Origin: a virus | Taxonomy: Duplodnaviria; Heunggongvirae; Uroviricota; Caudoviricetes | IMG/VR virus record: IMGVR_UViG_3300008267_008434 | Length of the DNA stretch: 64,000 nt | Direction: 5' to 3' (one strand) | Shown here: positions 1-64,000 of the stretch, piece after piece | Position numbering within the stretch: the stretch's first letter is position 1 | Layout of the letters: every line of letters begins with the position of its first letter | Notes under the pieces: model-generated | The model's input: only the letters and a program-made list of their open reading frames with translations | Databases searched by the model: none | Told to the model about the DNA's origin: nothing | Position numbers and translations under genes: made by a program

Positions 1-1942
1 ACCTTCAGTTGGTGATTTTATTACAATATATTATGACGGTAAATGGGATATAAATAACACTTGTTATAATTTACCAACCCCAACACCATCAGCGTCCGTC
101 GCATCAACACCGACACCAACCCCAACACCAAGTTCAACGTATACATTTGTGTGTTCGGCAACACCAACGCCAACACCAACTAAGACACCTTGTTTAACAC
201 CATCAAACACACCTGCGTGTCCTCCACCACCTATGGCGGATTGTTATATGTCAATTAATAGTTGTTATCCAATGATGACATATAGAATTATTGCGTACTG
301 TAACAATGTTATTACTGTTGATAGGAATTTACCTGACTTTTCATCATTTTCTGGGTCATGTTATTCAAGAACATTAATCTATCCACCAAATATGACAACA
401 CTTTATGATAGTATAACACCGGCACCTCATTGGAGTAGTGATGTTATTAATTTTGAAACTGTTTGTGATATTGATGAGTTTGATGTTAAAATATGGAACA
501 TGAATATTCCTTGGAGTGAAAATCCTGCAGGTTTATATCCTGCAACATATGAGGGATATGAATATTTTGGATCAATAGATTATCTTGGGACAAAAGAATA
601 TTTTGGATACGCATCAAGTTTGGGACAAAAAGACACTAGTTCGGTATATTACTACAATTCATTTGATGAAAAGATTACGGTACAACCTGAAGAACAAAAA
701 GCAATTGCAATAATACATTATACAAATCAAACCATTGACTTCTTCTATGGAGAGAAATTTGCGCTAGAACCATATGATTCCGCAAATCCTGATGATACAA
801 CAGGACAAGCAAGAAACTTTAAATTACATCTACCTTGGTTGATGTGGCATAAAAATCCTGCGTGTTGTTCGGGAGAAACATTTTGGGTTGATCCTGCGGG
901 GTTTGAAGATAAAAATCTATTTGATGTCCAATACATACAATCAAATAAAAATTCAGGGATGAATCAACCTGGTATTAGATATTATCATCTTTGGGATACT
1001 CACGCAAATGCTGATGGATACCCAAGTAGAATTGGTAAAGTATTCCCTGATAGTAAGATAGTTATTATTGATGATGAGGAAATAATTGCGGCGATGTCAT
1101 ATAAGTCAAATAGAAACTGGACTTTACCAGCACCTCAAGTTTCCTTAGTAACCCCAAATACTTGTGGAACACCAACAACAACGGTAGATGGTATCTTAAC
1201 AGGAAATAACGAAACTATGTATGTGACTTATAGATTCACAAATCAAACTGGTTTTACAGATTCACTACATTGTAATTATTACTCAAAAGTAATCGGTAAT
1301 AATAATGATTGTAATCCTGACACATCTAAAAATGTTGCATTAAGATTTGGTGCGGAATTCGGATGTATGGTACAACCTTCATACAGTGCTGGAACACCTT
1401 GTATTACTTCTTGTAACTACTTACCTCAAGGATATTTTGGTACTAATTTTGAAATTCTGTGTCAAAAAGTTATAACAGGAAATAGACCTGACTCAACTCA
1501 ATGGAGAATAATTGATTATACCGATGTTATTAGTGCGTCAACAATTAATGGATATTTAACTCAAGATGGTATTACAGGCACGACATTCGTAATTACACCT
1601 GAATTATACAACGCAGCACCATATTATAATTTAAATAATTACATATCCTTAACTACATTAGGATCCACAGGTGAAACATTAAATTTTGGTGATGAATTTT
1701 ATTTTTATGGTGGTTTGGAAACAGATATCCAAGCAACAATATATGAAATGAAATATAAGATTAATTTGAGTAATGCTGAATTCTTAAACACATCAAATCC
1801 TACTTGGACTCAAGGAACTAAATCATATATTACTGAGATTGCATTATTGGATAGAAATAAAGATATATTAGTAATGTCCAAACTACAATCACCAGTTCTA
1901 AGACAAGGTATCCAACAGTTCGTAGTTAAGTTAGATTTCTAA
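1..1942 (+). CDS. 5'-partial multi-module Cys-rich protein with (Thr-Pro)n linkers; putative virion adhesin or receptor-binding protein
   Basis: Reading frame is open from nt 1, so the gene starts upstream (listed ORF 149..1942 is an internal Met). The N-terminus carries TPTPTPT linkers encoded by (ACACCA/ACGCCA)n, and there are many CNY/Cys motifs. No catalytic motif recognised. Confidence 0.55.
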   Translation, partial: PSVGDFITIYYDGKWDINNTCYNLPTPTPSASVASTPTPTPTPSSTYTFVCSATPTPTPTKTPCLTPSNTPACPPPPMADCYMSINSCYPMMTYRIIAYCNNVITVDRNLPDFSSFSGSCYSRTLIYPPNMTTLYDSITPAPHWSSDVINFETVCDIDEFDVKIWNMNIPWSENPAGLYPATYEGYEYFGSIDYLGTKEYFGYASSLGQKDTSSVYYYNSFDEKITVQPEEQKAIAIIHYTNQTIDFFYGEKFALEPYDSANPDDTTGQARNFKLHLPWLMWHKNPACCSGETFWVDPAGFEDKNLFDVQYIQSNKNSGMNQPGIRYYHLWDTHANADGYPSRIGKVFPDSKIVIIDDEEIIAAMSYKSNRNWTLPAPQVSLVTPNTCGTPTTTVDGILTGNNETMYVTYRFTNQTGFTDSLHCNYYSKVIGNNNDCNPDTSKNVALRFGAEFGCMVQPSYSAGTPCITSCNYLPQGYFGTNFEILCQKVITGNRPDSTQWRIIDYTDVISASTINGYLTQDGITGTTFVITPELYNAAPYYNLNNYISLTTLGSTGETLNFGDEFYFYGGLETDIQATIYEMKYKINLSNAEFLNTSNPTWTQGTKSYITEIALLDRNKDILVMSKLQSPVLRQGIQQFVVKLDF

Positions 1943-1992
1943 AAACTTTAATTTTAATTAATAGTTGTTATATTATTAATAAATCATTTTTT

Positions 1993-2601
1993 ATGACTAA
2001 AACTATTAAAAATTCACCAAAAGTCCTTGGACTAGATGTCTCAACAAGAACCATTGGGTGGGCATTATTTGATATTAAAGAACAAGAATTATTAGAATTA
2101 ACTCACATCTCACCAAGACCAAAAGCAAAAGACTTTGGAGATAATAAAATGATGGAGTTGTTACTTAAATCTGAAATATTCAGAACAAAATTATCCGAAT
2201 ATAAAAATTTAGGGATTGTTAATGTAGTTATTGAGGAACCGTTGTTGAACTCAAATAATGTCTATACAATTCAAACTCTTTTAAGATTTAACACATTAAT
2301 ATGTAAAGAAATTTATGATGCGTTAGGTATAGTTCCCGAATTTATATCAACATATAACTCAAGAAAATTTGCATTCCCTGAATTAGTACAACCTAATGAT
2401 AAAGGTAAGCATGTTTTATTTGGGGGACTTCCAAAAGACATAGATAAGAAACAAATTATTTGGGATTTAGTGGCAAAAAAAGAACCTCAAATCCAATGGT
2501 TGTACACTAAAAATAACACCTTAAAGAAAGAAAATTTTGATCAAACCGATGCTTATACCTGTGTATTAGGATATATGAACTCAAAAGAAATTTGGAAATA
2601 A
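1993..2601 (+). CDS. RuvC/YqgF-like Holliday junction resolvase (RNase H fold)
   Basis: N-terminal 'LGLDVSTRTIGWALFD' resembles the RuvC/YqgF first catalytic-Asp motif. 'VVIEEP' fits the second acidic motif and 'DQTDAYTCVLGY' the C-terminal D-A motif. Confidence 0.5.
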   Translation: MTKTIKNSPKVLGLDVSTRTIGWALFDIKEQELLELTHISPRPKAKDFGDNKMMELLLKSEIFRTKLSEYKNLGIVNVVIEEPLLNSNNVYTIQTLLRFNTLICKEIYDALGIVPEFISTYNSRKFAFPELVQPNDKGKHVLFGGLPKDIDKKQIIWDLVAKKEPQIQWLYTKNNTLKKENFDQTDAYTCVLGYMNSKEIWK

Positions 2602-2626
2602 TATCGGTTAGATAAAGGATAATTTG

Positions 2627-2660
2627 AAATATCGTCTTTTTAGACGATATTTTTTTTTAT
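2627..2660. terminator. Hairpin (atatcgtc / gacgatat) plus T8 tract, between convergent genes
   Basis: Perfect 8-bp stem with a 6-nt loop, followed by tttttttt. An A-rich flank on the other side makes it potentially bidirectional. Confidence 0.5.
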
Positions 2661-3769
2661 GGTGAACTCGGAGTTGGTGTTGGTGTTTGAGTCAATGTCG
2701 GAGTTGGTGTCGGAGTTAATGTAACACAAGGACAATCAATAAAAACTATATTAATGTTATTACCTACAGGTATCTTATATGATTTTACAGTAATTGTTGA
2801 ACCACCATTTATGTTTATTACTTGAGTCTCGTTATTACTACAGTTTTTAATATTAAAAGTATTTGCAGTATATAGTAAATTAGTTACTTTATACTCACAA
2901 CAAACATCAGGAGTTTGAGTTGGTGTTAATGTAGGTGTAGGTGTTGGTGTAGGTGTTGGAGTTGAACTAACAGGTGGAATACAAACAAGACATCCTCCTT
3001 CAGAAACTAAACCATTCTCAGTGTTCAAGACTATAATATCAACACCACTAATATTATCCGCAGTACCAATGTACTCAATACAAACATCTATCTCATTCAC
3101 TTCCGCCTCATATACCATACCAATTACTGGAGTACCACCTGTCGGGTTTAATATAACATCAGTGGTTGAATAAATAAATCCATTTAAACAATCTTTGAAT
3201 TGTTTGCTATTTGGACATTTAATATAATCATCAAGAGTGTTAAATGTTACTAAACCTGTATAATTACATGGTCTGGTAATTTCAGGTGAAGGTGTTGGAG
3301 TTAATGTTGGAGTTGGTGTTGGAGTTGGTGTATATGTAATACCCGAAACATTAATACCGATCCCACCACAAGGGTTTGTTGAGGTTGGTGTCATTGTTGG
3401 GGTTAATGTCGGAGTTGGTGTCGGAGTTGGAGTTTGTGTTGTGGGTACATCACAATCAAAAATCGCATCAAAATCTATTGAACAAGCAGCACTTGGTGAT
3501 GGAGTTGGTGTAGGGCAAATACCCGAACTAAAAAGTTCATCACATAAATCAGGACAAGAACTTACACAAGGTGATTTACCAAATAATAAACAATTTGGAT
3601 CCCCTAAAGTTAATGCTAAACACCATTGAGTTTGTCCTGTTGAATAATAAATAGTATATGTATCTCCTGTGAAATAATCATAACCCGCATCGTAAGTACC
3701 TGCGGAAAAATATGTACCATCAAAAGATGATGAAGTACCACTTACACAATATTGACCAAAACAAGACAT
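2657..3769 (-). CDS. Multi-module Cys-rich protein with five (Thr-Pro)n linkers; putative structural or adhesin protein
   Basis: 370 aa with TPTPTPTLTPT linkers between ~60-80 aa Cys-containing modules. Paralogous in style to the + strand gene at 1..1942. Confidence 0.55.
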   Translation of the reverse strand: MSCFGQYCVSGTSSSFDGTYFSAGTYDAGYDYFTGDTYTIYYSTGQTQWCLALTLGDPNCLLFGKSPCVSSCPDLCDELFSSGICPTPTPSPSAACSIDFDAIFDCDVPTTQTPTPTPTPTLTPTMTPTSTNPCGGIGINVSGITYTPTPTPTPTLTPTPSPEITRPCNYTGLVTFNTLDDYIKCPNSKQFKDCLNGFIYSTTDVILNPTGGTPVIGMVYEAEVNEIDVCIEYIGTADNISGVDIIVLNTENGLVSEGGCLVCIPPVSSTPTPTPTPTPTLTPTQTPDVCCEYKVTNLLYTANTFNIKNCSNNETQVININGGSTITVKSYKIPVGNNINIVFIDCPCVTLTPTPTPTLTQTPTPTPSSP

Positions 3770-3771
3770 AC

Positions 3772-3993
3772 TTAAACGGTTACGGTGTCAGTTACAACAC
3801 AATTATTATCATCCACAATTTTAACTATAAAATCAGTTAAAGATGAGTACACTGGTGGAATCTCAAAGGTATATGGTAAGTCACCACTTACGATTGTTGA
3901 TACATAAATACAACTTGTGTATCCTGTATCACATACATAAACATCAAATGGTGTTGAACCTGAAATATTATTTATTGTTATATCTGTTGGCAT
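3772..3993 (-). CDS. Small Cys-containing protein, tightly coupled upstream partner of the PT-linker protein
   Basis: 73 aa. Its stop lies 2 nt from the start of the 2657..3769 gene, in a different frame. Confidence 0.4.
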   Translation of the reverse strand: MPTDITINNISGSTPFDVYVCDTGYTSCIYVSTIVSGDLPYTFEIPPVYSSLTDFIVKIVDDNNCVVTDTVTV

Positions 3994-4080
3994 TTACTAT
4001 TGTTATCTTAGATAAATATAAAGGAATGTAAAAACTTGTGAAGTTTGATTATTCCATAATTTATGTTTATATTATAATTT

Positions 4081-4980
4081 ATGGATGAAAATGAATCTTT
4101 GGTTGAATTATTGGAGGATGTTTTGGGGGATCACGGATTACACTACCCAAATAGAGGACAAATATCCTTCAATTGCCCCGTATGTGACGACGATAGAAAC
4201 AAATCCAACCTTGAGGTAAATTATTTTACAAATGTTTATAAATGTTGGTCTTGTTCTGAAAGTGAGGGTACGCACGGATCTTTGGGTAAACTTTTTGATA
4301 AATACGGGAATAAAAAACATAAAAAATTATATAACATCCTTAAACCTGAAACTGTTCAGGTGAAAGAAAAGAAAAAACCTAAAGTCCAACTACCAAAAGA
4401 GTATAAGTTATTTAAGGATGTTAATCCAAGATATCCAATTAGACAACAAGCAATAAATTACCTATATAATCGGGGAATTTCCGATTATATGATTGAAAAA
4501 TACCAAATTGGGTTCTGTGATAATGGTAGTCATTCTGGTAGGATAATTATTCCATCTTATAGTGCAAAAGGAGAACTTAACTATTACATAGGTAGAAGTT
4601 GGGATCCGTATACTAAAGCTAAATACCGAAATCCCGAAGCCGAGAAAGAAAAAATTATTTTTTGGGAAAATTTAATTGATTGGAACAAAGATATATACCT
4701 TGTTGAAGGTGCTTTTGACGGGATTTTCTTAGAAAACTCAATACCAATGCTCGGAAAACATATGTCAGAATTATTGTTTGAATCAATATATAATAAAGCT
4801 AAAGGTGATATTATTATTTGTTTGGATGCTGATGCGTGGGTTAACGCAGTTAAACTTTATCACGAATTAAATGGTGGAGTTCTATGGGGTAGAATAAAAA
4901 TTATCAAATTACCTGATGATAAGGATGTTTGTGATTTGAAGGGAGAAATAAATGATTATTATATTGAAATACGAGATTAA
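4081..4980 (+). CDS. DNA primase (DnaG-type: CHC2 zinc ribbon plus TOPRIM)
   Basis: 'FNCPVCDDD...YKCWSCSESEG' zinc ribbon, then 'YLVEGAFDGIFL' TOPRIM Glu/DxD-type motifs, and 'IIICLDADAW'. Confidence 0.75.
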   Translation: MDENESLVELLEDVLGDHGLHYPNRGQISFNCPVCDDDRNKSNLEVNYFTNVYKCWSCSESEGTHGSLGKLFDKYGNKKHKKLYNILKPETVQVKEKKKPKVQLPKEYKLFKDVNPRYPIRQQAINYLYNRGISDYMIEKYQIGFCDNGSHSGRIIIPSYSAKGELNYYIGRSWDPYTKAKYRNPEAEKEKIIFWENLIDWNKDIYLVEGAFDGIFLENSIPMLGKHMSELLFESIYNKAKGDIIICLDADAWVNAVKLYHELNGGVLWGRIKIIKLPDDKDVCDLKGEINDYYIEIRD

Positions 4981-5837
4981 TGGATTTAAAAGAAATTGCA
5001 AAGGAGATAAGAGAGATTATTGAAAACAAACAAAAGGAACTACAATTAACTTTTGAGGAAGATAGTCACACATACACAATGATTGATTCATCGGGTAACT
5101 TGAGAAGTGATTGGCCGTCAGTATCAAAAGTGATGAAGTTATTTTATACCGAATTTGACTCGGATGGAATTGCTGAAAAGAAGGCTAAAGGTGACCCTGA
5201 AGAAAAGGCTCGTTTATTGAAAGAATGGTCAGATGCGGGAACCTATTCTACAAATATGGGTTCTAGAGTCCACTTCTTTCTTGAACAAAAATCCTTAGAA
5301 ATGTTTGGAATTGAAAAGGAGGTTAGACAACCAATATTTGATTGTGATTTCACACAAATATTAAAGGGAGATTCTATGATTCATGCGGGTACTGATTTTT
5401 TGGAATTGATGAAAGAAAGGGGAGCTGTATTATTGGATACTGAAATAGTATTAGGGTGTAATGAGATTGGATATGTTGGACAACCAGATAAATTTTGGTT
5501 AATAATGAATAGAGAAGGTACTGAATTTGGTTTAATTATTACCGATTGGAAGACAAACAAAAAGAAAAATTTTGAGGATAACATCTTTACCAAAAAAATG
5601 AAACCACCATTTCAAAGTTTGAGTGATAACGCCTTAGGGCACTACTTTACACAGTTACCGTTCTATTCAAAGTTAATATTGAAAATGTTAAAAGGTTCTA
5701 AGTATGAAAATACCAAATTATATGGTGGTATTATTGTTCATTTGAGTGATGAAGGTAAGTTTGAAGAATTTAGAGTACCTAAAGAAGTTATCAATACTAT
5801 TTTGAATATGGATATGTCAAAATACTTGAAAAAATAA
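4980..5837 (+). CDS. Hypothetical protein; weak PD-(D/E)xK-like nuclease signature
   Basis: ATGA overlap with the primase stop. 'GLIITDWKT' resembles a (D/E)xK motif of YqaJ/RecB-type nucleases. Not conclusive. Confidence 0.3.
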   Translation: MDLKEIAKEIREIIENKQKELQLTFEEDSHTYTMIDSSGNLRSDWPSVSKVMKLFYTEFDSDGIAEKKAKGDPEEKARLLKEWSDAGTYSTNMGSRVHFFLEQKSLEMFGIEKEVRQPIFDCDFTQILKGDSMIHAGTDFLELMKERGAVLLDTEIVLGCNEIGYVGQPDKFWLIMNREGTEFGLIITDWKTNKKKNFEDNIFTKKMKPPFQSLSDNALGHYFTQLPFYSKLILKMLKGSKYENTKLYGGIIVHLSDEGKFEEFRVPKEVINTILNMDMSKYLKK

Positions 5838-5948
5838 ATTAATTTAATTATAATTAAATATGGAAAATTCAGTGGAATTAATATGGGTATATACAACATC
5901 GTGGGATCACGAGTTACCATATAAAATAAAAATTAATTATATTATAAA

Positions 5949-6200
5949 ATGAAAATTAGAATGACAAGATCATATGAAATGTGGGAATCATATGAACCAA
6001 TTGAAATTAACCCAGAAGATTATCCTGAATTGGAAGGAATGACAAATGAAGAAATCATTGATTATTTGAATGAAAATATGTATGAATTTGAAATTAAAGA
6101 TGGTTCAGAAGGAAGTTTAGTTGATGAAATTCAGTTTGGACAAGAAATTATTAAAGATAAAATGGGTGATGAAACATTCACATTATATTTAGAAGATTAA
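5949..6200 (+). CDS. Small acidic hypothetical protein
   Basis: 83-aa ORF, acidic, co-oriented. Confidence 0.45.
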   Translation: MKIRMTRSYEMWESYEPIEINPEDYPELEGMTNEEIIDYLNENMYEFEIKDGSEGSLVDEIQFGQEIIKDKMGDETFTLYLED

Positions 6201-6204
6201 AACT

Positions 6205-6420
6205 ATGGAAGATAATATTATTAGACCTAAAATTGATTTAAAACAACAAGAAACCGTTGAGTGTGAAAAATGTAAATGTAAATTCTTTAAGGAGGTTGTT
6301 TTAATTAAAAAAGTGCCTAAATTAATGACAGGAAGTTCGGAAGATACATTAGTACCATTCCCAACATATATGTGTAATGATTGTGGTCATGTGAATATTG
6401 ATTTTAAATTGTTTGATTAA
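6205..6420 (+). CDS. Small C4 zinc-ribbon protein
   Basis: 'CEKCKCKF...CNDCGH' gives two CxxC pairs. Confidence 0.45.
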   Translation: MEDNIIRPKIDLKQQETVECEKCKCKFFKEVVLIKKVPKLMTGSSEDTLVPFPTYMCNDCGHVNIDFKLFD

Positions 6421-6421
6421 A

Positions 6422-6652
6422 ATGACACATAGAGAATTTTATATTTGGTTAGAAGGTTATCTTGCTGGTAAACTTGAAAATAAACATATAGATATTACAC
6501 CTATTGTTGAAAAAATGGGTGAAGTTATTAGTGATGAACAAAAGTGGATTGATGACTTCAAAAGATATAGAGATATTAATCCATTACCAATAAAACCGAA
6601 TCCGTATAACCCACCGTATGAAATTTATTGCGGTACAAAAGACACAGAATGA
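6422..6652 (+). CDS. Hypothetical small protein
   Basis: ORF with ATG directly after the upstream stop (MTHREFYIWLEG...). Confidence 0.4.
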   Translation: MTHREFYIWLEGYLAGKLENKHIDITPIVEKMGEVISDEQKWIDDFKRYRDINPLPIKPNPYNPPYEIYCGTKDTE

Positions 6653-7428
6653 TAAAAAAAATAATACACTTTTCTGATTTACACATTCGTCTTTATAAAG
6701 ATCATGATTTGTATAAGTCAATAATGGAAGATGCGATTAACCAATGGAGAGAAATCAATCCTGATAGAATTGTATTCACTGGTGATTTGGTTCACTCTAA
6801 AAATCAAATGACTCCCGAACTTATTGAAATGGTTCGGTGGTTGCTTTTGGAATGTTCATTTATTGCACCAACAATCATTATACCTGGTAATCACGATTTC
6901 CTTGTAAACAATGTTGAAAGATTAGACGCACTTACACCAATCATTAATTCGTTAAATAATAAAAACATTTTCTATTATAGAGATAGAGGTGTGTATGAAG
7001 ATGAGAATATTAGTTGGTGTGTGTACTCGCAATATCAAGGGAATATTCCTCCTGATTTGAATGTTGCAACAGGAATAAAAGTGGGATTGTTTCACGGACC
7101 AATTCAAGGAATGAAAACCGATTTGGGATTTGACTTTGGAGAGGAGGCGTATGATGTTGAAAAGTTCAATGGACTTGATGTTGTATTATGTGGTGATATC
7201 CATAAAAGACAAGAATTTAACTTTAAAACGGGTAAAGGTTATATGATAGGTAGCCCAATACAACAAAATATTGGTGAAAGTATTGGTAGACATGGATATG
7301 GAGTTTATAATTTAGAAACAAAAGAATATAACTATACGGACTTATTCAACCCCAAGCCATTTTTAAAGTTTGAAATTAAATCATTTGAGGATATTGAAAA
7401 TGGAACCGAATTACTCAAAAATCTTTAA
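6628..7428 (+). CDS. sbcD: SbcD/Mre11-family nuclease (calcineurin-like metallophosphoesterase)
   Basis: All phosphoesterase motifs are present in order: 'FSDLHI', 'FTGDLVH', 'PGNHDF', 'GLFHGP', 'LCGDIHKRQ'. Confidence 0.8.
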   Translation: MRYKRHRMIKKIIHFSDLHIRLYKDHDLYKSIMEDAINQWREINPDRIVFTGDLVHSKNQMTPELIEMVRWLLLECSFIAPTIIIPGNHDFLVNNVERLDALTPIINSLNNKNIFYYRDRGVYEDENISWCVYSQYQGNIPPDLNVATGIKVGLFHGPIQGMKTDLGFDFGEEAYDVEKFNGLDVVLCGDIHKRQEFNFKTGKGYMIGSPIQQNIGESIGRHGYGVYNLETKEYNYTDLFNPKPFLKFEIKSFEDIENGTELLKNL

Positions 7429-8047
7429 TAAAAAAACAATGCAGACAGTGTCTGCATTTTGTGAATTAAACAAAATTGACGATATAGATAAATTCATCAA
7501 AAAATGTTTTACTGATGGATTTAATATTGAAAAATACGGACTTTTGGGAGAAACACTTAATGAAGGTGAAAAAGACTTAAAAACGGATGTTGTTGAGGAA
7601 AAACAATTAATAAAAGAAGTGATTGTTGAAAAACGGGTGGAAGTTCCTATTGAGGTTATCAAAGAGGTGGAGAAAATAGTTGAGGTGGTTAGAGAAGTAC
7701 CCATTGAAATTATTAAGGAAGTCCCTGTTGAAAAAGTTGTCACAAAAATAGAATATATTAGTGACAAGTCTAGTGAGAACGAATTAGACGAACTTAGACA
7801 TAATTTAGACGAACTTTTAGACAAACCTCCTGTTGAAATTATCAAGGAGGTAGAGGTAATTAAAGAAGTTGAAAATAATGAAAAGTTAAAAATGATGGGA
7901 GAAACTTTACAGAAACTTAGAAAAGAACTATCATTAAAAGACAAAAAAATTGAAGAATTAGAAGAAATAAATAAACAATTAGAATCTATGAAGGTAAGCC
8001 AAGGTGCTGTATACCTCAAAGGTTCAAACTTAACACGAAGATTATGA
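7370..8047 (+). CDS. Hypothetical protein with tandem (E-V-P-I-E-I-I-K-E-V) peptide repeats and C-terminal coiled coil
   Basis: Imperfect ~30-nt repeats across ~7615-7745 encode 'EVPIEVIKEVEKIVEVVREVPIEIIKEVPVEKV'. Confidence 0.45.
   Translation: MKLNHLRILKMEPNYSKIFNKKTMQTVSAFCELNKIDDIDKFIKKCFTDGFNIEKYGLLGETLNEGEKDLKTDVVEEKQLIKEVIVEKRVEVPIEVIKEVEKIVEVVREVPIEIIKEVPVEKVVTKIEYISDKSSENELDELRHNLDELLDKPPVEIIKEVEVIKEVENNEKLKMMGETLQKLRKELSLKDKKIEELEEINKQLESMKVSQGAVYLKGSNLTRRL
7615..7745 (+). repeat. Imperfect tandem coding repeats (about 27-30 nt units) encoding the EVPIEIIKEV peptide repeat
   Basis: Repeated gaagt(a/t)cc(c/t)attga(a/g)(a/g)ttat(c/t)aa(a/g)ga(a/g)gt units. Confidence 0.6.
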
Positions 8048-8397
8048 TGATATTAATTTGGTTATTAGCGGCATATGGAATGTCAAATATATTGGTTTAC
8101 GGATCAATATTTCAAGGAATAAGAGATTGGTTTAAAAACACAGGTAATAGTGGAATACCAGTAATAAGTGACTTCTTTAAGTTCATATCTGATTTAGTGT
8201 CCTGCATGATGTGTACATCAACTTGGGTAGGATTTTTTATGTCATTGGTTGCGTATTCACCTTGGCATGAAATTATAGGATTAAATCAGTACGCATCTAT
8301 ATTTTTTGATGGTATGTTAGCATCAGGATTTGTATGGGCGTTTAATGGTATAGTAGAATGGTTTGAAGAAAATCGACCTAATAATAATGTTTTATAA
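8044..8397 (+). CDS. Small integral membrane protein (3 predicted TM segments)
   Basis: Hydrophobic stretches 'ILIWLLAAYGMSNILVYG', 'VGFFMSLVAY', 'MLASGFVWAFNGIV'. ATGA overlap with the upstream gene. Confidence 0.5.
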   Translation: MMILIWLLAAYGMSNILVYGSIFQGIRDWFKNTGNSGIPVISDFFKFISDLVSCMMCTSTWVGFFMSLVAYSPWHEIIGLNQYASIFFDGMLASGFVWAFNGIVEWFEENRPNNNVL

Positions 8398-8407
8398 ATA
8401 AGTAAAA

Positions 8408-8686
8408 ATGGGAAAAGCAAAGAAAGAACACAGAGCGAAAGTGGTAAAAAGAAATCAGAGAATTGCCGAAGAGAAAGGTAAAATGCAAAGAGCATTTAAT
8501 AAACTTCTTCAAGAACAAATGGAAAAATTCCAAGAAAACGAGGAGTTGAATGTTCAAGTGGGTGATCAACCTGTTCAGTTTAGTGTGGTTGATCCTAATG
8601 AGGTAGAAAACACCATAGACATTGAAACTGTTGGTGAAGGAACCCTTATTAAAGAAACTACCACATTTGAAGACGAAGAACAATAA
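8408..8686 (+). CDS. Hypothetical basic/acidic small protein
   Basis: 92-aa ORF between the membrane protein and sbcC. Confidence 0.45.
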   Translation: MGKAKKEHRAKVVKRNQRIAEEKGKMQRAFNKLLQEQMEKFQENEELNVQVGDQPVQFSVVDPNEVENTIDIETVGEGTLIKETTTFEDEEQ

Positions 8687-8689
8687 TAA

Positions 8690-11065
8690 ATGGATCTGTT
8701 TAATCCACCAAAAACATTTAATTATAAAATTATGATAAAAGATTTAGAGTTTTCTAAATTTGAAAACCCACCTATTCAAGTAGTATGGGAAGACATTTCA
8801 GAGAATTTCACACAAGATAAGATTAAGAGTGTTAAACATTACTTCCAAAAGAAGTACGGTTCCACTAATGTGAATGTTATCACAAAAGTTAAAAACATTC
8901 AGGAAGATACTATGCAAAGTGTTGATGTGTCTGTAAACATTATGGACACAAATTATCAAACTGATTTGTTGAAACAATTTCTTAAGTCTAAGGGGTATGA
9001 AAATCGTATTGATGAGGTTATGTCAATCAATAGAATGGTTGAGAATAAAATGTCTGAATCAGAAGATGAAACCTCATCATTTAAGAAATGGTATATCAAA
9101 AATATTGAATTCTCTAATTTCTTATCATATGGTGATAATCAGCGTATTGATTTTGATAAATGTAATGGTATTACAGTAGTTGAATCTAATCCACCTAACT
9201 TTGGTGGTAAGACAGTATTATCGGTGGATTTATTAATGTTCCTATTCTTTAATGAGACAACAAAAACATCAAAGGCGGAAGAAATCTTTAATCGATTTAC
9301 CGATAAAAACTCGGTAGTTGTAAAGGGTGAAATTATTATTGATGGTGAAGAATATATTATTGTTAGAAACATCGAAAGAAAAATGTCTAAGAAAGGTGAA
9401 TGGAATGTTAAAACCGAATTAGACTTCTTCAAAAAACTTTCCGACGGTAGTTTACAAAACTTTACTGGTGAACAAAGACGAGAAACCGAACAATTCATTA
9501 AAACATCAATCGGTTCTAAAGATGATTTCTTAATGACAATTTTAACCACCGCAACAAATCTTGAGGACCTTTTGGAATCAAAACCAACGGCAAGAGGACA
9601 GGTACTCTCAAGGTTTATGGGGTTGGAGTTTTTAAAGAAAAAAGAAGAATCTGCAAAACAAATTTATTCTGATTTTTCTAAATCAATGTTATCTAATGTT
9701 TATAATACTGAGCAATTAAAAAGTGATAATGAACAATATGAAACTGATATTGAAAATTTTAAAACTAGTATTGATACATTGAAAGACGAACTTAATCAAG
9801 TTGAAGTAAACTTAACAAAGGGTAAGGATTATCGTGACGATATGTTAAAAAAGAAACATACTGATATAGATAATGATATTGCTCAAACAAACCCTGATAA
9901 GGTACAAGATGAGATTAACTCATTTGAGTATCAAAAAGGTGACATCATTAAGAAGTCAAATGAATTACAGGTAGTTGAACCATCTTCTTTTTATTATGAG
10001 GATCAACACGATAAGGTTAAAGAAGAATATAACGAAGTATTCAAGGAAAAAATCCAAGTTGAGAGTAAGATTAAATCAATTGAGGAATTAAAGAGTTCCG
10101 TTGATGGTGGAATTAAATGCGAACACTGTGGTATTGATTTAATGATGGCATCAATCACCCAATCTAAAATTGCCGAACTTGATGGTTATAATAGGCAAAA
10201 AGAGGAAAAAGAGGGGTTAATGACGGTTTTATCAGGCAAAGAACAGGCATTTGTACAACTTAAAAAAGAGTTTGATGAGTATGAGAAAAACAAACTTATT
10301 AAAGAAAAATATGATTTGAGTATTGAGAGTTATAATCTTAAAATTGAAAATTTAAAACAAAAATTAGGAAGGTATAACGAATTGATTGAAAAAATTAAGG
10401 AAAATGAGAAGATTGAGGGTATGTTGTTAAAAGCAGGTATTAGAATTGAGGAACTTGAAAGAGAAAAGACTCAAAAACAAACACTAATCAATAATAATAC
10501 TTACCAAATCACCTCGTTGGAAGATAAGATTAAAAATAATTTAAATACAATAATCAAAATTCAGGAGGAATCTGAAAAAGAAAAATTATATAAAATATAT
10601 TTGGAGGCGTTCGGTAAAAATGGGATATCTAAAATCATAATGAAAACTATGATGCCGATAATAAACTCAGAACTTCAAAGACTAATGGAGGATAGTTCAT
10701 ACTTCAAACTTGAAGTTAGAATTAACGATAAGAATGAAGTTGAGTTTATGATGATTGACAACGGTACTGGTGTTGAGAAATTAATGACATCAGGTTCAGG
10801 TTATGAAAAAACAATTGCATCATTGGCATTGAGATCAGTATTAAGTAAGATTTGTTCGTTACCAAAACCAAATATAATTGTCTTTGATGAGGTGTTCGGA
10901 AAAATATCTAACGACAATTTGGAAATGGTTTCAGAATTCTTTATTAAAATTAAAGAATATTTTGAGAAAATATTTGTCATTACACACAACCCAATGGTTA
11001 ATCAGTGGGCGGACACCATCGTTAAGATTAGAAAAGAAGATAATATTTCAAAGGTATATCAATAA
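8690..11065 (+). CDS. sbcC: SbcC/Rad50-family ATPase with CxxC zinc hook
   Basis: N-terminal P-loop is a variant ('ESNPPNFGGKT'). The central part is long coiled coil with 'IKCEHCGID' (zinc hook). C-terminal signature 'SGSGYEKTIASLAL', Walker B 'IIVFDEV' and His-loop 'ITHN' follow. Confidence 0.8.
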   Translation: MDLFNPPKTFNYKIMIKDLEFSKFENPPIQVVWEDISENFTQDKIKSVKHYFQKKYGSTNVNVITKVKNIQEDTMQSVDVSVNIMDTNYQTDLLKQFLKSKGYENRIDEVMSINRMVENKMSESEDETSSFKKWYIKNIEFSNFLSYGDNQRIDFDKCNGITVVESNPPNFGGKTVLSVDLLMFLFFNETTKTSKAEEIFNRFTDKNSVVVKGEIIIDGEEYIIVRNIERKMSKKGEWNVKTELDFFKKLSDGSLQNFTGEQRRETEQFIKTSIGSKDDFLMTILTTATNLEDLLESKPTARGQVLSRFMGLEFLKKKEESAKQIYSDFSKSMLSNVYNTEQLKSDNEQYETDIENFKTSIDTLKDELNQVEVNLTKGKDYRDDMLKKKHTDIDNDIAQTNPDKVQDEINSFEYQKGDIIKKSNELQVVEPSSFYYEDQHDKVKEEYNEVFKEKIQVESKIKSIEELKSSVDGGIKCEHCGIDLMMASITQSKIAELDGYNRQKEEKEGLMTVLSGKEQAFVQLKKEFDEYEKNKLIKEKYDLSIESYNLKIENLKQKLGRYNELIEKIKENEKIEGMLLKAGIRIEELEREKTQKQTLINNNTYQITSLEDKIKNNLNTIIKIQEESEKEKLYKIYLEAFGKNGISKIIMKTMMPIINSELQRLMEDSSYFKLEVRINDKNEVEFMMIDNGTGVEKLMTSGSGYEKTIASLALRSVLSKICSLPKPNIIVFDEVFGKISNDNLEMVSEFFIKIKEYFEKIFVITHNPMVNQWADTIVKIRKEDNISKVYQ

Positions 11066-11117
11066 GATAGATGACTAAGTGGATTTTTATTCTTATATTT
11101 AGGTAAATAAGTTTAAA

Positions 11118-11807
11118 ATGAGAGATAAGAAAATTTTGGTTAGGGATTTAGTTATTCATTTAAAAAAATTAAAGTTTGCAAAATATTTAGTTGAGTATAT
11201 TGATAACGAAATTCCTTTAACCATATTCCCTATTGCGAATAGGGAGGGGTTGACAATTAATGAATGGGTGAAAGATGTTGAAGATGATGTAAGACAACAC
11301 ACAGTTTTGACTACAACCAGATTATCATATGATGGTGTTAAATCATTTTTAGTTTACAAATTAAATACAATTCTCTCAACCTATAACGACGCAAATATTA
11401 AAGTACTTAAAATTACTGAGATTGTTAATACTGAAGAAATTGAGGGTAAATCTTTTGACGCTATATTTGAGTTTAACGGTGAAATTATTATAATTGAAAT
11501 TAAAGTAACCCAAAGCGATACCGCATTTACAGGTGCAACACATACAACATCAAAAGCGGATATTTTTTTATTAATATCATTATCAATTAATCGTGATAAA
11601 AAAGTTAAGGAAAGTGAAAAATATGTTGATGGTATTTTCGGTATGTTAATTAACTTGGATAAAGATTTTTGGAAAGGTGAGGCTAAAAATAATAGTAGTT
11701 TTACTACACTTAAATTTTTATCAAATATTGACTATAGTGAAAATATTTTTTGTGGTAGTCTTAAAAACAATAAAGTATACCAAAAACTAATTTTTGAAAA
11801 AATATGA
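11118..11807 (+). CDS. Hypothetical protein with candidate PD-(D/E)xK motif; possible nuclease partner of the downstream MTase
   Basis: 'SFDAIFEFNGEIIIIEIKV' gives D-x13-E-I-K spacing typical of PD-(D/E)xK. The stop overlaps the MTase start (ATGA). Confidence 0.3.
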   Translation: MRDKKILVRDLVIHLKKLKFAKYLVEYIDNEIPLTIFPIANREGLTINEWVKDVEDDVRQHTVLTTTRLSYDGVKSFLVYKLNTILSTYNDANIKVLKITEIVNTEEIEGKSFDAIFEFNGEIIIIEIKVTQSDTAFTGATHTTSKADIFLLISLSINRDKKVKESEKYVDGIFGMLINLDKDFWKGEAKNNSSFTTLKFLSNIDYSENIFCGSLKNNKVYQKLIFEKI

Positions 11808-12715
11808 ATGAAGTAATTTTAGGTAATGCGATTGAAGTATTACAAAGATATGAGGATAATACATTTGATTTAACTGTAACATCACCACCGTATGATAACT
11901 TAAGAACTTATAATGGAAAAATTAAGGATGAGGTTGTCTTTGAAGATGGATTTAGTTTCCCATTTGTGGAAATGGCTCGTGAGTTATATAGAGTAACCAA
12001 GAAGGGTGGTGTTGTTATTTGGGTGGTAAATGATCAAGTAAAAAATGGTGGAGAAACTGGTAGTTCATTCAGACAAGCACTTAAATTTAAGGAGATTGGA
12101 TTTACATTGTACGATACGATGATTTATCATAAGAATGGAGCCCCATTTCCTGAAACAGGTAGATACTCACAAGTATTTGAATATATGTTCGTCCTTTCAA
12201 AAGGGAAACCAAAAACGGTTAATCTATTAAAAGATAAACCAAATAGATGGGCGGGACATAGTAATTTTGGTGATCCATCAAAAAGAGAAAAAGACGGAAA
12301 CCTTAAAAAGGTTGACAAGTTTGTTGTATCTGAATTCGGTACAAGGTATAATGTATGGTATGTTAATAATGGTAAAGGGTTCTCATCCAAAGACGACATT
12401 GCATTCCAACATCCTGCAATATTTCCGGAATCATTGGCTGAGGATCATATTCTATCTTGGAGTAATGAAGGTGATATAGTATTAGATCCTATGTGTGGTA
12501 GTGGAACGACATTGAAGATGGCGAAACTTAATAACAGGAATTATTTGGGTATTGACATCAATGAAGAATATGTCGATTTATCAAATCTAAGAATACAAAA
12601 TATTGAACCATACACTAATGAAACACCTAATCCAAAGGTTAAATTCCTTTTATCTAAAGAAGATGCTTTATTGAAAAGAAAAAATAATAAAGAATCTAAA
12701 AATTTGTTGGATTAA
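11804..12715 (+). CDS. DNA methyltransferase, beta-class (N6-adenine or N4-cytosine)
   Basis: Motif IV 'TVTSPPYDN' precedes motif I 'LDPMCGSGTTLKMA', which is the beta-class order. Confidence 0.8.
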   Translation: MNEVILGNAIEVLQRYEDNTFDLTVTSPPYDNLRTYNGKIKDEVVFEDGFSFPFVEMARELYRVTKKGGVVIWVVNDQVKNGGETGSSFRQALKFKEIGFTLYDTMIYHKNGAPFPETGRYSQVFEYMFVLSKGKPKTVNLLKDKPNRWAGHSNFGDPSKREKDGNLKKVDKFVVSEFGTRYNVWYVNNGKGFSSKDDIAFQHPAIFPESLAEDHILSWSNEGDIVLDPMCGSGTTLKMAKLNNRNYLGIDINEEYVDLSNLRIQNIEPYTNETPNPKVKFLLSKEDALLKRKNNKESKNLLD

Positions 12716-12746
12716 TAATTATTTGTATATTTGTAAAAAAAACAAT

Positions 12747-13283
12747 ATGAGATATCTAATGTTTGTGTACGGTGAAAGTGAAACTATGGATAGTGAAGCC
12801 TTAACCACTAAAATTGGTAAAGAAATCCAACCCATTGTAATTTCAGAACAGATAAAATACATTTATGGTGATGGTAACGCAATTTTTCATTTTGAATCTG
12901 AGTTAAAATATGAAGAAATGTCTATGTATGTTGAGATGGTTTTTGAAGAATTAGAAGACATTATGTTTACCTTAATACCATTTAATGGTAAGATGGCAAC
13001 AAATATGGGTAAGGATAGAAAAAATCACCTATTGTCTATTGATGAGGAGGATAAGATTGAGATTAATACTTTCACTGTTAGTTCTGAAGATATTAGTAAT
13101 GATGGTGCGATTTTTGATATGTTTATGGATATGATTAATCAAGGTAGTCCATTTATTATCAATAAAACAAATGAAGATGTGTGTAATATGTCATTGGACG
13201 AACTTTTAGATAAAATCAATGACAAGGGAATAAATTCACTCACAAAGGCGGAGAAATTAAAATTGGAACAATACTCAAAATAA
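12747..13283 (+). CDS. Acidic hypothetical protein
   Basis: ORF with a TAtaTTTG box at 12726-12733. The listed start at 12723 lies inside the promoter, so 12747 is preferred. Confidence 0.45.
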   Translation: MRYLMFVYGESETMDSEALTTKIGKEIQPIVISEQIKYIYGDGNAIFHFESELKYEEMSMYVEMVFEELEDIMFTLIPFNGKMATNMGKDRKNHLLSIDEEDKIEINTFTVSSEDISNDGAIFDMFMDMINQGSPFIINKTNEDVCNMSLDELLDKINDKGINSLTKAEKLKLEQYSK

Positions 13284-13288
13284 AATAT

Positions 13289-14089
13289 ATGAAGGAAAAA
13301 GGAACAGGAATGCCCATTAATCAGGATGAAATCTCTCACTACCTAAAGGATATTAGGAAGATTAAAGTTATGACACCTGAAAGGGAAAAAGAATTATCTA
13401 AACTTATGATGTCGGATACTTTAACTGACAAACAACGAAAACAAGTTGAACAGGAGTTGTTAACAGGTAATTTACGATTTGTTATTACCGTTGCAAAACA
13501 ATATCAAAATCAAGGTTTGGATTTTCCTGATTTGGTTGCTGAGGGTAACTTAGGGTTATTGAAAGCAATTAAAAACTTTGATTGGAGTAAAAATTTGAGA
13601 TTTATTTCATATGCCGTTTGGTGGGTTAAACAATCTATTATTCAGTCTTTAAATGACAATGCGAGAACAATTAGACTTCCTGTAAATGTTGTTCAGGAAC
13701 TTCATAAAGCTAAAAAAGAAATTGAGAATAATGGAGGAAAACTATCGGATAAATTCTCATCTTTACCATCAATGATTGACTTAGATATGAATATCAATGA
13801 TGAGGGAGATACATTCCTTGATATGATACCAAATATGGATGCAGACGCTCCTGATGCGGCTTTTAATACTGCGGACATTCTTAAAGAAAAATTAATCAAT
13901 ACACTTAGTGTTTTAGATGAAAGAGAACGAGTAATTATTGAGGATTATTTTGGACTTAGTGGAACACCAAGAACTTTGGAAGATATTGGAGGTGATTTTG
14001 GTTTAACTAAAGAACGAGTAAGACAGATTAAAGAAAGAGCTTTGAGAAGGTTACGAAATGAGAGTTCTGAATTATTTGATTATATCTAA
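13289..14089 (+). CDS. RNA polymerase sigma factor, sigma-70 family (regions 2-4)
   Basis: Region 2: 'LRFVITVAKQYQNQGLDFPDLVAEGNLGLLKAIKNFD' and 'YAVWWVKQSI'. Region 4 HTH: 'LTKERVRQIKERALRRLR'. Confidence 0.85.
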   Translation: MKEKGTGMPINQDEISHYLKDIRKIKVMTPEREKELSKLMMSDTLTDKQRKQVEQELLTGNLRFVITVAKQYQNQGLDFPDLVAEGNLGLLKAIKNFDWSKNLRFISYAVWWVKQSIIQSLNDNARTIRLPVNVVQELHKAKKEIENNGGKLSDKFSSLPSMIDLDMNINDEGDTFLDMIPNMDADAPDAAFNTADILKEKLINTLSVLDERERVIIEDYFGLSGTPRTLEDIGGDFGLTKERVRQIKERALRRLRNESSELFDYI

Positions 14090-14132
14090 ATAATTTTCTA
14101 TACTTTTTGTTTGGTGGTTTAAAAAAGATCAT

Positions 14133-14140
14133 TACATTTG
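14133..14140 (+). promoter_or_regulatory. Bacteroidetes-type -7 box TAcaTTTG, with TTG about 19 nt upstream
   Basis: Matches TAnnTTTG. ttg at 14111-14113. The gene start follows at 14164. Confidence 0.4.
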
Positions 14141-14163
14141 TAATGTATCTAAAACGAAATATT

Positions 14164-14610
14164 ATGACAAACGACATCATCAAAGTAAACGAAGGAACAT
14201 TATCAGGAGACGTATTCTACGGATCATTCAACACCACAGTAAAAGGTAAAAGAATTTCAGTTTCGGTTTCAAACCACCTTAAAGATGCGGACAAAGAATA
14301 CGAATTCCGTATCGCAAATAAATGTCAGGCAGGATTCATCAATATCCACGACACTAAAGGAACTGCGGCGAGTGTTATTCGTGGATACCAAAAAAACTCA
14401 TTGGTTAATATCCAAGCAAAAAATGAGTACGGACAGTGGATGAATGTTTACACAATTAAAGGTGGTAAGTGGTACTCAATCGACAAAGGGTTCTTGGATG
14501 TGTTAACTGTTGGGACAATGAGAGAGTCATTCCCTGATATGTGTGACATGGAACTTTGGGGTAGAATGGGAGCAAAAACTTGGGCAGACAAATCATTTAA
14601 ACAAAACTAA
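14164..14610 (+). CDS. Hypothetical protein
   Basis: ORF downstream of the promoter box. The start is taken at MTNDIIK rather than the listed 14107. Confidence 0.45.
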   Translation: MTNDIIKVNEGTLSGDVFYGSFNTTVKGKRISVSVSNHLKDADKEYEFRIANKCQAGFINIHDTKGTAASVIRGYQKNSLVNIQAKNEYGQWMNVYTIKGGKWYSIDKGFLDVLTVGTMRESFPDMCDMELWGRMGAKTWADKSFKQN

Positions 14611-14616
14611 AAAAAT

Positions 14617-14634
14617 GGGGGGGTATAACCCCCC
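14617..14634. other. G7/C6 hairpin after the gene (possible terminator or RNA-stability element; no U tract on + strand)
   Basis: ggggggg-tataa-cccccc, with an A-run 5' and no T-run 3'. Confidence 0.35.
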
Positions 14635-14675
14635 ACATACACAAAAACAACCTTATTGGGAAATTAAAAAATAAT

Positions 14676-15122
14676 ATGGGAAGCGTAATTGATTATATTG
14701 AATGTACAAATTGTAAACACGAAGCGTTTAGTGACTTCTATTACAAAACAGGGGAACAATATGTAAGTTGTAATAACTGTGGGTATCACTACTCACAAAC
14801 ATTCCAAAGGGACGGTACCGGAAGGTTCATCACCAAAGACGGAAGTGATGATTATCATTTTGAAAATCTGATTATGAATGTTTCGGAACTTAAAAATCCT
14901 TATGGTGCGTACAGAATAAAGACATATCATTCACCAGCAACACAGTGTGGTTCTTTTGAGAATGAAGAACAGTGTAACGAGTTTAAGAAAAGTATTATGG
15001 ATGATGTTGAAATTGAATTTGCGTCGGTATCCAGGTTTATTAACGAGGAAATTGTTGTTGAGACAATAATTGATAATGGACCTGAAGTTGATTCTTCTGG
15101 ATTTACAATTGAGGATCGTTAA
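14676..15122 (+). CDS. Zinc-ribbon protein
   Basis: 'CTNCKH...CNNCGY' gives two CxxC pairs. Confidence 0.45.
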   Translation: MGSVIDYIECTNCKHEAFSDFYYKTGEQYVSCNNCGYHYSQTFQRDGTGRFITKDGSDDYHFENLIMNVSELKNPYGAYRIKTYHSPATQCGSFENEEQCNEFKKSIMDDVEIEFASVSRFINEEIVVETIIDNGPEVDSSGFTIEDR

Positions 15123-15150
15123 TTTAAAATAACAGCCCTATCATATATGA

Positions 15151-15179
15151 ACCCCCACCTAAAATGGGGGTTTTTCTTT
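15151..15179 (+). terminator. Rho-independent terminator
   Basis: accccca-loop-tgggggt followed by ttttcttt. Confidence 0.6.
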
Positions 15180-15212
15180 ATCTTTTATATTTATTAGGTA
15201 TAGTTTAATAAT

Positions 15213-16301
15213 ATGAAAGAAAAATTTTTACCTTGGTTTTTATTATTTTGTGCGATAGGTTTATCGGGAACTGCTGCCTATTATAGTGTTGTTGGATTAT
15301 CAATTGTTTTTATTGGCGTTGCAATACCAGTAATAATAATGGGTTCATTTTTGGAGATATCAAAAATTGCTATTGCAACATATCTTCATGACAAATGGAA
15401 GGAAACATATGGCGCGTTGAAGATATACATGACGATTGCATTGGTGACTTTATCAATTATAACCTCTTTAGGGATTTATGGATTATTGAGTACAGGGTTT
15501 CAGGGAAACATTGCAAAACTTGAAATAAATGAGAAAAAAGTCAAAAATGTTGAAGTTAAAAAGAAACGATTTGAAGAAATAAAAGACGAACTCTCTAAAG
15601 AAAAAACAATTCTTAATGGGGATATAACAAAGTTGAGAGACGGACTTTCAAATAACACCACCACACAATCTGTGGACGGTAGAACTGGACAAGTAGTTAC
15701 AAGAGCAAATAATGCGAATAGACGATCATTTGAGACACAACTATCACAAGCACAAGTTAGAAGAGACACTATCGCAAAACGAATTGATTCAATGAATGAT
15801 AGTATTACTAAACTTGACATTGAAATTTTAGATATGGAATCTCAAGAAATATCTGGTAGTGAACTTGGGGCTATTAAGTATGTAAGTGAACTTCTTGATT
15901 GGGAAATTAAAAGGACTGCAAATTTATTTATTTTAATTTTAATATTTGTATTCGATCCTTTAGCAATCACATTGGTTATTGCAACAAACCAAGCATTTAA
16001 GTCAAGAAGAAAAGAAGAAGACACCCCCCAAGTACCCATTAACTACCCTCCAAGTACCCCCCAAGTTAATGATACCGATGAACTACCGATGAACTACCGA
16101 TCAACTACCGATCAAGTCAATGAGTATAGTTTTATTGATTATGATATATCCAAGGAGTTATCAGATGATATTGAAAATGATACGCCAAAACCATCATCCC
16201 CTGATTTAGTTGTTGATGAATTGTTTGATACAATTGATAAATATGAATTAGATATTAATGAAGTAAAAAATAAAAAAAGATTAGTATATAAAAAAGAATG
16301 A
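15213..16301 (+). CDS. Membrane protein: N-terminal TM helices, long coiled coil, third TM, Pro/Thr-rich tail
   Basis: Hydrophobic N-terminus, heptad-rich middle, 'LFILILIFVFDPLAITLVIA' TM, then the 'PQVPINYPPSTPQV' tail, which contains an 11-bp x3 DNA repeat. Confidence 0.5.
   Translation: MKEKFLPWFLLFCAIGLSGTAAYYSVVGLSIVFIGVAIPVIIMGSFLEISKIAIATYLHDKWKETYGALKIYMTIALVTLSIITSLGIYGLLSTGFQGNIAKLEINEKKVKNVEVKKKRFEEIKDELSKEKTILNGDITKLRDGLSNNTTTQSVDGRTGQVVTRANNANRRSFETQLSQAQVRRDTIAKRIDSMNDSITKLDIEILDMESQEISGSELGAIKYVSELLDWEIKRTANLFILILIFVFDPLAITLVIATNQAFKSRRKEEDTPQVPINYPPSTPQVNDTDELPMNYRSTTDQVNEYSFIDYDISKELSDDIENDTPKPSSPDLVVDELFDTIDKYELDINEVKNKKRLVYKKE
16080..16112 (+). repeat. 11-bp tandem repeat x3 ((g/c)aactaccgat) inside the coding sequence
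   Basis: gaactaccgat gaactaccgat caactaccgat, encoding ELPMNYRSTTD. Confidence 0.8.
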
Positions 16302-16894
16302 TTGATGTTGTAAAATACGGAGAATTTAAACCGACGGGAAAACAAAAGAAGAAAAAACAAATAATTTTATCTCATACATCTAGAGATGTTAAAAACTATT
16401 TAATGTCTTTAAAGTACCGATATAACGGAAAATACGACAAAGTTCCAAATTATATTGTTAACCGAGAAGGTAAAATTTTAAAACTTCTAAATGATAATGA
16501 ACACTCTAATTATTTTTCAGAACCCAATATAAATAGGAACTCAATCATAGTATGTTTAGAGAATTTAGGATGGATGGAAAAAGAACCATTAAAAAATTCA
16601 CACATTAATTGGATTGGTAATATTTATAAGGAGAAGATATATGAAAAAAAGTGGAGAGATTACTTTTTTTGGCAACCATATACTGAAATTCAGATAGAAA
16701 AAACTGCCGAATTATGTAATCATTTAATGAAAGAACTCTCTATAACAAAAGAATGTATCGGACATAATACTAAAATAAATGGTGTTGAAAGATATGAAGG
16801 TATTGTGACTAAAAGTAATTTTGATAGTGAATTTACTGATGTTAGTCCGGCTTTTAATTTTGAACAATTTATAAAGCTAATTGAAAATGAATAA
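16298..16894 (+). CDS. N-acetylmuramoyl-L-alanine amidase (T7 lysozyme / PGRP family)
   Basis: 'NYIVNREGKILKL' and 'NINRNSIIVCLENLGW' parallel the T7 lysozyme motifs 'YHFIIKRDGTVE' and 'NHNSIGVCLVGG'. Confidence 0.5.
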   Translation: MIDVVKYGEFKPTGKQKKKKQIILSHTSRDVKNYLMSLKYRYNGKYDKVPNYIVNREGKILKLLNDNEHSNYFSEPNINRNSIIVCLENLGWMEKEPLKNSHINWIGNIYKEKIYEKKWRDYFFWQPYTEIQIEKTAELCNHLMKELSITKECIGHNTKINGVERYEGIVTKSNFDSEFTDVSPAFNFEQFIKLIENE

Positions 16895-17501
16895 TTACGA
16901 GGAACTAAAAAAATTATTAGAATCATCAAGAAGATTACTTGGGGGGGATTTATTAAACGAAGAGTCTAATAGAATTAGAAAAAGTTATGGTATGATAACT
17001 GAACAGTCTAACCCAACAACTGATATAACAAAAAAAATTAATCCATTAGGGGACTCAGAAGAAGAAATTGAATATGAGACTGCTGATAGCGGTGAAGAAG
17101 AAACAGAGAGTAAACCTGAAAAGAAAAAAGCATATAGAATTTCGGGCGGAATTTTAGTTCTTCATGGAACAGATAGTACTGATATACAATTAACAACCGA
17201 TGATAAAATCGCATTCCAAGAAAGTATGGATGAGTTTGTTGCGGAAGTGGCGGAAATTGTGGACTTCAATAAACTAAATGTTTATGAAAATAATGTAGAA
17301 TGGTCAGGTAAAATTACAGAATTGGATCTTGAGTTCTTCTTCTCAATTGGTGAAACTAAAGGGGTATACATAAATGGTACTATGATTAAGTTGGATGATG
17401 AATTCTTAGAATTTGTTAATAAACTACAAACATACTACGAGAAATTTAAATCTAAGTGGTCTAAAGTGATTGCATCAAAAAAGAAAACACCTGAAAAATG
17501 A
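16881..17501 (+). CDS. Acidic hypothetical protein
   Basis: 206-aa ORF, D/E-rich. Confidence 0.45.
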   Translation: MKMNNYEELKKLLESSRRLLGGDLLNEESNRIRKSYGMITEQSNPTTDITKKINPLGDSEEEIEYETADSGEEETESKPEKKKAYRISGGILVLHGTDSTDIQLTTDDKIAFQESMDEFVAEVAEIVDFNKLNVYENNVEWSGKITELDLEFFFSIGETKGVYINGTMIKLDDEFLEFVNKLQTYYEKFKSKWSKVIASKKKTPEK

Positions 17502-17851
17502 AACAATTCTTAAATACCAATTTTAAATACATCCTATTTGTTGGGGTTGGATTATTTGTTATGTACTTTATGGTTTATTTATTTACACCAAAACCTGAAA
17601 TGTCAGAATTAGATAAATATAAATTAGAACAATTAGATAAAGACATTGACTCAATTTTAAAAAAACAACAACTGCTTGATAAAAGAATCTTAGAATATAA
17701 GACAGAACTAAGTAAGATTGACTCAACAATTGCACAAGTCAGAAACCAAAAAACTATAATAAAAGAATATTATAAAGAAAAAGGTGAAGAAATAACAGGA
17801 ATGAAACCATCTCAAATTGACAGTTTATTCCATAAAAGATATAAGTATTAA
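17498..17851 (+). CDS. Type-II membrane protein with coiled coil (holin/spanin-like candidate)
   Basis: Single N-terminal TM 'ILFVGVGLFVMYFMVYLF', then heptad coiled coil. Lies immediately downstream of the amidase. Confidence 0.35.
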   Translation: MKQFLNTNFKYILFVGVGLFVMYFMVYLFTPKPEMSELDKYKLEQLDKDIDSILKKQQLLDKRILEYKTELSKIDSTIAQVRNQKTIIKEYYKEKGEEITGMKPSQIDSLFHKRYKY

Positions 17852-17852
17852 G

Positions 17853-18260
17853 ATGAAAAATTTATTAATTACATTATTGTTATTCGTTCCATTGTTATCA
17901 TTTGGACAAGTTAAAAAGGACACAACACAGATTTGTTTCCCATATAGTGTTGGAAAACAAATTGCGTTAGATTTAAATAAATTAGATCAGTTAACTGAAG
18001 TACTTAAATTAACTGAAACAGAACTTAAAGAAACTCAAAACAAAGTAAGTGTTCAAAACGATATTATCACTACAATGGAACTTAAAGAAGATAATTATGA
18101 GTTACAAATTCAAAAGGAACAAGAAAAATTTGGAATTGTTGAAGAACAAAATGAAGGATTAAGAAAAGATATTAAAAAAATTAAAACCAAAAATACAGTT
18201 ATTGAAATTGTTGGAGGGGCGATAATTGGTGCATTAACCTATATACTTATTTTTAAATAA
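17853..18260 (+). CDS. Signal-peptide protein with coiled coil and C-terminal TM (lysis-associated candidate)
   Basis: 'MKNLLITLLLFVPLLSFGQ' signal, coiled coil, C-terminal 'IVGGAIIGALTYILIF'. Confidence 0.35.
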   Translation: MKNLLITLLLFVPLLSFGQVKKDTTQICFPYSVGKQIALDLNKLDQLTEVLKLTETELKETQNKVSVQNDIITTMELKEDNYELQIQKEQEKFGIVEEQNEGLRKDIKKIKTKNTVIEIVGGAIIGALTYILIFK

Positions 18261-18505
18261 TGGCACTATCACAAACAGATAAAAGAGAAATTGAAACATT
18301 GGTTAGAAAAGAGATTAAAGATTTCTTAGGATCAACTACTGTGAAACAGTTTGAAGATAAACTGTTAGATAGAATTTCCAAAGAAATGAAGAGAGGTAAA
18401 CTAGAAAAAGATGTAAAAGACTTAATAATAAAATCATTCAGAGAATTCTATACGATAATGTATCAACAAAGAAGTTTCTGGGAATCAAAATTCAGAAGTG
18501 CGTAA
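18260..18505 (+). CDS. Hypothetical small protein
   Basis: 81-aa ORF with ATGG overlap. Confidence 0.4.
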   Translation: MALSQTDKREIETLVRKEIKDFLGSTTVKQFEDKLLDRISKEMKRGKLEKDVKDLIIKSFREFYTIMYQQRSFWESKFRSA

Positions 18506-19206
18506 TGGAAAACCTAACCGACTTATTTAAAAAACAATTCAACCAAGAAGCCAATATGATTGGATTGACAGGTATTGATCAAGCAAAAGCGAGAAAAGAA
18601 TTTACTGAAAATAAAAAGTCGGAAGATGATGATATTAGAAATAAATCAAAAGATTATCTTAAAGATGGTGTTGATTTATCCGACATTATGAAATTAGTTA
18701 AAAATAAAAAATTAACTAATAATAAAATCAAAGGTGAAATAAGAAAATTATTAAAGAAACCTGAAGAACTTAAAGATTTCTTAAAATCTTTAATTAGTAA
18801 AGATAAGACTGAAACTAAAGAGGCAACAGGAACTGGAAGTTCGGGATCTGATATAACAACACCATTGTTTTCAGGTGAAGAACCCAAAAAAGTTGAAGCC
18901 ACAGAAACCGCGTCTTCAGGTTATGGAGTTGGTGCGTATGAAGGACCTAGTATTTGGGCAAAAACCACAAGTAAGAAGAATTGGAAACCATCAAGGAAGA
19001 CACAGATACCAGGAGGAAAATTCGTTCAGGTTAAAAAAAAATGTAAACGATTTCCCTATTGTAATCAGGGAGATATTAAGGCTCTTAATATATTTGAAAA
19101 CGAAACTGTTAAAAATGTTATTGAGAAAGTAAGTAACACCTATAACTTACACGAGGAACATATAAAAGACATTATTTTATATGAGTTAAGAAAAACAAAC
19201 AAATAA
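18505..19206 (+). CDS. Lys-rich hypothetical protein
   Basis: 233-aa K/E-rich ORF. Confidence 0.45.
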   Translation: MENLTDLFKKQFNQEANMIGLTGIDQAKARKEFTENKKSEDDDIRNKSKDYLKDGVDLSDIMKLVKNKKLTNNKIKGEIRKLLKKPEELKDFLKSLISKDKTETKEATGTGSSGSDITTPLFSGEEPKKVEATETASSGYGVGAYEGPSIWAKTTSKKNWKPSRKTQIPGGKFVQVKKKCKRFPYCNQGDIKALNIFENETVKNVIEKVSNTYNLHEEHIKDIILYELRKTNK

Positions 19207-19231
19207 CGATATTTATTATAAAAACACAATT

Positions 19232-20581
19232 ATGAAAAGTAACACTTATTACGATAATTTATTTAGAAAAGTTCTAACCGAAACTTTAGAAGGAAAGGCT
19301 GATGAGATAATGGAAAAATTAAAATTTAATCCTCCAGGGAAATCGTTTGACTATGTCCAAGAAGGAGAAACTTGTGAATGTGGAGGTGAAATGAAAGAAG
19401 GTGAATGTATGGAATGTGGATACATGAATGAAGAGATGAAAGAAAGTAGGTATGTTACATCCAAAGGAGGTAAATTCCCTAACGAAAAAAAGGAATTATC
19501 AAGACAAGATTCTGAATGGACTATGCCAGGATTTGATATGGAAGAATACTGTGCTCAATATTACGATATGGATCCTGAAAGATGTCAATCATATTATGAT
19601 CAAAAAGAATATAATGATAATAGAGGTGAAATCGATGAAAGACTTCATGGTAAACAATCTCGTTTGGATAAAAACAAAAATGGAAGAATAGATTCGGAAG
19701 ATTTTAGATTACTTAGAAAAAAAGGAAAAAATACGGAAATGGAAGAAGGCAACGCATTTTCAGGAGCTCTTGCCAATGCTAAAAAAGAAGGTAAATCTCA
19801 TTTTTCTGTTGATGGTAAAAAATATACTGTTAAAGAAAGTAAAAGACAAAATGATAATGGTGTTTTATATAAATTAGAATACATTAATGAAACCGCATTG
19901 TTTACTGAAGATGAAATAATAGATATTATTGAGGGTATTATTAAAGAAGAAAGTAAAACAAAAAATACGATTAAAACAGGTAAAACACCTGCAGGGTATA
20001 TGGCATATGAAAAGTCACATAAAGGTTCGGGAAAAGAAGAAGATGACTATATGAAAAGTTTTGAGAAGAAAATGAAAGATTATCTTAAAGACGGATCTAA
20101 AGGTAAGTATGAAATGAATCCTAAACATTTTCCTATGGGTAATGGTGAAATTGAAAAAATGGAAAAAATGGCTTATGTACCATCAAATGCTGTACAGGAT
20201 TATGTAGATAACTTTACCGCCGCAGCATTAGAAAACTTAGACTTCAATGATGGGATAGCTCCAAATGAGGATTGGATGACAGATAACATTGAAGGTTCAT
20301 CTAGAACGGGTAATAACCCTGAATGGGCAAATGCGGTTGAAACACCAACAAACAAGAAAAGAAACAAAATAAGAAAAGATAATTTACTTGGTAAACTAAA
20401 AAGAAAGGCATATAATAAATCTGTACAACCAGTAGTTTCAGATAAAACAGGTAATGAAACAGATAAAGCAAGTAAAGTTATGATGAAACTTGAATCAGTT
20501 GAAAACAAAAAAATTGAAAAACTTAATGAGGAGTTCGATAGAATGAAGTCGTTGATTGGTTATCAAGATAAGACACAATAA
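19232..20581 (+). CDS. Lys/Glu-rich hypothetical protein with N-terminal CxxC...CxxC
   Basis: 449-aa ORF with 'CECGGEMKEGECMECG'. Confidence 0.45.
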   Translation: MKSNTYYDNLFRKVLTETLEGKADEIMEKLKFNPPGKSFDYVQEGETCECGGEMKEGECMECGYMNEEMKESRYVTSKGGKFPNEKKELSRQDSEWTMPGFDMEEYCAQYYDMDPERCQSYYDQKEYNDNRGEIDERLHGKQSRLDKNKNGRIDSEDFRLLRKKGKNTEMEEGNAFSGALANAKKEGKSHFSVDGKKYTVKESKRQNDNGVLYKLEYINETALFTEDEIIDIIEGIIKEESKTKNTIKTGKTPAGYMAYEKSHKGSGKEEDDYMKSFEKKMKDYLKDGSKGKYEMNPKHFPMGNGEIEKMEKMAYVPSNAVQDYVDNFTAAALENLDFNDGIAPNEDWMTDNIEGSSRTGNNPEWANAVETPTNKKRNKIRKDNLLGKLKRKAYNKSVQPVVSDKTGNETDKASKVMMKLESVENKKIEKLNEEFDRMKSLIGYQDKTQ

Positions 20582-20606
20582 TTTACATAAAAAATATCTT
20601 TGTTAT

Positions 20607-20643
20607 TATTCTCCATAGATACTTGTCTATGGAGAATTTTTTT
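20607..20643 (+). terminator. Rho-independent terminator (11-bp stem ttctccataga / tctatggagaa plus T7)
   Basis: Perfect inverted repeat followed by ttttttt. Confidence 0.7.
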
Positions 20644-20661
20644 AATTATATAGCAAAACCA

Positions 20662-21093
20662 ATGGATCCCGATGATGTGGACATATGGTTTAGAGTTAAT
20701 AATATAATACCTGAAAAAATGGATTTATATTATGACTTTAGTTTTTCATTATACTATTTGATTTTAGACACATATTTGGGTGACGACAAAAATAGTGAAA
20801 CCAAAATAGTATTATCTGATGAAGATAATTTAAAACATTTTGAATGGTGTTGGAATAAAACAATTGAGAACTTTCAAAAAGAAGAAATTACTTTTAATAA
20901 AAAAGGGGATCATTATGAGTATTTCTTATCATTCTTCACTGACATATTCTATAATCAAAAGGAGAACAAAATAAAAAGTTCAATAGGAACATTCTTTAAC
21001 GACTTATTCGACAGGAAAAAACCTTTTACAAAATCTGATTTGGATATGATATCAAGTATATATAAATCATTAGATAAAAATATGTCAGTATAA
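20662..21093 (+). CDS. Hypothetical protein
   Basis: The listed start at 20623 lies inside the terminator hairpin, so 20662 is preferred. Confidence 0.45.
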   Translation: MDPDDVDIWFRVNNIIPEKMDLYYDFSFSLYYLILDTYLGDDKNSETKIVLSDEDNLKHFEWCWNKTIENFQKEEITFNKKGDHYEYFLSFFTDIFYNQKENKIKSSIGTFFNDLFDRKKPFTKSDLDMISSIYKSLDKNMSV

Positions 21094-21159
21094 TATTGAC
21101 ATTAGAGTTAACTAATTTAGATTTATGATAATATAAATAAACTTTTTTTAATTAACAAA

Positions 21160-21333
21160 ATGGAAACATTAGAAAAAATTAAAGCACTTACAGAGGAACT
21201 TAGTGTTGATGTAACGAAGTTCAACAGTGGTAATAAAAGTGCGGGAACTAGAGCAAGAAAGACTTCCCAAGAATTAAAATCTTTATTACAACAATTAAGA
21301 GGTGAAATTCTAGAATCTAAAAAAGCTGCGTAA
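21160..21333 (+). CDS. Unlisted 57-aa ORF; possible Bacteroidetes histone H1-like DNA-binding protein
   Basis: METLEKIKALTEEL...GNKSAGTRARKTSQELKSLLQQLRGEILESKKAA. The 'GNKxAGTRARK' basic motif is recalled from small Bacteroidetes histone-like proteins. Confidence 0.3.
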   Translation: METLEKIKALTEELSVDVTKFNSGNKSAGTRARKTSQELKSLLQQLRGEILESKKAA

Positions 21334-21334
21334 T

Positions 21335-21526
21335 ATGACTAACATAAATACTATATATCTTTTTGTATTTGTGTTCTCACTAATTGCAGTATTTAGAATT
21401 GTTTTTAGATTTACTGTTTCCCTACTACAATCTGAACCGAAAAAATTTGTGATGAGTAGTAGGGAAACTATTTATTTAGGTTTATTCATATCTTACATCA
21501 TAACATATTTAATACAATCAAATTAA
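21335..21526 (+). CDS. Small membrane protein (2 TM)
   Basis: 'IYLFVFVFSLIAVFRIVFRF' and 'IYLGLFISYIITYLI'. Confidence 0.4.
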   Translation: MTNINTIYLFVFVFSLIAVFRIVFRFTVSLLQSEPKKFVMSSRETIYLGLFISYIITYLIQSN

Positions 21527-21972
21527 TGGGATTATTTGAAGAATTCAGTATACTATTTCCTTACTTACAATCAGTTAGGAAAATTAAAAATTATTTATCT
21601 TTTGACATTGAATTTCCTGAAACATGGAAGTTACCTAAAAAATATGTTAATGAGAAATCTGTAATGGAGAATGAAAAAACAACAACAGGTTATAGGTTCT
21701 TCTCATTTGTTGCTGAGTTTAATGAAACCTCAACAAACCAATTAATTGATAGTATTAAAAATGTCATCTCTTACAATAAAGAAAGAGAAGAAAAAGACAG
21801 GTTATTCCAACACAAGGTAAATGAGTTGAAAGCGATTTTTGAAAAACAAAATTTAAATAGTCTACAAGCTTTGAAATTTGACATAAATGATCCTAAAATT
21901 GAATTAGAAGATGACGAAGAAACCACTGAGCCAACTGGAAGGGATGCAGGATTGGTTGAAGAACGAGATTAA
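21526..21972 (+). CDS. Hypothetical protein
   Basis: 148-aa ORF with ATGG overlap. Confidence 0.45.
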   Translation: MGLFEEFSILFPYLQSVRKIKNYLSFDIEFPETWKLPKKYVNEKSVMENEKTTTGYRFFSFVAEFNETSTNQLIDSIKNVISYNKEREEKDRLFQHKVNELKAIFEKQNLNSLQALKFDINDPKIELEDDEETTEPTGRDAGLVEERD

Positions 21973-22117
21973 TAAAGATAAGAAAGAACTTGAACTTGAA
22001 AAAATAAAATTTCTAAATGAGATTAAAAATTTTAAAAAAGAAGACATAGTTCAAAAAAATACGAATAAAGTTAAACTAACAATATGGCAGAAACTGAAAA
22101 AAATGTTAATGGGATAA
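21944..22117 (+). CDS. Hypothetical small protein (start uncertain)
   Basis: Overlaps the 3' end of the previous gene in another frame. Confidence 0.25.
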   Translation: MQDWLKNEINKDKKELELEKIKFLNEIKNFKKEDIVQKNTNKVKLTIWQKLKKMLMG

Positions 22118-22398
22118 TGGAAAAATTAGCATTAATAACTGATGCCACTCAATCAATGTTCCCAAAAGGTAAATCCGTAATAGTTTTTGAATTGAATGAG
22201 GGAGACTTCAAAGAAGTATTAGGAAATTTTAGACAACTCGATCAAGGACATAAAAAATTTAAAATTGATATATCAGGAGTTGAGGTTGTTTTTATTTTGG
22301 AGGGTCAATACGACGACTCAAAAATAAATGTAGCACCTGTAAAAAGGAGTTTTATTGGGAGACTATTCCCTTTTATAAGTCGTAAATCGTCTATATAA
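22084..22398 (+). CDS. Hypothetical protein
   Basis: 104-aa ORF. Confidence 0.4.
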   Translation: MAETEKNVNGIMEKLALITDATQSMFPKGKSVIVFELNEGDFKEVLGNFRQLDQGHKKFKIDISGVEVVFILEGQYDDSKINVAPVKRSFIGRLFPFISRKSSI

Positions 22399-23001
22399 AA
22401 CCGATTTAGGAATACCATTACTGGATAATAAATCATAAAGGTATTTCTTTTGTTGTGGTGATGAATCTTTAACAATAATAGTATCAATTCTACCTTTATT
22501 AATCATATAATTAGACACACCATCAACAAATCTATCACAATCATCTTCACTCTTTAATGAAAATAGATTTATATCACTGTCATGTTGGATAACAATTTTG
22601 TTATTAATTTTCGATAAAAGTTTAACCCCAATTTTAGGTAGATGTTTCCTCATAAACTTATCAACACCTATCTTAGTTTTATTTTTAATATCGTATAGTT
22701 GTTCCTCTTTTCTATATGGAGTAATTTCAACTATAGTATAGTTTGGATCTTCAAGTTCAATTTTTATTGTTCTACCAAAATCATCTCTAACAAAATATGG
22801 TGATGACTCATCCATCTTTGAAACTAATGCAAGTTCGTAGACGCATTTTTTACCATTCTCAGTCTCAACACCAAAAAATACATTTTTATTTTCTTCTATT
22901 AAGTTTTTATAATATTTTGTAGCATTAACTTTAGTTTTAAACTTCTTTATAATTTTCTTTTTTACCTTATTTTTGAATAATACAATTGTGAAATTGTCCA
23001 T
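22363..23001 (-). CDS. Hypothetical basic protein
   Basis: 212-aa minus-strand ORF, divergent from dnaJ. Confidence 0.45.
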   Translation of the reverse strand: MDNFTIVLFKNKVKKKIIKKFKTKVNATKYYKNLIEENKNVFFGVETENGKKCVYELALVSKMDESSPYFVRDDFGRTIKIELEDPNYTIVEITPYRKEEQLYDIKNKTKIGVDKFMRKHLPKIGVKLLSKINNKIVIQHDSDINLFSLKSEDDCDRFVDGVSNYMINKGRIDTIIVKDSSPQQKKYLYDLLSSNGIPKSVLYRRFTTYKRE

Positions 23002-23008
23002 TTTTTCA

Positions 23009-23016
23009 TATCTTTG
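23009..23016 (+). promoter_or_regulatory. -7 box TAtcTTTG upstream of dnaJ-like gene
   Basis: TAnnTTTG, 29 nt before the ATG at 23046. Confidence 0.4.
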
Positions 23017-23045
23017 TAATTAAATATAATTAAAATACTATATAA

Positions 23046-23975
23046 ATGAATATTCCGAATTATTACGACATATTAGGTGTTCCTGAAACTGCAACCCAAG
23101 ATGAGATAAAAAAAGTATATCGTAAACTGGCAAAAGAAAATCACCCTGATGCTGGTGGTGATGAGGAAAAGTTTAAGCAAATTGCTGAAGCATATGATAC
23201 TATTGGTGACGATAACAAACGACAAGAGTATGATATGAGAAGAAAGAACCCATTTGCAGGAATGGGAGGAGGTGACGATATATTCCAACAGATGTTTAAT
23301 CAGGCATTTGGTAATCGTAGACAAAAAAATGTGGTACATGATTTAGTTATTGATACTGAATTAAAAGTTACTGAATCATATTTGGGTGCGAATAAAGAAA
23401 TCACATATCGTAGGAAATTAAAATGTGATCCATGTAATGGTAGTGGGGGTGAGAAGAAAATTTGTCCCGAATGTAATGGACAAGGTTCTGTAGTGAGACA
23501 GATGGGGTCTGGTATGTTTATACAAATGGTACAAGTTGCTTGTAACACTTGTTCAGGACATGGACGAGTTATTACAAATCCTTGTCATATTTGTAATGGT
23601 AGTGGGACTAAAGATGAGATGAAAACTGTTGAAGTTAAATTACCTAATGGTATTGATGATGGACAATTCATCCGATTACAAGGTGTTGGGGATTTTAGAA
23701 ACGGTGTTTATGGTAACTTAGTTGTTAGAGTTAAATTGGTTTCTGATAATAATTTTGAAAAGTACGGACCTCACTTAATTTATAATGCTTATTTCACATT
23801 GGATGATTTGAAGAAGAGTGATTTTGAAATACCTCATCCTGACGGTACGGTAAGGTTAAGATTCCCAAAGACATTTGATACAACAAAACCCTTAAGAGTT
23901 AAATCAAAAGGGTTTAAAGGTGAAGTGATAGGTGACTTGTTGGTTAACCAGCATGTCCGATTTGAAAGGGATTAA
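23046..23975 (+). CDS. dnaJ: DnaJ-family co-chaperone (J domain plus four CxxCxGxG zinc-finger repeats plus C-terminal domain)
   Basis: 'YYDILGV...HPD' J domain. Repeats 'CDPCNGSGG', 'CPECNGQGS', 'CNTCSGHGR', 'CHICNGSGT'. Confidence 0.85.
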   Translation: MNIPNYYDILGVPETATQDEIKKVYRKLAKENHPDAGGDEEKFKQIAEAYDTIGDDNKRQEYDMRRKNPFAGMGGGDDIFQQMFNQAFGNRRQKNVVHDLVIDTELKVTESYLGANKEITYRRKLKCDPCNGSGGEKKICPECNGQGSVVRQMGSGMFIQMVQVACNTCSGHGRVITNPCHICNGSGTKDEMKTVEVKLPNGIDDGQFIRLQGVGDFRNGVYGNLVVRVKLVSDNNFEKYGPHLIYNAYFTLDDLKKSDFEIPHPDGTVRLRFPKTFDTTKPLRVKSKGFKGEVIGDLLVNQHVRFERD

Positions 23976-24152
23976 AATAAAGAAATTACATCTTTAATTA
24001 TTTGGATGGTACCGTAAATTCCGGCACCAAACATATATAATGAGAATATTAATAATCCCCATTGTGTTTTACTCATACCTTTTTTACATTGACTACATCC
24101 TGTAACTTGTGTTGCTTCTTTTTTTGATTGTTCTACTTCTTGTTTCATAATG

Positions 24153-24665
24153 TTATTTTTGATAATAAATAATTATATCACCAATTATTTTATAAGTGAA
24201 TGATTGGTTAATAATTGATTCTCTTATCACAATATCATCATTTCTTGTTATTATAATCTCTCTAGTGTTAACATTATTGAATAATTTTTTTGGGTGACGG
24301 ATTGAGGTATTTATTGTTATTTTAAGATTATTATTTTTTATGTTGTAATGAGTAAATAATTGATAATCAAAACCTAAACGGTAATCACGAATCAATAATG
24401 CACATTTATGTTTACAGGTATTAAATAAAATAAATGATTGATTAATTAAAACATCGTATATGTCCGACATTGAGTCCATGATTTCATCCGTTGGGACTCT
24501 AATAAATTCACCACTACCGGTAATAGCTCGGAAAGATTCATAAGTTTGAACGATACTCAATGGTTGACCATTAATGGTAACATTTTTAATAGGAACACTC
24601 TCAACAATTATACTCTTAAGTAATGGTAATAAATTCATATATAATATAAATACAAGAAACCCCAC
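24153..24665 (-). CDS. Hypothetical protein
   Basis: 170-aa minus-strand ORF. Confidence 0.4.
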   Translation of the reverse strand: MGFLVFILYMNLLPLLKSIIVESVPIKNVTINGQPLSIVQTYESFRAITGSGEFIRVPTDEIMDSMSDIYDVLINQSFILFNTCKHKCALLIRDYRLGFDYQLFTHYNIKNNNLKITINTSIRHPKKLFNNVNTREIIITRNDDIVIRESIINQSFTYKIIGDIIIYYQK

Positions 24666-24687
24666 CTTTTTAGAGATGGGGTTACAA

Positions 24688-24876
24688 TTATTTCATTCCT
24701 AAAATTGAGGTAATCAACCCAGACCGATTCACCCAGTCATTAGCGGTCAGTTTGTTTAATAGGATTCTGACAACCTGTTGATAATATTGATTACTCAACC
24801 ACATCAACAATACAAAGATAGTGAAGTTTTTGGTTCTGCCAAAACTTTTGTAATCTTTTTTAAAAAAAATATTCAT
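24688..24876 (-). CDS. Hypothetical small protein
   Basis: 62-aa minus-strand ORF. Confidence 0.3.
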   Translation of the reverse strand: MNIFFKKDYKSFGRTKNFTIFVLLMWLSNQYYQQVVRILLNKLTANDWVNRSGLITSILGMK

Positions 24877-24910
24877 TGACTGATTATCATAAATATCTTA
24901 TACTTTACCT

Positions 24911-25750
24911 ATGTTAAGTTATATCGGAGGTAAGAGTAAAATTGGAAAGTGGATAGTCCCTTTCTATGATAATAATATGGAAACATATGTTGAAACATTC
25001 GGAGGGATGTTTTGGTGTTTCTTCAACATGGACTTAAAACAGTTCCCAAACCTAAAGAAAGTTGTTTATAACGACTTTAATCCACTTAATTACAATCTGT
25101 TTAAATGTATTCAGAACCCAACTGAATTATTGAATGCAATTAACGCAATTGATTGTCAGAAATTTGGTGTAGAAGTAACTCCACCAATTTATAAAGAACA
25201 GTTTATCAGGTTTCAGGCTGAAATTTTTAGTGAAGGTTTCAGTGTAGAACCTGGTAATTATGAAGTTGCTGCTAAATACGCTTATGTCCTTACACAGGTT
25301 TTTAGTGGTTCTAAACCTGAGACAAGTTCATTCATTGACTTGAAAGGTAAATACAAATCAAAGTATCTTACATTTAGAGATAAATTATCTAAACCTGATT
25401 GGGTAGAACATTTCTTGAAAATTACGGATGTTGAAAATATGGATTTTGAGGATGTCATTAAAAAGTATGATTCACCAACAACATATTTTTATGTTGATCC
25501 ACCATATTGGAAAACTGAAAATTACTATTCAAATCACGATTTTGACAGAGAAGATCATGAAAGACTTGCAAATATATTAAAAGGAATGGAAGGTAAATTT
25601 AGTTTGTCGTATTATGACTTCCCGTTGTTATCGGAATGGTTCCCTAAAGAACAATATAGTTGGGAGAAAAAAGAATTCGCTAAGGCGGCGGCAGCCAAAA
25701 AAGGTACCAAACAAAATATGGGTGAAGAATTACTTATACTGAATTATTAA
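24911..25750 (+). CDS. dam: DNA adenine methyltransferase (Dam / D12 class)
   Basis: N-terminal 'YIGGKSK', motif I 'VETFGGMF', catalytic 'VDPPYW'. Confidence 0.8.
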   Translation: MLSYIGGKSKIGKWIVPFYDNNMETYVETFGGMFWCFFNMDLKQFPNLKKVVYNDFNPLNYNLFKCIQNPTELLNAINAIDCQKFGVEVTPPIYKEQFIRFQAEIFSEGFSVEPGNYEVAAKYAYVLTQVFSGSKPETSSFIDLKGKYKSKYLTFRDKLSKPDWVEHFLKITDVENMDFEDVIKKYDSPTTYFYVDPPYWKTENYYSNHDFDREDHERLANILKGMEGKFSLSYYDFPLLSEWFPKEQYSWEKKEFAKAAAAKKGTKQNMGEELLILNY

Positions 25751-25799
25751 TTAATTTATTCATTTTTATTTATCGTAATATTTATAGTAAAAACATCAA

Positions 25800-27644
25800 A
25801 TGAAATTAGTAAAAATTTTATCATCGGTAATCGTAGAAAATGTTGATCCTAAATTTAGATTAACAGAAATATCAAATAAATTAATGAATCAACTTGTCCT
25901 TAAATTTAGTAACGAAACTAAAGATTCTGAGGATGATATTAAAAGTTATATTGGTGATTTTGATAAATATAAAAACGGATTACCTGCCGACAAACGAGAC
26001 ATTACAAAATATACATATGATCAACTTAAGTCTGTGATTTTATCAAAAAGAGTTAAGAAGGAAGAAGGTGATATATTTAAAACCTATATGAAGGGTCCTG
26101 GTAAAGGTTCTGATCAAAGACAAGTTAAGTCTATGATTAAGAAATTCTTAGAGATAAGAAATTATCTACCTGAACCTAATAGGGATATTATGAGATACCC
26201 TTATTTGAAGTTGGTTGAATTGATACAAAATAAATTTGGTGGAATTATTACCAAGGCGGCATTTGAAAAATATAAGAAAGAAAGAAACGATTTAACAAAC
26301 GAGCAAATACTTTCTTACATTGAAAGATATGTTGATTTGTATGATAGATTGGAAGCAAATACGCCACCGATTATGTTAATGTCATTTGATGAGTTGGAGG
26401 CGGCATTGGATCATTTACCTGACGGAGATGATACACCAAAGAAAAAAGGTGACGACTTTAAAGATATTGAAACAATCTACGATAAAGATAATTTGTATAT
26501 CTTCAAACCAAACGGTAAAGAACAATGTATTAGATTAGCACATGGAAGACCTTGGTGTACATCAAGAATTGGTGGTGGTAACTTATATTACAACTATCGT
26601 TTGGAAAATAACTTAACACTTTACTATGTTATTGACAGAGATACCCCATTTGATGATTTGAACTTCGCGGTTGTTATCTTGGTTGATGAGTATGGAAGAA
26701 AAAGAATTGCCGATGGTAAAAACATGGCTGGTGGATATTCAGGACACAGAACAGAGACTTGGGATACAATCTCATCTAAAGTTCCGAAGTTAAAAGACAA
26801 AGAATACTTATTTACTCCAGATCCACTTACTGATAGAGAAAAAGGATTATTAAGAAAATACAAACATATTAATGTTCAAGACGATGCAGTTAAAGAACTT
26901 GGTTCGGTTGAAGATGCTGAGTTTTGGTTAGAAATTGCAAGTCCAAACCTAACAAACAAACCAAGAGTTTATATTAATTTACCTTCAGAACTTAAAAAGA
27001 AATATATTTCTTTGGGTATGGATTTAACAGGTGATATGATTACAAGTTCAGAACCTGATGTTGTTAAATATTATTTGGCAAGAAAGATTGATTCGTTGAG
27101 AACCAAAACTTTAAATAATCTTACCACCGCGGATATTGCTTTGATTAATATGCCGGGAATGAAAAATCTTAAGGAAGAACTTAAGGTTAAATATGCCGGA
27201 CAGTTGGCAACAGAAGGTGACAACATTGTTAAGATTACATACCCGAATGATGCGTCATCAAAATATATTGCATTGTTTGGTTTTGATGAATTATTTGAAA
27301 ATTTACCTGAAAGTATTACATATTTAACAATATCAAATAAATCAAACGATTCTCTTGATTTGGATATACCGGCAAGCATTGGTAAGTTTACAAATATAAT
27401 AGCATTGGTACTTGAGAATTGTGTAAAATCACTACCTGAAGAATTAGGAAGAATGGAAGGATTAACATTCCTAACATTACAGAATAATAAAAATCTTCAA
27501 AGTCTACCTGAGTCTTTAGCGGATTTAGAGTATTTGGATCTTATTGCGTTATCGGGATCAAATCCAAGTGTTGTAATACCTGAAAGATTAAAGAATATGA
27601 TGGTTGAAGAAGGTGATGGTTTTTACTATATTTCAAGAGACTAA
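25800..27644 (+). CDS. Large protein: internally duplicated N-terminal module, WC[TS] domain, C-terminal leucine-rich repeats
   Basis: 'LPADKRDITKYTYDQLKSVI' and 'LPEPNRDIMRYPYLKLVELI' are a duplication. 'HGRPWCTSRIGGGNLYYNYRL...LYYVIDRD' is shared with the 54205..55179 gene. C-terminal LxxLxLxxN repeats. Confidence 0.5.
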   Translation: MKLVKILSSVIVENVDPKFRLTEISNKLMNQLVLKFSNETKDSEDDIKSYIGDFDKYKNGLPADKRDITKYTYDQLKSVILSKRVKKEEGDIFKTYMKGPGKGSDQRQVKSMIKKFLEIRNYLPEPNRDIMRYPYLKLVELIQNKFGGIITKAAFEKYKKERNDLTNEQILSYIERYVDLYDRLEANTPPIMLMSFDELEAALDHLPDGDDTPKKKGDDFKDIETIYDKDNLYIFKPNGKEQCIRLAHGRPWCTSRIGGGNLYYNYRLENNLTLYYVIDRDTPFDDLNFAVVILVDEYGRKRIADGKNMAGGYSGHRTETWDTISSKVPKLKDKEYLFTPDPLTDREKGLLRKYKHINVQDDAVKELGSVEDAEFWLEIASPNLTNKPRVYINLPSELKKKYISLGMDLTGDMITSSEPDVVKYYLARKIDSLRTKTLNNLTTADIALINMPGMKNLKEELKVKYAGQLATEGDNIVKITYPNDASSKYIALFGFDELFENLPESITYLTISNKSNDSLDLDIPASIGKFTNIIALVLENCVKSLPEELGRMEGLTFLTLQNNKNLQSLPESLADLEYLDLIALSGSNPSVVIPERLKNMMVEEGDGFYYISRD

Positions 27645-27659
27645 TTTAAATCCGAATAT

Positions 27660-27956
27660 ATGAGTAATGTTGATATTGAAATTTATGTATCACAATTAAT
27701 TAATTTCTTTGAGAGTAATCCAAACGATTTAATTGAATTGATAGGTAATCTTCAGAAAGAAGAGTTCTATCATAAATTGAGAGAGAAGTGTGAAGAGAAC
27801 TATAAGAAAGGTGAAGATATTGTTTTGACAAAAAATCAAATTATTGATATTGTGGTGGAACTTAAAATACCTGAACTATCGGATAAATTAAATCCTAAAC
27901 AAGTTGTGGAAGGGTTTATCCAAAAAACAAAGTTTGGGGATATTATTTTAAATTAA
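27660..27956 (+). CDS. Hypothetical protein
   Basis: 98-aa ORF. Confidence 0.4.
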   Translation: MSNVDIEIYVSQLINFFESNPNDLIELIGNLQKEEFYHKLREKCEENYKKGEDIVLTKNQIIDIVVELKIPELSDKLNPKQVVEGFIQKTKFGDIILN

Positions 27957-27991
27957 TTTCATTTCGTATTTGGCAATTACAAATTAATTAC

Positions 27992-27999
27992 TATCTTTG
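27992..27999 (+). promoter_or_regulatory. -7 box TAtcTTTG with TTTG about 19 nt upstream
   Basis: TAnnTTTG, 24 nt before the ATG at 28024. Confidence 0.4.
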
Positions 28000-28023
28000 T
28001 GATGTAATTAAAACCAAAACATT

Positions 28024-28779
28024 ATGATTTATACACCAGAACTTATCAAATCCGTAGCCCCTTCAGTATTCGCAACATCAGCATCAAGCAAGTTGTCTGA
28101 CAAGTATGTCTTTGTACCAACCGATCAAGTCATTGAATTTTTCGATCGTGAAGGTTGGGAAATTTCAGATGTTAAACAAACAGGTAAAGGAATTCACGCA
28201 ACCCATCAAATTAGATTCCGTAATGGAGAACTTCCTTCAGTTGGAGACACATTGGTTGAAGCAATTGTTCGTAACTCACACAATGGTATGTCAACATTCT
28301 CAGTCAGTGCTGGACTTCACCGATTGGTATGTTCTAACGGACTTACAGTACCTACATCAGTTGCCGACAAATTTAATGTTAGACACAGTGGGTTTGAACT
28401 TGACGATGTGAAACGATTGATGGACGGTTTTGCAAAGAAACTACCAACAATCCAAGGATCTGTTGGACGAATGATGGAACGAGAACTTACCATTGACGAA
28501 CAAATTCAATATGTTCAGAAAGCGTCAAAAATCCGATGGGCTGAAGGATCAATCCCAACTGACAACCAACTTGTTGACATCCTTACACCAAATCGTGTGG
28601 AAGATAGTAATAACGACTTGTGGACAACCTTCAATGTAGTACAAGAGAAGTTTGTACGAGGAGGGTTTGACTACCGAACTAAAACAGGACGAAAGTCAAA
28701 ACTACGAGATCTTAAAAGTATCTTGGCGGTAAACAACATCAACACAAAACTTTGGGAACTTGCCGAAGAAATGATTTAA
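28024..28779 (+). CDS. DUF932-family (phage/plasmid-like) protein
   Basis: 'VRNSHNGMSTFSVSAGLHRLVCSNGL' matches the conserved core of DUF932 proteins of phages and conjugative elements. Confidence 0.5.
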   Translation: MIYTPELIKSVAPSVFATSASSKLSDKYVFVPTDQVIEFFDREGWEISDVKQTGKGIHATHQIRFRNGELPSVGDTLVEAIVRNSHNGMSTFSVSAGLHRLVCSNGLTVPTSVADKFNVRHSGFELDDVKRLMDGFAKKLPTIQGSVGRMMERELTIDEQIQYVQKASKIRWAEGSIPTDNQLVDILTPNRVEDSNNDLWTTFNVVQEKFVRGGFDYRTKTGRKSKLRDLKSILAVNNINTKLWELAEEMI

Positions 28780-28787
28780 AAACAACG

Positions 28788-28811
28788 GAGGGTTAATCAC
28801 CCTCCTTTTCT
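28788..28811 (+). terminator. Rho-independent terminator
   Basis: ggagggt-taatc-accctcc followed by ttttc. Confidence 0.6.
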
Positions 28812-28814
28812 ATT

Positions 28815-29156
28815 ATGGAGAATAGTGAAATAAAATATTTTAAAAAGATTGATGACTTTATTACTTCTTTATTGGAGAAAACGAATAAAGTGTACAGTGT
28901 TATTGAGTGTATGGATTATATTCCGATTACACCTGAACTTTTATTAACTAAACGATTTACAATTGAGTATCTTGATAGTAAATCTTATGGAGGTTCTTTA
29001 ATCCATACTGAAGGTATTTTTAGAAATAATGCTGGTATCTATTTGTATTTATCTAAAATGGAGGTTGAGACTACTTATAAAATAAAAGTAATATACGACA
29101 TATCACAACTTGATGAAGTTGTGTTATTCATAAAAAATTTAACAAGATTAAAATAA
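28815..29156 (+). CDS. Hypothetical protein
   Basis: 113-aa ORF. Confidence 0.4.
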   Translation: MENSEIKYFKKIDDFITSLLEKTNKVYSVIECMDYIPITPELLLTKRFTIEYLDSKSYGGSLIHTEGIFRNNAGIYLYLSKMEVETTYKIKVIYDISQLDEVVLFIKNLTRLK

Positions 29157-29157
29157 A

Positions 29158-29472
29158 ATGGAAATTACAGGAAATCAATTACAAGAAAAAATAAATAATG
29201 GTGAGAAAGTAATCGTTGAATTATGGGCAACTTGGTGTGGACCCTGCAAAATGATGAAACCAATTTTTGAAAGAGTTGCAACTGAAAATACTACTAATGT
29301 ACAGATGTATACGATGGATGTTGATCAAAACAGAGAAGTTGCAATGGCATTAGGGGTTAGGAGCGTACCGACAATTAAAGTATTTAATGGTGGGAATGTA
29401 ACTAACACAAGAGTTGGGGTTCTCCAAGAAAATGAAATAAAAGGTTTAGTTCAAGAATTAATCAATGGATAA
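29158..29472 (+). CDS. trxA: Thioredoxin
   Basis: 'WATWCGPCKMMKP' carries the CGPC active site in a thioredoxin-length protein. Confidence 0.85.
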   Translation: MEITGNQLQEKINNGEKVIVELWATWCGPCKMMKPIFERVATENTTNVQMYTMDVDQNREVAMALGVRSVPTIKVFNGGNVTNTRVGVLQENEIKGLVQELING

Positions 29473-29749
29473 GGTAGTAGTATTATTCACAATGGAAGGA
29501 TGTCCTTTTTGTGTTGAGATGAAAGATATGTTAGTTAAAGAAGGGATTGATTTTGTTGATCGCGACATTGACGAATATGAAGAGGAATATAATATGTTTG
29601 TTGAGATAACAGAGAATGAATTTGTTCCGGCATTTATGTTAATTGAAAATCCTGAGACAGAACCGATTAGTCAATTATTTGCACCTGATAGAGATTATCA
29701 AGATTTAGAAGACGGTGTCAAGATAATTAGAGAATGGATTGAGAAATAA
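29465..29749 (+). CDS. Glutaredoxin-like protein (NrdH/Grx, CPFC active site)
   Basis: 'MEGCPFCVEMKDML' at the N-terminus. 94 aa. Overlaps trx by 8 nt. Confidence 0.7.
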   Translation: MDKVVVLFTMEGCPFCVEMKDMLVKEGIDFVDRDIDEYEEEYNMFVEITENEFVPAFMLIENPETEPISQLFAPDRDYQDLEDGVKIIREWIEK

Positions 29750-29754
29750 AAAAT

Positions 29755-29785
29755 AAACCCCACCTTTTAGGATGGGGTTTTTTGT
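29755..29785. terminator. Bidirectional rho-independent terminator between convergent genes
   Basis: aaacccca-loop-tggggttt with T-run 3' and A-run 5'. Confidence 0.6.
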
Positions 29786-30483
29786 TAGAATAGAATTATA
29801 TGTTCTAATAAATCTTGTTTAAGGTACGGTTTTTCACCATCAGGATTCAGGACATCATCAATTAAATTATAATCCGACAAACGCTCTCTAAATGAGTCCA
29901 TATTAAAATCAAATACATCAAGAATAAGTGACTTAATTGATTTCTTGTCAATTTTTGAGTCGGATATAATTTTAATTTTTAAATCTTCATTATTATCTTC
30001 CTCAGTGGTGAAATAAAATGATACTTCATTGACACCTAATAAATTAAACATATGGTTCATTATGTAATGTGAGTAATATGTGTTTAACCTTCCACAATCT
30101 AAACTATAACCATATGGGAATTCTGATGAAATTGATATTTCTGAAATATCAGGTTCAGGTTCCTCAACAAAAATATCTTTCTTTACCATAACCCAACCCT
30201 TATGAATTGTGTTTATATCCTGATTATATCTAACAACATCAATGGTATTAATATCTGACATTTCCAGCTCCTTCAGGGTATCACCAAAAGATTCCTTGAA
30301 CTCATTTTTAATTTCGTTTATGTCTAAATACTCATTTGATGTTGTTAAACCATTAACAACCATAAATGCACCACAATCTGTGACTTGGATAATTGATTTT
30401 TCTGTTTTGTTGATTTTTGAGAGAATAAAGTCGGCAAATAAATTTACGATTCCTCTTTTTGAATTTTTGTTAATTAATCTCAT
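29785..30483 (-). CDS. Acidic hypothetical protein
   Basis: 232-aa minus-strand ORF. Confidence 0.45.
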   Translation of the reverse strand: MRLINKNSKRGIVNLFADFILSKINKTEKSIIQVTDCGAFMVVNGLTTSNEYLDINEIKNEFKESFGDTLKELEMSDINTIDVVRYNQDINTIHKGWVMVKKDIFVEEPEPDISEISISSEFPYGYSLDCGRLNTYYSHYIMNHMFNLLGVNEVSFYFTTEEDNNEDLKIKIISDSKIDKKSIKSLILDVFDFNMDSFRERLSDYNLIDDVLNPDGEKPYLKQDLLEHIILF

Positions 30484-30535
30484 AACTATTAAATTTTTAT
30501 AATGTGTATGAAATTAAAACAACATTATAAATAGT

Positions 30536-31552
30536 TTAGTAATAAAGACGATCAGGTAACCCGTCATTGATATTCTCAACAACTTTTCTATTATCTGGAT
30601 AGTCAGGAACCCTGATTCTTAAAAAATCATCACTATCGCCCATGTAATGGCGTAACATTGATGAGTAATCACCATATTCAAATAAAGTATCCTCATATCC
30701 AGCAAATGAATTTAAAAAATTCTCAATATCACTTTTAATGTTTTTAATTTTAATATAAGGTATATATACGGTTTTTAAACCGTTTTTGTTTTCAACCCAA
30801 CTGTGCTTACCCTCAAAGTAAGTTGATAACTCATCAAATACCTCCGAGTACACTTCATCATTATATGCCTGATTGTAAGCCTCATCACCCAACCAACGAA
30901 AACTATTCATCAAATCATTTAAATCACCTTTAAATAATGAATTCATAGAGTCCTCATCCTCAACAACAGACATCACATTTGATTCAGTAATGATAAATCT
31001 ACCATCGTCATCCGACATATCTCTAAACAATTCACTTTTATAATCATCTAAAGATAATTCTTGATTACCAACCAATTCTAAAACTCTCTCGGCTAATAAT
31101 TTCATATTCTTTTCGTTAAGTTCTTCAACAATATCTTTATAAACATCGTAAACGGTATCACTATAAGGTTCCCACCAATCCTCATCTAAAACATTTTTTA
31201 CAATATCTCTATCGTTATATTCTCTTGAATACTGGTTGTCCTTAAAAAAATCGGATAACTCAGATAAGTCACTCAACATTAAATAATAACCATCACCACG
31301 AATTTCAACATCACTTAAAAAACCCTGAACAATCTCGTTTAGATATGAAGGATCGTTTTGTAGGCGATATAACATCAACTCATTTACAAACCGTTCATCT
31401 TCGTAGTGTATACTATCTAAATCAAAATAATTTAAAAATCCTGCGCGTTTTACATAGGAATAAAATCTTTTTACATCACCTCCGAATACATCAGAGATAT
31501 CATCCCATTCACCATTATTGAATTTATTTACTAAATCTAAAACTTTTGACAT
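30536..31552 (-). CDS. Highly acidic hypothetical protein
   Basis: 338 aa, D/E-rich. Confidence 0.45.
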   Translation of the reverse strand: MSKVLDLVNKFNNGEWDDISDVFGGDVKRFYSYVKRAGFLNYFDLDSIHYEDERFVNELMLYRLQNDPSYLNEIVQGFLSDVEIRGDGYYLMLSDLSELSDFFKDNQYSREYNDRDIVKNVLDEDWWEPYSDTVYDVYKDIVEELNEKNMKLLAERVLELVGNQELSLDDYKSELFRDMSDDDGRFIITESNVMSVVEDEDSMNSLFKGDLNDLMNSFRWLGDEAYNQAYNDEVYSEVFDELSTYFEGKHSWVENKNGLKTVYIPYIKIKNIKSDIENFLNSFAGYEDTLFEYGDYSSMLRHYMGDSDDFLRIRVPDYPDNRKVVENINDGLPDRLYY

Positions 31553-31618
31553 ACCTATAAATATAAAAAAAGGTGGAAACTTCCGTAACCACCCATTAAT
31601 TTCTTTGGTAGAAATAAA

Positions 31619-31765
31619 TTACCTCTTGTTATAATACTTCTCAACGATTTTTTTAACTGACTCTTGAACAGTGGCATTTTTTACTTGCTGTGGCTGTCCT
31701 TGAGCCGGTGCTTGTTGAGTAGCGGGAGTTCCACCATTGTTCTTATTTTTGCATCCACACCCCAT
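31619..31765 (-). CDS. Unlisted 48-aa ORF (MGCGCKNKNNGGTPATQQAPAQGQPQQV...), Gly/Cys N-terminus, Gln/Pro-rich
   Basis: Translated by hand from the minus strand. Sits upstream of the minus-strand acidic gene pair. Confidence 0.25.
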   Translation of the reverse strand: MGCGCKNKNNGGTPATQQAPAQGQPQQVKNATVQESVKKIVEKYYNKR

Positions 31766-31859
31766 AGCTGATTGTTTTTATTAGGTTTATTTTCTTATAA
31801 ATATCTTAATAGAATGTATTTTGTAAATAATTTTGGTATATCAATAATATTTATAAAAT

Positions 31860-33368
31860 ATGAAAAAAGTAATTAGACTTACCGAATCAGATTTAATTAA
31901 AATAATTAAAACTAAACTCAACGAAGAAGAATCTGAATTTATTGAAATTCCCGCAAATGAATATGAACAGTTATTATCTGTAACTGGATATAATGGTGCG
32001 GCTCTTGAAAAGACAAGAAGGTTTAGAGGTAAGAAAATAAAAGTAAACGGTAGGTTAGATATATCAGGTAAACCAGTTACAAATCTTGGAACAATATATC
32101 TACAAGGATCATTAGAGGCAACTAGATCAAAGTTAGAAACTTTAAATGGTGTGACAATTACGGGGTCTAAATGGTACTATAATACACCATTGGAGTCTAA
32201 AGAAAAGATAAGGAAACGAAGAAAAGAATTGGATGATGCCCAAGAAAGAAGAGAAAATGGTGTGTGGGACTTAGATTATCCGAACATTGATGATGAGGGA
32301 TTAAAAGCAAATGCTGCGTTTCAGTACCTTGTTGAAAATGGTGAGATAGAAGAAATAACATCAGAAGAAAAAAGAGAATTAAAAAATTTAGAACAAAGAC
32401 AACTTAATATTTCTGATAGAATGGAAGCGGAAAATGATGAGGAACTTTTATCTGAATTGCAAAGTGAATACGATGAATTACAAGAAGACATTGATGATTT
32501 ATTAAGAAAGGAAAATAATGATGTTTATGGATTGATACCCAAAAGTTTTGGACATTATAATATGTTATCTTTTATGACAACATATGATGATTTTAATGAT
32601 GTGACAATTGCCGTTGGAACCGAATATGAAGCGGATGAATCAAAAAAAGAATGGGTTGAACAATTATTGGATGATGGAGGATATAGACACTTTAATCAAT
32701 ATACGGTTGAAAGACATATTGATGGTGATGAGGTTGCCGACTATTTTGAAGATGTTATTAGAGAATGGATATATGATGATCCTGATAATTATGACGTTGT
32801 AAAAGATTTAAGTAGAAGTCAAAAAGATGAACTTTGGGTTCTTAAAATGGAGAAATGGGTTTATGAAAATGAAGGAGTCAGGTTTCCAATAAAGTACCCA
32901 ACAAAAGAAGAAAATGGAACTGTATTTGATTTTTGGGATGAAGATGAAGAACACGAATTTCAATTAAAATATGAAGGAAATAAGTGGGTATTATATAAAG
33001 ACGGATCGATAGTTCAACCAGGTCAACTATATGATGATGAAGACACTGACGATCACCAAGATGATCGTGAAAGTAGAATTTCTGATATTGAATATGAAAT
33101 ACAAGAAATTGAAGAAAATCCTGATGGTGATTTGGATGAAGATTCGGTTGAAGAAAGGGTTGAAGATAAAAAATACGAAATTTCTAATGACCCTATAAGT
33201 TGGTTGAGAAATTACGACATGGATGTTGATAATTTTATTGATGAAAAGGCATTTATTGAAGATGTTGCTGGTGATGAGGATTATGGTATTTTGAATGGTT
33301 ACGACTCAACATATGATATTATTAATTTGGGTAACCAAAGTTATGTTGTAATGATAACCGATAAATAA
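31860..33368 (+). CDS. Hyper-acidic protein with conserved N-terminal leader 'MKKVIRLTESDLIKIIK'
   Basis: 502 aa, D/E-rich. The N-terminal 16 aa are nearly identical to those of the genes at 47314, 47615 and 47952. Confidence 0.5.
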   Translation: MKKVIRLTESDLIKIIKTKLNEEESEFIEIPANEYEQLLSVTGYNGAALEKTRRFRGKKIKVNGRLDISGKPVTNLGTIYLQGSLEATRSKLETLNGVTITGSKWYYNTPLESKEKIRKRRKELDDAQERRENGVWDLDYPNIDDEGLKANAAFQYLVENGEIEEITSEEKRELKNLEQRQLNISDRMEAENDEELLSELQSEYDELQEDIDDLLRKENNDVYGLIPKSFGHYNMLSFMTTYDDFNDVTIAVGTEYEADESKKEWVEQLLDDGGYRHFNQYTVERHIDGDEVADYFEDVIREWIYDDPDNYDVVKDLSRSQKDELWVLKMEKWVYENEGVRFPIKYPTKEENGTVFDFWDEDEEHEFQLKYEGNKWVLYKDGSIVQPGQLYDDEDTDDHQDDRESRISDIEYEIQEIEENPDGDLDEDSVEERVEDKKYEISNDPISWLRNYDMDVDNFIDEKAFIEDVAGDEDYGILNGYDSTYDIINLGNQSYVVMITDK

Positions 33369-33404
33369 TTTACAGATGACAAAACCTTTATTATACTTGA
33401 ATAA

Positions 33405-34196
33405 ATGGCAAGAAAAAAGAAAAATAAAGGAATTGAATTTATAATGGAAACAGATTGGTTATTTGAAAAACCAATTGATCAAGAACACAAAGAATATAAA
33501 TTATTAAGTTACTTCCAAAAAATGGGAGAGAAACTTGATAATATGGAACTATATCCTGGTTTCATAGAGTTGTCATTGCATTTGGCAAGTATTCAAACCC
33601 TAATTAAAGATAAAAAATTAATTTATACTGATAAGAAGTTTGATACGATTGATGATGAACTCCTTGTTAAGGATTTGAAAATCAAACAAATTCCTGACAT
33701 GACACAGGAAGAAACTCAAGAGTTTATTAGTATATTAAAATTTTCCGCACCAAGACTAATGGAGTACTTCAATGTTGCAAAGTCCGTGTGGTCAGTCGTG
33801 TTTGAAACAATTGAAGTTAAAATTAAAAAGAACAAAAAAAATCTATCGTTAAACAAAGGATACTTTTACTACAATGAGAATAAAACAAATAGTTTATATG
33901 TTTGGGAGTACAACATAACACCAGCATCAAGAGGTTCCATTGAGAAAAAAACACTTGTAAATTTAATTCATTCCGAACCAAAAGATAAGTTGACTATACC
34001 AAAAATAATTAATACATTTTCTCAATGGAGTTCTGATGAAGAAAAACCATCATTACCTGTGTTTGAAATGAAATGTAGTGATATATTCCCAATCAATGAA
34101 ACATTACTACCATTATTCAAAAGAAAACTGATTTCATATATTAATCAAGAAATGTATGGGAAAGAAAAAAAAGTGATACAAATTAAAGTTAAGTAA
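33405..34196 (+). CDS. Hypothetical protein
   Basis: 263-aa ORF. Confidence 0.45.
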   Translation: MARKKKNKGIEFIMETDWLFEKPIDQEHKEYKLLSYFQKMGEKLDNMELYPGFIELSLHLASIQTLIKDKKLIYTDKKFDTIDDELLVKDLKIKQIPDMTQEETQEFISILKFSAPRLMEYFNVAKSVWSVVFETIEVKIKKNKKNLSLNKGYFYYNENKTNSLYVWEYNITPASRGSIEKKTLVNLIHSEPKDKLTIPKIINTFSQWSSDEEKPSLPVFEMKCSDIFPINETLLPLFKRKLISYINQEMYGKEKKVIQIKVK

Positions 34197-34294
34197 TATG
34201 GATATAATAGAAATTTTTGAAAAGTTGGTTAAGGAAAATCCAAACGATAGTGATTTGGGTAAAAAAGTTAGAGAAATGTATCACAAATTAAAGA

Positions 34295-34486
34295 GTGAAA
34301 ATAATGGGATTCAACAAGAGGATACTCAGAAAAGATAATATTATTAATAATCTTGATAACCTATCAAGATATCTATCAGCCGATGCAATTATTATTAGTG
34401 ACGACTTTTCAAATGAAGTGTTCAAAATGTTCTGCGAAGGAAAAACTGAGGATGAAATCATAAAATATATAAATAAAAACAAATGA
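34295..34486 (+). CDS. Hypothetical small protein
   Basis: 63 aa with ATGA overlap into the GS gene. The antisense ORF 34288..34482 was judged spurious. Confidence 0.3.
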   Translation: MKIMGFNKRILRKDNIINNLDNLSRYLSADAIIISDDFSNEVFKMFCEGKTEDEIIKYINKNK

Positions 34487-35682
34487 AGATTAAACTTGAA
34501 TATCTGTGGTTAGACGGATATATGCCGGAACCAAATTTAAGAAGTAAGGTAAAAATTGTTAATTACGATGACATAAAAAATTCATTTATAACGGGTAGAT
34601 TTCCTGAATGGAACTTTGACGGATCATCAACAAACCAAGCAGAAACTGGGACTTCAGACTGTATTTTAAAACCTGTAAGACATTATTTGGATGATAAATT
34701 TGGTAGTGTGTATGTTCTTTGTGAGGTTATGAATTCAGACGGAACACCACATCAATCAAATACCAGATCATTACTTGGTAATGAACAAGAGGATTTGTGG
34801 TTTGGTTTTGAACAAGAATACTTTATCTATGATAGAAAAAATAAATGTATTTTAGGCCACGATGAAAACAACTTGGAACCACAAGGTAAATATTATTGTG
34901 GTGTTGGAGAATATGTTGCGGGTAGAGAATTTGTTGAAGAACATATGAATTTATGTTTAAGGTATGGGATTAACATAACAGGAATAAATGCCGAGGTTGC
35001 ACTTGGACAATGGGAGTATCAAGTATTCTCTCAAGGTAAATTGAAATCAGGAGATGATTTATGGATGTCTAGATACCTATTACATAAGTTGTCCGAAAAA
35101 TATAATTATGGGATTGAACTACACCCAAAACCAATCCAAAAAGGTGAATGGAATGGATCTGGACTTCACACAAACTTCTCAAATTATAAAATGAGGGAAG
35201 AAGGTGGTGAAAATCATTTTAAATCAATTTTCTCAAGTTTTGCCACAAGACACCAAGAACATATTGAAAATTATGGTTCATCAAATGAATTAAGATTGAC
35301 GGGTAAATTTGAAACCCAATCAATTAATAAGTTTAGTTGGGGTATTTCAGATAGAGGTGCATCAATTAGAGTTCCACAATCAACCGCAAAAGAATGGAAG
35401 GGATATGTTGAAGATAGACGACCATCATCTAATGCTGATCCATATAAAATCATTTATCAAATATGTGAATCATTAAGAAACGCTGAAGAGATTGACGACA
35501 TCAAACATAAAATGAATTATAAACTTGATATGGACAACCTTAAGATGGATTATAAAACAATCCCAACCGATGAACTATTAAAAGAATACTTCAATGATGA
35601 AGAATTTGAATTGGATGGTAAAACAATGGATGGAAGTAATATCCCTACAAAAGAAATTAAATTTGATTTAAATGGAAAATAA
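34483..35682 (+). CDS. glnA: Glutamine synthetase, type II (eukaryotic-like GSII)
   Basis: 'PEWNFDGSST', 'YYCGVGEYVAGREFVEEH', 'GINAEVALGQWEYQV', 'NGSGLHTNFS' and 'ASIRVPQS...GYVEDRRPSSNADPY' are near-identical to GSII signature regions. Length 399 aa. Confidence 0.85.
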   Translation: MKIKLEYLWLDGYMPEPNLRSKVKIVNYDDIKNSFITGRFPEWNFDGSSTNQAETGTSDCILKPVRHYLDDKFGSVYVLCEVMNSDGTPHQSNTRSLLGNEQEDLWFGFEQEYFIYDRKNKCILGHDENNLEPQGKYYCGVGEYVAGREFVEEHMNLCLRYGINITGINAEVALGQWEYQVFSQGKLKSGDDLWMSRYLLHKLSEKYNYGIELHPKPIQKGEWNGSGLHTNFSNYKMREEGGENHFKSIFSSFATRHQEHIENYGSSNELRLTGKFETQSINKFSWGISDRGASIRVPQSTAKEWKGYVEDRRPSSNADPYKIIYQICESLRNAEEIDDIKHKMNYKLDMDNLKMDYKTIPTDELLKEYFNDEEFELDGKTMDGSNIPTKEIKFDLNGK

Positions 35683-36511
35683 TATATTTAACAAATTACC
35701 CGGAATGATGTTTGGTAAGGGTGAGGGTAACATTAGTTGGTACCCAGAAAGGATTCATACCCTACAAGATTTGGTATACCAAATTAAACCAAGAAATATT
35801 ATTGAAATAGGATTCAATGAAGGACATTCAATGGTTTTAATATGTGAGACATTATTGAAAATAATTAATGAAGATCCTGATTTTAATAGGAAACCAATAA
35901 TTGTTTTTGTATTTGATGACTGTAAATATGAGAGTACTGTTAACAATCACTCAATACTTGCCAAGCATTACAGGAAGTGGAACATACATTTGAGTTTATT
36001 TCCTGGTAACTCCCTTGAGGTTGTTCCAAGAGTTTTAGACACATCAAAAACAAAATTTGATTTTATTGAGATTGATGGGTGCCACTTTGAGGAATGCGTT
36101 AGAGGTGATATTAATAATGTGATTAATTTTATTAATGATGATGGTATTGTATATTTGGATGATTATAAGTCCTCAAAAGATCCTACTGAAGGTGTTAATA
36201 ATGTAATTGAATCATTTGACTGGCAAGGATTTAATACCTATCATATTGATGGAGTATTTTGGGCTCACAAAAAGAAAAAAGAAATGGAAGAAAAAAAGGA
36301 ACAAGTAAATCACCCTAACCACTATGGGGGAGAGTCAAACCCATATGAAGCAATCAAGGTGATTGATGCTTGGGACTTAGGATTCTCCCTTGGTAATACT
36401 GTGAAGTATATCTCAAGAGCGGGTAAGAAAGAGTTAGATAAAGAATTACAGGATCTTAAAAAAGCATTGTGGTATTTGCAACACCACATTGAAACATTGG
36501 AGAAAAAATGA
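35672..36511 (+). CDS. Fusion: class I SAM-dependent methyltransferase domain plus C-terminal DUF3310
   Basis: 'IIEIGFNEGHS' (motif I-like) and 'FIEIDGCHFEE...GIVYLDDY' (Methyltransf_24-like). C-terminal 'VNHPNHYGG...IDAWDLGFSLGNTVKYISRAGKK...DLKKALWYLQ' is the DUF3310 signature. Confidence 0.55.
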   Translation: MENNIFNKLPGMMFGKGEGNISWYPERIHTLQDLVYQIKPRNIIEIGFNEGHSMVLICETLLKIINEDPDFNRKPIIVFVFDDCKYESTVNNHSILAKHYRKWNIHLSLFPGNSLEVVPRVLDTSKTKFDFIEIDGCHFEECVRGDINNVINFINDDGIVYLDDYKSSKDPTEGVNNVIESFDWQGFNTYHIDGVFWAHKKKKEMEEKKEQVNHPNHYGGESNPYEAIKVIDAWDLGFSLGNTVKYISRAGKKELDKELQDLKKALWYLQHHIETLEKK

Positions 36512-37110
36512 TAGAAACAGGAAAAATAATAACAGGAGATTGTATTGAGGTGATGAAAACATTACCTGAAGGGTCTGTGGATTTAATCGTCACATCACCA
36601 CCCTACGGAGTCGGGATTGCGTATGATACCCACGATGATGATGTGGAGTTTGAGGAGTATTTGGTATTTGCCAAAAATTGGTTAACTGAAGCATATAATG
36701 TTTTGAAAGATGATGGACGAATCGCGTTGAATATTCCATATGAAATCAATAGACAAAAGAAAGGGGGAAGAATTTTCTTTGTTTCTGAAATGTATCAATT
36801 AATGAAACAAATTGGGTTTGGTTTCTTCGGTATCGTGGATTTAGAAGAAGATTCACCTCATCGTAGTAAAACAACTGCTTGGGGATCTTGGATGAGTCCG
36901 TCAAGTCCGTATATTTATAATCCAAAGGAGTGTGTAATACTTGCATACAAAAAACACCACATTAAAAAGGTTAAGGGAGAACCTCAGTGGAAAGGGACAC
37001 CTACTGAAATTGAACAGGAGGATGGAACCATAAAAAAGAAAGTTGTATATGAAGAACAAGATAAGAAGGAGTTTATGGAACTTGTTTTTCACCAAACTAT
37101 ACCGAGATAG
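36508..37110 (+). pseudogene. Truncated beta-class DNA methyltransferase (N-terminal half only)
   Basis: 'LIVTSPPYGV' catalytic motif is present, but the ORF stops after 200 aa. No downstream 'DPFxGSGTT' SAM motif I in any frame before the terminator. Confidence 0.5.
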
Positions 37111-37172
37111 CCAATACGAGAGTAAATTACTTTAAAACCTTACAGGAAATAAAAGAAGAACAACTCTAATAT

Positions 37173-37203
37173 AAAACCCACCTTAAAAGTGGGTTTTTTT
37201 ATT
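37173..37203 (+). terminator. Rho-independent terminator
   Basis: aaaacccac-loop-gtgggtttt followed by a T-run. Confidence 0.6.
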
Positions 37204-37205
37204 TT

Positions 37206-37532
37206 ATGGATATTTATTCATATATGAAAATAATTATAACGGAAAATAAAAGGGACAGACTGGCGTTAAATTGGTTGAATAATAAATTCGGTAATCTAAC
37301 TAAGGTTGTTAACTATGATAGAACATTTTATGTTAATAAGGATAAAAAACCGTTATTTTACTATTATCAAGATGATAAAAATAAGTTTGTTTTTATTGAT
37401 TACACAAGAATTTGGATATTTTTTGAATCCATTTTTGATATGGAATATGAACAAATACAAGATATTCTAAAAATATGGTTGGAAGAAACCTATAATTTGA
37501 GTGGATATTTACCTATTGATTACGGACACTAA
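37206..37532 (+). CDS. Hypothetical protein
   Basis: 108-aa ORF. Confidence 0.4.
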   Translation: MDIYSYMKIIITENKRDRLALNWLNNKFGNLTKVVNYDRTFYVNKDKKPLFYYYQDDKNKFVFIDYTRIWIFFESIFDMEYEQIQDILKIWLEETYNLSGYLPIDYGH

Positions 37533-37552
37533 CCTATAATATAAAATAAAGT

Positions 37553-38428
37553 ATGAAAATATTTCTTACCGAAAAACAATTAAAATATTTAAAGTCAAAT
37601 CTTATTTCAGAGTCAGATGAGGTAAATCAATATGGGTTTACACAGGACGAAATGAAACGAATTGAAGAATTTGTTAGAAAAAATGTTAAACAACAATATG
37701 AATGGTTAAAAAAAGAAGTTGAGGAGGGTGAGGAACATGCGGAAATTTTGGAAAAAATAAAAAGTCATATTAAAAATAATCCTGATATACCTGAAAAATA
37801 TTTTGATTATATGATTAAAGAATATGAGGGTAAAGTAAAACAATACGAAAGAAATAAAAAGAACCTTGAAAATTTTGATTTTGAAGAGTATGTTAAAGAT
37901 GGTATTGATAGAGATATACACGGAGGAGCATATTCAATGTCTTGGAATATCAGAAGCGAAAAATGGGAGAAAGAACAATTAAATAGAAAGTTAACAAAAG
38001 AAGACATAACTGATATTTTAGTTACCGCTCTTGAGGGTGGATCCAATTATTGGTATTTAATTGATTTACCTGAAAATATAAAATCATATGGGCAATCAAA
38101 ATCTGAAGCGGTTGGTGAATATGTCTTACGAGGTGGGTCAATTGATTTCTACGATAAGGAAGAATATTATGATGTTAGGAGAGCATTAAAAGATGGTGAT
38201 TACAATATTGGTGATAGTGATGATATGGTTGATGAAAAGAGTTATCAGGAAGACATTGAAAATACTAAACTTGGACATATTGATATGAACAGAATATTAG
38301 AGGCAATAACAAAAATAAAAAGTGAATATCCTGAAGTTTGGAAAAATATATTATTGGAAAATGCGGATGCTGGAGATGCCGATGTATTCTTACAACTATG
38401 TGTAATGGGTGAAGTTGTTTATGGGTAA
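37553..38428 (+). CDS. Hypothetical protein with leader-like N-terminus 'MKIFLTEKQLKYL'
   Basis: 291 aa. N-terminal hydrophobic-LTE-x-QL motif. Confidence 0.45.
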   Translation: MKIFLTEKQLKYLKSNLISESDEVNQYGFTQDEMKRIEEFVRKNVKQQYEWLKKEVEEGEEHAEILEKIKSHIKNNPDIPEKYFDYMIKEYEGKVKQYERNKKNLENFDFEEYVKDGIDRDIHGGAYSMSWNIRSEKWEKEQLNRKLTKEDITDILVTALEGGSNYWYLIDLPENIKSYGQSKSEAVGEYVLRGGSIDFYDKEEYYDVRRALKDGDYNIGDSDDMVDEKSYQEDIENTKLGHIDMNRILEAITKIKSEYPEVWKNILLENADAGDADVFLQLCVMGEVVYG

Positions 38429-38446
38429 ATAAAAAATTATAAATTA

Positions 38447-38478
38447 AAAACCCCACTCAAAAGGTGGGGATTTTTTAT
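38447..38478. terminator. Bidirectional terminator between convergent genes
   Basis: ccccac-tcaaaag-gtgggg followed by atttttt. Confidence 0.6.
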
Positions 38479-39023
38479 TTAAGTGATAACCACTTTGACT
38501 TATAATTTTTGTTAGTTCCACAATACCTACCATACTCATTTACAATAGGTCTACCCGTGTTATAACAACCACAAACAACATTCCAGTCACCGTATTTATT
38601 ATAAAGTTTTCGTAGAAGTTTCATACTTGTCCTAATGTTCAACTCAATATCAGTCATAATTTTATGATTTGAATATTTTACTTTATTAATTGAATAAGAT
38701 GTCATAGGCATAATCTGCATCGGACCCAAAGCCCCAACACAAGAGATTCTTTCGGGATTGTACCTCCAATCAAAAGGACCTCTGTATGTTGTTTCTTTAT
38801 ACGCCACATTATATGCAACATACTTAGGAATGTTATATTCATCAGAGTATTTCTCAATACATTCATACATCCGAATAGAAATTGGTGAATTTGGAATACC
38901 TGATCCTTCATTCGTGAATTTACTATTAGATTGAATCTCAATCGTTGACATACCTGATAAGGTAATAATGGTAACAAGACATCCCATCAAGTATACCAAT
39001 TTTAAAATGTTGGATACTTTCAT
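38475..39023 (-). CDS. Lytic transglycosylase (SLT domain) with N-terminal signal-anchor
   Basis: 'ETTYRGPFD...SCVGALGPMQIMPMT' is the SLT catalytic region. N-terminal hydrophobic segment. Confidence 0.6.
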   Translation of the reverse strand: MKVSNILKLVYLMGCLVTIITLSGMSTIEIQSNSKFTNEGSGIPNSPISIRMYECIEKYSDEYNIPKYVAYNVAYKETTYRGPFDWRYNPERISCVGALGPMQIMPMTSYSINKVKYSNHKIMTDIELNIRTSMKLLRKLYNKYGDWNVVCGCYNTGRPIVNEYGRYCGTNKNYKSKWLSLK

Positions 39024-39029
39024 AATCTA

Positions 39030-39374
39030 TTATTTTGATGTGTCTGAGAAAATATTTCTAGCGTATAGTTTAAACACCGAAACACCGATTGAATCTTGAT
39101 AAACTGTGTAATCACCAGTTTTCTTGTCAATGATAATTAGATGGTTATGTTCATCTAATGCTAAGTTAACCTGACTACGATTAACTTTAACCATATGGAT
39201 GGTTGGTTTCTTTGGACCATATTCGTTATTATATGCTGAACCTGCGTAAAATCCCGCAAACAACGAAACCACAATAAACGACACAACTACCACATTTCTA
39301 AATAAAGGTTTATACCTTTCCACGAATTCATTAAATTTCTGTTTCATATTTTTAAGTTTTAAAGATTTATACAA
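39030..39374 (-). CDS. Single-TM membrane protein
   Basis: TM 'VVVSFIVVSLFAGFYAG'. Upstream of the SLT gene on the same strand. Confidence 0.4.
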   Translation of the reverse strand: MYKSLKLKNMKQKFNEFVERYKPLFRNVVVVSFIVVSLFAGFYAGSAYNNEYGPKKPTIHMVKVNRSQVNLALDEHNHLIIIDKKTGDYTVYQDSIGVSVFKLYARNIFSDTSK

Positions 39375-39435
39375 ACATAAGAATTTTTAAACAATAAGAC
39401 AAATGGTATTTACATTTTGGATCTGAAAGGTATTT

Positions 39436-40848
39436 ATGGTTATGAGAAAAAATTTAATATTAGAATCAGGATTAAGGGATATTAACAAATTAGCTAAAAG
39501 ATACCCTAAAGCTAAAATATATTTTCACCAAGATTTAGATGGTGTTACTACCGCACTTGCAATGAAACACTATTTGGAGAATAATGGTATTAAAGTTGTT
39601 GATGCCGAAATAATCCAATACGGGGATAAAGAATTTTCAGTTAAGAAATTAGATGCTGAAGGTGATACAATGCCTGTACTGGTAGATTTTGCCCACGGAA
39701 AACCAATGTTTGTTATTCATACCGATCACCACGATACTCAAGCCGGAGTTGAACAAGGAACATCAACAAGTTTTAGATCATCAAGATCGAATGTTGAAAC
39801 AATATCTCAAACAATATCACCTAAAGATATTTTCTCACCTGAAGACATTACATTAATATCAACTGTGGATTCTGCAGATTATGCAAAACACGATATCGCA
39901 CCTGAACAAGTGATGAACTACCTATTCAAATTAGATAAGGATAAAACATTACAAAGAAATAAAATGTTAATGGGGTTGGTTGTTAATAAACTATTATTAG
40001 CATATAAAAATAAACCAGGTTTTCTTGAAGAAATTGTTTTAACCGCAAATCCATCATTAATGAGTATCCTGAATAATATTAGAGGACAAATGATGAGTAA
40101 AGGATACGCTGAGGTTGGAGATCTTGAAAAGAATAAGGAAATGTATGTCCAAACGATGAAGTCACATCCTAATGTTAAAATTGATGACAACATTATTGTA
40201 CAATATGGTGGTGGATCAATGATGAAACCAGGTTCTTATGATAGATACACCCCATTTAGAAATAATCCTGATGCCGACTTCTTAGTTATTGCTTGGCCGT
40301 TAGGATTGGTTCAAGCATCCTGTAACCCATTCAAAAAAGAAAGAGCACTTAAAGGAGTTAACTTAGGTGAGATTAAAGATGAAGTATTAGGAAAATGGGA
40401 ATCACAATTAAAAGATAGGGATATTCCATTATCAACAATTAAGTGGATATCAGAATCAGGAAAAGGATTTACACCTGAATCTGTTGGGTTCACATATAAA
40501 GATTTTAGAGCGTTATACGGAGATAAATTCAAATCAAAAGACGGTAAAGATTTTATGAGAGATATTGATACGGCAATGTCAAAATCATTTACCGATTTAA
40601 CTGATGAAGAGATGAGTTTACTTGATAGTGTTACCGTAACTGCTTGGGACATTATCCAATCAAATAGTGGAGGACATAAATGTATAACTAACATTTCGGG
40701 ATTAAATTATATGGGTAGAAGTAAAAGACCACCTCAAGGGAAATACAAATATAGTTCTGAAAATGAGGACGCTGCGTATGTGAAATTTACTAAAATGATT
40801 CAGAATGAATTTGTTAGATTATTGAAAGAGAAAGTTCAAGAAGGTTAA
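39436..40848 (+). CDS. DHH/DHHA1-family phosphoesterase (NrnA/RecJ-like)
   Basis: Motif I 'HQDLDGVTTA', motif II 'LVDFAHG', motif III 'HTDHHD'. DHHA1 'GGH' in 'SNSGGHKC'. Confidence 0.6.
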   Translation: MVMRKNLILESGLRDINKLAKRYPKAKIYFHQDLDGVTTALAMKHYLENNGIKVVDAEIIQYGDKEFSVKKLDAEGDTMPVLVDFAHGKPMFVIHTDHHDTQAGVEQGTSTSFRSSRSNVETISQTISPKDIFSPEDITLISTVDSADYAKHDIAPEQVMNYLFKLDKDKTLQRNKMLMGLVVNKLLLAYKNKPGFLEEIVLTANPSLMSILNNIRGQMMSKGYAEVGDLEKNKEMYVQTMKSHPNVKIDDNIIVQYGGGSMMKPGSYDRYTPFRNNPDADFLVIAWPLGLVQASCNPFKKERALKGVNLGEIKDEVLGKWESQLKDRDIPLSTIKWISESGKGFTPESVGFTYKDFRALYGDKFKSKDGKDFMRDIDTAMSKSFTDLTDEEMSLLDSVTVTAWDIIQSNSGGHKCITNISGLNYMGRSKRPPQGKYKYSSENEDAAYVKFTKMIQNEFVRLLKEKVQEG

Positions 40849-41246
40849 TCAAAGTATACTCTATCTCCTTTTGTAATATCATATTCTTCACAGGTTCCGC
40901 CCATAACTTCTAATATCATATCACCATTACCAGGATATCTCTTACATGGGTTAGAAGTACAAGGTTCACAGTTATGATGTATCTTAACAATAGTATTGTT
41001 ACTTATATAGATAATATCCAAAGGAATTATACAATCCTTCATCCAAAAAGAATGTTCACTATCATTCATTATAAATAACATTCCATCAAATGTATCATCA
41101 AATTTTTTACCCATCATACCTTGTTGAGTGTCTTTTGATGTCATTACACATTTGACATTGAACAAATTGTTATTTATTATTATATCCATATACATAAATA
41201 TAATGGCTAATAGAAAACTAAAAAGATTTTCGGGAATACTTGTCAA
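40845..41246 (-). CDS. DUF192-family protein
   Basis: 'GMLFIMNDSEHSFWMKDCIIPLDIIYI' matches the DUF192 (COG1430) core. The true start is probably an internal Met to avoid overlap with the Nudix gene. Confidence 0.5.
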   Translation of the reverse strand: MTSIPENLFSFLLAIIFMYMDIIINNNLFNVKCVMTSKDTQQGMMGKKFDDTFDGMLFIMNDSEHSFWMKDCIIPLDIIYISNNTIVKIHHNCEPCTSNPCKRYPGNGDMILEVMGGTCEEYDITKGDRVYFD

Positions 41247-41631
41247 GTGTGGTAATAAATTTTTACTTTGTAAAAGAAGTCCTGATCAGTCTTCACCTAA
41301 TATATGGTCGGTTCCTGGTGGTGGTGTTGAGTATGGTGAAAAACCTAAAGAAACTGCAATTAGGGAGTTTTATGAGGAAACTAATATTGATTTAACTAAT
41401 GAGATTAATGACATAAGATTAGTTGGTACTTTTAATACATATACTAAAAATGGTGAAGTTAAAGGGATGATGTATATCTACTATTACCAATCAGATGTAG
41501 AGATATATCCTGATTTGGATATGGCTAAAGATGGACACGAACATAGCGAATGTGGGTACTTTAATTTCATGGATTTACCAATTGATGACCATAAAGACCC
41601 ATTATTTAGATTAATTTTAACACTTTTGTAA
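41203..41631 (+). CDS. Nudix hydrolase
   Basis: Nudix box 'GGGVEYGEKPKETAIREFYEETNI'. Start chosen at MANRKL. Confidence 0.8.
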   Translation: MANRKLKRFSGILVKCGNKFLLCKRSPDQSSPNIWSVPGGGVEYGEKPKETAIREFYEETNIDLTNEINDIRLVGTFNTYTKNGEVKGMMYIYYYQSDVEIYPDLDMAKDGHEHSECGYFNFMDLPIDDHKDPLFRLILTLL

Positions 41632-41784
41632 AAAAAAATTGTCTTTTGGTTAACTACAATATATTTATGTGATACAAAACAACATTCCCTTCTAATTTAT
41701 TGTTGGTTTAACATTAATGAAATCCCAAAAATTTTCGTAGTTGATTTTTTTTGGGATTTTTTTATGCCGTATCATTTTTATTTG

Positions 41785-41792
41785 TATATTTG
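41785..41792 (+). promoter_or_regulatory. -7 box TAtaTTTG
   Basis: 16 nt upstream of the ATG at 41809. Preceded by an AT-rich hairpin at 41721-41758. Confidence 0.35.
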
Positions 41793-41808
41793 TAGAAATA
41801 AAAAACAT

Positions 41809-42141
41809 ATGGGGACTTACATTTACACTTACAAGAAAAAATTTAATAAGAACGCAACTCTCAACGGAGAGAAAGTTGTTGTTGGAGAAGCAACATACCT
41901 TTGTAGAGCCGATTACAGTAACAACTACACAGCGGTTGAGAATCGTGAGATGATTAGAGCAACAAAACTTCCAAAAGGTGAACAACCTGACTATATCACT
42001 TTTGATGGTGAGAATGTTTACAAAAACAACAAGTTTGGTATGTGGAATGATGGTTCAGGGTTTTATAGTGGGATTCATCACGAAAACGATCTTGTTGGAA
42101 AATTAAAAAAAGTGGGTAGAAAATTTGTTATTGAGAAATAA
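41809..42141 (+). CDS. Hypothetical protein
   Basis: ORF starting MGTYIYTYKK. The listed 41764 start lies upstream of the promoter box. Confidence 0.4.
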   Translation: MGTYIYTYKKKFNKNATLNGEKVVVGEATYLCRADYSNNYTAVENREMIRATKLPKGEQPDYITFDGENVYKNNKFGMWNDGSGFYSGIHHENDLVGKLKKVGRKFVIEK

Positions 42142-42158
42142 TTTAATATCTTTGAGGT

Positions 42159-42434
42159 ATGAATAAGACGGCATTTAAAATCAGAATTATTAACGAATCG
42201 TTTGGAGAGTTACTAAACGAAGTATTTATTGATGAGACACAATTCAAAATTTTTTTGAAGATGGTTCACGGGTGTTTGGAACTTGAGAATGATTTAAGAT
42301 TCTTCAACGGAGATACATTCTTAATTAACATCCCATTCCGATTCTTGAAAGATTCCATTATTGTGACAGGAACTAAAGACATTGATATGGTTGAACCAAT
42401 CAAAAGTAAAATCGAGGCATTAATAACAAAGTAA
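42159..42434 (+). CDS. Hypothetical protein
   Basis: 91-aa ORF. Confidence 0.4.
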   Translation: MNKTAFKIRIINESFGELLNEVFIDETQFKIFLKMVHGCLELENDLRFFNGDTFLINIPFRFLKDSIIVTGTKDIDMVEPIKSKIEALITK

Positions 42435-42437
42435 TAT

Positions 42438-42887
42438 ATGAAAAAGTTAATTTATTTTATCACCATTATGTTGGTGATTGTTTCTTGTCAAAAGACTAAC
42501 CCACCACCTTACCCACCACCAATTCCACCACAACCTATTGTGACGGATACAACGGTGATTGATACCGCAACAAACCTAATTGGTGAGACATGGGTTATTG
42601 ATGGTTACCGAGTTAATGGTATTGGTGCAATTATTACGATTAGTGATACACTTGTCTTTAACACAATTAATTCGTATACTTTTAATGGTAATACCGCAAC
42701 CTACTCGTTTTATACAACCGCATCTGCGTATTCACTAACAATGAACTACACACCTTGGGGTAATTTAACTGGACCAATATTTGAAGGTAATTTAACTAGT
42801 GGAGTAATTCTCGGACTTAAATTCACCGACATTACAATGGGTTCAGGGAATCAAACGGATTATTACCTGTGGATGCATAGAATATAA
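42438..42887 (+). CDS. Putative lipoprotein
   Basis: Signal peptide ending 'LVIVSC' (lipobox Cys), then a PPYPPPIPPQP linker. Confidence 0.5.
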   Translation: MKKLIYFITIMLVIVSCQKTNPPPYPPPIPPQPIVTDTTVIDTATNLIGETWVIDGYRVNGIGAIITISDTLVFNTINSYTFNGNTATYSFYTTASAYSLTMNYTPWGNLTGPIFEGNLTSGVILGLKFTDITMGSGNQTDYYLWMHRI

Positions 42888-42950
42888 GTTTCCTTGTTTA
42901 GAAAAACAAGGTGGTGGTAGATCGATCCGTTAATGGACGACCCAAAAAAA

Positions 42951-42978
42951 AGGAATCAGAAATGGTTCCTTTTTTTTA
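42951..42978 (+). terminator. Terminator hairpin plus T8; also a perfect 8-bp hairpin at 42892-42911
   Basis: aggaa-loop-ttcct followed by tttttttt. A second hairpin ccttgttt-agaa-aaacaagg lies upstream. Confidence 0.5.
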
Positions 42979-43005
42979 TTTATGATATTTATAAATAAAA
43001 AAGTT

Positions 43006-43842
43006 ATGAATATCAGAAGAATTTTAATTTCCGAACAAGAAAAAAAAGACATATTATCGCAATATGGTGTAAAAAAAGATGTTATCTCTGAACAAACATT
43101 GAATGATGATGGAACATATACAATTAAGAATCTTCAAGAGTTTACAGTACACGCAATTCAGTATGGGGGTAGTGCACCTAGAGTTTACATTAAAAAAGGT
43201 GAGACAGTGAAAAAAAATACCGACGGTAAAAGTCTATCCGTAGATGTTTACTATAAAAAAGAAGACTCAACAGGTAAATTTACAGGTCCTTTGGTTAAAT
43301 CAGGGTCTAAAGGGAAATTTATTTGTGGTGATTATTTATTAAGATTTGAAGGTAGTGAACAAACTTACGAACAAATTGTAATGACTGGACAACCATTTAA
43401 AACTGCAATGAATAAATTATTCTGTGATGGAAATAAATTAAAATCTGATAAAGTAGTTGGAGGTGGTGGTGAAGAACAAAAACCAAAAACAGATAATAGA
43501 TGTAAATTTGTTGAGAAAGAATTCACAAATCAGCAAGTTTGTTATATTCCGAATGATAAAACTTGGATGTATGCAAAAACTGATGATGGAAAATGGTACA
43601 CAACTAAACAAACTGATAAAAAAACATGGTGTGAATTGACGACACCTAAATTCCAAAAGGCTATTGATAAATTAAATATTGAATGTAAAGGATTGGAACC
43701 AATATCAAAGTTGGAACTTAAACCAATTGGTACTATTGAAACTGAAAAGAATTTAGAATTGGTACCATCAAAACAACAAATGATTGATAAAGGTTTAGAG
43801 GCGGCTAAGTTTGTATCAAATCTACAAAACAGACCACAATAA
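43006..43842 (+). CDS. Hypothetical protein with leader motif 'MNIRRILISEQEKK'
   Basis: Start at the internal Met after the terminator T-tract. The N-terminus is paralogous to 'MNLQESIRRILREE' of the two minus-strand genes. Confidence 0.45.
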   Translation: MNIRRILISEQEKKDILSQYGVKKDVISEQTLNDDGTYTIKNLQEFTVHAIQYGGSAPRVYIKKGETVKKNTDGKSLSVDVYYKKEDSTGKFTGPLVKSGSKGKFICGDYLLRFEGSEQTYEQIVMTGQPFKTAMNKLFCDGNKLKSDKVVGGGGEEQKPKTDNRCKFVEKEFTNQQVCYIPNDKTWMYAKTDDGKWYTTKQTDKKTWCELTTPKFQKAIDKLNIECKGLEPISKLELKPIGTIETEKNLELVPSKQQMIDKGLEAAKFVSNLQNRPQ

Positions 43843-43846
43843 AATA

Positions 43847-43872
43847 AAAGGAACTTAGGTTCCTTTTTTTAT
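43847..43872 (+). terminator. Rho-independent terminator
   Basis: ggaac-ttag-gttcc followed by ttttttt. Confidence 0.55.
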
Positions 43873-43886
43873 TTAATTCTTTTTCA

Positions 43887-43894
43887 TATCTTTG
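43887..43894 (+). promoter_or_regulatory. -7 box TAtcTTTG, 4 nt before the ATG (leaderless-type)
   Basis: tatctttg-tggt-ATG. Confidence 0.45.
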
Positions 43895-43898
43895 TGGT

Positions 43899-44288
43899 AT
43901 GGAAAATACATTATATATCGTAAGAGGAATACCAGGTAGTGGTAAATCAACATTTGCAAAAACTTTAGGTGGACAACACTATGAAGCGGATATGTTCTTC
44001 ATTGATGAGAATGGTGTGTATAATTTTGATTTCACTAAAATAAAAGATGCGCATCAATGGTGTCAGAGTTTTGTTAAATCTGATATGATATTGGAATATC
44101 CCAAGATTGTGGTTTCAAATACATTCACACAAGAGTGGGAGATGCAACCATACATTGATATGGCGAAAGAACATGGGTATAAAGTATTCACTATTGTAGT
44201 TGAGAATAGACACGGAGGTGTAAATGAACATAATGTTCCCGAACAAGTTTTAGAAAATATGCGTAATCGTTTTGAAATTAACCTTTAA
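43899..44288 (+). CDS. P-loop polynucleotide 5'-kinase-like protein (T4 Pnk kinase-domain-like, AAA_33)
   Basis: 'GIPGSGKST' Walker A and 'HYEADMFF'. C-terminal 'VPEQVLENMRNRF' parallels the T4 Pnk kinase 'VPIDVLRSMYKSM'. Confidence 0.55.
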   Translation: MENTLYIVRGIPGSGKSTFAKTLGGQHYEADMFFIDENGVYNFDFTKIKDAHQWCQSFVKSDMILEYPKIVVSNTFTQEWEMQPYIDMAKEHGYKVFTIVVENRHGGVNEHNVPEQVLENMRNRFEINL

Positions 44289-44940
44289 CCAAAAACTTTT
44301 TAAAATCGGTTGTTGAAGGTTTTTCATTTTTAAAGTAATAAGTTTCTGTTTTACCATTATAAGTTATTTTCTTATAATATCCATCAGGAACCGTGGCGCC
44401 TGATTTGAGTATTGTGGATTTTTTTGAAAATACACAAATTACAATAACAGACACCTCATACTTTAATGCCAATTCTCTTTCATACGCTTCTAATAAACGC
44501 CAAGTGGTTCTATTGAGATCTTGTTGTTGTAATGTACAGTTAAGGTAACTAAATGTTTTCTTTAACATAATCTTATCACAATTAAAATCTGCGGCAGGTG
44601 CCATATGTCCCTTGTCCCAAATGTTATTTTCATAATCTTTTGAGTCAGATGTTTTAACAGAATCACAAGTGAAGAAATCCATACCAGATCTTGATGCATT
44701 ACCTGACGGACAATCCACGGTATAACTCACAGATAAAGGTTGTTCTAATTTCTCAGAATAAACAACGGTAAAAATATCACTTTTAATGATTACACTATCT
44801 CTTAATGGTTTTTGAGATAATAAAATAAAAGGGAAAATAAAAAATAAGGATAATAAAAACTTTTTCATTTCAATAAATATCAATATATTTGCAATTATGG
44901 GATTTAAAAAAATATTAACGACAGGAAAAGTGTTCATCAC
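44278..44940 (-). CDS. Secreted DNA/RNA non-specific endonuclease (NUC/Serratia-nuclease family)
   Basis: Signal peptide 'MKKFLLSLFFIFPFILLSQ'. Active-site 'DKGHMAPAADF' (DRGH motif). Confidence 0.6.
   Translation of the reverse strand: MMNTFPVVNIFLNPIIANILIFIEMKKFLLSLFFIFPFILLSQKPLRDSVIIKSDIFTVVYSEKLEQPLSVSYTVDCPSGNASRSGMDFFTCDSVKTSDSKDYENNIWDKGHMAPAADFNCDKIMLKKTFSYLNCTLQQQDLNRTTWRLLEAYERELALKYEVSVIVICVFSKKSTILKSGATVPDGYYKKITYNGKTETYYFKNEKPSTTDFKKFLVKG
44884..44891 (+). promoter_or_regulatory. -7 box TAtaTTTG, 5 nt before the ATG
   Basis: tatatttg-caatt-ATG. Confidence 0.45.
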
Positions 44941-45550
44941 AAGTGATACTCACTATGGACACAAAAATATATGTCGTGGTGTGACAAATTGGAGAACACA
45001 AGATGGTGAAGTACCGGTAGATTCTACTCGTGATTTTCAAACTATTGAACAAATGAACCAACGATTGGTTGACGGTATTAATAGTGTTGTTGGACAAGAT
45101 GATACCTTAATTATGTTGGGTGATGTTTCATTCGGAGGATTTGATAATATTGGAATCTTCCTTGAAAGATTGGTTTGTCACAACATTCACCTCGTACTTG
45201 GAAATCATGATCATCATATTGAGAACAACCGTGATTATGTACAAGGGAGATTCCTGAGTGTACAACACTATTTGGAGGTGAACATCAATGGGAAAGACTT
45301 TGTACTTTGTCATTACCCATTACAAAGTTGGAACGGATTGAATAAAGGTGTTATTCATTTACACGGTCATGTTCACTTACCTGAACACCGTAAATTTGGT
45401 AATGGTAAAAGAATGGATGTTGGTGTTGATGGTAACGGTATGGATCCATATAATATTGATGATATCATTAGAATTATGGGTAAAATACCTGTTGGTTCTG
45501 ACATGAGTGGTGATCATCATTTGGATGGTTTGGTTGGAGTTGTGGGTTAA
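44897..45550 (+). CDS. Calcineurin-like metallophosphoesterase
   Basis: 'ITSDTHYGH', 'LGDVSFGG', 'LVLGNHDHH', 'HLHGHVH' motifs. Confidence 0.6.
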   Translation: MGFKKILTTGKVFITSDTHYGHKNICRGVTNWRTQDGEVPVDSTRDFQTIEQMNQRLVDGINSVVGQDDTLIMLGDVSFGGFDNIGIFLERLVCHNIHLVLGNHDHHIENNRDYVQGRFLSVQHYLEVNINGKDFVLCHYPLQSWNGLNKGVIHLHGHVHLPEHRKFGNGKRMDVGVDGNGMDPYNIDDIIRIMGKIPVGSDMSGDHHLDGLVGVVG

Positions 45551-45576
45551 ATCACAACTCCTTTATATTTATATGT

Positions 45577-46827
45577 ATGAAGAAAAATTTAATCATTACT
45601 GAAAATCAACTTGAGATTATTGTAAATAATCTCTTACTGAATGAAGCCGTTGGAGTTCCTGAAGGAATCATTGAATCGGCTGAAGAACTATATGAAATCA
45701 TATTAAACCTATTAAAAGGTATGGATGATTACGACACAACACAAACATTTACTGAAGATAATTTAGATTTAACAATATCTGATTATAAAATACACGAATT
45801 AGAGTTAGCAGTTCAAGTTCACGAAATGGATGAATATGATGGACCATTCACTATGATATCAGCCGGTGTTGCAAATCAATTTAATTTTGATAGAAAACTA
45901 CTAATGAAGGTTCATAAACAGGATAACACAATTGAGTTACAATTACATTTTGCATCAAATGGGGATGATTGGGATTCCCAAGACCCTTATAATTACTTTA
46001 CTAATGATAGAGTTCAATTAATATCTGTAATTGCTCACGAAATTAAACATAAGTTTGATAAACAAAAAAAGACAACTGACTTGATAGGGAAAGATGCTGA
46101 TTATCAAGCATATGCAAGTCAAGGGTTAAACTTCGGAATTCCGGTTATTAGTGAATTTATGAGATATAGTTATTTCATTCAATATGTTGAAAATCTTGTT
46201 AGACCAACTGAAATGGCAACAAGAATGAAATTAACTGGAGTAACAAGAGAAAAGTTTAGAGAATTTTTTGAAAATGATAGTGTTGTTAAAGAACTAAAAG
46301 AAATTAGAGATTTTAGTTTTGAACATTTTATGGAAGAATTACATAATCAAATGGATCGTGTGGATGGTTTATTAGAACACGCAGATGTGGATTATGAAAA
46401 TATGACTGAAGAGGAAAAAATAAAGGTAGTTATGGATATAGTTTATATTAATCTTATTAGTGCTAAAAGAGATATTTTTGATAAAATGACGGATAGTGTT
46501 GATAGTGAAATGGCTAATTTTATGAGAATGTTAGGTATGGGTGTTAAGCGTGAGAACGATGAAGGATTGGAAAAAGTTAGACATAAATATTTAAATCAAC
46601 TTGCCAAATATCGTAATAGAGAAAGTCAGTTCTTTGTTGATGAATGTGAAAGATTTAACTATGTTGCAACAAAATTAATTAAACGACTTGTAAAAATATA
46701 TTCACTTATTCCTGACGAAAAAGAACAAACCAACGAATCAATTCTTAATTGGGAGTTACACCAACAAATAATGGAGAAAAAATACGGAAAAAGAAAAATA
46801 GAAAAAGAGTTTAAATTTAAACGGTAA
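45577..46827 (+). CDS. Hypothetical protein with leader-like N-terminus 'MKKNLIITENQLEIIV'
   Basis: 416-aa ORF. Confidence 0.45.
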   Translation: MKKNLIITENQLEIIVNNLLLNEAVGVPEGIIESAEELYEIILNLLKGMDDYDTTQTFTEDNLDLTISDYKIHELELAVQVHEMDEYDGPFTMISAGVANQFNFDRKLLMKVHKQDNTIELQLHFASNGDDWDSQDPYNYFTNDRVQLISVIAHEIKHKFDKQKKTTDLIGKDADYQAYASQGLNFGIPVISEFMRYSYFIQYVENLVRPTEMATRMKLTGVTREKFREFFENDSVVKELKEIRDFSFEHFMEELHNQMDRVDGLLEHADVDYENMTEEEKIKVVMDIVYINLISAKRDIFDKMTDSVDSEMANFMRMLGMGVKRENDEGLEKVRHKYLNQLAKYRNRESQFFVDECERFNYVATKLIKRLVKIYSLIPDEKEQTNESILNWELHQQIMEKKYGKRKIEKEFKFKR

Positions 46828-46833
46828 AATATA

Positions 46834-46861
46834 ATCCTTCACTTTTGTGGAGGATTTTTTA
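46834..46861 (+). terminator. Rho-independent terminator
   Basis: atccttcac-tttt-gtggaggat (one G-U pair) followed by ttttttatt. Confidence 0.55.
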
Positions 46862-46872
46862 TTATTCATAAT

Positions 46873-47241
46873 ATGAAAAAACTATTATTATTTATTCCAC
46901 TAATTACACTATTATCATTTAAATCATCAGAAAAAATCTACACAGGAACCGCATCTTATTACGGACAACATTGGACAGGTAGAAAGACATCATCAGGAGA
47001 ACTATTCCACAAAGACAGTTTAACTGCGGCTCATAAGTACTTTAAGTTCGGAACAATTGTGAAAGTAACAAACACAAGTAATGATTCTGTTAGATATGTT
47101 AAGATCAACGACAGGTTACCAAAATCATCAAGTTTTGTGATTGATTTGAGTTACGGAACCGCAAAGGAACTTAACTTCATTAGAAAAGGAATCACCAAAG
47201 TGACACTTGAACCAGTTGACACAGTTCCGATTAAGAAATAA
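46873..47241 (+). CDS. Secreted RlpA-like double-psi beta-barrel (DPBB) protein
   Basis: Signal peptide, then 'GTASYYGQHWTGRKTSSGELF...LTAAHKYFKFGTIVKVTN...VRYVKINDRLP', which is the RlpA/expansin-like DPBB signature. Confidence 0.6.
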   Translation: MKKLLLFIPLITLLSFKSSEKIYTGTASYYGQHWTGRKTSSGELFHKDSLTAAHKYFKFGTIVKVTNTSNDSVRYVKINDRLPKSSSFVIDLSYGTAKELNFIRKGITKVTLEPVDTVPIKK

Positions 47242-47247
47242 ATTTTA

Positions 47248-47281
47248 CAAACCCCACTTCAAATAAGAGTGGGGTTTTTTG
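47248..47281 (+). terminator. Rho-independent terminator
   Basis: aaaccccact-loop-agtggggttt followed by tttt. Confidence 0.65.
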
Positions 47282-47301
47282 TTTAATCAGATATTTATTA
47301 A

Positions 47302-47309
47302 TAAATTTG
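47302..47309 (+). promoter_or_regulatory. -7 box TAaaTTTG, 4 nt before the ATG
   Basis: taaatttg-taaa-ATG. Confidence 0.45.
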
Positions 47310-47313
47310 TAAA

Positions 47314-47610
47314 ATGAAAAAAGTAATAAGACTAACCGAATCAGACTTGACAAGAATAATCCAAAGGGTTATTACCGAATCCAAAAAGAAACAAAGTAAA
47401 TCTGAAATATTAAAGATGTCAAAAGAAGAATTGGAAGATGTTTATGGTGAATTGGAAATAAAGGGTGAATACCATGGAAAAAAAGGAACATTCCACCATT
47501 TTAAAAAAGCTATGTTTGATGTTGTTTGTAGTTTTAGAACTGACGATACAACACCATCAGGTTTAAAAAGAAATACAAAAGGAATTAAAGTTAAAAATTT
47601 AGATATTTAA
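47314..47610 (+). CDS. Small basic protein, leader-motif paralog 1 (MKKVIRLTESDLTRIIQRVI)
   Basis: 98 aa, Lys-rich. Shares the N-terminal ~20 aa (and ~45 nt) with the next two genes and with the gene at 31860. Confidence 0.55.
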   Translation: MKKVIRLTESDLTRIIQRVITESKKKQSKSEILKMSKEELEDVYGELEIKGEYHGKKGTFHHFKKAMFDVVCSFRTDDTTPSGLKRNTKGIKVKNLDI

Positions 47611-47614
47611 TGTT

Positions 47615-47947
47615 ATGAAAAAAGTAATAAGATTAACCGAATCAGATTTAACAAGGATTGTTAAACGAGTGATCAATGAAAATAAGAAAAAACCATCAAA
47701 TGAAAAAATTGAGGATGTGTTAAAAAAACTTATGGATGATTACATTGGTGAGGATGAATGGAAAGGTGGTTATAAAGAATCGTCAGATAAACCATATGAC
47801 AGATTTATGGTTAGTTTTAAACAATCGGGGGATGACACCGAAGAGATTGCTGAAGAAATCATTGAGAAACTAAATAATAAATTTGAAAGTAACTTATTTA
47901 AACTTGGTAACGCAAGTAAAAACTCATTTTGGTTTTATATAAAATAA
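47615..47947 (+). CDS. Small protein, leader-motif paralog 2 (MKKVIRLTESDLTRIVKRVI)
   Basis: 110 aa. Tandem paralog. Confidence 0.55.
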   Translation: MKKVIRLTESDLTRIVKRVINENKKKPSNEKIEDVLKKLMDDYIGEDEWKGGYKESSDKPYDRFMVSFKQSGDDTEEIAEEIIEKLNNKFESNLFKLGNASKNSFWFYIK

Positions 47948-47951
47948 TGAT

Positions 47952-48299
47952 ATGAAAAAAATAATTAAACTAACCGAATCAGACTTGACAAGAATTGTTA
48001 ATCGTGTGATTAAAGAAAATGAATCTAAATCTGATTTATTAGACTTAACCGTTTTTCAGTTGAGAAAAAAATTGGGTTTACCTAGTGGGTGTAAGATTGA
48101 GATTAAAAAGGGTGATGTTTCAGGAAAGAAACTTAAATATACTAAATATGTTAAATACATTATTACTCAATTACCGTCACCTGTTGACGGTAATCGTGAA
48201 AAAATAATGGATAAAATAGAATCATTAGAATCTAAAGATATTAATTCTCATGCATCACCCAATTTTGGAAAGGGAGTGACTTGGATTATTAAATACTAA
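47952..48299 (+). CDS. Small basic protein, leader-motif paralog 3 (MKKIIKLTESDLTRIVNRVI)
   Basis: 115 aa. Tandem paralog. Confidence 0.55.
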   Translation: MKKIIKLTESDLTRIVNRVIKENESKSDLLDLTVFQLRKKLGLPSGCKIEIKKGDVSGKKLKYTKYVKYIITQLPSPVDGNREKIMDKIESLESKDINSHASPNFGKGVTWIIKY

Positions 48300-48323
48300 A
48301 AGTATAACATATAAAAAATATTT

Positions 48324-48357
48324 AACCTCCCTTCAGAAATGTTGGGAGGTTTTTTGT
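48324..48357 (+). terminator. Rho-independent terminator
   Basis: aacctccc-loop-gggaggtt followed by ttttgtttt. Confidence 0.65.
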
Positions 48358-48376
48358 TTTATTAAAAAGTAATTTG

Positions 48377-48384
48377 TATATTTG
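48377..48384 (+). promoter_or_regulatory. -7 box TAtaTTTG, 4 nt before the ATG
   Basis: tatatttg-tgtt-ATG. Confidence 0.45.
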
Positions 48385-48388
48385 TGTT

Positions 48389-48589
48389 ATGAAAAAACCC
48401 TGTAAAGAATGTCCTCATATCGTCCGTAATCGTCATAATGATATGATTGTTGATTTTGCTGAGAGAACCGGTAAGAAACACAATTGTCATATGACGGAAG
48501 GAAAAAAAGATTTGTGGAATGTAACGGATAAAAAATTGTATAAATGTGGGAGGACATTGGAAATTGTTATCTTACTTCCCAACCCTTGA
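48389..48589 (+). CDS. Small Cys/His-rich (zinc-binding) protein
   Basis: 'CKECPH...HNCH...CG' cluster. Confidence 0.4.
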   Translation: MKKPCKECPHIVRNRHNDMIVDFAERTGKKHNCHMTEGKKDLWNVTDKKLYKCGRTLEIVILLPNP

Positions 48590-48636
48590 AGAGGCGAAAA
48601 AAATTCTTAAAAAAAGAATTGATAATGTAAAATAAT

Positions 48637-48729
48637 ATGGAACTACTAATTTTAATAGGATTTATAGGATTTTGTTTAGGTAATATATTTCAAATACTGA
48701 TAAGAGATTATTATTTTAAACGCAAATGA
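48637..48729 (+). CDS. Tiny 30-aa hydrophobic peptide with basic C-terminus (MELLILIGFIGFCLGNIFQILIRDYYFKRK)
   Basis: Unlisted ORF in an otherwise non-coding gap. Single TM. Confidence 0.2.
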   Translation: MELLILIGFIGFCLGNIFQILIRDYYFKRK

Positions 48730-48814
48730 AATTTTTTAAATATTTCATATAACGTCCGATGATCAACAATCGTTTTAATGTTGTTTATTTTTTGTCATAT
48801 TAAAAAATAATTCT

Positions 48815-48822
48815 TATATTTG
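48815..48822 (+). promoter_or_regulatory. -7 box TAtaTTTG, 4 nt before the ATG; TTG at 48792
   Basis: tatatttg-tggt-ATG. Confidence 0.45.
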
Positions 48823-48826
48823 TGGT

Positions 48827-49030
48827 ATGGAAAAAACGACAGATAAAAACGGAAGGGACATCAAAGTGGGTGACTATGTTAAGGTAGTTAATAGAATTAC
48901 AGGATCTGTAGAAGATTCTGGTGTGATTACCAAAATTGAAGGTAGACAAGTTCATCTTGGTGTTGAATCTGTAAATGGTGTGTCATTTGATAACATTTAT
49001 TTAAGAGGGGATGTAATTAAACAATATTAA
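48827..49030 (+). CDS. Hypothetical small protein
   Basis: 67-aa ORF. Confidence 0.4.
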   Translation: MEKTTDKNGRDIKVGDYVKVVNRITGSVEDSGVITKIEGRQVHLGVESVNGVSFDNIYLRGDVIKQY

Positions 49031-49034
49031 TGTT

Positions 49035-49361
49035 ATGGAAACAATAGATAATACAAAATTGAGCACCGATAAGTTAAAGGTGTTTGTTGATAGATTGAAC
49101 AAGATTGGTATTGAAGTTAAACTTTCAGGAAATTTCCCGTGGATTTATATTAATGAGATATGTGGTATAAGAGTAACTGAAAAGTTTGAAGCAAATCACG
49201 GATTTACTGTGATGTTTCTTCCAGGTAGAAATGACTCACCACCATCCGAGTTTACAGATATCACCGAGATATTCAAATTGATTAGAAAATATAATAGAGA
49301 GTCTCTTTTAAGAAAAATAATGGAAGATGATCAAAAAAACGGATTGTATGAAACTGAATGA
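49035..49361 (+). CDS. Hypothetical protein
   Basis: 108-aa ORF. Confidence 0.4.
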   Translation: METIDNTKLSTDKLKVFVDRLNKIGIEVKLSGNFPWIYINEICGIRVTEKFEANHGFTVMFLPGRNDSPPSEFTDITEIFKLIRKYNRESLLRKIMEDDQKNGLYETE

Positions 49362-49737
49362 ATTAAGGGTGGGTAGTATTGTTACCCACCCACTATTTGG
49401 AACACCAACAGAAGTTAGAGCAATCGCATTTAACGGACTATACATAGGAACGGAAGATGGATTACCGATACACATTGATGACTTCAAACCCGTTGAGATA
49501 ACTGAAAAAATACTAGACTTACTTCATTTTGTTGAAATGTCAGATACCGCACCTGGTATTGGTGAATTTCATTGGTGGGAAACTGAAAGTATTACACTAA
49601 CACACCTTTATAAAGGTTTATATGGAATTCAGGGTTTTAGTGATATTAAACCTATGAGATATGTTCACCAACTACAAAATGCTTGTTTTGTCATTGATGG
49701 TGAAGATTTGAACACAACAGATTTGTTAATGATGTAA
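49327..49737 (+). CDS. Hypothetical protein (start uncertain)
   Basis: 136-aa ORF. An internal Met at 49348 is possible. Confidence 0.4.
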   Translation: MIKKTDCMKLNELRVGSIVTHPLFGTPTEVRAIAFNGLYIGTEDGLPIHIDDFKPVEITEKILDLLHFVEMSDTAPGIGEFHWWETESITLTHLYKGLYGIQGFSDIKPMRYVHQLQNACFVIDGEDLNTTDLLMM

Positions 49738-49739
49738 TT

Positions 49740-50066
49740 TTAGAATCTTTTATTATGATAAAATTTGTATAACTGTTTAATCGTGTCCTCAAGCATATCA
49801 GAAACTTCTGTCACAAAGTCTATTTCCTCTTGTTCTGGTAAATCCTCCCACCCAAGTTCATAATTATTCCACATAATTGATTCTACCGCTCTTAAAGTTA
49901 AGTCATATTTAAAACCTCTATAACTTTCAGTTTCGTAATACACTTGTTGTGCATTAATTGAAAGTAACTTCTTAACCTCATCTAAATCAATTCTTCTACG
50001 GAAGAACTTTGTTTCATTCAATAATTCTTCCCTCAATATTCTTCTTATGTTTTCTTGTAGGTTCAT
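49740..50066 (-). CDS. Leader-motif paralog (MNLQENIRRILREEL)
   Basis: 108 aa, minus strand. N-terminus near-identical to the next gene. Confidence 0.5.
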   Translation of the reverse strand: MNLQENIRRILREELLNETKFFRRRIDLDEVKKLLSINAQQVYYETESYRGFKYDLTLRAVESIMWNNYELGWEDLPEQEEIDFVTEVSDMLEDTIKQLYKFYHNKRF

Positions 50067-50068
50067 AT

Positions 50069-50518
50069 TTAATATTTTATTATTTCATAATTTTCTAAAT
50101 CCAAGTTTTTCAAGGTAATCTCTTTTTCATAATTAAAAGTTAAATTTTGAATTATTGTTTGATCTAAATTAATATTTGATTTGTGTGTTTTTATTCTGAT
50201 TATTTTAGCGTTATCATTTATTTTAACATCGGATAAAAACAACCAATCCGTATCGTAAAATAAATATTCATCAGAGGTTCTTATCCAATGTATATTTTTA
50301 TCCTTTTTAAATTCCCCAATAATATTAACTAATCTACTCAATTCAATATATTCAGGTATATTCATCAAACCACCATCATTAAAATCTTTATTAAACAGAT
50401 TATCCCAATTGTCATCAAACCCTTCCATGTTACCATGAAAATTAATATATTCTTTTTTATATTTATCTTTTATGGTTTCTTCCCTTAATATTCTTCTTAT
50501 GGATTCTTGTAGGTTCAT
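50069..50518 (-). CDS. Leader-motif paralog (MNLQESIRRILREET)
   Basis: Start at the internal Met (50518), 15 nt downstream of a minus-strand TAttTTTG box at 50534-50541. Confidence 0.5.
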   Translation of the reverse strand: MNLQESIRRILREETIKDKYKKEYINFHGNMEGFDDNWDNLFNKDFNDGGLMNIPEYIELSRLVNIIGEFKKDKNIHWIRTSDEYLFYDTDWLFLSDVKINDNAKIIRIKTHKSNINLDQTIIQNLTFNYEKEITLKNLDLENYEIIKY

Positions 50519-50564
50519 ATTAAAATAAATATCCAAAAATATTGTTTGGTAAATATAAAATGAT

Positions 50565-50572
50565 TACTTTTG
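50565..50572 (+). promoter_or_regulatory. -7 box TActTTTG, 4 nt before the ATG, in a divergent promoter region
   Basis: tacttttg-taaa-ATG. Confidence 0.45.
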
Positions 50573-50576
50573 TAAA

Positions 50577-51113
50577 ATGAAAATGGACTTAACTAAACTT
50601 ACAATGGACGAACTTATTTCTTTAAGAAATAAAATTGAAGGACTTATTCATTCATATGATGATGGGTATTTGTATATCTGTTCTGTTCGTCAGTTCGGTA
50701 GTGTGTGGGAAGAAAGACCAAGTAGTTTACATTCTTTAAAAGAACTTTGTGGTGAATACAATGGAGACAATGGTATTGTTGATGTATATACCAACAACCC
50801 AAATTTGAAATTCCCTGAGATGGATTTTTATAATTATGGTGATGTTATGTATATCAAATCCGAAGATGATTATAGACAATGGAATAAGTACAATAAGGAT
50901 AAAAACCTAATTGAGGATGTAACACAACGACTTGAAGATTGGGAAAATAAAGACAATGTTCCGTTTAGTTACCGTCCACATTTTGCTCCATTTTGGACAA
51001 GAGAAGAATTGAATGAATGGATCACAGAGTTTGAAAACACTGTTTGGGATTTCACCCCACCAGTTTCAATGAAAGTAGATGAATATTATGATGATGAAAA
51101 TGAACAAGATTGA
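50577..51113 (+). CDS. Hypothetical acidic protein
   Basis: 178-aa ORF. Confidence 0.45.
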   Translation: MKMDLTKLTMDELISLRNKIEGLIHSYDDGYLYICSVRQFGSVWEERPSSLHSLKELCGEYNGDNGIVDVYTNNPNLKFPEMDFYNYGDVMYIKSEDDYRQWNKYNKDKNLIEDVTQRLEDWENKDNVPFSYRPHFAPFWTREELNEWITEFENTVWDFTPPVSMKVDEYYDDENEQD

Positions 51114-51705
51114 TAACATAGATTTAATAAAACCATTATTGAATTTTTCACATTATGGTGACTTCTATATGTTATATGTATTTAAACGAAAGAAGGATCA
51201 ACCGGAAGGTGAAAGGGATAATCACCAATCAGTAAGAACAATTAAAACTTATTGTATTGAGTCCATCCCATATTTGGAAAAAAGATATGATGAGATTAAA
51301 CAACTTTGTGAAATGTTTAAGGCTCGTGCATATATCCATGTCCAAAAACAAAACCACAAAGATGTGTCATTAAATATGTTGGCAATACTTGCCGAACGGA
51401 TTAGAGACGGTGTATCAAACCAAAAAGGTTTATTTGATTCAGTTGTTGGGCAAATTAAAACTCAAGAGAAACGGTGGATTGTGGATATTGACGTAACCGA
51501 TTTTCATGCCGTTACTGAACTATCACAATTTATTAATTATCTTAAACCTGAAGGTAAAAAAATTGAAGCGGTTATACCAACAAAGAATGGGTGGCATTTG
51601 ATAACTGGTAAGTTTGATGTTAAGACTTTCAAGGAGAGATTTCCTGATATAGACATCGCTAAAAAAAACCCAACATTATTGTATTATCCTGAAAGTTTGG
51701 GGTAG
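51079..51705 (+). CDS. Hypothetical protein with AEP/prim-pol-like motifs
   Basis: 'WIVDIDVTD' (DxD) and 'TKNGWHLIT' (sGxGxH) resemble archaeo-eukaryotic primase motifs I and II. Start may be the Met at 51100. Confidence 0.35.
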   Translation: MNIMMMKMNKIDNIDLIKPLLNFSHYGDFYMLYVFKRKKDQPEGERDNHQSVRTIKTYCIESIPYLEKRYDEIKQLCEMFKARAYIHVQKQNHKDVSLNMLAILAERIRDGVSNQKGLFDSVVGQIKTQEKRWIVDIDVTDFHAVTELSQFINYLKPEGKKIEAVIPTKNGWHLITGKFDVKTFKERFPDIDIAKKNPTLLYYPESLG

Positions 51706-51729
51706 TGTTGTGGTATAAAAAAATTATTA

Positions 51730-51737
51730 ATATATTT
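51730..51737 (+). promoter_or_regulatory. -7 box TAtaTTTG, 5 nt before the ATG
   Basis: tatatttg-tcaaa-ATG. Confidence 0.45.
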
Positions 51738-51742
51738 GTCAA

Positions 51743-52004
51743 AATGGAAGTAGAAAAATTTGAACAAGCAAAAAAAGTTAAAGAAGATCTTGATAGATTG
51801 GAAAGACAGAAGTATAAATTAGAATCTGCGCTTAAATCTTGTGGTTTGAGTGTCACGATTGGATTTACACACTCTGGAGGTTTCAACGGAAAAGGTGAGG
51901 TTAGTTTCTATAACAAAGAGATTATTAAAGAAATGATAACCAAAGAACTTGAGAGGTTGAATGAAGAAATAGATTTGGTAAAAGAAGAATTTGAAAAATT
52001 GTAA
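51743..52004 (+). CDS. Small coiled-coil protein
   Basis: Start at MEVEKFEQ after the promoter box. Confidence 0.4.
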
Positions 52005-52107
52005 AAAAAGAAAATATGATAGTGTATCTTGTAGGAGGAATTTGTATGGGTGTAATGTTGAGACCATATGTGGATAAATTAATAACAAATTATGTTAATA
52101 GAAAATA

Positions 52108-53238
52108 ATGGAAAATCAAAATAGCGTAGCATATGTTGGAAAAATAGGTTCAGTAGTTGAAATACCAAATGCTGACAACATAGAACTTGTACTTGTTGGT
52201 GGATGGCAGGCGATAACCAAAAAAGGTGAATACCAAGAAGGAGATAAAGTTGTTGTTGCAACCACTGATGCGGTAATACCACAAGCATTGTCTGACTTGA
52301 TGGAAGTGACTAACTACCTTCGTAAAGGACAACGAGTTAGAACCGTAAAACTTCGTGGATTTTATTCCGAATGTTTGTTAATACCATTCAAGTACTTGGC
52401 ACCAAAATCATTGGTGAACAATGTTAATGAAGGTGATGATATGATGGAAATACTTGGAATAACCAAATACGAACCACCGGTTAAAATGGTTACTTTGGGT
52501 GGAGGTAAGAAAGTTAGATACCACCAAAATCCAAACTTCCATATCTATCACAAATTCCCAAACATGAAGAATGTTCCTGATATGTTCACCGAAGAAGATG
52601 AGGTTGTTATCACCCGTAAAATACACGGAACTAATGCCAGATTTGGAATAGTTAGAAAGAAAAAACTTTCTTTGTGGGATAGAGTGAAAAAGTTCTTCGG
52701 TAATGAGTGGGTTGAGTTTGAATATGTGTATGGTTCTCATAATGTGGAGAAAGGATCTGATTCTCAAGGATTCTACGATACTGATGTGTGGAGAGAAGTT
52801 GCCAACAAATATGACATACGAAAAAAACTTTGGGATCATGTTAAGGATACATATTACCCTGAATCTTTGGAACAAGGACTTACTATCTATGGGGAAATCT
52901 ATGGTAAAGGAATCCAAAAAAACTATGAATATGGTTTGGAGGAAATAAAGTTTGTTGGTTTTGATGTTGAAGTTGATGGTGTTTATCAACCACACCTTGA
53001 AGAAACCGTTCATTTTGATTGTTTGGAACTCCCACAAGTTGAAGTATTATATGAAGGAACTTGGAGTAAAGAAGAACAAGATAAATATGTCTTCGGTAAT
53101 TTTATAAAAGGAACCAAAGTTCCTCACGAAGGTATCGTTGTTAAATCTGTGACTGGTGATCGTCATAAAGTTGCAAAGGTTATCAATCCTGATTATTTAA
53201 TATATGGGGAGAAAAATAATGTTGGTGACTCCCATTGA
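52108..53238 (+). CDS. ATP-dependent RNA ligase (Rnl2-like nucleotidyltransferase)
   Basis: Motif I 'RKIHGTN' (KxHGT), motif IV 'HEGIVVKS', motif V 'KVAKVIN'. Confidence 0.6.
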   Translation: MENQNSVAYVGKIGSVVEIPNADNIELVLVGGWQAITKKGEYQEGDKVVVATTDAVIPQALSDLMEVTNYLRKGQRVRTVKLRGFYSECLLIPFKYLAPKSLVNNVNEGDDMMEILGITKYEPPVKMVTLGGGKKVRYHQNPNFHIYHKFPNMKNVPDMFTEEDEVVITRKIHGTNARFGIVRKKKLSLWDRVKKFFGNEWVEFEYVYGSHNVEKGSDSQGFYDTDVWREVANKYDIRKKLWDHVKDTYYPESLEQGLTIYGEIYGKGIQKNYEYGLEEIKFVGFDVEVDGVYQPHLEETVHFDCLELPQVEVLYEGTWSKEEQDKYVFGNFIKGTKVPHEGIVVKSVTGDRHKVAKVINPDYLIYGEKNNVGDSH

Positions 53239-53277
53239 TGGAGTCATCATTTTTTCATATAATTAAAAAAAGAAATT

Positions 53278-53544
53278 ATGAGTAGTGTTAGAGTTTATGT
53301 GGACCTTGATGATGTCTACGATGAGATGGATAGAAGTGACAAAAGAACTATGGCTCAGTGGTTACACGATGACGGCATATTAGAATCACACCCAAATCCT
53401 GAAATAAGAAAAGTTGTTAGAGGTGATATAGAATCTCAAGGAGAAAAAGAATTAAGAGATAACCTCACAAAACTATGGAACAATTATTACCTACTAACAA
53501 ACGAAGAAGAAGAATTAATTAAAAAACTTTCAAGTAGATTTTAA
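53278..53544 (+). CDS. Hypothetical small protein
   Basis: 88-aa ORF. Confidence 0.4.
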   Translation: MSSVRVYVDLDDVYDEMDRSDKRTMAQWLHDDGILESHPNPEIRKVVRGDIESQGEKELRDNLTKLWNNYYLLTNEEEELIKKLSSRF

Positions 53545-53545
53545 T

Positions 53546-53965
53546 ATGAGACATCACGCAAATTTCTTCATTAACCGACTTGCAACTGAATGGTTAAAAA
53601 ATGGTAAATTGATTATTGGTTGTGATCTTGATGACACAATAATTCCATATAATGAAGAATTAAAAGAACATTGTCAAAAAGTTGTTGACTTGATTTTGGA
53701 ATGTCAAAAAGAAGGTATTATATTTTTAATTAATACTGCAAGAAGTGAACGACAATTGGAAACCGCAAAAGAACAAGTTGAAAAGTTGGGTATTGAAGTT
53801 CATGGGGTAAATCAAATGCATCCTGAGTGGGATAAACCATATGGGATGAATGGTAAGATATATGCAAACATATTCCTTGATGATAGAGGTGGAATAAAAA
53901 GTACATATTGGGATTTAAGTGAGGTTTTATCAATAGTAAAAAGAGAAAGAAGAAATGAAAAATAG
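53546..53965 (+). CDS. HAD-superfamily phosphatase (small)
   Basis: 'IIGCDLDDTII' DxDxT motif I, with 'INTARS' as a motif II-like Thr/Ser. Confidence 0.5.
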   Translation: MRHHANFFINRLATEWLKNGKLIIGCDLDDTIIPYNEELKEHCQKVVDLILECQKEGIIFLINTARSERQLETAKEQVEKLGIEVHGVNQMHPEWDKPYGMNGKIYANIFLDDRGGIKSTYWDLSEVLSIVKRERRNEK

Positions 53966-54200
53966 AATAGAAACAAGACAAATTATTTTTGGTGTGTATG
54001 AAAAAGGACACGGATGTGATTCATATGTGGGTTATTTTAAATTTGAAAATGATGCAAAAAAAGAACTCAAATCTCAGATGAATCGACTTAAAGAAGAATA
54101 TGGGACTTCAGATCTTGAGTTGAAAAACGATAGAGTTGTTAAGGTTGATGGTAGAACAGAAGAAATATTTTTTATTATTCATCCAATTGTATTAAGATAA
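53955..54200 (+). CDS. Hypothetical small protein
   Basis: 81-aa ORF. Confidence 0.35.
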   Translation: MKNRIETRQIIFGVYEKGHGCDSYVGYFKFENDAKKELKSQMNRLKEEYGTSDLELKNDRVVKVDGRTEEIFFIIHPIVLR

Positions 54201-54204
54201 AATT

Positions 54205-55179
54205 ATGGGACTAAAACATTTAAAAGAACAGAATCCTGATTTGAATATCAATTTAATTGATTTGATTTCCAAATTGGATCCGACTAAAACAAAAAAGTTA
54301 ACACCTTTATTAATTAAGATGTTAAAAGATGGTATTGAAATTCGTAAAAATGATATGTATTGGGGCGGGAATGAAAATGACTCACCAACAGTAAAAATAA
54401 TTAAAGAATTACCCGATTCAAAAATGACACTTTTGAATTGGTTGTGTGTAAATTATTTCAATGTGGAAAATTTGGATAAACTTCCCCTATTTACAGAATA
54501 TCTTGAAAGAGGATTGGTGGAAAATACGGACATATCAACATATAAAGATTTCAACGACATAATTAGGGAAGTTGGAAAGGCAGCAACTAAAGAGATGTTG
54601 AAAAAATCCAAAAAGGATATTATGATTGTTCACGACGACGATGAATGGTTATTCTTTAAACCATTAACTCACGATGCTGCGATTACATATGGGTTTGGAA
54701 CAAAGTGGTGTACATCAATGAAGAACGATGGTGAGTACTTCTATAGATATTCGGCACAAGGAGTTTTGATTTATGTAATAAATAAAAAGACAAACAGAAA
54801 GTTTGGTATTCATAGTAATAATGAGGTTAAAATTGGTATATATGATGAAGTTGATAATCATATTGATTCATTTGAAACTGGTTTACCTAATGAATTGATT
54901 AAAAAACTTTTTGAGTGGTTGGATGTTAAAACTAATCATACTAATTATGACTTGTTCTCACCTGAAGAAAAAATTAAGAGTCGTAAACATTATTTCAATG
55001 GGAAAGACGAAATTATAGAACTAACCGAACAAACTATGGATGAACTTCCAATTCCTGTTGAGGATATGATGATGGAAGAGCCAAGATTGGTACCAAGAAT
55101 GGCACCAAGGTTAGTACCGATGACTATACCAATGAGAAATTATCCTGCAATTTTAAGAGATTTTGACGATTTACCATAA
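54205..55179 (+). CDS. WC[TS]-domain protein (paralogous domain with the 25800..27644 gene)
   Basis: 'IMIVHDDDEWLFFKPLTHDAAITYGFGTKWCTSMKNDGEYFYRYSAQGVLIYVINKK' aligns with the middle of the LRR protein. Confidence 0.45.
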   Translation: MGLKHLKEQNPDLNINLIDLISKLDPTKTKKLTPLLIKMLKDGIEIRKNDMYWGGNENDSPTVKIIKELPDSKMTLLNWLCVNYFNVENLDKLPLFTEYLERGLVENTDISTYKDFNDIIREVGKAATKEMLKKSKKDIMIVHDDDEWLFFKPLTHDAAITYGFGTKWCTSMKNDGEYFYRYSAQGVLIYVINKKTNRKFGIHSNNEVKIGIYDEVDNHIDSFETGLPNELIKKLFEWLDVKTNHTNYDLFSPEEKIKSRKHYFNGKDEIIELTEQTMDELPIPVEDMMMEEPRLVPRMAPRLVPMTIPMRNYPAILRDFDDLP

Positions 55180-55208
55180 ATAAATTTGTTTTAATTAAAG
55201 TCTTTTAC

Positions 55209-55216
55209 TATATTTG
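55209..55216 (+). promoter_or_regulatory. -7 box TAtaTTTG, 4 nt before the GTG start
   Basis: tatatttg-caaa-GTG. Confidence 0.4.
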
Positions 55217-55220
55217 CAAA

Positions 55221-55427
55221 GTGAGATTGGGTAAAAGAAAATATAGGATGGTTCTTGATGAACGAAACAAAAGATTCATAATTGAAAAAAAAGTGGATCT
55301 TTTGTTTATTAAATATTGGAGTAGAAGATATCTACGAAACAATAATGATACTTTTTACCATACTGAAGAACATACTTTGGCAAGAAAGATTGTTAACATA
55401 TTGAATGGGAATGAACATCTTATTTAA
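55221..55427 (+). CDS. Small basic protein (GTG start)
   Basis: 68-aa ORF. Confidence 0.35.
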   Translation: MRLGKRKYRMVLDERNKRFIIEKKVDLLFIKYWSRRYLRNNNDTFYHTEEHTLARKIVNILNGNEHLI

Positions 55428-55499
55428 AAATAAAATTTTAGTTTACTATTGACACAATAAAATAAAAAACCTAAACTTTCACTTATAAAAAATAAAGTT

Positions 55500-55934
55500 A
55501 TGACAATTAAACAAGCGTTAAAAGCAAAAAATAAACTCGTCAAAAGTATTGGTGAGAATACAAAATTAATGCAACAGTACAACTCTGTTGAAGTAGGTAA
55601 CCAACGACCATATAGCACGGAAGTATTATTCAACCAAATCAGTAAAGACACTTTAGAGTTGGCTGAATTAAAATCTAAAATCCATAAGGCAAACACTCCG
55701 GTGTTGGGGGACATTTTTTATATGTCAGAATTGAAGTCAATGATTCAGGCTCTTAAGAAAATGGATTGTACCGAAGGTAAATCAAACAAAGATAGATACC
55801 GAATGGAGAGTGAATTGGTGATGACATCTGAAATTTCATTGGTAACAAGAAATGAAATGGTTAAGTCAATGGAGGATAGAATTGAGAACATCCAAGATAA
55901 GTTGGATATTTTCAATGCAACCACTGAGATTTAA
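55500..55934 (+). CDS. Hypothetical protein
   Basis: 144-aa ORF. Confidence 0.45.
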   Translation: MTIKQALKAKNKLVKSIGENTKLMQQYNSVEVGNQRPYSTEVLFNQISKDTLELAELKSKIHKANTPVLGDIFYMSELKSMIQALKKMDCTEGKSNKDRYRMESELVMTSEISLVTRNEMVKSMEDRIENIQDKLDIFNATTEI

Positions 55935-56116
55935 TATGGTTTGGGGATAAGGTTAAAAGTATTGGTTTTTCTAACTATACGATCGGCTGATTTGATAATT
56001 GATTATGATATAGAAATAGTCCACTAAAATTGAACATTCAAATACTCAACCTGCATTTTATTAAAGCTTAAAACTCTTTTTTTGACCTATTTTAATCTTT
56101 GAAACAAACTATATAA

Positions 56117-56146
56117 AACCCCCAATGTAAGTTGGGGGTTTGTTTT
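56117..56146 (+). terminator. Rho-independent terminator
   Basis: aacccccaa-tgtaag-ttgggggtt followed by tgttttat. Confidence 0.6.
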
Positions 56147-56162
56147 ATATAAAAAAAATTAT

Positions 56163-56170
56163 TATATTTG
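56163..56170 (+). promoter_or_regulatory. -7 box TAtaTTTG, 4 nt before the ATG of a tiny peptide ORF
   Basis: tatatttg-tgat-ATG. Confidence 0.4.
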
Positions 56171-56174
56171 TGAT

Positions 56175-56255
56175 ATGGGATTATTGTTGTTTGTATTATA
56201 TACATCATTAGTTTTATTAATTGCGTATTTTTTTAAACACAAAAAAAATATGTAA
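56175..56255 (+). CDS. Tiny 26-aa hydrophobic peptide (MGLLLFVLYTSLVLLIAYFFKHKKNM)
   Basis: Unlisted ORF. Single TM plus basic tail. Confidence 0.2.
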   Translation: MGLLLFVLYTSLVLLIAYFFKHKKNM

Positions 56256-56354
56256 TGAATGTTGAAGAATTAATTGAGTATTTTCGTGAGGTACACGAAA
56301 GTGAACATAAGATATGGTTCACAATGGAAGAAATTGAAAAAATAATTAAAGAAT

Positions 56355-56594
56355 ATGGAAAAAAGAAGTAATCACTACGGAGATGTTGCAAAATGGATTG
56401 AAAAGGTTATTGACTCTTGTGAGACATACCAACAAACTTTTACTGCCAAAAAATTGATTAGAAATTTTAATGATCAACTAAGGAGAGACACTCCTGACAA
56501 GTATTGGGGAGATTATCAGTATAGTGTTATTTGGCCACTTGAGGCAATGGTAACATCCAAACGACAATCATTCATAAACAAAATTGAGGGGTAA
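56355..56594 (+). CDS. Hypothetical small protein
   Basis: 79-aa ORF. Confidence 0.4.
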   Translation: MEKRSNHYGDVAKWIEKVIDSCETYQQTFTAKKLIRNFNDQLRRDTPDKYWGDYQYSVIWPLEAMVTSKRQSFINKIEG

Positions 56595-57175
56595 TGAAAG
56601 TTATATTTTTGGATCACGATGGAGTTATTTGTCTTTCCAATAATTGGGGAGGACGAACGAAAAAATGGGCAAACTATCGTAGTGAAAACCCTGATAGTAG
56701 TAAGGAAAAAAAAGACGCTCCAGTATCTTTTCGTTTTGATGATTTTGACACTAAGTCGGTTAAAGTTCTTAATGAAATTCTTGAAGAAACAGGAGCTGAG
56801 ATTGTGGTATCTTCAGATTGGAAACTACACGCTACACTAGAAGAACTTGGTGAGTACTATGAGTTACACGGAATAAGTAAAAAACCAATATCATTAACAC
56901 CAAACATAGGTACGTGTACAGTTCATGGTAATTTATTTATTTGGTCCCCACGATGGGATTTAGAACAAACACGAACAATTGAAATTAGACAATATCTTCA
57001 TGATCACCCTGAAGTAACTCATTGGGTCTCTATTGATGACTTGAATATGGGTAAAATTGGTGAACCCTGGAAAGATGAGTGGGCGATAGATAATTTTGTA
57101 TTGACACCAAAATCAAACGAAGGTATTAAACAATCTGGGGTTAAAGAAAAGATATTAAAATATTTGAAAGATTAA
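56594..57175 (+). CDS. HAD-superfamily hydrolase
   Basis: 'KVIFLDHDGVI' DxDGx motif I. C-terminal 'VSIDDLN' Asp pair. Confidence 0.5.
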   Translation: MKVIFLDHDGVICLSNNWGGRTKKWANYRSENPDSSKEKKDAPVSFRFDDFDTKSVKVLNEILEETGAEIVVSSDWKLHATLEELGEYYELHGISKKPISLTPNIGTCTVHGNLFIWSPRWDLEQTRTIEIRQYLHDHPEVTHWVSIDDLNMGKIGEPWKDEWAIDNFVLTPKSNEGIKQSGVKEKILKYLKD

Positions 57176-57337
57176 TAAAATGAAGGATATAGTTGGGTGT
57201 GCTGATTATGATAGTATGGGGAATCACGGGAGATTCCCAAAATCAAAATATAAAGAGATGAAAACATTTAAAAGAGGAATTCAAAAAGTTATTTTATGGT
57301 TTTCATTTAAGTTTACCAAAAAAAGAAAAAAAGATAT

Positions 57338-57733
57338 TTGGGAATTGTAAAAAATATTGATATGACTAAAGAAGAAATGAATAAATACCTTGAGTCCATA
57401 GGCGGACTTGAGAATGGGTATTACACAGACAGACCACCGATTACAAAATGTGGATTCTTTGGTGTTGATAGTGGTTGGTACCCATTAATTAAAGAATTAA
57501 TTGAGGATTTAATTAAACTTGGGTGGAACAAACAAACTTGTCAAGTTAAAGAAAAATTTGGTGGTCTTAGATTTTATATTAATGAAGGTTCTAACGAGAT
57601 TTATGAAAGAATTGTTAAAGCTGAAAAAGATAGTTATGAAATCTGTGAAACCTGTGGTGAAAAGGGTAATATGAGAACAGATATTGGTTGGTATAGAACA
57701 TTATGTAATAAACACTATGAAGAGTATATATGA
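57338..57733 (+). CDS. Zinc-ribbon protein
   Basis: 'CETCGEKG...CNKHY'. Confidence 0.4.
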   Translation: MGIVKNIDMTKEEMNKYLESIGGLENGYYTDRPPITKCGFFGVDSGWYPLIKELIEDLIKLGWNKQTCQVKEKFGGLRFYINEGSNEIYERIVKAEKDSYEICETCGEKGNMRTDIGWYRTLCNKHYEEYI

Positions 57734-58025
57734 AATATTTAAAGGTAATGAACATCTAATAGATTTACATCCTGTTGAAGAGTTAATTGATTATACTCAA
57801 GAACTTGAGGGTATGATATTTGAAAAAAATATGGAGAAAGATAAAGAACACATCTTCAAATCAATGTTAGAGGATATACTTACCAGTTGTAATGAACTTG
57901 AAGAAAATAAATTACTTGTGGAAAGATATCCTGATTTGTATAAAAAAATGGATGCCGATATAATAGTTGAAAGTCTAAAAAAGTTTATTTTAGAAATGAA
58001 CAGAAATCATAGATTAGGGTTATGA
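57717..58025 (+). CDS. Hypothetical protein
   Basis: Start at MKSIYEIF. The listed 57684 start overlaps the previous gene. Confidence 0.35.
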   Translation: MKSIYEIFKGNEHLIDLHPVEELIDYTQELEGMIFEKNMEKDKEHIFKSMLEDILTSCNELEENKLLVERYPDLYKKMDADIIVESLKKFILEMNRNHRLGL

Positions 58026-58330
58026 AAAAAATTGAAATTAGTGAGGGTTGTTTTGGACCTGATGTTATGGTGGATGATGAGTCTTTATTCATGCACGAAT
58101 ATGATAACAGGAAACCTGAAATGATTACTGACTTACAGGACGAATTAATTGATGAATTAAAATCATTAAAGGATAAACTCGGTATGAATGATTGGTATCA
58201 GATTGCTGAAATGGTTGTTACTACTTCTGAAAAATACGAATACGATACGGAAGAATCTGATGAAGGAGATTCTTGTGGACAATGTGGAAATTATAATTGG
58301 AAATACATCTATAAAAAAGTGGAAAAATGA
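58022..58330 (+). CDS. Acidic small protein with C-terminal CxxC
   Basis: 102 aa, ends with 'CGQCGNY'. Confidence 0.4.
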   Translation: MKKIEISEGCFGPDVMVDDESLFMHEYDNRKPEMITDLQDELIDELKSLKDKLGMNDWYQIAEMVVTTSEKYEYDTEESDEGDSCGQCGNYNWKYIYKKVEK

Positions 58331-58680
58331 GAAAAAGTGTAAAGTTGGTATTGGTTGATCCAAATGAGTTACCGTATGTGGTTGCAAAACAACCAATAAT
58401 GAAAAATGATTTATATCTAACCCCAAACAATGAGATTAAAACTTGTGTTGGTGGTGAGACAAGAAAAGAATTAAGTGAATGTCTAAAAATAATGGCAACA
58501 CCTAATCAAGTACCTAATGATGAGAATTCATTAAAAAAATTAACAGAGATACTAAGTAGTGGTGGAGAGTTTGAATTGGAGATGGAAGATGAATTCACTA
58601 ACCCGAAAGCATTTGAAAATGTTGGATGGGGAGATGGATTACCACAACCTATTTTAGTTGATAATAAAATAGTAATATAA
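58327..58680 (+). CDS. Hypothetical protein
   Basis: 117-aa ORF with ATGA overlap. Confidence 0.4.
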   Translation: MRKSVKLVLVDPNELPYVVAKQPIMKNDLYLTPNNEIKTCVGGETRKELSECLKIMATPNQVPNDENSLKKLTEILSSGGEFELEMEDEFTNPKAFENVGWGDGLPQPILVDNKIVI

Positions 58681-58793
58681 AGAAGTATGTTAAGTATTAT
58701 TGAACAAGTTATGCATTTATCTGTAATTGGTTTAACCATTATAGTTATTACCGCACAAATAATTTTTGATGTTTGTTGTAAAGATTAAGTATT

Positions 58794-59045
58794 ATGTTAG
58801 AAGAAATTGTGGAGTATTATCAAGATGAGGAAATCCTGAAGGCGGATGGATTTGACGATGCGGTAATTGGAATTGATGAAAAATCAATGAGATTAATTTA
58901 TTCTGTGAGAAAATGTATTGAAATCTTAATCACCGAAGAAGATATGACTTTGGAAGATGCCTTAGAACATTTCAGTTTTAATGTTAGTGGATCCTATGTT
59001 GGAGAAAAAACACCAATTTGGTGTGAAGATATGTTTGAGAATTAA
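58794..59045 (+). CDS. Hypothetical acidic protein
   Basis: 83-aa ORF. Confidence 0.4.
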   Translation: MLEEIVEYYQDEEILKADGFDDAVIGIDEKSMRLIYSVRKCIEILITEEDMTLEDALEHFSFNVSGSYVGEKTPIWCEDMFEN

Positions 59046-59055
59046 AAATTTTTAT

Positions 59056-59063
59056 TATATTTG
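59056..59063 (+). promoter_or_regulatory. -7 box TAtaTTTG, 4 nt before the ATG
   Basis: tatatttg-tgaa-ATG. Confidence 0.45.
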
Positions 59064-59067
59064 TGAA

Positions 59068-59253
59068 ATGAAGAATCCAAAGATTAACACACCAAAGGGT
59101 GTTGGTGAAATTGAAACAGTGTATATTTCAGAATTAGGGTTCCTTATGATTCGTGTTTATTATGAGGACAAGACTTATGTTTCTTATAACCTTGGTAAAC
59201 ACGATGTTAATGAAAATGTATTCACAGATAAAATTATGAATGATGTCAGATAA
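59068..59253 (+). CDS. Hypothetical small protein
   Basis: Start at MKNPKIN, inside the listed 58981 ORF. Confidence 0.4.
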   Translation: MKNPKINTPKGVGEIETVYISELGFLMIRVYYEDKTYVSYNLGKHDVNENVFTDKIMNDVR

Positions 59254-59479
59254 ACCTTCTATTATTGATCAAGAATTTAAAATCACATTTACTCAGGACA
59301 ACGATTGTTGTTCAAATGAATATCAATTCATTACAGTTAAAACACAGAATGGTGGTGGTGGAGACTTCTTTGTTATTGAAACTCAAAGATGGGCATTTGA
59401 TTCTATTGAAGATTTGGTAAGGATATTATATCAATTTAAAAATAAACACGACAGAATTAAAATTGAAGAAAAATGTTAA
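59240..59479 (+). CDS. Hypothetical small protein
   Basis: 79-aa ORF. Confidence 0.4.
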   Translation: MMSDKPSIIDQEFKITFTQDNDCCSNEYQFITVKTQNGGGGDFFVIETQRWAFDSIEDLVRILYQFKNKHDRIKIEEKC

Positions 59480-59581
59480 GACTTTGGGATTGGATGAGAA
59501 TGCACATTCCTTATATGTTTGAATTGGATCATTACATTAAAGGAATAATTATTAAACGAATTAAAAAAAAACTTAGAAAAA

Positions 59582-59836
59582 ATGACTGAGAGAGAACTAA
59601 TACTTTTAGGGTTTAAAAGTGAAGAAATTATTGATTTTGAAGGACAAGAAAATCCTGATTATTACTATGCGTATGATGTGGTAAATGGATTAACACTTAT
59701 TACACCATCCAAAGGAGAATTGGTAGGTGAAGAATGGTATGTTGAAATATTTAATACTGATCCATCTATTAGATTTTATAAGATGGAAAAAGTTCAGGTA
59801 TTAATTAACACATTGGAAAAAGCGATAATTAAATAA
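59582..59836 (+). CDS. Hypothetical small protein
   Basis: 84-aa ORF. Confidence 0.4.
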   Translation: MTERELILLGFKSEEIIDFEGQENPDYYYAYDVVNGLTLITPSKGELVGEEWYVEIFNTDPSIRFYKMEKVQVLINTLEKAIIK

Positions 59837-60147
59837 TGAAAAAACTATTGTTTATTGTTGGATTAATCTCTATTCTTATTGGGTGTAGAACAACATATGT
59901 TGATGTTTATTATCTTGAAAAGTATCCTGTTGAATGGTCTGATACATTAGTACAACAACCCGATCATTGGCACTACCATAGTAGTGATGGTTGGCTTTGT
60001 TTGGAAATACCCGCAGACACCTTCTGTTTAGATATTAAAGATACTATTATCGTCCCAACATATATGGGAACATATAAAAAAAAAGAATATGAAATAAAAT
60101 GGAATCTAAAAACATTAAACAGTTATGAAGGAAAAAAATGTCATTGA
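59836..60147 (+). CDS. Putative lipoprotein
   Basis: 'MKKLLFIVGLISILIGC' signal plus lipobox Cys. Confidence 0.5.
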   Translation: MKKLLFIVGLISILIGCRTTYVDVYYLEKYPVEWSDTLVQQPDHWHYHSSDGWLCLEIPADTFCLDIKDTIIVPTYMGTYKKKEYEIKWNLKTLNSYEGKKCH

Positions 60148-60276
60148 AGTTTGTTTTGGTGTGGGAATGAATCAACTATTTCCAGAGACAATTAAAATTG
60201 TGATTGAAAGCGTTAAAAAACCAATTAAAGAAAAAGAAGAAGATAGGGATCATGATAAATACATTTATTATTAATT

Positions 60277-60540
60277 GTGATTAAGGATAATTTTACATAT
60301 TCAGAAGTACTTGAATTACTTGAAAAACTTAACGGTAATAAAGTAGAAAATGTTAAGTATTGGTTTGATGAAACTTTGGATGATGGGTTAAGTAATGTTG
60401 AAAAAATTTCTTATATCTGTGATAATGAGTCAAAAATATTGGAGGCAATTATGAAAGGACATAAGGCTTGTGATAATGACGAGTTTCAAATTGCAAGAGA
60501 TAAAATGAAAAAGTATAGAAAGGAGTTAGGATTAATATGA
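60277..60540 (+). CDS. Hypothetical small protein
   Basis: 87-aa ORF. Confidence 0.4.
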   Translation: MIKDNFTYSEVLELLEKLNGNKVENVKYWFDETLDDGLSNVEKISYICDNESKILEAIMKGHKACDNDEFQIARDKMKKYRKELGLI

Positions 60541-61166
60541 AAGGTTATTTAAAATATTACGAACCATTTGAAGATAACGGATATACATCACCAGGTGGGT
60601 GGTGGTTAAAGACAACAAAAGAGTGGGATGTTAATGGACAATCATTTAGTTTATCTGATGAAAGTAAAGAATGGGTTAAAGAAACAAATCCACCCAAGTT
60701 AATGGAAGTAGATTTTGATGTAATACCTGTTTGTTACTATGATGAAAAAACTCAAAAAGGGTATCATAAGTTTGTTGGGAAAATAAACATACCAAACAAA
60801 CCTAAATCAAAAATATTCTTGATTGACATTGATGGAACAATTTGTGATGACATTAAGAACGAGGACTCTCACCTATACCCAACTGCAAAAGTTATTCAGG
60901 GATCATTGGAACAGATTAATAAATGGGCGGAAGAAGGACACACCATTACTTTTTTTACCGCAAGGGAGGAAAAGGATAGAGTGGTTACATTAAAATGGCT
61001 TTGGGAACATGGATTCAAATTTCATCAATTAATTATGGACAAACCAAGAATTAGTGATAATCAAGAATATGTTTGGATTGATAATAGAAAAGTAAGGGCG
61101 GTAACATACTTAGGTACTTGGACGGATTTAGTTGAGGTGAATGCAAAGATCCAAACATTTGGATAA
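60537..61166 (+). CDS. HAD-superfamily phosphatase (T4 Pnk phosphatase-domain-like / nucleotidase-like)
   Basis: 'KIFLIDIDGTICDD' motif I DxDGT. 'ITFFTAREE' motif II. 'WIDNRK' is a motif III/IV candidate. Confidence 0.5.
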   Translation: MKGYLKYYEPFEDNGYTSPGGWWLKTTKEWDVNGQSFSLSDESKEWVKETNPPKLMEVDFDVIPVCYYDEKTQKGYHKFVGKINIPNKPKSKIFLIDIDGTICDDIKNEDSHLYPTAKVIQGSLEQINKWAEEGHTITFFTAREEKDRVVTLKWLWEHGFKFHQLIMDKPRISDNQEYVWIDNRKVRAVTYLGTWTDLVEVNAKIQTFG

Positions 61167-61211
61167 TTCAAATTTTTTTAGTAGTATTGTAATCAATATA
61201 AAAAAATCAGT

Positions 61212-61406
61212 ATGAAATATTTTAAATTATTTTTGATGTGGTTGACATTTATTGTCATCGCATCACTTTACGGTGAGTATGTCGTAAGTAGAAATGTTAA
61301 CGGGTTCCTCCAACTTTTAGGTTTCGTTGGTATGGTAGGGATCTTTGGAATAATGGGAAACGAAACAATAAAAATTTTAACAAACAATAAGAAAGAAGAA
61401 AAATGA
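61212..61406 (+). CDS. Small 2-TM membrane protein (NfeD-like partner candidate of the SPFH gene)
   Basis: 'LFLMWLTFIVIASLYG' and 'LLGFVGMVGIFGIMG'. ATGA overlap with the SPFH gene. Confidence 0.4.
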   Translation: MKYFKLFLMWLTFIVIASLYGEYVVSRNVNGFLQLLGFVGMVGIFGIMGNETIKILTNNKKEEK

Positions 61407-62353
61407 TTAGTACAGTAATTTTTGTAGTGTGTTTGATTGCGGCGGTAGTATTCGCAATGAAAACAAGAGGTAATATGTATGTAACAAGTACAGACAGATG
61501 GGGAGATAATAGAGAAAAGTTTAATGCGGCGTGGTTATTTAAACCACTTGGTATTTTTGTCTTTGGAACTCTTGTATCGTTATTCCAACCATTTGCGGTT
61601 GAAAGAATTGATGCGGGACATAAGGGTATTATTGTAAACTTAACTGGTGACAACAGAGGTGTACAAAATTACCAATATACAACAGGGTGGGTTATGTATA
61701 ATACTTGGTTTAAACAAGTTCTTGAGTTCCCAACTTACCAACAACATATTGAGTATGATGATCAGGTGGTAATTACAAAAGGTGGATTCTCAGCAACAAT
61801 TAAACCATCATTTAACTACTCATTAAAACCTGATGCGATTGGTGATATGTTCGTTAATCTTCGTCTTGAGGTTAAAGATATTGAACAAGGATGGTTGAAA
61901 AATGCAATCGTTGGAGCAGTTAATGATGAAGCAAATAAATGGGAAGTTGATAGTATCTTTAGTAATCGTCAACAATTTGAGGCGGCAATCGTGGCGGAAT
62001 GTAATAAACGATTGACAAAATGGTTTGATGTTTCACAGTTGAGAACGAATATTACACCACCTGAAGCGTTACAAGAATCAATTATCGCAAAGACAAAGGC
62101 GATACAACAGGCTGAAGCGTCAGAACAACAGGCAATCGCAGCAATCGCGGAAGGTAAAAGAAAGGTTGCGGTGGCAAGAGCGGATTCTGCTGAGACAGTT
62201 ATTAATGCCAATGCCGCAGCACTTGCAATCAAGATTAAACAAGATAGGTTAACACCGTTGTATATTGAATATTTGAAAGCAAATTCGTGGGATGGGAAGT
62301 TACCAACAACGGTGGCAGGTAATTCAGGAATGTTCTTAAACTTGAATAAATAA
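61403..62353 (+). CDS. SPFH/band-7 (HflK/C-, stomatin/prohibitin-like) membrane protein
   Basis: N-terminal TM, 'VERIDAGHKGIIVNLTGD' SPFH core, C-terminal Ala-rich coiled coil 'AIAAIAEGKRKVAVARADSAETVINANAAA'. Confidence 0.5.
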   Translation: MISTVIFVVCLIAAVVFAMKTRGNMYVTSTDRWGDNREKFNAAWLFKPLGIFVFGTLVSLFQPFAVERIDAGHKGIIVNLTGDNRGVQNYQYTTGWVMYNTWFKQVLEFPTYQQHIEYDDQVVITKGGFSATIKPSFNYSLKPDAIGDMFVNLRLEVKDIEQGWLKNAIVGAVNDEANKWEVDSIFSNRQQFEAAIVAECNKRLTKWFDVSQLRTNITPPEALQESIIAKTKAIQQAEASEQQAIAAIAEGKRKVAVARADSAETVINANAAALAIKIKQDRLTPLYIEYLKANSWDGKLPTTVAGNSGMFLNLNK

Positions 62354-62622
62354 TGGTTAAGGGATTATTTGGGATGGTGATAATAGTTGTTACCATCCTA
62401 TTTCTAACAGGATGTGGTTGTAGTGATGAAGAATATTACAAACGAAAGTTTAAATTTAGTCCAGGTGACTTTGTAACACATAAGGTTAGTGGTGATAAAA
62501 TTTTAATCACCGATACCTCAAGGTTTAACTCTGAATGTGGTTGTAATGTGGTGTTAGAATATTATGGAGTAAATTCCGCAGAAAACAATAATCTTTACGA
62601 AGAAATTGAATTAACAAAATAA
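62353..62622 (+). CDS. Putative lipoprotein
   Basis: 'VVTILFLTGCGCSD' lipobox. Confidence 0.45.
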   Translation: MVKGLFGMVIIVVTILFLTGCGCSDEEYYKRKFKFSPGDFVTHKVSGDKILITDTSRFNSECGCNVVLEYYGVNSAENNNLYEEIELTK

Positions 62623-62640
62623 AAAAGATTCAAAATACTT

Positions 62641-62669
62641 AACCCTTCCTTAATCGGAGGGGTTTTTTA
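62641..62669 (+). terminator. Rho-independent terminator
   Basis: cccttcc-ttaatc-ggagggg followed by ttttttat. Confidence 0.6.
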
Positions 62670-62705
62670 TTTCATATTAATTTCTTATTATTAGAAAAAA
62701 GAATT

Positions 62706-62891
62706 ATGAGAGAAACAAAATTTAAGGTAGGAGACAAGGCGTGGAAACCAAAAGGTTATAAATTCCCCTGTACAATAATTGGGGTATTTGAGACAATCAA
62801 AGGTGATATCCGTGTTGTAGGTGAAATGGATGATTACGGATTATTACACATCTTCAACGAAGAACAATTGGATCATTATGGAGAACAATAA
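62706..62891 (+). CDS. Hypothetical small protein
   Basis: 61-aa ORF. Confidence 0.4.
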   Translation: MRETKFKVGDKAWKPKGYKFPCTIIGVFETIKGDIRVVGEMDDYGLLHIFNEEQLDHYGEQ

Positions 62892-63084
62892 TATACAATC
62901 ACCAGTAGAATGGTTGATAGACGAGGCAATGAAATTAATGATTCAATATATGACAGGAACATTAAATGAAGACACTATTGAAGATGATGTTTATAGAATT
63001 GGAACTAGAGCAAAAGAAATGGAAAAAGAAAGATTGGAATCCCTTAAGGATTTTGATACTTGGAAAGAATGGAAAAACTCTTAA
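62878..63084 (+). CDS. Hypothetical small protein
   Basis: Start at MENNNIQ, overlapping the previous stop region. Confidence 0.35.
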   Translation: MENNNIQSPVEWLIDEAMKLMIQYMTGTLNEDTIEDDVYRIGTRAKEMEKERLESLKDFDTWKEWKNS

Positions 63085-63096
63085 TATATTTTAACA

Positions 63097-63354
63097 ATGA
63101 CAACAAAATACCCAAAACCAGGAGAAAAATACCAACATTACAAAGGTGGACAATATGAAGTCATTTGTATGTGTAATCACACGGAGACAAATGAACCACT
63201 TGTTGTGTATCGTTCATTATCATTTGGATCACAATACGCTCGTCCATTTAGTGAGTGGTACGAACAAGTTAGTACTGTAAAAATAGGTGCGTATGATCAA
63301 CCAATATATAGATTCCAAAGTACTGAAGAACCTAATTATGTAATTCACAAATAA
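63097..63354 (+). CDS. DUF1653-family protein
   Basis: 'YQHYKGGQYEVICMCNHTETNEPLVVYRSL...ARPFSEW' matches the DUF1653 core. Confidence 0.55.
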   Translation: MTTKYPKPGEKYQHYKGGQYEVICMCNHTETNEPLVVYRSLSFGSQYARPFSEWYEQVSTVKIGAYDQPIYRFQSTEEPNYVIHK

Positions 63355-63362
63355 AAAAGGTT

Positions 63363-63602
63363 ATGTATAGAATTAAGATTGAAGAAAGAAACAATGGAGA
63401 GAAACGATATATACCACAGAAAGGTTATTTACACATTTCAGGTGGATGGATTAAACGACAAGAAATAAGATGGGATAATTTATTTTGTGGTTCATTTAGT
63501 AGTGAATCTCTTGCTTTGGAAAAAATTGAAGAATACAAAAAACTGGTTGAAAAAAGAAAGGGTGAAGAAGTTAAATCCACAACTTATAAAATGATTGATT
63601 GA
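63363..63602 (+). CDS. Hypothetical small protein
   Basis: 79-aa ORF. Confidence 0.4.
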   Translation: MYRIKIEERNNGEKRYIPQKGYLHISGGWIKRQEIRWDNLFCGSFSSESLALEKIEEYKKLVEKRKGEEVKSTTYKMID

Positions 63603-64000
63603 TGAAAGCAAAATTGATTAAAACAGAAGTAAACTATATCCTTGAAGATGACAAGGGGGTTGTTATCGCGTCAACATCATTGAATAAAGAAGGATTATCA
63701 TTATCTATTAAAAACTGCCAAGTCATTGAGAATGGTTATGATTTGGATGAGTTGGCTGAAGAATTAACAGGGCAATATGCAACATTAAATCCAAAATCAT
63801 TTAAAAGAGGTGTTTTATATGGTTTCCAAAAAGCACTTGAGTTGATGGGTGATAATAGGTTTAGTGAGGGGGATGTTATGTTAGGGTGGGACGCTGGCGT
63901 TATGTCACAGGTTATATGTCACACCACTAATTTTGGTTTAAAACGAGAAGATGAACTTAAAAAACATAGAGAATCATATCAAATAGATTTAAAACCAGCA
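63602..64000 (+). CDS. 3'-partial hypothetical protein (runs off the window end)
   Basis: ATG at 63602 (ATGA overlap). Open through nt 64000 (MKAKLIKTEVNYILEDDKG...). Confidence 0.45.
   Translation, partial: MKAKLIKTEVNYILEDDKGVVIASTSLNKEGLSLSIKNCQVIENGYDLDELAEELTGQYATLNPKSFKRGVLYGFQKALELMGDNRFSEGDVMLGWDAGVMSQVICHTTNFGLKREDELKKHRESYQIDLKPA

Follow-up and report, generated by a model that had tools for sequence, protein, structure and literature searches.

The PcfJ domain (PF14284) is a C-terminal domain of proteins from Firmicutes plasmids and phages. It is known from the Enterococcus plasmid pCF10, and PcfJ-like domains are also found in large proteins of Herelleviridae phages. We found no functional study of PcfJ in the literature, and there is no PcfJ structure in the PDB. 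Another described system concerns proteins that travel inside the phage head. The prohead proteases of T4-type and giant phages cut after Glu in x-x-E motifs and strip capsid-targeting peptides of 10-20 residues off proteins that the phage subsequently ejects into its host (PMC5694885, PMC9958956). In phage PA5oct, mass spectrometry linked 93 products to the virion (PMC7318152). Leucine-rich repeats (LRRs) are familiar from effectors such as XopAE, XopAC, and XopL (from Xanthomonas) and SlrP (from Salmonella). Judging by titles and abstracts, the papers we found that mention both jumbo phages and LRRs do not treat the protein family that we describe below.

Here, we analyze two genes, ORF A and ORF B, from a 64,000-nucleotide stretch of DNA (hereafter, the window) and the domain that their products share, which we refer to as the WC domain. 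This domain constitutes a real, very abundant, and unnamed family, which probably forms a new branch within the PcfJ-like superfamily. The features of the two genes and of the RNA-repair genes near ORF B are listed in Table 1.

Table 1. Features of ORF A, ORF B, and the RNA-repair neighbors of ORF B (positions are those of the window).
Feature	Coordinates	Strand	Description
ORF A	25800..27644	+	Leader, 3 helical modules, WC domain, helical middle domain, 4 LRRs
N-terminal leader of ORF A	25800..25868	+	aa 1-23 (MKLVKILSSVIVE / ..RLTE), pLDDT <50, conserved in family
Helical module copy 1	25932..26096	+	aa 45-99, F..YK..LP...RDI.KY.Y..L, by hhalign
Helical module copy 2	26118..26282	+	aa 107-161, by hhalign
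Helical module copy 3	26289..26432	+	aa 164-211, abuts WC domain
WC domain of ORF A	26445..26837	+	aa 216-346, W252-C253, joint profile match
Helical middle domain of ORF A	26838..27224	+	aa 347-475, AF2 helices 345-466
C-terminal LRR solenoid of ORF A	27225..27641	+	~4 repeats of 23-24 aa (~505-600) plus cap
RNA ligase	52108..53238	+	PHA02142 OB fold + RNA_ligase (Pfam); upstream neighbor of B-type genes
ORF B	54205..55179	+	N-terminal helical region, WC domain, disordered acidic tail
WC domain of ORF B	54598..54942	+	aa 132-246, W168-C169, by BLASTP, hhalign, and joint profile
Disordered tail of ORF B	55003..55176	+	aa 267-324, pLDDT <50, conserved acidic tip ..DFDDLP
HAD_SAK_2 protein	56594..57175	+	"Swiss Army Knife" RNA-repair HAD domain, Pfam E = 8.6e-21; frequent downstream neighbor of B-type genes

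Two genes from the replication region of a huge phage

The window is the replication and auxiliary part of the genome of an uncultivated huge phage. It encodes a primase, Mre11/SbcC-like proteins, a sigma-70 factor, several DNA methylases, and DnaJ, as well as thioredoxin, glutaredoxin, a GlnA-like protein, an RNA ligase, and HAD phosphatases; we found no tRNA genes in it. A megablast search with a 20-kb region gave no nucleotide match to any sequenced phage, and a tblastn search with ORF A against 50,697 phage genomes gave no match either.

ORF A (614 amino acids) and ORF B (324 amino acids) have exactly the boundaries that an earlier, sequence-only reading of the window had given them, and both are genuine genes. 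Full-length orthologs of ORF A, with 46-100% identity, are present on metagenomic contigs of up to 311 kb, and relatives of ORF B extend down to ~30% identity, on contigs of up to 351 kb. Many family members share the [DE]DLP C-terminus of ORF B. Around ORF A, a scan for promoters and terminators did no better than on shuffled sequence. ORF A belongs to a syntenic block (DnaJ, Dam, ORF A, a 98-amino-acid ORF, DUF932, thioredoxin, and glutaredoxin) in which it is the fastest-evolving gene (51% identity, versus 58-86% for its neighbors). At 47% identity, the block dissolves.

ORF A and ORF B share a domain

BLASTP, run with compositional adjustment, aligns ORF A to ORF B with E = 6e-9 and 35% identity over 62 amino acids (residues 221-282 of A and 137-196 of B, including WCTS). 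Because this alignment is short and the window is AT-rich (30.8% GC), we considered whether the similarity might be a matter of chance or of composition, with no domain in common. The adjusted E value speaks against this, as does the comparison of the two alignments of orthologs by hhalign (95% probability, E = 3e-8, 82 columns). Furthermore, both families, together with thousands of other proteins that have the same invariant Pro, Trp, and Cys, are recovered by a single joint profile, which covers ~110-130 residues of ORF A and of ORF B. A chance match is refuted by these results and can be set aside; the homology of the two segments that had been noted from the sequence is real.

Among 194 copies of the WC domain, the Trp is present in all 194, the Cys in 193, and the Pro in 191. 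These are the only near-invariant residues, and no His is conserved. The consensus that had been proposed for the domain (AHG..WCTS) contains a His, but in the A family, this position is occupied by either H or N, and the His is absent in B. In the AF2 model of ORF B (mean pLDDT 75; WC blocks mostly 79-89, with two blocks at 68 and 73), the domain, an alpha/beta unit of ~110 residues, is predicted to form a beta-hairpin, three helices, a three-stranded meander, and then two helices (beta-beta-alpha3-beta3-alpha2). The Trp-Cys pair is placed at the start of the second of the three helices.

The sequence-only reading had suggested that the conserved Cys and His might be catalytic. In a broader form of this idea, the WC domain would be an enzyme (a peptidase, deamidase, transferase, or thiol-dependent modifier) with the Cys as its nucleophile, and the LRRs of ORF A would deliver it to a substrate. 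The near-invariance of the Cys and the Trp fits such a role, and so does the modeled location of the Cys at the N-terminus of a helix; also, PcfJ has His-Cys at the same position. However, since no His is conserved among the 194 copies, Cys/His catalysis is unsupported, and no alternative catalytic partner is obvious among the family members. No PDB sequence matches the domain, there is no precedent for the fold, and the residue at Cys+3 varies (A, S, or T), which excludes a CxxC/S redox motif. Overall, we consider it unlikely that the WC domain is an enzyme.

More specific classes were rejected as well. A Cys/His peptidase would need the His that the WC family does not conserve; a papain-like or Cys-His hydrolase would combine a conserved Cys and His (and Asp or Asn) with a papain-like fold, which is not what we see; and a thioredoxin-like protein (WCxxC or WCxxS) does not fit the residues at Cys+3. 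The PADLOC defense models match none of ORF A, ORF B, the DUF932 protein, and PcfJ, and we rejected a defense-system component on this basis.

A large family, found in viruses

A search of 1.84 billion cluster representatives with the WC profile returned 6,679 proteins at a cut-off of E <= 1e-3, of which 1,935 also pass E <= 1e-10. B-like proteins of ~300-350 amino acids make up most of the hits, and others have 600-1,900 amino acids and two to five copies of the domain. The fusion partners are mainly interaction repeats, namely WG_beta_rep, BspA-type LRR_5, and DUF4116 (below cut-off), and the annotations of some relatives name ankyrin repeats or LRRs. In one protein of the family, the domain is joined to a nucleotidyltransferase of the polyA/CCA type, complete with the RNA-binding domain of that enzyme.

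IMG/VR contains 241 confirmed relatives of ORF B, on contigs of up to 318 kb. In contrast, a search of 185,579 bacterial and archaeal species (one genome each) gave 87 pattern matches, none of which was confirmed as a relative of ORF B, and a search of plasmids gave no match to the WC domain. Using Foldseek against viral models, we found WC homologs in Salicola phage SCTP-2 (as tandem paralogs), in PA5oct-like Pseudomonas phages, in Caulobacter phage CcrBL9, and in uncultured Caudovirales, one of which has the WC+LRR layout of ORF A (E = 4e-13). Metagenomic Marseillevirus bins also carry WC homologs, and some of these have ankyrin or LRR annotations. As paralogs, ORF A and ORF B both belong to this very large family, which is so far found in viruses only.

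The domain had been described as novel, with no recognizable family. It is true that no entry in Pfam, NCBIfam, or PDB matches it at threshold, and a search of PDB sequences with the ORF B profile found nothing. But ORF B matches two PHROGs families over the WC domain (phrog_17056, E = 4e-17; phrog_28193, E = 4e-12). With these families and the 6,679 cluster representatives already carrying it, the domain is not novel to this genome, and its wider affiliation is probably PcfJ-like.

Relation to PcfJ

The layout of the WC motif recalls that of PcfJ (…P…EG…HCV..Y…G..I.F.R…). A search for PcfJ homologs in a large protein database returned near-identical enterococcal fragments only. For comparison with the WC domain, we used the pCF10 PcfJ and a diverse set of 13 other PcfJ domains that we took from the records of phages and plasmids. 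Three hhalign alignments gave E values of 1.6e-3 (51 columns), 7.2e-4 (59 columns), and 0.031 (88 columns, the whole domain), with probabilities of 2-26%, and the register was identical in all three.

The Pfam model for PcfJ has two sub-threshold matches that fall exactly on WC copies, in P0243 (E = 1.7e-4, 21.9 bits) and in P0321 (E = 2.2e-3, 18.3 bits); the gathering score for PF14284 is 25 bits. Both proteins are multi-copy members of the WC family. Neither ORF A nor ORF B matches PF14284 at E <= 1, and among 114 B-type proteins, there is one match (E = 0.035). With the ORF B model, Foldseek ranks a model of a "PcfJ-like protein" 23rd, at a sub-threshold E value of 0.09.

Across the 14 PcfJ domains, the E, G, C, and V are invariant and the H is nearly so. 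From this Glu-Gly...His-Cys-Val motif, the WC domain keeps the Cys only: it has Trp at the position of the His, and it lacks the Glu-Gly. Because the domain falls short of the Pfam threshold and lacks the Glu-Gly and His, it is at most a divergent sister branch, and not a member of the PcfJ family. Nevertheless, the four lines of comparison (hhalign, the two multi-copy proteins, the one B-type protein, and Foldseek), each of them weak, agree with one another. We think that true homology between the two is the better bet, and that the WC domain probably represents a remote offshoot of the PcfJ-like superfamily. As PcfJ has no known function, this link explains little about what the WC domain does.

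Domain architecture of ORF A

We rated the AF2 model of ORF A (mean pLDDT 80), like that of ORF B, as usable. Upstream of the WC domain, a helical module of ~55 residues is repeated. Such a repeat had been noted before, as a duplication, but there are three copies instead of two: hhalign aligns copy 1 with copy 2 at E = 1.2e-12 and with copy 3 at E = 5e-7, and the remaining pair has E = 1.6e-6. A counterpart of copy 3 also precedes the WC domain in ORF B, in MIJ3_46 (a Pseudomonas phage protein), and in gp205 of PA5oct. As copy 3 directly adjoins the WC domain in ORF A, the conserved unit is a helical module plus the WC domain.

The helical middle domain has no recognizable relatives in Pfam or, when the family profile is used, among PDB sequences. 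Comparing it by hhalign with other parts of ORF A and with ORF B also gave nothing.

The C-terminal LRRs that had been proposed are clearly present. The ORF A family profile matches only LRR proteins among PDB sequences (GSO1, LIC11098, FLS2, and SHOC-2; residues ~495-600, best E = 1.8e-54), and AF2 models residues ~505-600 as a four-repeat solenoid with periodic strand and helix elements (pLDDT >90). That is, ORF A has about four tandem units of the LxxLxLxxN/CxL type (23-24 residues each) that form a beta/alpha solenoid. With ORF A alone as the query, the match to Pfam LRR_14 (E = 5.5e-4, 19.2 bits) is below the 40-bit cut-off. The NCBIfam models for XopAE, XopAC, XopL, and SlrP match ORF A in their LRR parts only, with scores far below the family cut-offs. 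The expectation that these LRRs would resemble those of protein-binding or effector proteins was correct, and the resemblance includes the LRRs of type III effectors.

Of all parts of the protein, the WC domain is the one best conserved within the A family (mean pairwise identity 0.69). The helical and LRR domains are at 0.43-0.51, and the LRRs (0.45) are among the more variable parts. The layout of ORF A, with three helical modules, the WC domain, and LRRs, is one lineage-specific variant within the family.

B-type genes and RNA repair

An RNA ligase gene lies upstream of the B-type gene, on the same strand, at 47 of 66 informative IMG/VR loci, with a median gap of 728 bp. A gene for a HAD_SAK_2 protein lies downstream at 38 of 80 loci. 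By gene order, the neighborhood of ORF B is linked to the phage RNA-repair set (ligase plus HAD_SAK_2). This linkage may indicate functional coupling or only lineage synteny.

If the coupling is functional, then the WC domain might be an accessory module of phage RNA (tRNA) repair. ORF B would work together with the nearby ligase and HAD phosphatases, e.g., by recognizing damaged RNA or recruiting these enzymes, and ORF A would be a derived paralog. It favors this explanation that the linkage is seen even though the ligases are only 26-84% identical to each other, that HAD_SAK_2 is so often found on the other side, and that one WC protein is fused to a nucleotidyltransferase of the polyA/CCA type. 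However, because other neighbors are also shared, the linkage may mirror the conserved gene order of a single phage lineage. Also, ORF A has quite different neighbors (Dam methylase and DUF932), the pI of the WC domain (6.2-6.6) is close to neutral, unlike that of typical proteins that bind nucleic acids, and most of the WC fusions are to protein-binding repeats. As an account of the domain, a role in RNA repair seems doubtful to us. For the B-type proteins, an association with RNA repair is the leading idea.

Leader peptides and the phage head

For the A-type and multi-copy proteins, the leading idea is packaging into the phage head. Members of the A family begin with a conserved leader, predicted to be flexible, of the pattern M[KED]L[VL]K[IL]LS.V[IV].E, which is followed by L[TN]E[IV]S. 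A-type proteins and several multi-copy proteins show a strong enrichment of this motif at their N-termini, but B-type proteins do not. The motif is short; in ORF A, it includes two hydrophobic-x-Glu sites (I11-V12-E13 and L21-T22-E23). As far as its sequence goes, the leader could be a capsid-targeting peptide that a prohead protease removes, and so it is consistent with packaging. Hydrophobic-x-Glu motifs may also be an ordinary feature of helices.

Two homologs are associated with virions or with head genes. The PA5oct homolog (EST35_0205) is annotated as "structural protein, ESI-MS/MS," and its gene adjoins the gene for the terminase large subunit. P0364, which has two WC copies and a CCA/polyA nucleotidyltransferase, is encoded between a Portal_T4 gene and the genes for Peptidase_S77 and Gp23. 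Within the 64-kb window, we found no prohead protease and no head genes, and ORF A and ORF B sit among replication and auxiliary genes, not structural genes.

A conserved handle joined to variable binders?

Our preferred reading, to which we assign a probability of roughly 40%, is that the WC domain is a conserved, non-catalytic handle that is joined to a variable binder and is possibly cargo of the phage head. The packaging step is less certain than the combination of handle and binder. In this scenario, the WC domain would be a highly diverged and non-catalytic PcfJ-like branch, in which Trp takes the place of the His of the His-Cys motif, and it would act as a constant handle by docking on a conserved partner. 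The variable domains that are appended to it would provide specificity. In ORF A, these would be the four LRRs; elsewhere in the family, ankyrin, WG, BspA-LRR, or enzyme domains would take this role. The three helical modules and the WC domain would anchor ORF A, possibly inside the phage head once the leader has been processed, and the fast-evolving LRR cap would bind a host protein or possibly a phage protein. Anchored in this way and binding through its cap, ORF A would work as an adaptor or effector early in infection. Because the variable module of ORF A is the LRR cap, the simplest version of the proposal is an adaptor/effector that binds a protein target.

The contrast within the A family between a conserved WC core and a variable periphery (69% versus 45% identity) argues for the handle, and so do the fusions to interaction repeats and the fast evolution of ORF A within its block. 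An invariant Cys at the start of a helix is more typical of chemistry, which counts against binding, and a packaging signal would not need to be present several times in one polypeptide, which counts against packaging.

The same proposal could be extended. WC and PcfJ-like domains might together define a very large and so far overlooked class of "entry cargo," made up of proteins that accompany the entering DNA after being packaged into heads or transferred with conjugative plasmids. The domain would be the shared handle for loading or anchoring, and the appended modules (the LRRs of ORF A, the CCA-adding enzyme, and other repeats) would act on the host during the first minutes. In this view, the huge phage would inject ORF A as an LRR effector. 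We regard this extension as a long shot.

Present in thousands of protein clusters of huge phages, the domain has neither a name nor a Pfam model. It is a suitable target for family curation and for experiments: it has a clear boundary, an invariant Pro, Trp, and Cys, a companion helical module, and a probable tie to PcfJ. In addition, its context offers two leads, the association with virions and the link to RNA ligase genes. If the combination of handle and binder is correct, then WC proteins would be a major toolkit that large phages use against host components, and pull-downs and virion proteomics could well begin with ORF A and its LRR cap. If instead the Cys is catalytic, then the WC domain would define a new enzyme family.

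Comparison with known systems

Among the closest described families are phrog_17056 and phrog_28193. They take in the homologs from Salicola phage SCTP-2 and from PA5oct-type phages that were found by tblastn, and they have no functional annotation; the sole PHROG match of ORF A is in its LRR part.

Like the internal or ejection proteins of T4 and giant phages (IPI-III and Alt; those of phiKZ and SPN3US), the WC family is a paralogous family in big phages, and it has one homolog that was detected in virions and another that is encoded in a head gene cluster. The leader of ORF A ends in hydrophobic-x-Glu, as do the targeting peptides that proteases remove from those internal proteins. However, neither ORF A nor ORF B is related to them in sequence or in fold.

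ORF A also resembles LRR effectors and adaptors (XopAE/XopAC/XopL, SlrP, SHOC-2, and the Leptospira LIC proteins) in having a short C-terminal LxxLxLxxNxxLxxLP solenoid of the 23-24-residue LRR type that is joined to an unrelated domain. The likeness is limited to the LRR part. ORF A differs in having only ~4 repeats and in lacking a secretion signal and a ligase or kinase domain.

There is also a likeness to PcfJ. Both domains are predicted to start with a strand that ends in Pro, followed by a helix, a Gly, three residues, and [H/W]-Cys at the start of a helix, and the predicted remainder is also the same: a Tyr, a Gly, a hydrophobic strand that ends in Lys or Arg, a beta-meander, and a C-terminal helix. 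Furthermore, both are confined to mobile elements and phages, both are usually one domain within larger proteins, and both are uncharacterized. Unlike PcfJ, the WC domain is found in huge aquatic phages and in some giant-virus bins, it is often present in multiple copies, and it has a helical module of its own in front.

Genes near ORF B and ORF A

ORF B, the 324-aa protein with a WC domain and a disordered acidic tail, is encoded within a set of genes that resemble RNA-repair genes (52108..57175). Its members are an RNA ligase, a HAD-like hydrolase and a HAD_SAK_2 protein, and the pairing of a ligase with a B-type gene was found again in 47 of 66 IMG/VR loci. In one relative, the RNA ligase upstream of the ORF B homologue is interrupted by a 222-aa ORF, which leaves the OB fold in one ORF and the ligase in another (L030 2577..4571). 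The interrupting ORF could represent a homing element that has inserted there, or an intein-like gene.

Across the relatives of ORF B (alignment A2), the acidic C-terminus [DE]DLP-COOH is conserved, and it is preceded by a disordered linker of about 55 residues. The C-terminal tip of SSB is DFDDDIPF. The acidic tip of the B family is similar, and so might serve as a short motif for docking.

The 98-aa ORF downstream of ORF A, the 614-aa protein with leucine-rich repeats, is conserved together with ORF A and the DUF932 gene (66% identity where ORF A has 51%), and it has a weak PADLOC match (PD-T4-9_A, E = 2.7e-4). Upstream of ORF A (25751..25799; ..ATAGTAAAAACATCAA ATG), there is no Shine-Dalgarno-like sequence, and in scans around ORF A for promoter-like or terminator-like sequences, shuffled sequence scored at least as well. 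The 64-kb window also encodes three methyltransferases, among other genes.

Selected features of the window
Feature	Position	Remark
N6_N4 DNA methylase	11804..12715	
Sigma-70 family factor	13289..14089	
DnaJ	23046..23975	
D12/Dam methylase	24911..25750	
98-aa ORF	27660..27956	between ORF A and DUF932 gene
Glutamine-synthetase-like gene	34483..35682	
Methyltransf_24 protein	35672..36511	fused to DUF3310
RNA ligase	52108..53238	
HAD-like hydrolase	53546..53965	
ORF B acidic tip	55165..55176	..RDFDDLP, aa 321-324
HAD_SAK_2 protein	56594..57175	"Swiss Army Knife RNA repair"
Thioredoxin and glutaredoxin genes		

WC-family proteins and PcfJ in other loci

The N-terminus of PcfJ from pCF10 contains "KPLTPPKAFFNWCTA", a mimic of the WC family's KPLT...WCTA motif; the hhalign E value (0.049) is not significant. 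A gene for an AcrIIA9-family anti-CRISPR adjoins this PcfJ (L002 15874..17984).

P0364 is a nucleotidyltransferase of the polyA/CCA type that is fused to two WC copies, and its gene lies within a T4-like head module, with the portal gene on one side and the genes for the S77 protease and Gp23 on the other (L032 1420..17189). This combination of domains and location suggests that P0364 is a tRNA-repair enzyme that is packaged in the head. P0241 (1,844 aa, five WC copies) is encoded on an 18-kb metagenomic contig, where its gene adjoins genes for Cas7fv-like, Cas6, and DEAD-helicase proteins (L031 2042..13497). These neighbors resemble a CRISPR-Cas module of the type I-F variant.

Follow-up and report, generated by a model that had tools for sequence, protein, structure and literature searches.

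The window, the whole 64-kb stretch of viral DNA analysed here, carries an ATG-initiated open reading frame whose 399-amino-acid product is a full-length type II glutamine synthetase (GSII; the phage gene and its product are called GS below), with a match to this family far beyond chance (Table 1). Both Pfam domains exceed their gathering thresholds, Gln-synt_N (PF03951) with E = 1.8e-8 and 34.3 bits against a cutoff of 33.4, and Gln-synt_C (PF00120) with E = 7.8e-19 and 68.4 bits against a cutoff of 24. The top NCBIfam model is GlnII (333 bits, E = 1.8e-99); the models for the other GS types score 56 bits (GSI) and 40 bits (GSIII), and the model for gamma-glutamylputrescine synthetase (GGputSyn) only 32 bits against a cutoff of 650, so that the best homologs are not GS-like ligases of another kind. 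A sequence-only reading of this DNA had called the product a full-length GSII on the strength of five signature blocks, and both the call and the blocks hold up: we located PEWNFDGSST at residues 41–50, YYCGVGEYVAGR at 137–148, NAEVALGQWE at 169–178, NGSGLHTNFS at 224–233 and SIRVPQSTAKEWKGYVEDRRPSSNADPY at 294–321, the spacer lengths given in that reading being only approximate. In addition, the two classical GS signature patterns match the query and all 120 clusters of its closest relatives.

The phage GS stays below the NCBIfam equivalog cutoff for GlnII, which is set at 500 bits. Under the same model, GlnII proteins from isolate genomes of Flavobacterium and Cellulophaga score 363–368 bits, and other cellular and MAG sequences 365–427 bits. 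Because the GlnII of isolate Bacteroidota also remains below 500 bits, the cutoff excludes this whole branch and not the phage protein specifically, and we discarded it as an uninformative discriminator.

Comparison with solved structures gives the same assignment. The best 16 matches by sequence are all GSII decamers, headed by yeast Gln1 (3fky, E = 3.4e-89) and including the Streptomyces enzyme (4bax, E = 2e-84); GSII matches span 1e-70 to 3e-89, and those to GSI are 1e-8 or weaker. An AlphaFold model of the monomer (mean pLDDT 72, pTM 0.74), when searched against the PDB with Foldseek, retrieves GSII for each of its top 50 hits.

Table 1. Features at the GS locus, in window coordinates.
Feature	Position	Strand	Basis or remark
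Two genes (502 aa and 263 aa, neither matching a family) that open the same-strand run with GS	31860..34196	+	ORFs; order kept in relatives at 66–81% GS identity
Small upstream ORF (60–63 aa, no function assigned)	34295..34486	+	ATGA overlap between its stop and the start of GS
Glutamine synthetase type II gene (399 aa plus stop)	34483..35682	+	ORF, Pfam, NCBIfam, PDB sequence matches, fold
GSII catalytic core, residues 1–335	34483..35487	+	Human GS residue mapping, clade conservation, core dN/dS
Acidic C-terminal tail, residues 336–399 (64 aa)	35488..35679	+	Alignment, AlphaFold, profile search, dN/dS
Methyltransf_24-DUF3310 fusion	35672..36511	+	11-nt overlap between its start and the 3' end of GS
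N6/N4 DNA methyltransferase, truncated, 200 aa	36508..37110	+	282–283 aa in contigs that are identical elsewhere
Hairpin plus T-run resembling a terminator; candidate end of the GS transcription unit	37173..37197	+	Consensus scan only

A conserved phage locus

GS is embedded in a phage operon, as its start and stop codons overlap both neighbouring genes, and it is probably co-transcribed with them. The small upstream ORF is called in contigs L001–L006 and kept in relatives, and a DUF3310 gene lies 3' of GS in all relatives examined. At the truncated methyltransferase gene the window is ~183 bp shorter than contigs L001, L002 and L003. Scanning the region for terminators returned six sites against 2.4 expected; a scan for sigma-70 promoters (45 sites against 43.8 expected) was uninformative.

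The remaining gene content of the window bears out the description, made from the sequence alone, of a phage-like early region, since the neighbours of GS are phage replication, early and modification genes. Nearly all genes lie on one strand, and GC content is uniform at ~30%, the GS locus included. The window encodes a DNA primase, an exonuclease, an SbcC/SbcD-like nuclease pair, a sigma-70 family factor, three DNA methyltransferases, the DUF3310 fusion, thioredoxin, glutaredoxin, DUF932, NUDIX and SLT lysozyme proteins, an RNA ligase with RNA-repair HAD domains and a full-length DnaJ, together with many ORFs that match no family. Cellular housekeeping genes and tRNAs are absent from the window, and its 64 kb contain no capsid (MCP), terminase (TerL) or PolB gene. 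The thioredoxin–glutaredoxin pair and the nearby NUDIX, kinase and phosphatase genes resemble a nucleotide-metabolism neighbourhood, a description that fits only loosely.

The locus recurs widely. The exact GS protein occurs on 22 public contigs, the longest in the 0.2–1 Mb class, in an identical neighbourhood, and at least 582 IMG/VR viral contigs encode GS relatives, among them contigs of 274 kb and 291 kb. Relatives at 81%, 73% and 66% identity keep the same gene order, one of them on a contig of 317,792 bp, and related contigs overall measure 130–318 kb. In this conserved order, DUF932, thioredoxin, glutaredoxin, two reverse-strand genes, two unknowns and the small ORF precede GS, and DUF3310, the N6/N4 methylase, DUF192, NUDIX, AAA_33 and Metallophos follow it. 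GS is therefore a phage-encoded gene within a bona fide phage genome. We give almost no credence to the idea that host DNA was mis-assembled or mis-binned into a viral contig: many assemblies, independent of one another and drawn from various samples and sources, show the gene in the same phage order, the gene shares the GC content of the locus and overlaps its phage neighbours, and no cellular sequence found comes closer to its clade than 40% divergence. What speaks for such an artefact is that the data are all metagenomic and that the isolate phages in INPHARED contain no close GS homolog; a megablast search with 20 kb likewise found no near-identical phage in that collection.

An intact catalytic core with clade-specific additions

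The core of the enzyme comprises an N-terminal beta-grasp domain (approximately residues 1–100) and a catalytic domain (approximately residues 101–335). To place its active-site residues, we aligned the query with 120 cluster representatives of its closest relatives (together, the phage clade), 79 cellular GlnII sequences taken from GTDB species genomes, three homologs from huge phages and five references. Of these references, four were copied from PDB alignments and the fifth is human GS, whose numbering is self-consistent at all 22 listed positions, each residue type falling where it was expected. The alignment gives E110, E112, E171, E178, H229 and E310 as metal ligands, which correspond to human E134, E136, E196, E203, H253 and E338. 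The ammonium, glutamate and ATP sites comprise D46, S49, W106, Y138, N224, G225, S233, R238, R271, the flap residue E277, R291, R296, Y308, R312 and R313; their human counterparts include D63, S66, Y162, N248, G249, S257, R262, R299, E305, R319, R324, Y336 and R340.

All 21 of 21 catalytic, metal- and substrate-binding positions are kept in the query, and each of them in at least 120 of the 121 phage-clade sequences, the six Mn/Mg-binding Glu and His residues included. Codon comparison with relatives at 66–81% protein identity gives a dN/dS of 0.08–0.13 for the core, a ratio that is approximate since dS, at 1.2–1.8, is close to saturation. A conserved active site together with low core dN/dS is the signature of a working enzyme, and GS is probably competent to convert glutamate, NH4+ and ATP to glutamine. 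The earlier suggestion that the gene is not degraded and probably active is thus borne out as regards its intactness.

Upon comparing the C-termini, we noticed that the phage enzyme runs far beyond its cellular relatives. Past the DPY motif the query continues for 78 residues; 71 cellular GlnII sequences have 11–20 there, rarely up to 34, and every one of the 120 phage-clade clusters extends at least 30 residues further than cellular GlnII. Cellular GlnII proteins measure 329–344 aa against the 399 aa of the phage GS, which likewise does not match the compact GSII form (about 330–375 aa, with a short C-terminus after DPY/DPF). The core being intact, the long C-terminus reflects a gain and not a loss. 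Across the clade the tail ranges from 30 to over 100 residues, some members adding modules and reaching 457 aa. Its first module (approximately residues 336–372) is universal in the clade, with E364, L365, L366 and Y369 94–98% conserved (ELLxxY), and the pattern E[LI]LxxY occurs in 78 of 80 IMG/VR copies. About three quarters of the clade also have the second module (approximately residues 373–399). Overall the tail is acidic (17 D/E against 10 K/R) and evolves under purifying selection weaker than that on the core, with a dN/dS of about 0.3–0.5. In the AlphaFold model it has a low pLDDT of 45–58, the last core helix being prolonged to residue 345 and followed by short helices.

Two candidate origins of the tail were rejected. 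A BLAST alignment to E. coli GlnA that ran through the tail had suggested the C-terminal helical region of GSI; a tail profile found no GS in the PDB, and shuffled comparisons gave p = 0.05–0.13 with a mean z of 1.4. A degenerate copy of the N-domain ‘FDGSS’ element reached p = 0.008 in a pairwise comparison with whole GlnA, lacked profile support and was set aside as unproven. The tail-only profile retrieved no relative from the PDB, its best hit (E = 0.47) being an unrelated protein.

The conservation of the tail raises the idea of a regulatory or moonlighting protein, one that still makes glutamine but whose tail docks a host or phage partner, such as a nitrogen regulator or a transcription factor, or confers insensitivity to host control. 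We consider this unlikely. A tail that all 120 clade clusters carry and cellular GlnII lacks, that holds a motif at least 94% conserved and that is under purifying selection would be in keeping with it, as would the predicted flexibility with short helices, which is what one expects of a docking motif. In Bacillus, feedback-inhibited GS binds TnrA and GlnR, which offers an analogy for such docking. However, the tail has no known partner and no homolog in the PDB profile search, and modules past the first vary or are missing from a quarter of the clade. Every catalytic residue, moreover, is strictly conserved, which shows that catalysis itself is selected.

A second set of differences lies near the active site. 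The residue before the flap glutamate is Phe276 in the query and Phe or Tyr in 116 of the 121 clade members; a His occupies this position (TGxHET) in 79 of 79 cellular, three of three huge-phage and five of five reference sequences. Relative to cellular GlnII, the loop at residues 123–131 is remodelled in the phage clade, and the DPxR motif near residue 70 is remodelled or lost. The substitution at the flap and the remodelled loop, along with the two DNA/SAM methyltransferase genes directly downstream, could be taken as signs of a GS-fold amide ligase that acts on another substrate, for example a gamma-glutamyl-amine synthetase or a ligase that modifies phage DNA or a metabolite. We judge this alternative, which the sequence-only reading had also raised, to be very unlikely, because the ammonium pocket (D46, S49, Y138, E171 and the flap E277) and the glutamate-binding residues (R271, R291, R312, N224 and G225) are invariant, those for ATP and metal are kept as well, and the GGputSyn model scores far below its cutoff. 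Furthermore, E. coli GSI, a true GS, carries a Tyr before the flap glutamate (PGYEAP); an aromatic residue at this position is thus compatible with GS chemistry.

Taken as a set, the tail, the flap change and the loop might define a distinct, undescribed enzyme variant in which they alter oligomerisation or regulation, or tether a partner. We regard this as doubtful. If it were true, GS would escape or manipulate host nitrogen control rather than add enzyme copies. The available portions of the literature that we searched contain no description of the tail, of the His-to-Phe/Tyr change or of the remodelled loop.

Ancestry of the phage enzyme

In GTDB, scanned with one genome per species, at least 598 loci code for GS relatives. 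Going by record titles, about 60 of the best 80 cellular homologs (49–57% identity by tblastn) belong to Bacteroidota, many of them from isolates, such as Flavobacterium faecale WV33 (on a complete chromosome), Cellulophaga baltica DSM 24729, Leeuwenhoekiella polynyae and Eudoraea adriatica. The statement that Bacteroidetes hosts normally rely on GSIII and GSI, on which the sequence-only reading had built, is therefore not supported.

We placed these sequences in a neighbour-joining tree of GSII (328 shared columns, 100 bootstraps), a distance method applied here to a small eukaryotic sample and to cellular sequences pre-selected as best matches. All 100 bootstraps recover the phage clade as monophyletic. 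An equally supported split (100/100) groups it with bacterial GlnII and the huge phage LR756501, and leaves eukaryotes, Streptomyces and the huge phages LR756502 and LR745206 on the other side. Over the same 328 columns, the core of the phage GS is 55–60% identical to bacterial GlnII and 43–49% identical to eukaryotic GS. Monophyly and a position on the bacterial side of the split point to a single acquisition from bacterial GlnII, which would have occurred long enough ago for over 40% divergence. The immediate sister of the phage clade is a pair of SAR86-type gammaproteobacterial GlnII sequences (L015 and L075), a placement that, with 72 of 100 bootstraps, is not decisive; we did not retain a single donor lineage from this tree, Bacteroidota and Verrucomicrobia being the alternatives.

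GSII is the type found in eukaryotes, and an origin in a protist or giant virus, from which the gene would have passed to the phage, is one alternative; the sequence-only reading had named a horizontally acquired eukaryote-like gene. By E-value, yeast Gln1 is indeed the top PDB match, though the PDB holds only one bacterial GSII. The tree puts the phage clade with bacteria, not with eukaryotes, the core identities agree with it, and the abundance of type II GS among aquatic bacteria is a long-established observation (PMC1821046). A eukaryotic source is, in our view, highly improbable.

The comparison with individual relatives separates what the phage enzyme shares from what it has gained. Bacterial GlnII, as in F. 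faecale WV33 (L023) and C. baltica (L036), has the same two domains and all catalytic residues in common with the phage GS and lies on its side of the main split, but it lacks the phage tail, carries His before the flap glutamate and differs in the 123–131 loop and the DPxR region. The eukaryotic decamers (yeast Gln1 3fky, maize 2d3a and human 2qc8) share fold and catalytic residues with the phage enzyme; the Foldseek matches to them have E = 1e-28 and a TM-score of 0.65–0.79. They lie across the split and are without the tail. The huge phages LR756501/LR756503, LR756502 and LR745206 (634–735 kb) have GSII genes of their own, 44–55% identical to the query, without the tail motif and with His kept before the flap glutamate. 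LR756501 falls among Bacteroidota-type sequences and LR756502 and LR745206 with the eukaryote and Streptomyces side. These placements indicate acquisitions separate from that of the clade studied here, and GSII has entered phages on at least three independent occasions.

A probable role in glutamine supply during infection

With a probability that we put at about 0.72, GS is an ordinary biosynthetic enzyme, acquired once from bacteria, that sustains glutamine supply during infection. This is the auxiliary metabolic gene of the sequence-only reading, which we find to be the best of its proposals in view of phage context, cellular ancestry and purifying selection. The ancestor of a group of large aquatic phages (contigs up to ~318 kb) would have taken a bacterial GlnII once, and the lineage would have kept it as a syntenic gene. 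Expressed from the phage operon, the enzyme would convert glutamate, NH4+ and ATP to glutamine, so that glutamine could keep flowing independently of host GS expression and regulation while gene expression and nitrogen control in the host are disturbed. This supply would support replication of a very large phage genome (200–300 kb). For enzymatic activity, expression timing and physiological benefit, we infer each from the genomic evidence.

Glutamine is the amide-nitrogen donor for the synthesis of purines, pyrimidines (CTP), GMP, NAD and amino sugars. A Pfam search of the 96 ORFs of the 64-kb window found no glutamine amidotransferase or other obvious glutamine consumer, and the link from GS to nucleotide synthesis is thus conjectural rather than directly supported. 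If the proposed role is correct, it suggests that large aquatic phages invest in the nitrogen assimilation of the infected cell, which bears on nutrient cycling.

That a virus should carry GSII had been thought unusual when this DNA was first read. GS as an auxiliary metabolic gene of large phages is in fact already known. The Global Ocean Sampling study of 2007 noted a viral type II GS group and found type II GS abundant and diverse in marine bacteria (PMC1821046). According to the available text of three later reports, GS is present in 9 of 25 genomes of moraphages (PMC12619734), 248 GS genes occur in 247 huge phages (bioRxiv 10.1101/2025.02.27.640493), and glnA is common in large mudflat phages, where it groups with prokaryotic homologues (a 2026 study, PMC13172472). 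As far as their accessible portions go, these reports describe GS on 200–300 kb phage genomes from freshwater and marine sources, as in the clade studied here, and the published placement of large-phage glnA with prokaryotes (PMC13172472) is the one that we obtain. The same portions of the three papers (PMC12619734, PMC13172472 and 10.1101/2025.02.27.640493) make no mention of GS type, of a C-terminal tail or of the clade substitutions.

Because GS as an auxiliary metabolic gene has been published, our finding confirms existing knowledge more than it extends it. What stays of interest is the conserved tail of a very widespread phage enzyme, together with its flap-adjacent substitution, the tail in particular posing a concrete structure–function question. 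Our literature search returned no report of a biochemical test of any phage GS; this, with the wide spread and the age of the clade, makes its enzyme a sensible choice for a first biochemical study of a phage GS.

One published group with which the window can be compared is that of the moraphages, which, in the available text, are freshwater-dominated, measure 200–307 kb, have predicted hosts in the Flavobacteriia (Bacteroidota) and frequently encode DnaJ; the lineage is defined by TerL, MCP and PolB trees (PMC12619734). Moraphages are described there as carrying DnaJ/DnaK and, in some members, GS, and the window likewise has DnaJ and GS. With related contigs of similar size as well, the window may come from a moraphage or from a relative of that lineage.

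Independent acquisitions of phage GSII and a possible donor

The type II glutamine synthetases (GSII) encoded by three huge phages of 634-735 kb (L087, LR756501; L088, LR756502; L089, LR745206) fall into two separate regions of the neighbour-joining tree. They also lack the acidic C-terminal extension (residues 336-399 in the window's enzyme), whereas the glutamine synthetases of the phage clade, that is the window's GS and its viral relatives, carry it. Tree position and missing tail together indicate at least three independent gains of GSII by phages.

Among cellular sequences, the GlnII of a gammaproteobacterial MAG (L015) and of a SAR86 single-cell genome (L075), whose contigs we presumed to be cellular, stands nearest to the phage clade in 72/100 bootstraps. 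Because these two sequences lie closest, the tree hints that the donor of GS, or the phage host, was not necessarily a member of the Bacteroidota.

The neighbourhood of GS

The thioredoxin-glutaredoxin pair upstream of GS is present in all relatives examined and is kept at matching positions in the loci compared (L090-L094). Downstream, the DNA methyltransferase is truncated relative to its counterparts in three contigs with a near-identical GS locus (L001, L002 and L003), which encode 282-283 aa and contain ~183 bp more than the window, with flanks 99.9-100% identical. The shortening is a strain-level deletion or else an artefact of assembly.

We further observed that six ORFs, among them the gene that opens the GS operon and a tandem of three small genes, share a nearly common N-terminus (MKKVIRLTESDLxRIV or a variant), while the remainder of their sequences differ. 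Such a start occurs in 6/103 of the window's ORFs, vs 0.01 expected from shuffling. The peptide could be a common targeting signal, a packaging signal or the mark of a paralogous family.

Features of the window
Feature	Coordinates	Strand	Details
Large protein	149-1942	+	Long Pro-Thr repeat linkers (PTPTPTPT...)
Large protein	2657-3769	-	Long Pro-Thr repeat linkers (PTPTPTPT...)
SbcD/SbcC-like nuclease pair	6628-7428 and 8690-11065
Sigma-70 family factor	13289-14089		Phage-encoded
DnaJ	23046-23975		Full-length; J domain, CXXCXGXG zinc-finger domain, C-terminal domain
Thioredoxin-glutaredoxin gene pair	29158-29749		~5 kb upstream of GS
N6/N4 DNA methyltransferase	36508-37110		Truncated, 200 aa; junction near 37086-37089
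RNA ligase	52108-53238		phrog_968; PF09414 and PHA02142 OB-fold domain
MKKVIRLTESDLxRIV-type ORF starts	31860, 37553, 45577, 47314, 47615, 47952

Other genes of the window

Neither Pro-Thr linker protein matched a family; a role at the surface, as a fibre or as an adhesin-like protein is possible for both. Alongside the sigma factor, no multisubunit RNA polymerase was seen within the 64-kb window. DnaJ is reported as common among moraphages, a group of large phages (PMC12619734). After position 30000, the window also contains genes with HAD 'Swiss Army Knife' RNA-repair domains, together with an AAA_33 kinase; their co-occurrence with the RNA ligase suggests an RNA (tRNA) repair module.

Follow-up and report, generated by a model that had tools for sequence, protein, structure and literature searches.

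Three closely packed genes on the + strand of a large uncultured phage (AT-rich, about 30% GC) are best read as independent accessory genes, the third of which has been disabled by a deletion, and not as a pathway; we give this reading a probability of roughly 0.8. The window, by which we mean the whole stretch of 64,000 nucleotides that was analysed, carries in this order a type II glutamine synthetase (GSII; hereafter GS), a fusion of a Methyltransf_24 domain with a DUF3310 module, and the N-terminal part of a DNA methyltransferase, after which comes a hairpin terminator. The first-pass annotation had described this three-gene cluster, and all three ORFs were found where it had placed them; its domain assignments (GS, Methyltransf_24::DUF3310 and a beta-class DNA methyltransferase) likewise hold, with matches well above chance. 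It had also joined the three into one nucleobase or nucleotide modification pathway, and this part has to be given up, because relatives have the three elements independently of one another and the GS is a canonical GSII. The main value of the result is negative: in phages, gene adjacency and translational coupling do not make a pathway, and a seemingly truncated enzyme needs comparison with its orthologs before a new role is assigned to it.

Gene layout and distribution in related phages

GS runs into the fusion gene with an overlap of 11 nt (ATGGAAAATAA), and the fusion shares 4 nt (ATGA) with the DNA methyltransferase; the same gene adjacency recurs in relatives. No tRNA genes were found in the window, and a pattern scan of it revealed no enrichment of promoter-like sites. 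Pfam assigned no family to the 263-aa ORF upstream of the three genes or to the 108-aa and 291-aa ORFs downstream. A megablast search against 50,697 deposited phage records returned no near-identical phage.

The distribution of the three elements was followed in a set of 51 related loci, free of redundancy, whose flanks on either side allowed a judgement. Of the eight ways in which GS, Methyltransf_24 and DNA methyltransferase can be present or absent, six were seen, in a sample that is biased since the loci were chosen by similarity to the fusion, and with counts that ignore kinship. GS and the DNA methyltransferase without Methyltransf_24 account for 23/51 loci, and in this commonest arrangement GS, DUF3310 and the DNA methyltransferase follow one another in that order. 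All three elements are present in 4/51 loci; Methyltransf_24 occurs with the DNA methyltransferase and without GS in 8/51 (L010-L012 have the fusion in this state), the DNA methyltransferase alone in another 8/51, Methyltransf_24 alone in 7/51 (as with the fusion in L008 and L009), and GS alone in 1/51. The DNA methyltransferase is wholly absent from 8/51 loci. In L005, GS is accompanied by a stand-alone DUF3310, and an NAD-dependent epimerase replaces the methyltransferase domain. DUF3310 alone is constant across the loci, in part because the loci were found with DUF3310. The gap between it and the DNA methyltransferase is 0-9 nt in 13 loci, often with an overlap, and some functional link between these two is conceivable. 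Within 8 kb of the GS genes in phage records of 634-735 kb there is neither a DUF3310 nor a methyltransferase.

Could the three genes nevertheless form a nucleobase or nucleotide hypermodification pathway, in which the GS-fold ligase and the fusion would work together with the fragment as a target-recognition subunit? Genes that are adjacent and overlapping and whose order is repeated in relatives would suit such a pathway, as would a DUF3310 that belongs to a nucleotide kinase, and GS-like amide ligases are predicted in phage base-modification clusters. The six combinations speak against it, and membership in a phage DNA hypermodification cluster was rejected on this ground, co-inheritance of the elements being absent from the 51 loci. 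Every GSII motif is kept in the GS; the fragment lacks motif I and arose when 187 bp were lost, out of frame, from a gene whose copies in relatives are full length; and no hydroxymethylase-type or other base-modification gene was found among about 40 ORFs of the window searched with Pfam or in the Pfam-annotated neighbourhoods of the relatives. We regard a common pathway as extremely unlikely. The separate gain and loss of the elements in related phages points to ordinary accessory genes, and not to a DNA-modification pathway.

Glutamine synthetase and its C-terminal tail

The first gene (34483..35682, + strand) encodes a GSII of 399 aa with the Pfam domains Gln-synt_N and Gln-synt_C. Its matches in the PDB are GSII structures, with E-values from 3e-89 to 1e-70, and residues 3-338 align to the yeast GSII 3fky (E = 3.4e-89). 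Positions 1-327 of the 333 in the NCBIfam GlnII profile are matched with 333 bits, which falls below the equivalog cut-off of 500 bits; the protein is a divergent GlnII member, with its function predicted from sequence. With GSII/GlnII enzymes and viral glnA products it shares a full-length structural match, to both eukaryotic and bacterial enzymes, and all the signature motifs: in an alignment with bacterial GSII the set is complete (FDGSST, FGFEQEY, NAEVxxGQWEYQ, WNGSGLHTNFS, RLTGxxET, DRGASIRVP and EDRRP). These motifs presumably form the metal, ATP, glutamate and ammonium binding sites known from GSII structures.

The phage enzyme differs from GSII/GlnII by its sub-equivalog score and by a C-terminal tail (about residues 336-399; 35488..35679, + strand) with a DELLKEY-type motif. 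This tail is particular to the phage GS clade, in which it measures 42-99 aa across the sequences examined; among the sequences compared it is found neither in bacterial GSII nor in the GS of the 634-735 kb phage records. One possibility is that it might be a new regulatory or docking element by which the enzyme would evade the control that the host exerts over nitrogen assimilation.

In a neighbour-joining tree, all 43 GS sequences from phages fall into a single clade. Bacterial GSII from GTDB species representatives are at most 57% identical to the GS, and the best tblastn matches (56-57%) are from Bacteroidota; in a quick neighbour-joining tree the sister of the phage GS consists of two Gammaproteobacteria/SAR86 genome bins, not of Bacteroidota. 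Within deposited phage records, GSII homologs are confined to metagenomic phages of 634-735 kb, with 44-55% identity to the GS, and two more records match it weakly (25-26%).

In large and jumbo phages, glnA has already been described as an auxiliary metabolic gene (PMC13172472; PMC13037316). Most simply, the GS of the window is probably a nitrogen auxiliary metabolic gene too. Being to all appearance catalytically intact, it would make glutamine from glutamate, ammonium and ATP inside the infected cell, and this glutamine would be a source of amide nitrogen from which nucleotides and proteins are built, as with a classical auxiliary metabolic gene. Does a viral glnA alter nitrogen flow? A widespread monophyletic phage GSII clade with a tail of its own is a tractable case for this question.

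The Methyltransf_24::DUF3310 fusion

The second gene (35672..36511, + strand) encodes a fusion of 279 aa, which was characterized with Pfam, an AlphaFold model and Foldseek. Pfam recognizes two domains, each scoring above its cut-off: Methyltransf_24 (residues 44-165; PF13578, 39.1 bits against 26.3) and DUF3310 (residues 212-270). The O-methyltransferase-like domain extends over about residues 20-200, and the linker that follows (205-223) is variable and disordered, with pLDDT below 50 in a model whose mean pLDDT is 86.6. About 50 protein clusters share this architecture, with identities as low as 48%.

The top matches of the fusion in a Foldseek search of the PDB were MeT1, TrmR, SafC, COMT, NovP, SpnH and CalS11, with a probability of 1.0 for the first four; TM-scores were 0.5-0.66 and identities 10-23%, a level at which sugar, catechol and nucleoside substrates are indistinguishable. 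In BFVD, viral "macrocin O-methyltransferase" and methyltransferase-glycosyltransferase proteins came out on top. Taken together, the enzymes matched by fold act on sugars, catechols, polysaccharides and tRNA. A sequence search of the PDB with the fusion gave zero matches, a word-indexed protein search with the methyltransferase domain alone matched the fusion family only, and tblastn of the fusion against deposited phage records matched the DUF3310 part and never the methyltransferase domain.

What the domain shares with COMT/CCoAOMT, TylF/NovP/MycF-type enzymes, MeT1 and TrmR is the Rossmann-type SAM methyltransferase fold with its glycine-rich motif I, conserved here as EIGFNxGHS. Among 29 family members, G47, G51, D82, D135 and D164 are invariant and H138 and D163 are nearly so (D163 in at least 90%). 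The conserved acidic residues D82, D135, D163 and D164 add to the likeness with COMT/CCoAOMT-like enzymes, and the placement of the last three resembles the DxxK and DN motifs of the acidic metal-binding triad that follows strands 4 and 5, as judged by sequence and secondary structure only; the phage domain differs from these enzymes by its fusion to DUF3310 and by an identity of only 10-23% to any solved or viral model. As modelled, the N-terminal domain is a cation-dependent O-methyltransferase fold, and our best guess for its substrate is a sugar or small-molecule hydroxyl.

The DUF3310 module (36305..36481, + strand; Pfam PF11753, E = 3e-13) scores 50 bits against a cut-off of 24, covers profile positions 1-60 of 60, and is 62-97% identical throughout the tabulated related loci. 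DUF3310 is the C-terminal domain of the T7 nucleotide kinase gp1.7 (PMC9339283). PF11753 lies at residues 122-184 of gp1.7, and in a pairwise alignment the module of the fusion is 42% identical to gp1.7 residues 117-183. The likeness to T7 gp1.7, as to lactococcal phage SaV, is that of a common DUF3310 family (PF11753): gp1.7 aligns with the fusion through the DUF3310 part only, whereas the N-terminal region of the fusion is an unrelated methyltransferase domain. The fusion was accordingly rejected as a full gp1.7-type nucleotide kinase, the N-terminal region of gp1.7 being missing from it. Most of the related loci have DUF3310 as a stand-alone protein of about 70-90 aa, so that it has no requirement for a methyltransferase domain; in one subclade it has acquired an N-terminal SAM-dependent domain, attached through a flexible linker. 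Elsewhere its fusion partners are primase-like Zn-ribbon/Toprim, ThyX and HTH domains, which argue for a role in nucleotide or DNA metabolism, and DUF3310 merits biochemistry.

Might the fusion alone act on nucleotides or nucleic acid, for example by O-methylating a hydroxylated pyrimidine nucleotide by analogy with TrmR, a tRNA 5-hydroxyuridine O-methyltransferase? DUF3310 would then give nucleotide binding, kinase activity or replisome docking, and the neighbouring GS and DNA methyltransferase would have nothing to do with it. The gp1.7 domain and the fusion partners just named favour this idea, as does TrmR, which ranks second among the PDB fold matches. However, TrmR is inseparable at 15-19% identity from sugar and catechol O-methyltransferases, several viral matches are macrocin-type or glycosyltransferase-fused methyltransferases, the slot in L005 is filled by a sugar-nucleotide epimerase/dehydratase, DUF3310 mostly stands alone, and no partner hydroxylase was seen. 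Such an activity seems rather unlikely. A nucleotide-directed O-methyltransferase whose gp1.7-type module would present a hydroxylated (d)NMP, or would dock at the replication or nucleotide-precursor machinery, is less likely still; if true, it would lead to a methoxy-type modified base previously undescribed in phage. A sugar or small molecule is the substrate that we prefer.

Deletion in the DNA methyltransferase gene

Orphan beta-class DNA methyltransferases serve phages in self-protection against restriction, and the third gene once encoded an enzyme of this kind, until a 187-bp deletion removed its SAM-binding motif I. The present ORF of 200 aa (36508..37110, + strand) matches positions 1-111 of 221 only in the N6_N4_Mtase profile. 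Its 5' 582 nt (194 codons; 36508..37089, + strand) are an intact part of a beta-class N6A/N4C methyltransferase with motif IV (SPPY), which reads TSPPYG at residues 29-34. Motif IV and the first half of the profile are what the window copy has in common with orphan phage N6_N4_Mtase enzymes; it differs from them by the lack of motif I, since the FxGxG motif is not in the 200-aa fragment and orthologs have DPFAGSGT there. The fragment is 93-95% identical in amino acids to full-length orthologs of 282-288 aa; the orthologs are complete enzymes annotated as adenine-specific by JGI, and among the 120 methyltransferase relatives closest to the fragment, 118 have lengths of 268-291 aa. Related phages thus carry an intact, full-length enzyme at the same locus, a finding that the first-pass annotation had itself named as evidence against its reading.

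DNA homology with every relative breaks at 37089. With L097, the closest long relative and the reference for the deletion, alignment resumes after a 187-bp gap, and a global alignment puts the junction of this out-of-frame internal deletion at 37089..37090 (+ strand). The lost 187 bp, as read in L097, encode GQWNYFADTKS...DPFAGSGTT...RRWLGIELS, motif I included, which costs the methyltransferase about 62 residues. In translation, the junction is followed by a frameshifted tail, HQTIPR, and a stop (37090..37110, + strand), and the original last 25 codons with their stop (PNYTEIANTRVNYFKTLQEIKEEQL and the stop) are left as an out-of-frame remnant at 37092..37169 (+ strand) that aligns to L097; positions 37086-37246 of the window are 86% identical in DNA to the 3' end of the L097 methyltransferase gene. 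Having lost motif I and about 62 residues to the frameshifting deletion, and presumably, given the build of beta-class enzymes, part of the SAM-binding fold as well, the 200-codon ORF appears dead and the fragment should be inactive. The annotated lack of a SAM-binding half was therefore well observed, motif I having been removed by the deletion.

The alternative of a decaying duplicate of the methyltransferase at 11804..12715 had been raised as well, and the window does hold two other intact DNA methyltransferases, an N6_N4 enzyme (11804-12715) and one of the D12 class (24911-25750). That the gene is broken proved correct; its supposed source did not, as the fragment is a deleted ortholog, and duplication is ruled out by an identity of 26% to the 11804-12715 enzyme against 93-95% to the orthologs.

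The retained 194 codons have zero mismatches at columns at least 95% conserved among 120 relatives, and this lack of decay indicates either a recent deletion or an assembly error. Might the real phage have an intact methyltransferase, the deletion being an error of assembly or sequencing or a variant carried by a minority? The exact 200-aa product is absent from the protein/gene index and the 24-nt deletion junction from metagenome contigs and IMG/VR, the allele having been observed once only with respect to these collections, and a near-identical contig (L015) stops just within the methyltransferase gene, perhaps because strains differ there. These observations, like the undecayed sequence, would fit an artefact. 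Base-calling errors, however, do not typically produce a clean gap of 187 bp between colinear flanks, and the same gene has been independently inactivated in L005, by a nonsense change of GAG to TAG, or is absent (8/51 loci), which makes its loss plausible. An artefact is therefore unlikely.

A new function for the 200-aa fragment, as a DNA-binding decoy, a regulator or a subunit pairing with another methyltransferase, would agree with an undecayed ORF that remains translationally coupled to the upstream gene. Yet in every other locus with the N-terminal half and enough downstream sequence the C-terminal half is present, so that no other judgeable locus has the one without the other; the frameshift tail is six random residues, and a recent event explains the lack of decay in an allele known once equally well. 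Retention for a new role is scarcely credible, and a gene disabled by deletion is the reading we keep. Repeated loss of one orphan methyltransferase (by deletion, nonsense change and absence), with two others intact, amounts to anti-restriction gene turnover in natural phage populations.

The intrinsic terminator found by the pattern scan (37173..37205, + strand) has a 9-bp stem, a 7-nt loop and a T run, the hairpin spanning 37173-37197 and the T run coming after it. It is native to the DNA methyltransferase gene, and its hairpin sequence is identical in L097, in the same place after the intact gene. It had been called strong; the hairpin is real, but its strength is unexceptional (-11.1 kcal/mol, z = -1.7). 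A 108-aa ORF (37206..37532, + strand) has been inserted after the terminator, ahead of the next gene, with its counterpart absent from the closest relative: in L097 and L098 the terminator directly adjoins the 291-aa gene. This ORF plays no part in the function of the cluster, and copies of the 108-aa gene occupy other positions in relatives.

A probable variable accessory stretch between conserved flanks

Three consecutive ORFs lie on the + strand of the window, which is AT-rich (GC content of about 30%) and coding almost entirely on that strand. ORF positions and Pfam matches confirm the domains and overlaps described in the first-pass annotation: a 399-aa glutamine synthetase (GS; 34483-35682; Gln-synt_N and Gln-synt_C) overlaps by 11 nt a 279-aa fusion (35672-36511; Methyltransf_24 in residues 44-165, DUF3310 in residues 212-270), which shares ATGA with a 200-aa methyltransferase ORF (36508-37110) that matches only positions 1-111 of 221 of the N6_N4_Mtase profile, having TSPPYG and lacking an FxGxG motif. 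The "strong terminator" placed after them exists as a hairpin followed by a T run (37173-37205, + strand), plausibly an intrinsic terminator, but its strength is not exceptional (fold energy -11.1 kcal/mol, z = -1.7). A second hairpin, rich in GC and with T runs on either strand (38451-38469), between the convergent 291-aa (+) and SLT-domain (-) genes, looks like a bidirectional terminator.

Do the three genes constitute a single nucleobase or nucleotide modification pathway, as had been proposed? Exact-protein look-ups, together with a scan of IMG/VR using the fusion alignment, yielded 95 related loci. In each, tblastn served to score GS, Methyltransf_24, DUF3310, both methyltransferase halves and flanking markers; 51 loci, judgeable on both sides, were left after redundancy removal. 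The DNA methyltransferase is accompanied by GS alone in 23 loci, by Methyltransf_24 alone in eight, by both in four and by neither in eight; where it is absent, seven loci have only Methyltransf_24 and one has only GS. Fusion-like loci are over-represented in the sample and the counts ignore phylogeny, but the occurrence of six combinations is robust to this bias. Co-inheritance, the only testable defining feature of a hypermodification cluster, thus fails, and the pathway reading is not supported. DUF3310 alone is constant across the 51 loci, partly because they were found using the fusion. It is joined to Methyltransf_24 in one subclade only, being elsewhere a separate protein of about 70-90 aa, and in one related locus (L005) an NAD-dependent sugar-nucleotide epimerase/dehydratase occupies the slot of the Methyltransf_24 domain. 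Inserts between DUF3310 and the methyltransferase range from 0 to about 1.9 kb in relatives, reaching 4.6 kb in one locus, and neither gene was found within 8 kb of the GS homologs in 634-735 kb metagenomic phages. A 263-aa gene upstream and SLT, DUF192 and NUDIX genes downstream are conserved. The region therefore has the pattern of a variable accessory stretch between conserved flanks, not that of a one-pathway operon.

DUF3310 and methyltransferase genes often overlap or lie close together (gap of 0-9 nt). In L112, L118, L134, L173, L175 and other related loci, both are 87-97% identical at the protein level, and the upstream 263-aa neighbor only 34-45%, a pattern that suggests either strong constraint on a DUF3310-methyltransferase module or its recent horizontal exchange among these phages.

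A methyltransferase gene interrupted by deletion

The first-pass annotation had alternatively regarded the methyltransferase fragment as a decaying duplicate of the full methyltransferase at 11804-12715. Decay was right in essence, but the source was not: the two products are only 26% identical, which rules out a recent duplication, and the fragment is instead a deleted ortholog of a gene that is full length in relatives. Its relatives in a large protein collection number in the thousands; the best 120 are 85-96% identical to it across the first ~195 residues, and 118 of these are 268-291 aa long. Related phages thus carry an intact methyltransferase, which also tells against the pathway reading. 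The full-length relatives read on past the end of the fragment (EFMELVF-GQWNYFADTKSLTKATFSMDIPTKAIKILSYKNDVILDPFAGSGT), SAM-binding motif I included.

Every related contig loses DNA homology to the window exactly at 37089. The closest long relatives, L097 and L098 (IMG/VR), are 81% identical in DNA across 33000-37089, and their alignment restarts at 37086-37246, where the final ~75 nt of the methyltransferase gene of these relatives and its terminator are matched. In a global alignment with L097, the window has a single 187-bp gap; as 187 is not divisible by three, the reading frame is lost and translation would end after six new codons (HQTIPR). The final 25 codons of the intact gene (PNYTEIANTRVNYFKTLQEIKEEQL, then stop) survive out of frame at 37092-37169, and the hairpin downstream of them is identical in the window and L097, so the terminator is the methyltransferase gene's own. 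The deleted segment codes for about 62 residues, DPFAGSGT among them. This part of the fold is required for SAM binding in beta-class enzymes, and the product should therefore be inactive. Across the 194 codons that remain, no column at least 95% conserved among the 120 relatives is mismatched, whereas the relatives themselves average 0.8 such mismatches; the deletion is therefore very recent or an assembly artefact. Neither the junction nor the exact 200-aa product was found in any other assembly across the protein index, metagenome contigs and IMG/VR. As it stands here, the gene is a pseudogene of an orphan beta-class DNA methyltransferase.

Its loss is not unique to the window. The same gene is absent altogether in 8 of the 51 loci, and in L005 (ENA GROS21-1 scaffold_9641, 3385-3400) GAG has become TAG at a conserved glutamate, dividing the ortholog into pieces of 187 aa and 71 aa; this would be an independent inactivation or, less likely, stop-codon reassignment. 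The window has two intact DNA methyltransferases, the N6_N4-class enzyme at 11804-12715 and a D12 Dam-like enzyme at 24911-25750.

Glutamine synthetase and the DUF3310 fusion

All four parts of the stretch are of known kinds: a viral GSII-type glnA, a COMT/TylF-like SAM methyltransferase, DUF3310 and the orphan methyltransferase pseudogene. GS residues 3-338 align with type II structures from yeast, plants, insects and mammals (E from 3e-89 to about 1e-70), every GSII signature motif is kept in an alignment with bacterial GSII, and the NCBIfam GlnII model is spanned end to end, at 333 bits, below the 500-bit equivalog cut-off. Presumably, GS makes glutamine inside the infected cell; large and jumbo phages have been reported to carry glnA as an auxiliary metabolic gene (PMC13172472, PMC13037316). 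In a quick neighbor-joining tree, 43 distinct phage sequences form one clade, which fits a gene acquired once and later lost in some lineages. Among bacteria, Bacteroidota give the best matches (56-57%), whereas the sister of the clade is a pair of Gammaproteobacteria/SAR86 genome bins. A C-terminal tail of 42-99 aa with a (D/E)ELL(K/S/N)EY motif (35488-35679 in the window) is common to the clade, including related loci L001, L005, L013 and L096-L172, but is lacking in bacterial GSII and in the enzymes of the 634-735 kb phages. In 50,697 deposited phage records, GS has its close relatives in these metagenomic phages (LR745206, LR756501, LR756502, LR756503), with two further weak matches (25-26%) elsewhere. 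All relatives of a DHH-like 470-aa protein (39436-40848) are likewise in these four, which hints that gene pool or host range may be shared.

An AlphaFold model of the fusion, built on 29 family members, has a mean pLDDT of 86.6, with a disordered linker (residues 205-223) that varies in length across the family. Foldseek matched the N-terminal domain to cation-dependent class I O-methyltransferases (MeT1, TrmR, SafC, bacterial and rat COMT, NovP, SpnH, CalS11; E from 1e-9 to 1e-7, 10-22% identity) and, among viral models, to giant-virus and caudovirus "macrocin O-methyltransferase" proteins and methyltransferases fused to glycosyltransferases; among deposited phage records, the domain had no match. 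In the 29 members, G47, G51, D82, D135 and D164 never vary and H138 and D163 hardly ever, which at the sequence level would fit SAM and metal binding. The viral glycosyltransferase fusions and the epimerase in L005 incline us towards a sugar or small-molecule hydroxyl as the candidate substrate. DUF3310 itself corresponds to residues 122-184 of the T7 nucleotide kinase gp1.7, to which the window copy is 42% identical, and it has been linked to gp1.7 kinase activity, the AbiV-sensitivity protein SaV and cytotoxic mycobacteriophage proteins (PMC9339283, PMC8306868). Its fusion in metagenomic proteins (P0189, P0228, P0223) to a primase-like Zn-ribbon/Toprim, the C-terminal part of ThyX and an HTH domain hints that it may act in nucleotide or DNA metabolism; metagenomic proteins of about 390 aa, without other Pfam domains, also carry it at one end or the other, and a DUF3310-only model gave no informative structural relative. 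We consider it very improbable that the fusion is a nucleotide-directed O-methyltransferase tethered to a gp1.7-type module. Neither the O-methyltransferase::DUF3310 architecture nor the clade-specific GS tail was described in the literature searched; both are modest variants.

Other features of the window

When 37206-37545 is compared with L097 (8700-8732), the 108-aa ORF (37206-37532) proves to be inserted between the methyltransferase terminator and the 291-aa gene. Related genomes have copies at several other positions, after DUF932 and after NUDIX, and a partial match in a 159-aa gene downstream of the methyltransferase; the ORF behaves as a putative mobile or multi-copy family of small genes would. 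A common leader, MKK(V/I)I(R/K)LTESDL(T/I)(R/K)I(I/V) or the looser MKxxxxLTExxL, opens at least six + strand ORFs that differ widely in length (31860-33368, 37553-38428, 45577-46827, 47314-47610, 47615-47947, 47952-48299), and such a leader also occurs at 37224, inside 37206-37532 (+). It resembles T4 capsid-targeting sequences, cut by the prohead protease after (L/I)xE, and these ORFs could encode packaged or ejected proteins. The window also encodes a sigma-70 family factor (13289-14089), DnaJ (23046-23975), an SbcCD-like pair (6628-7428 and 8690-11065) and an RNA ligase (52108-53238).
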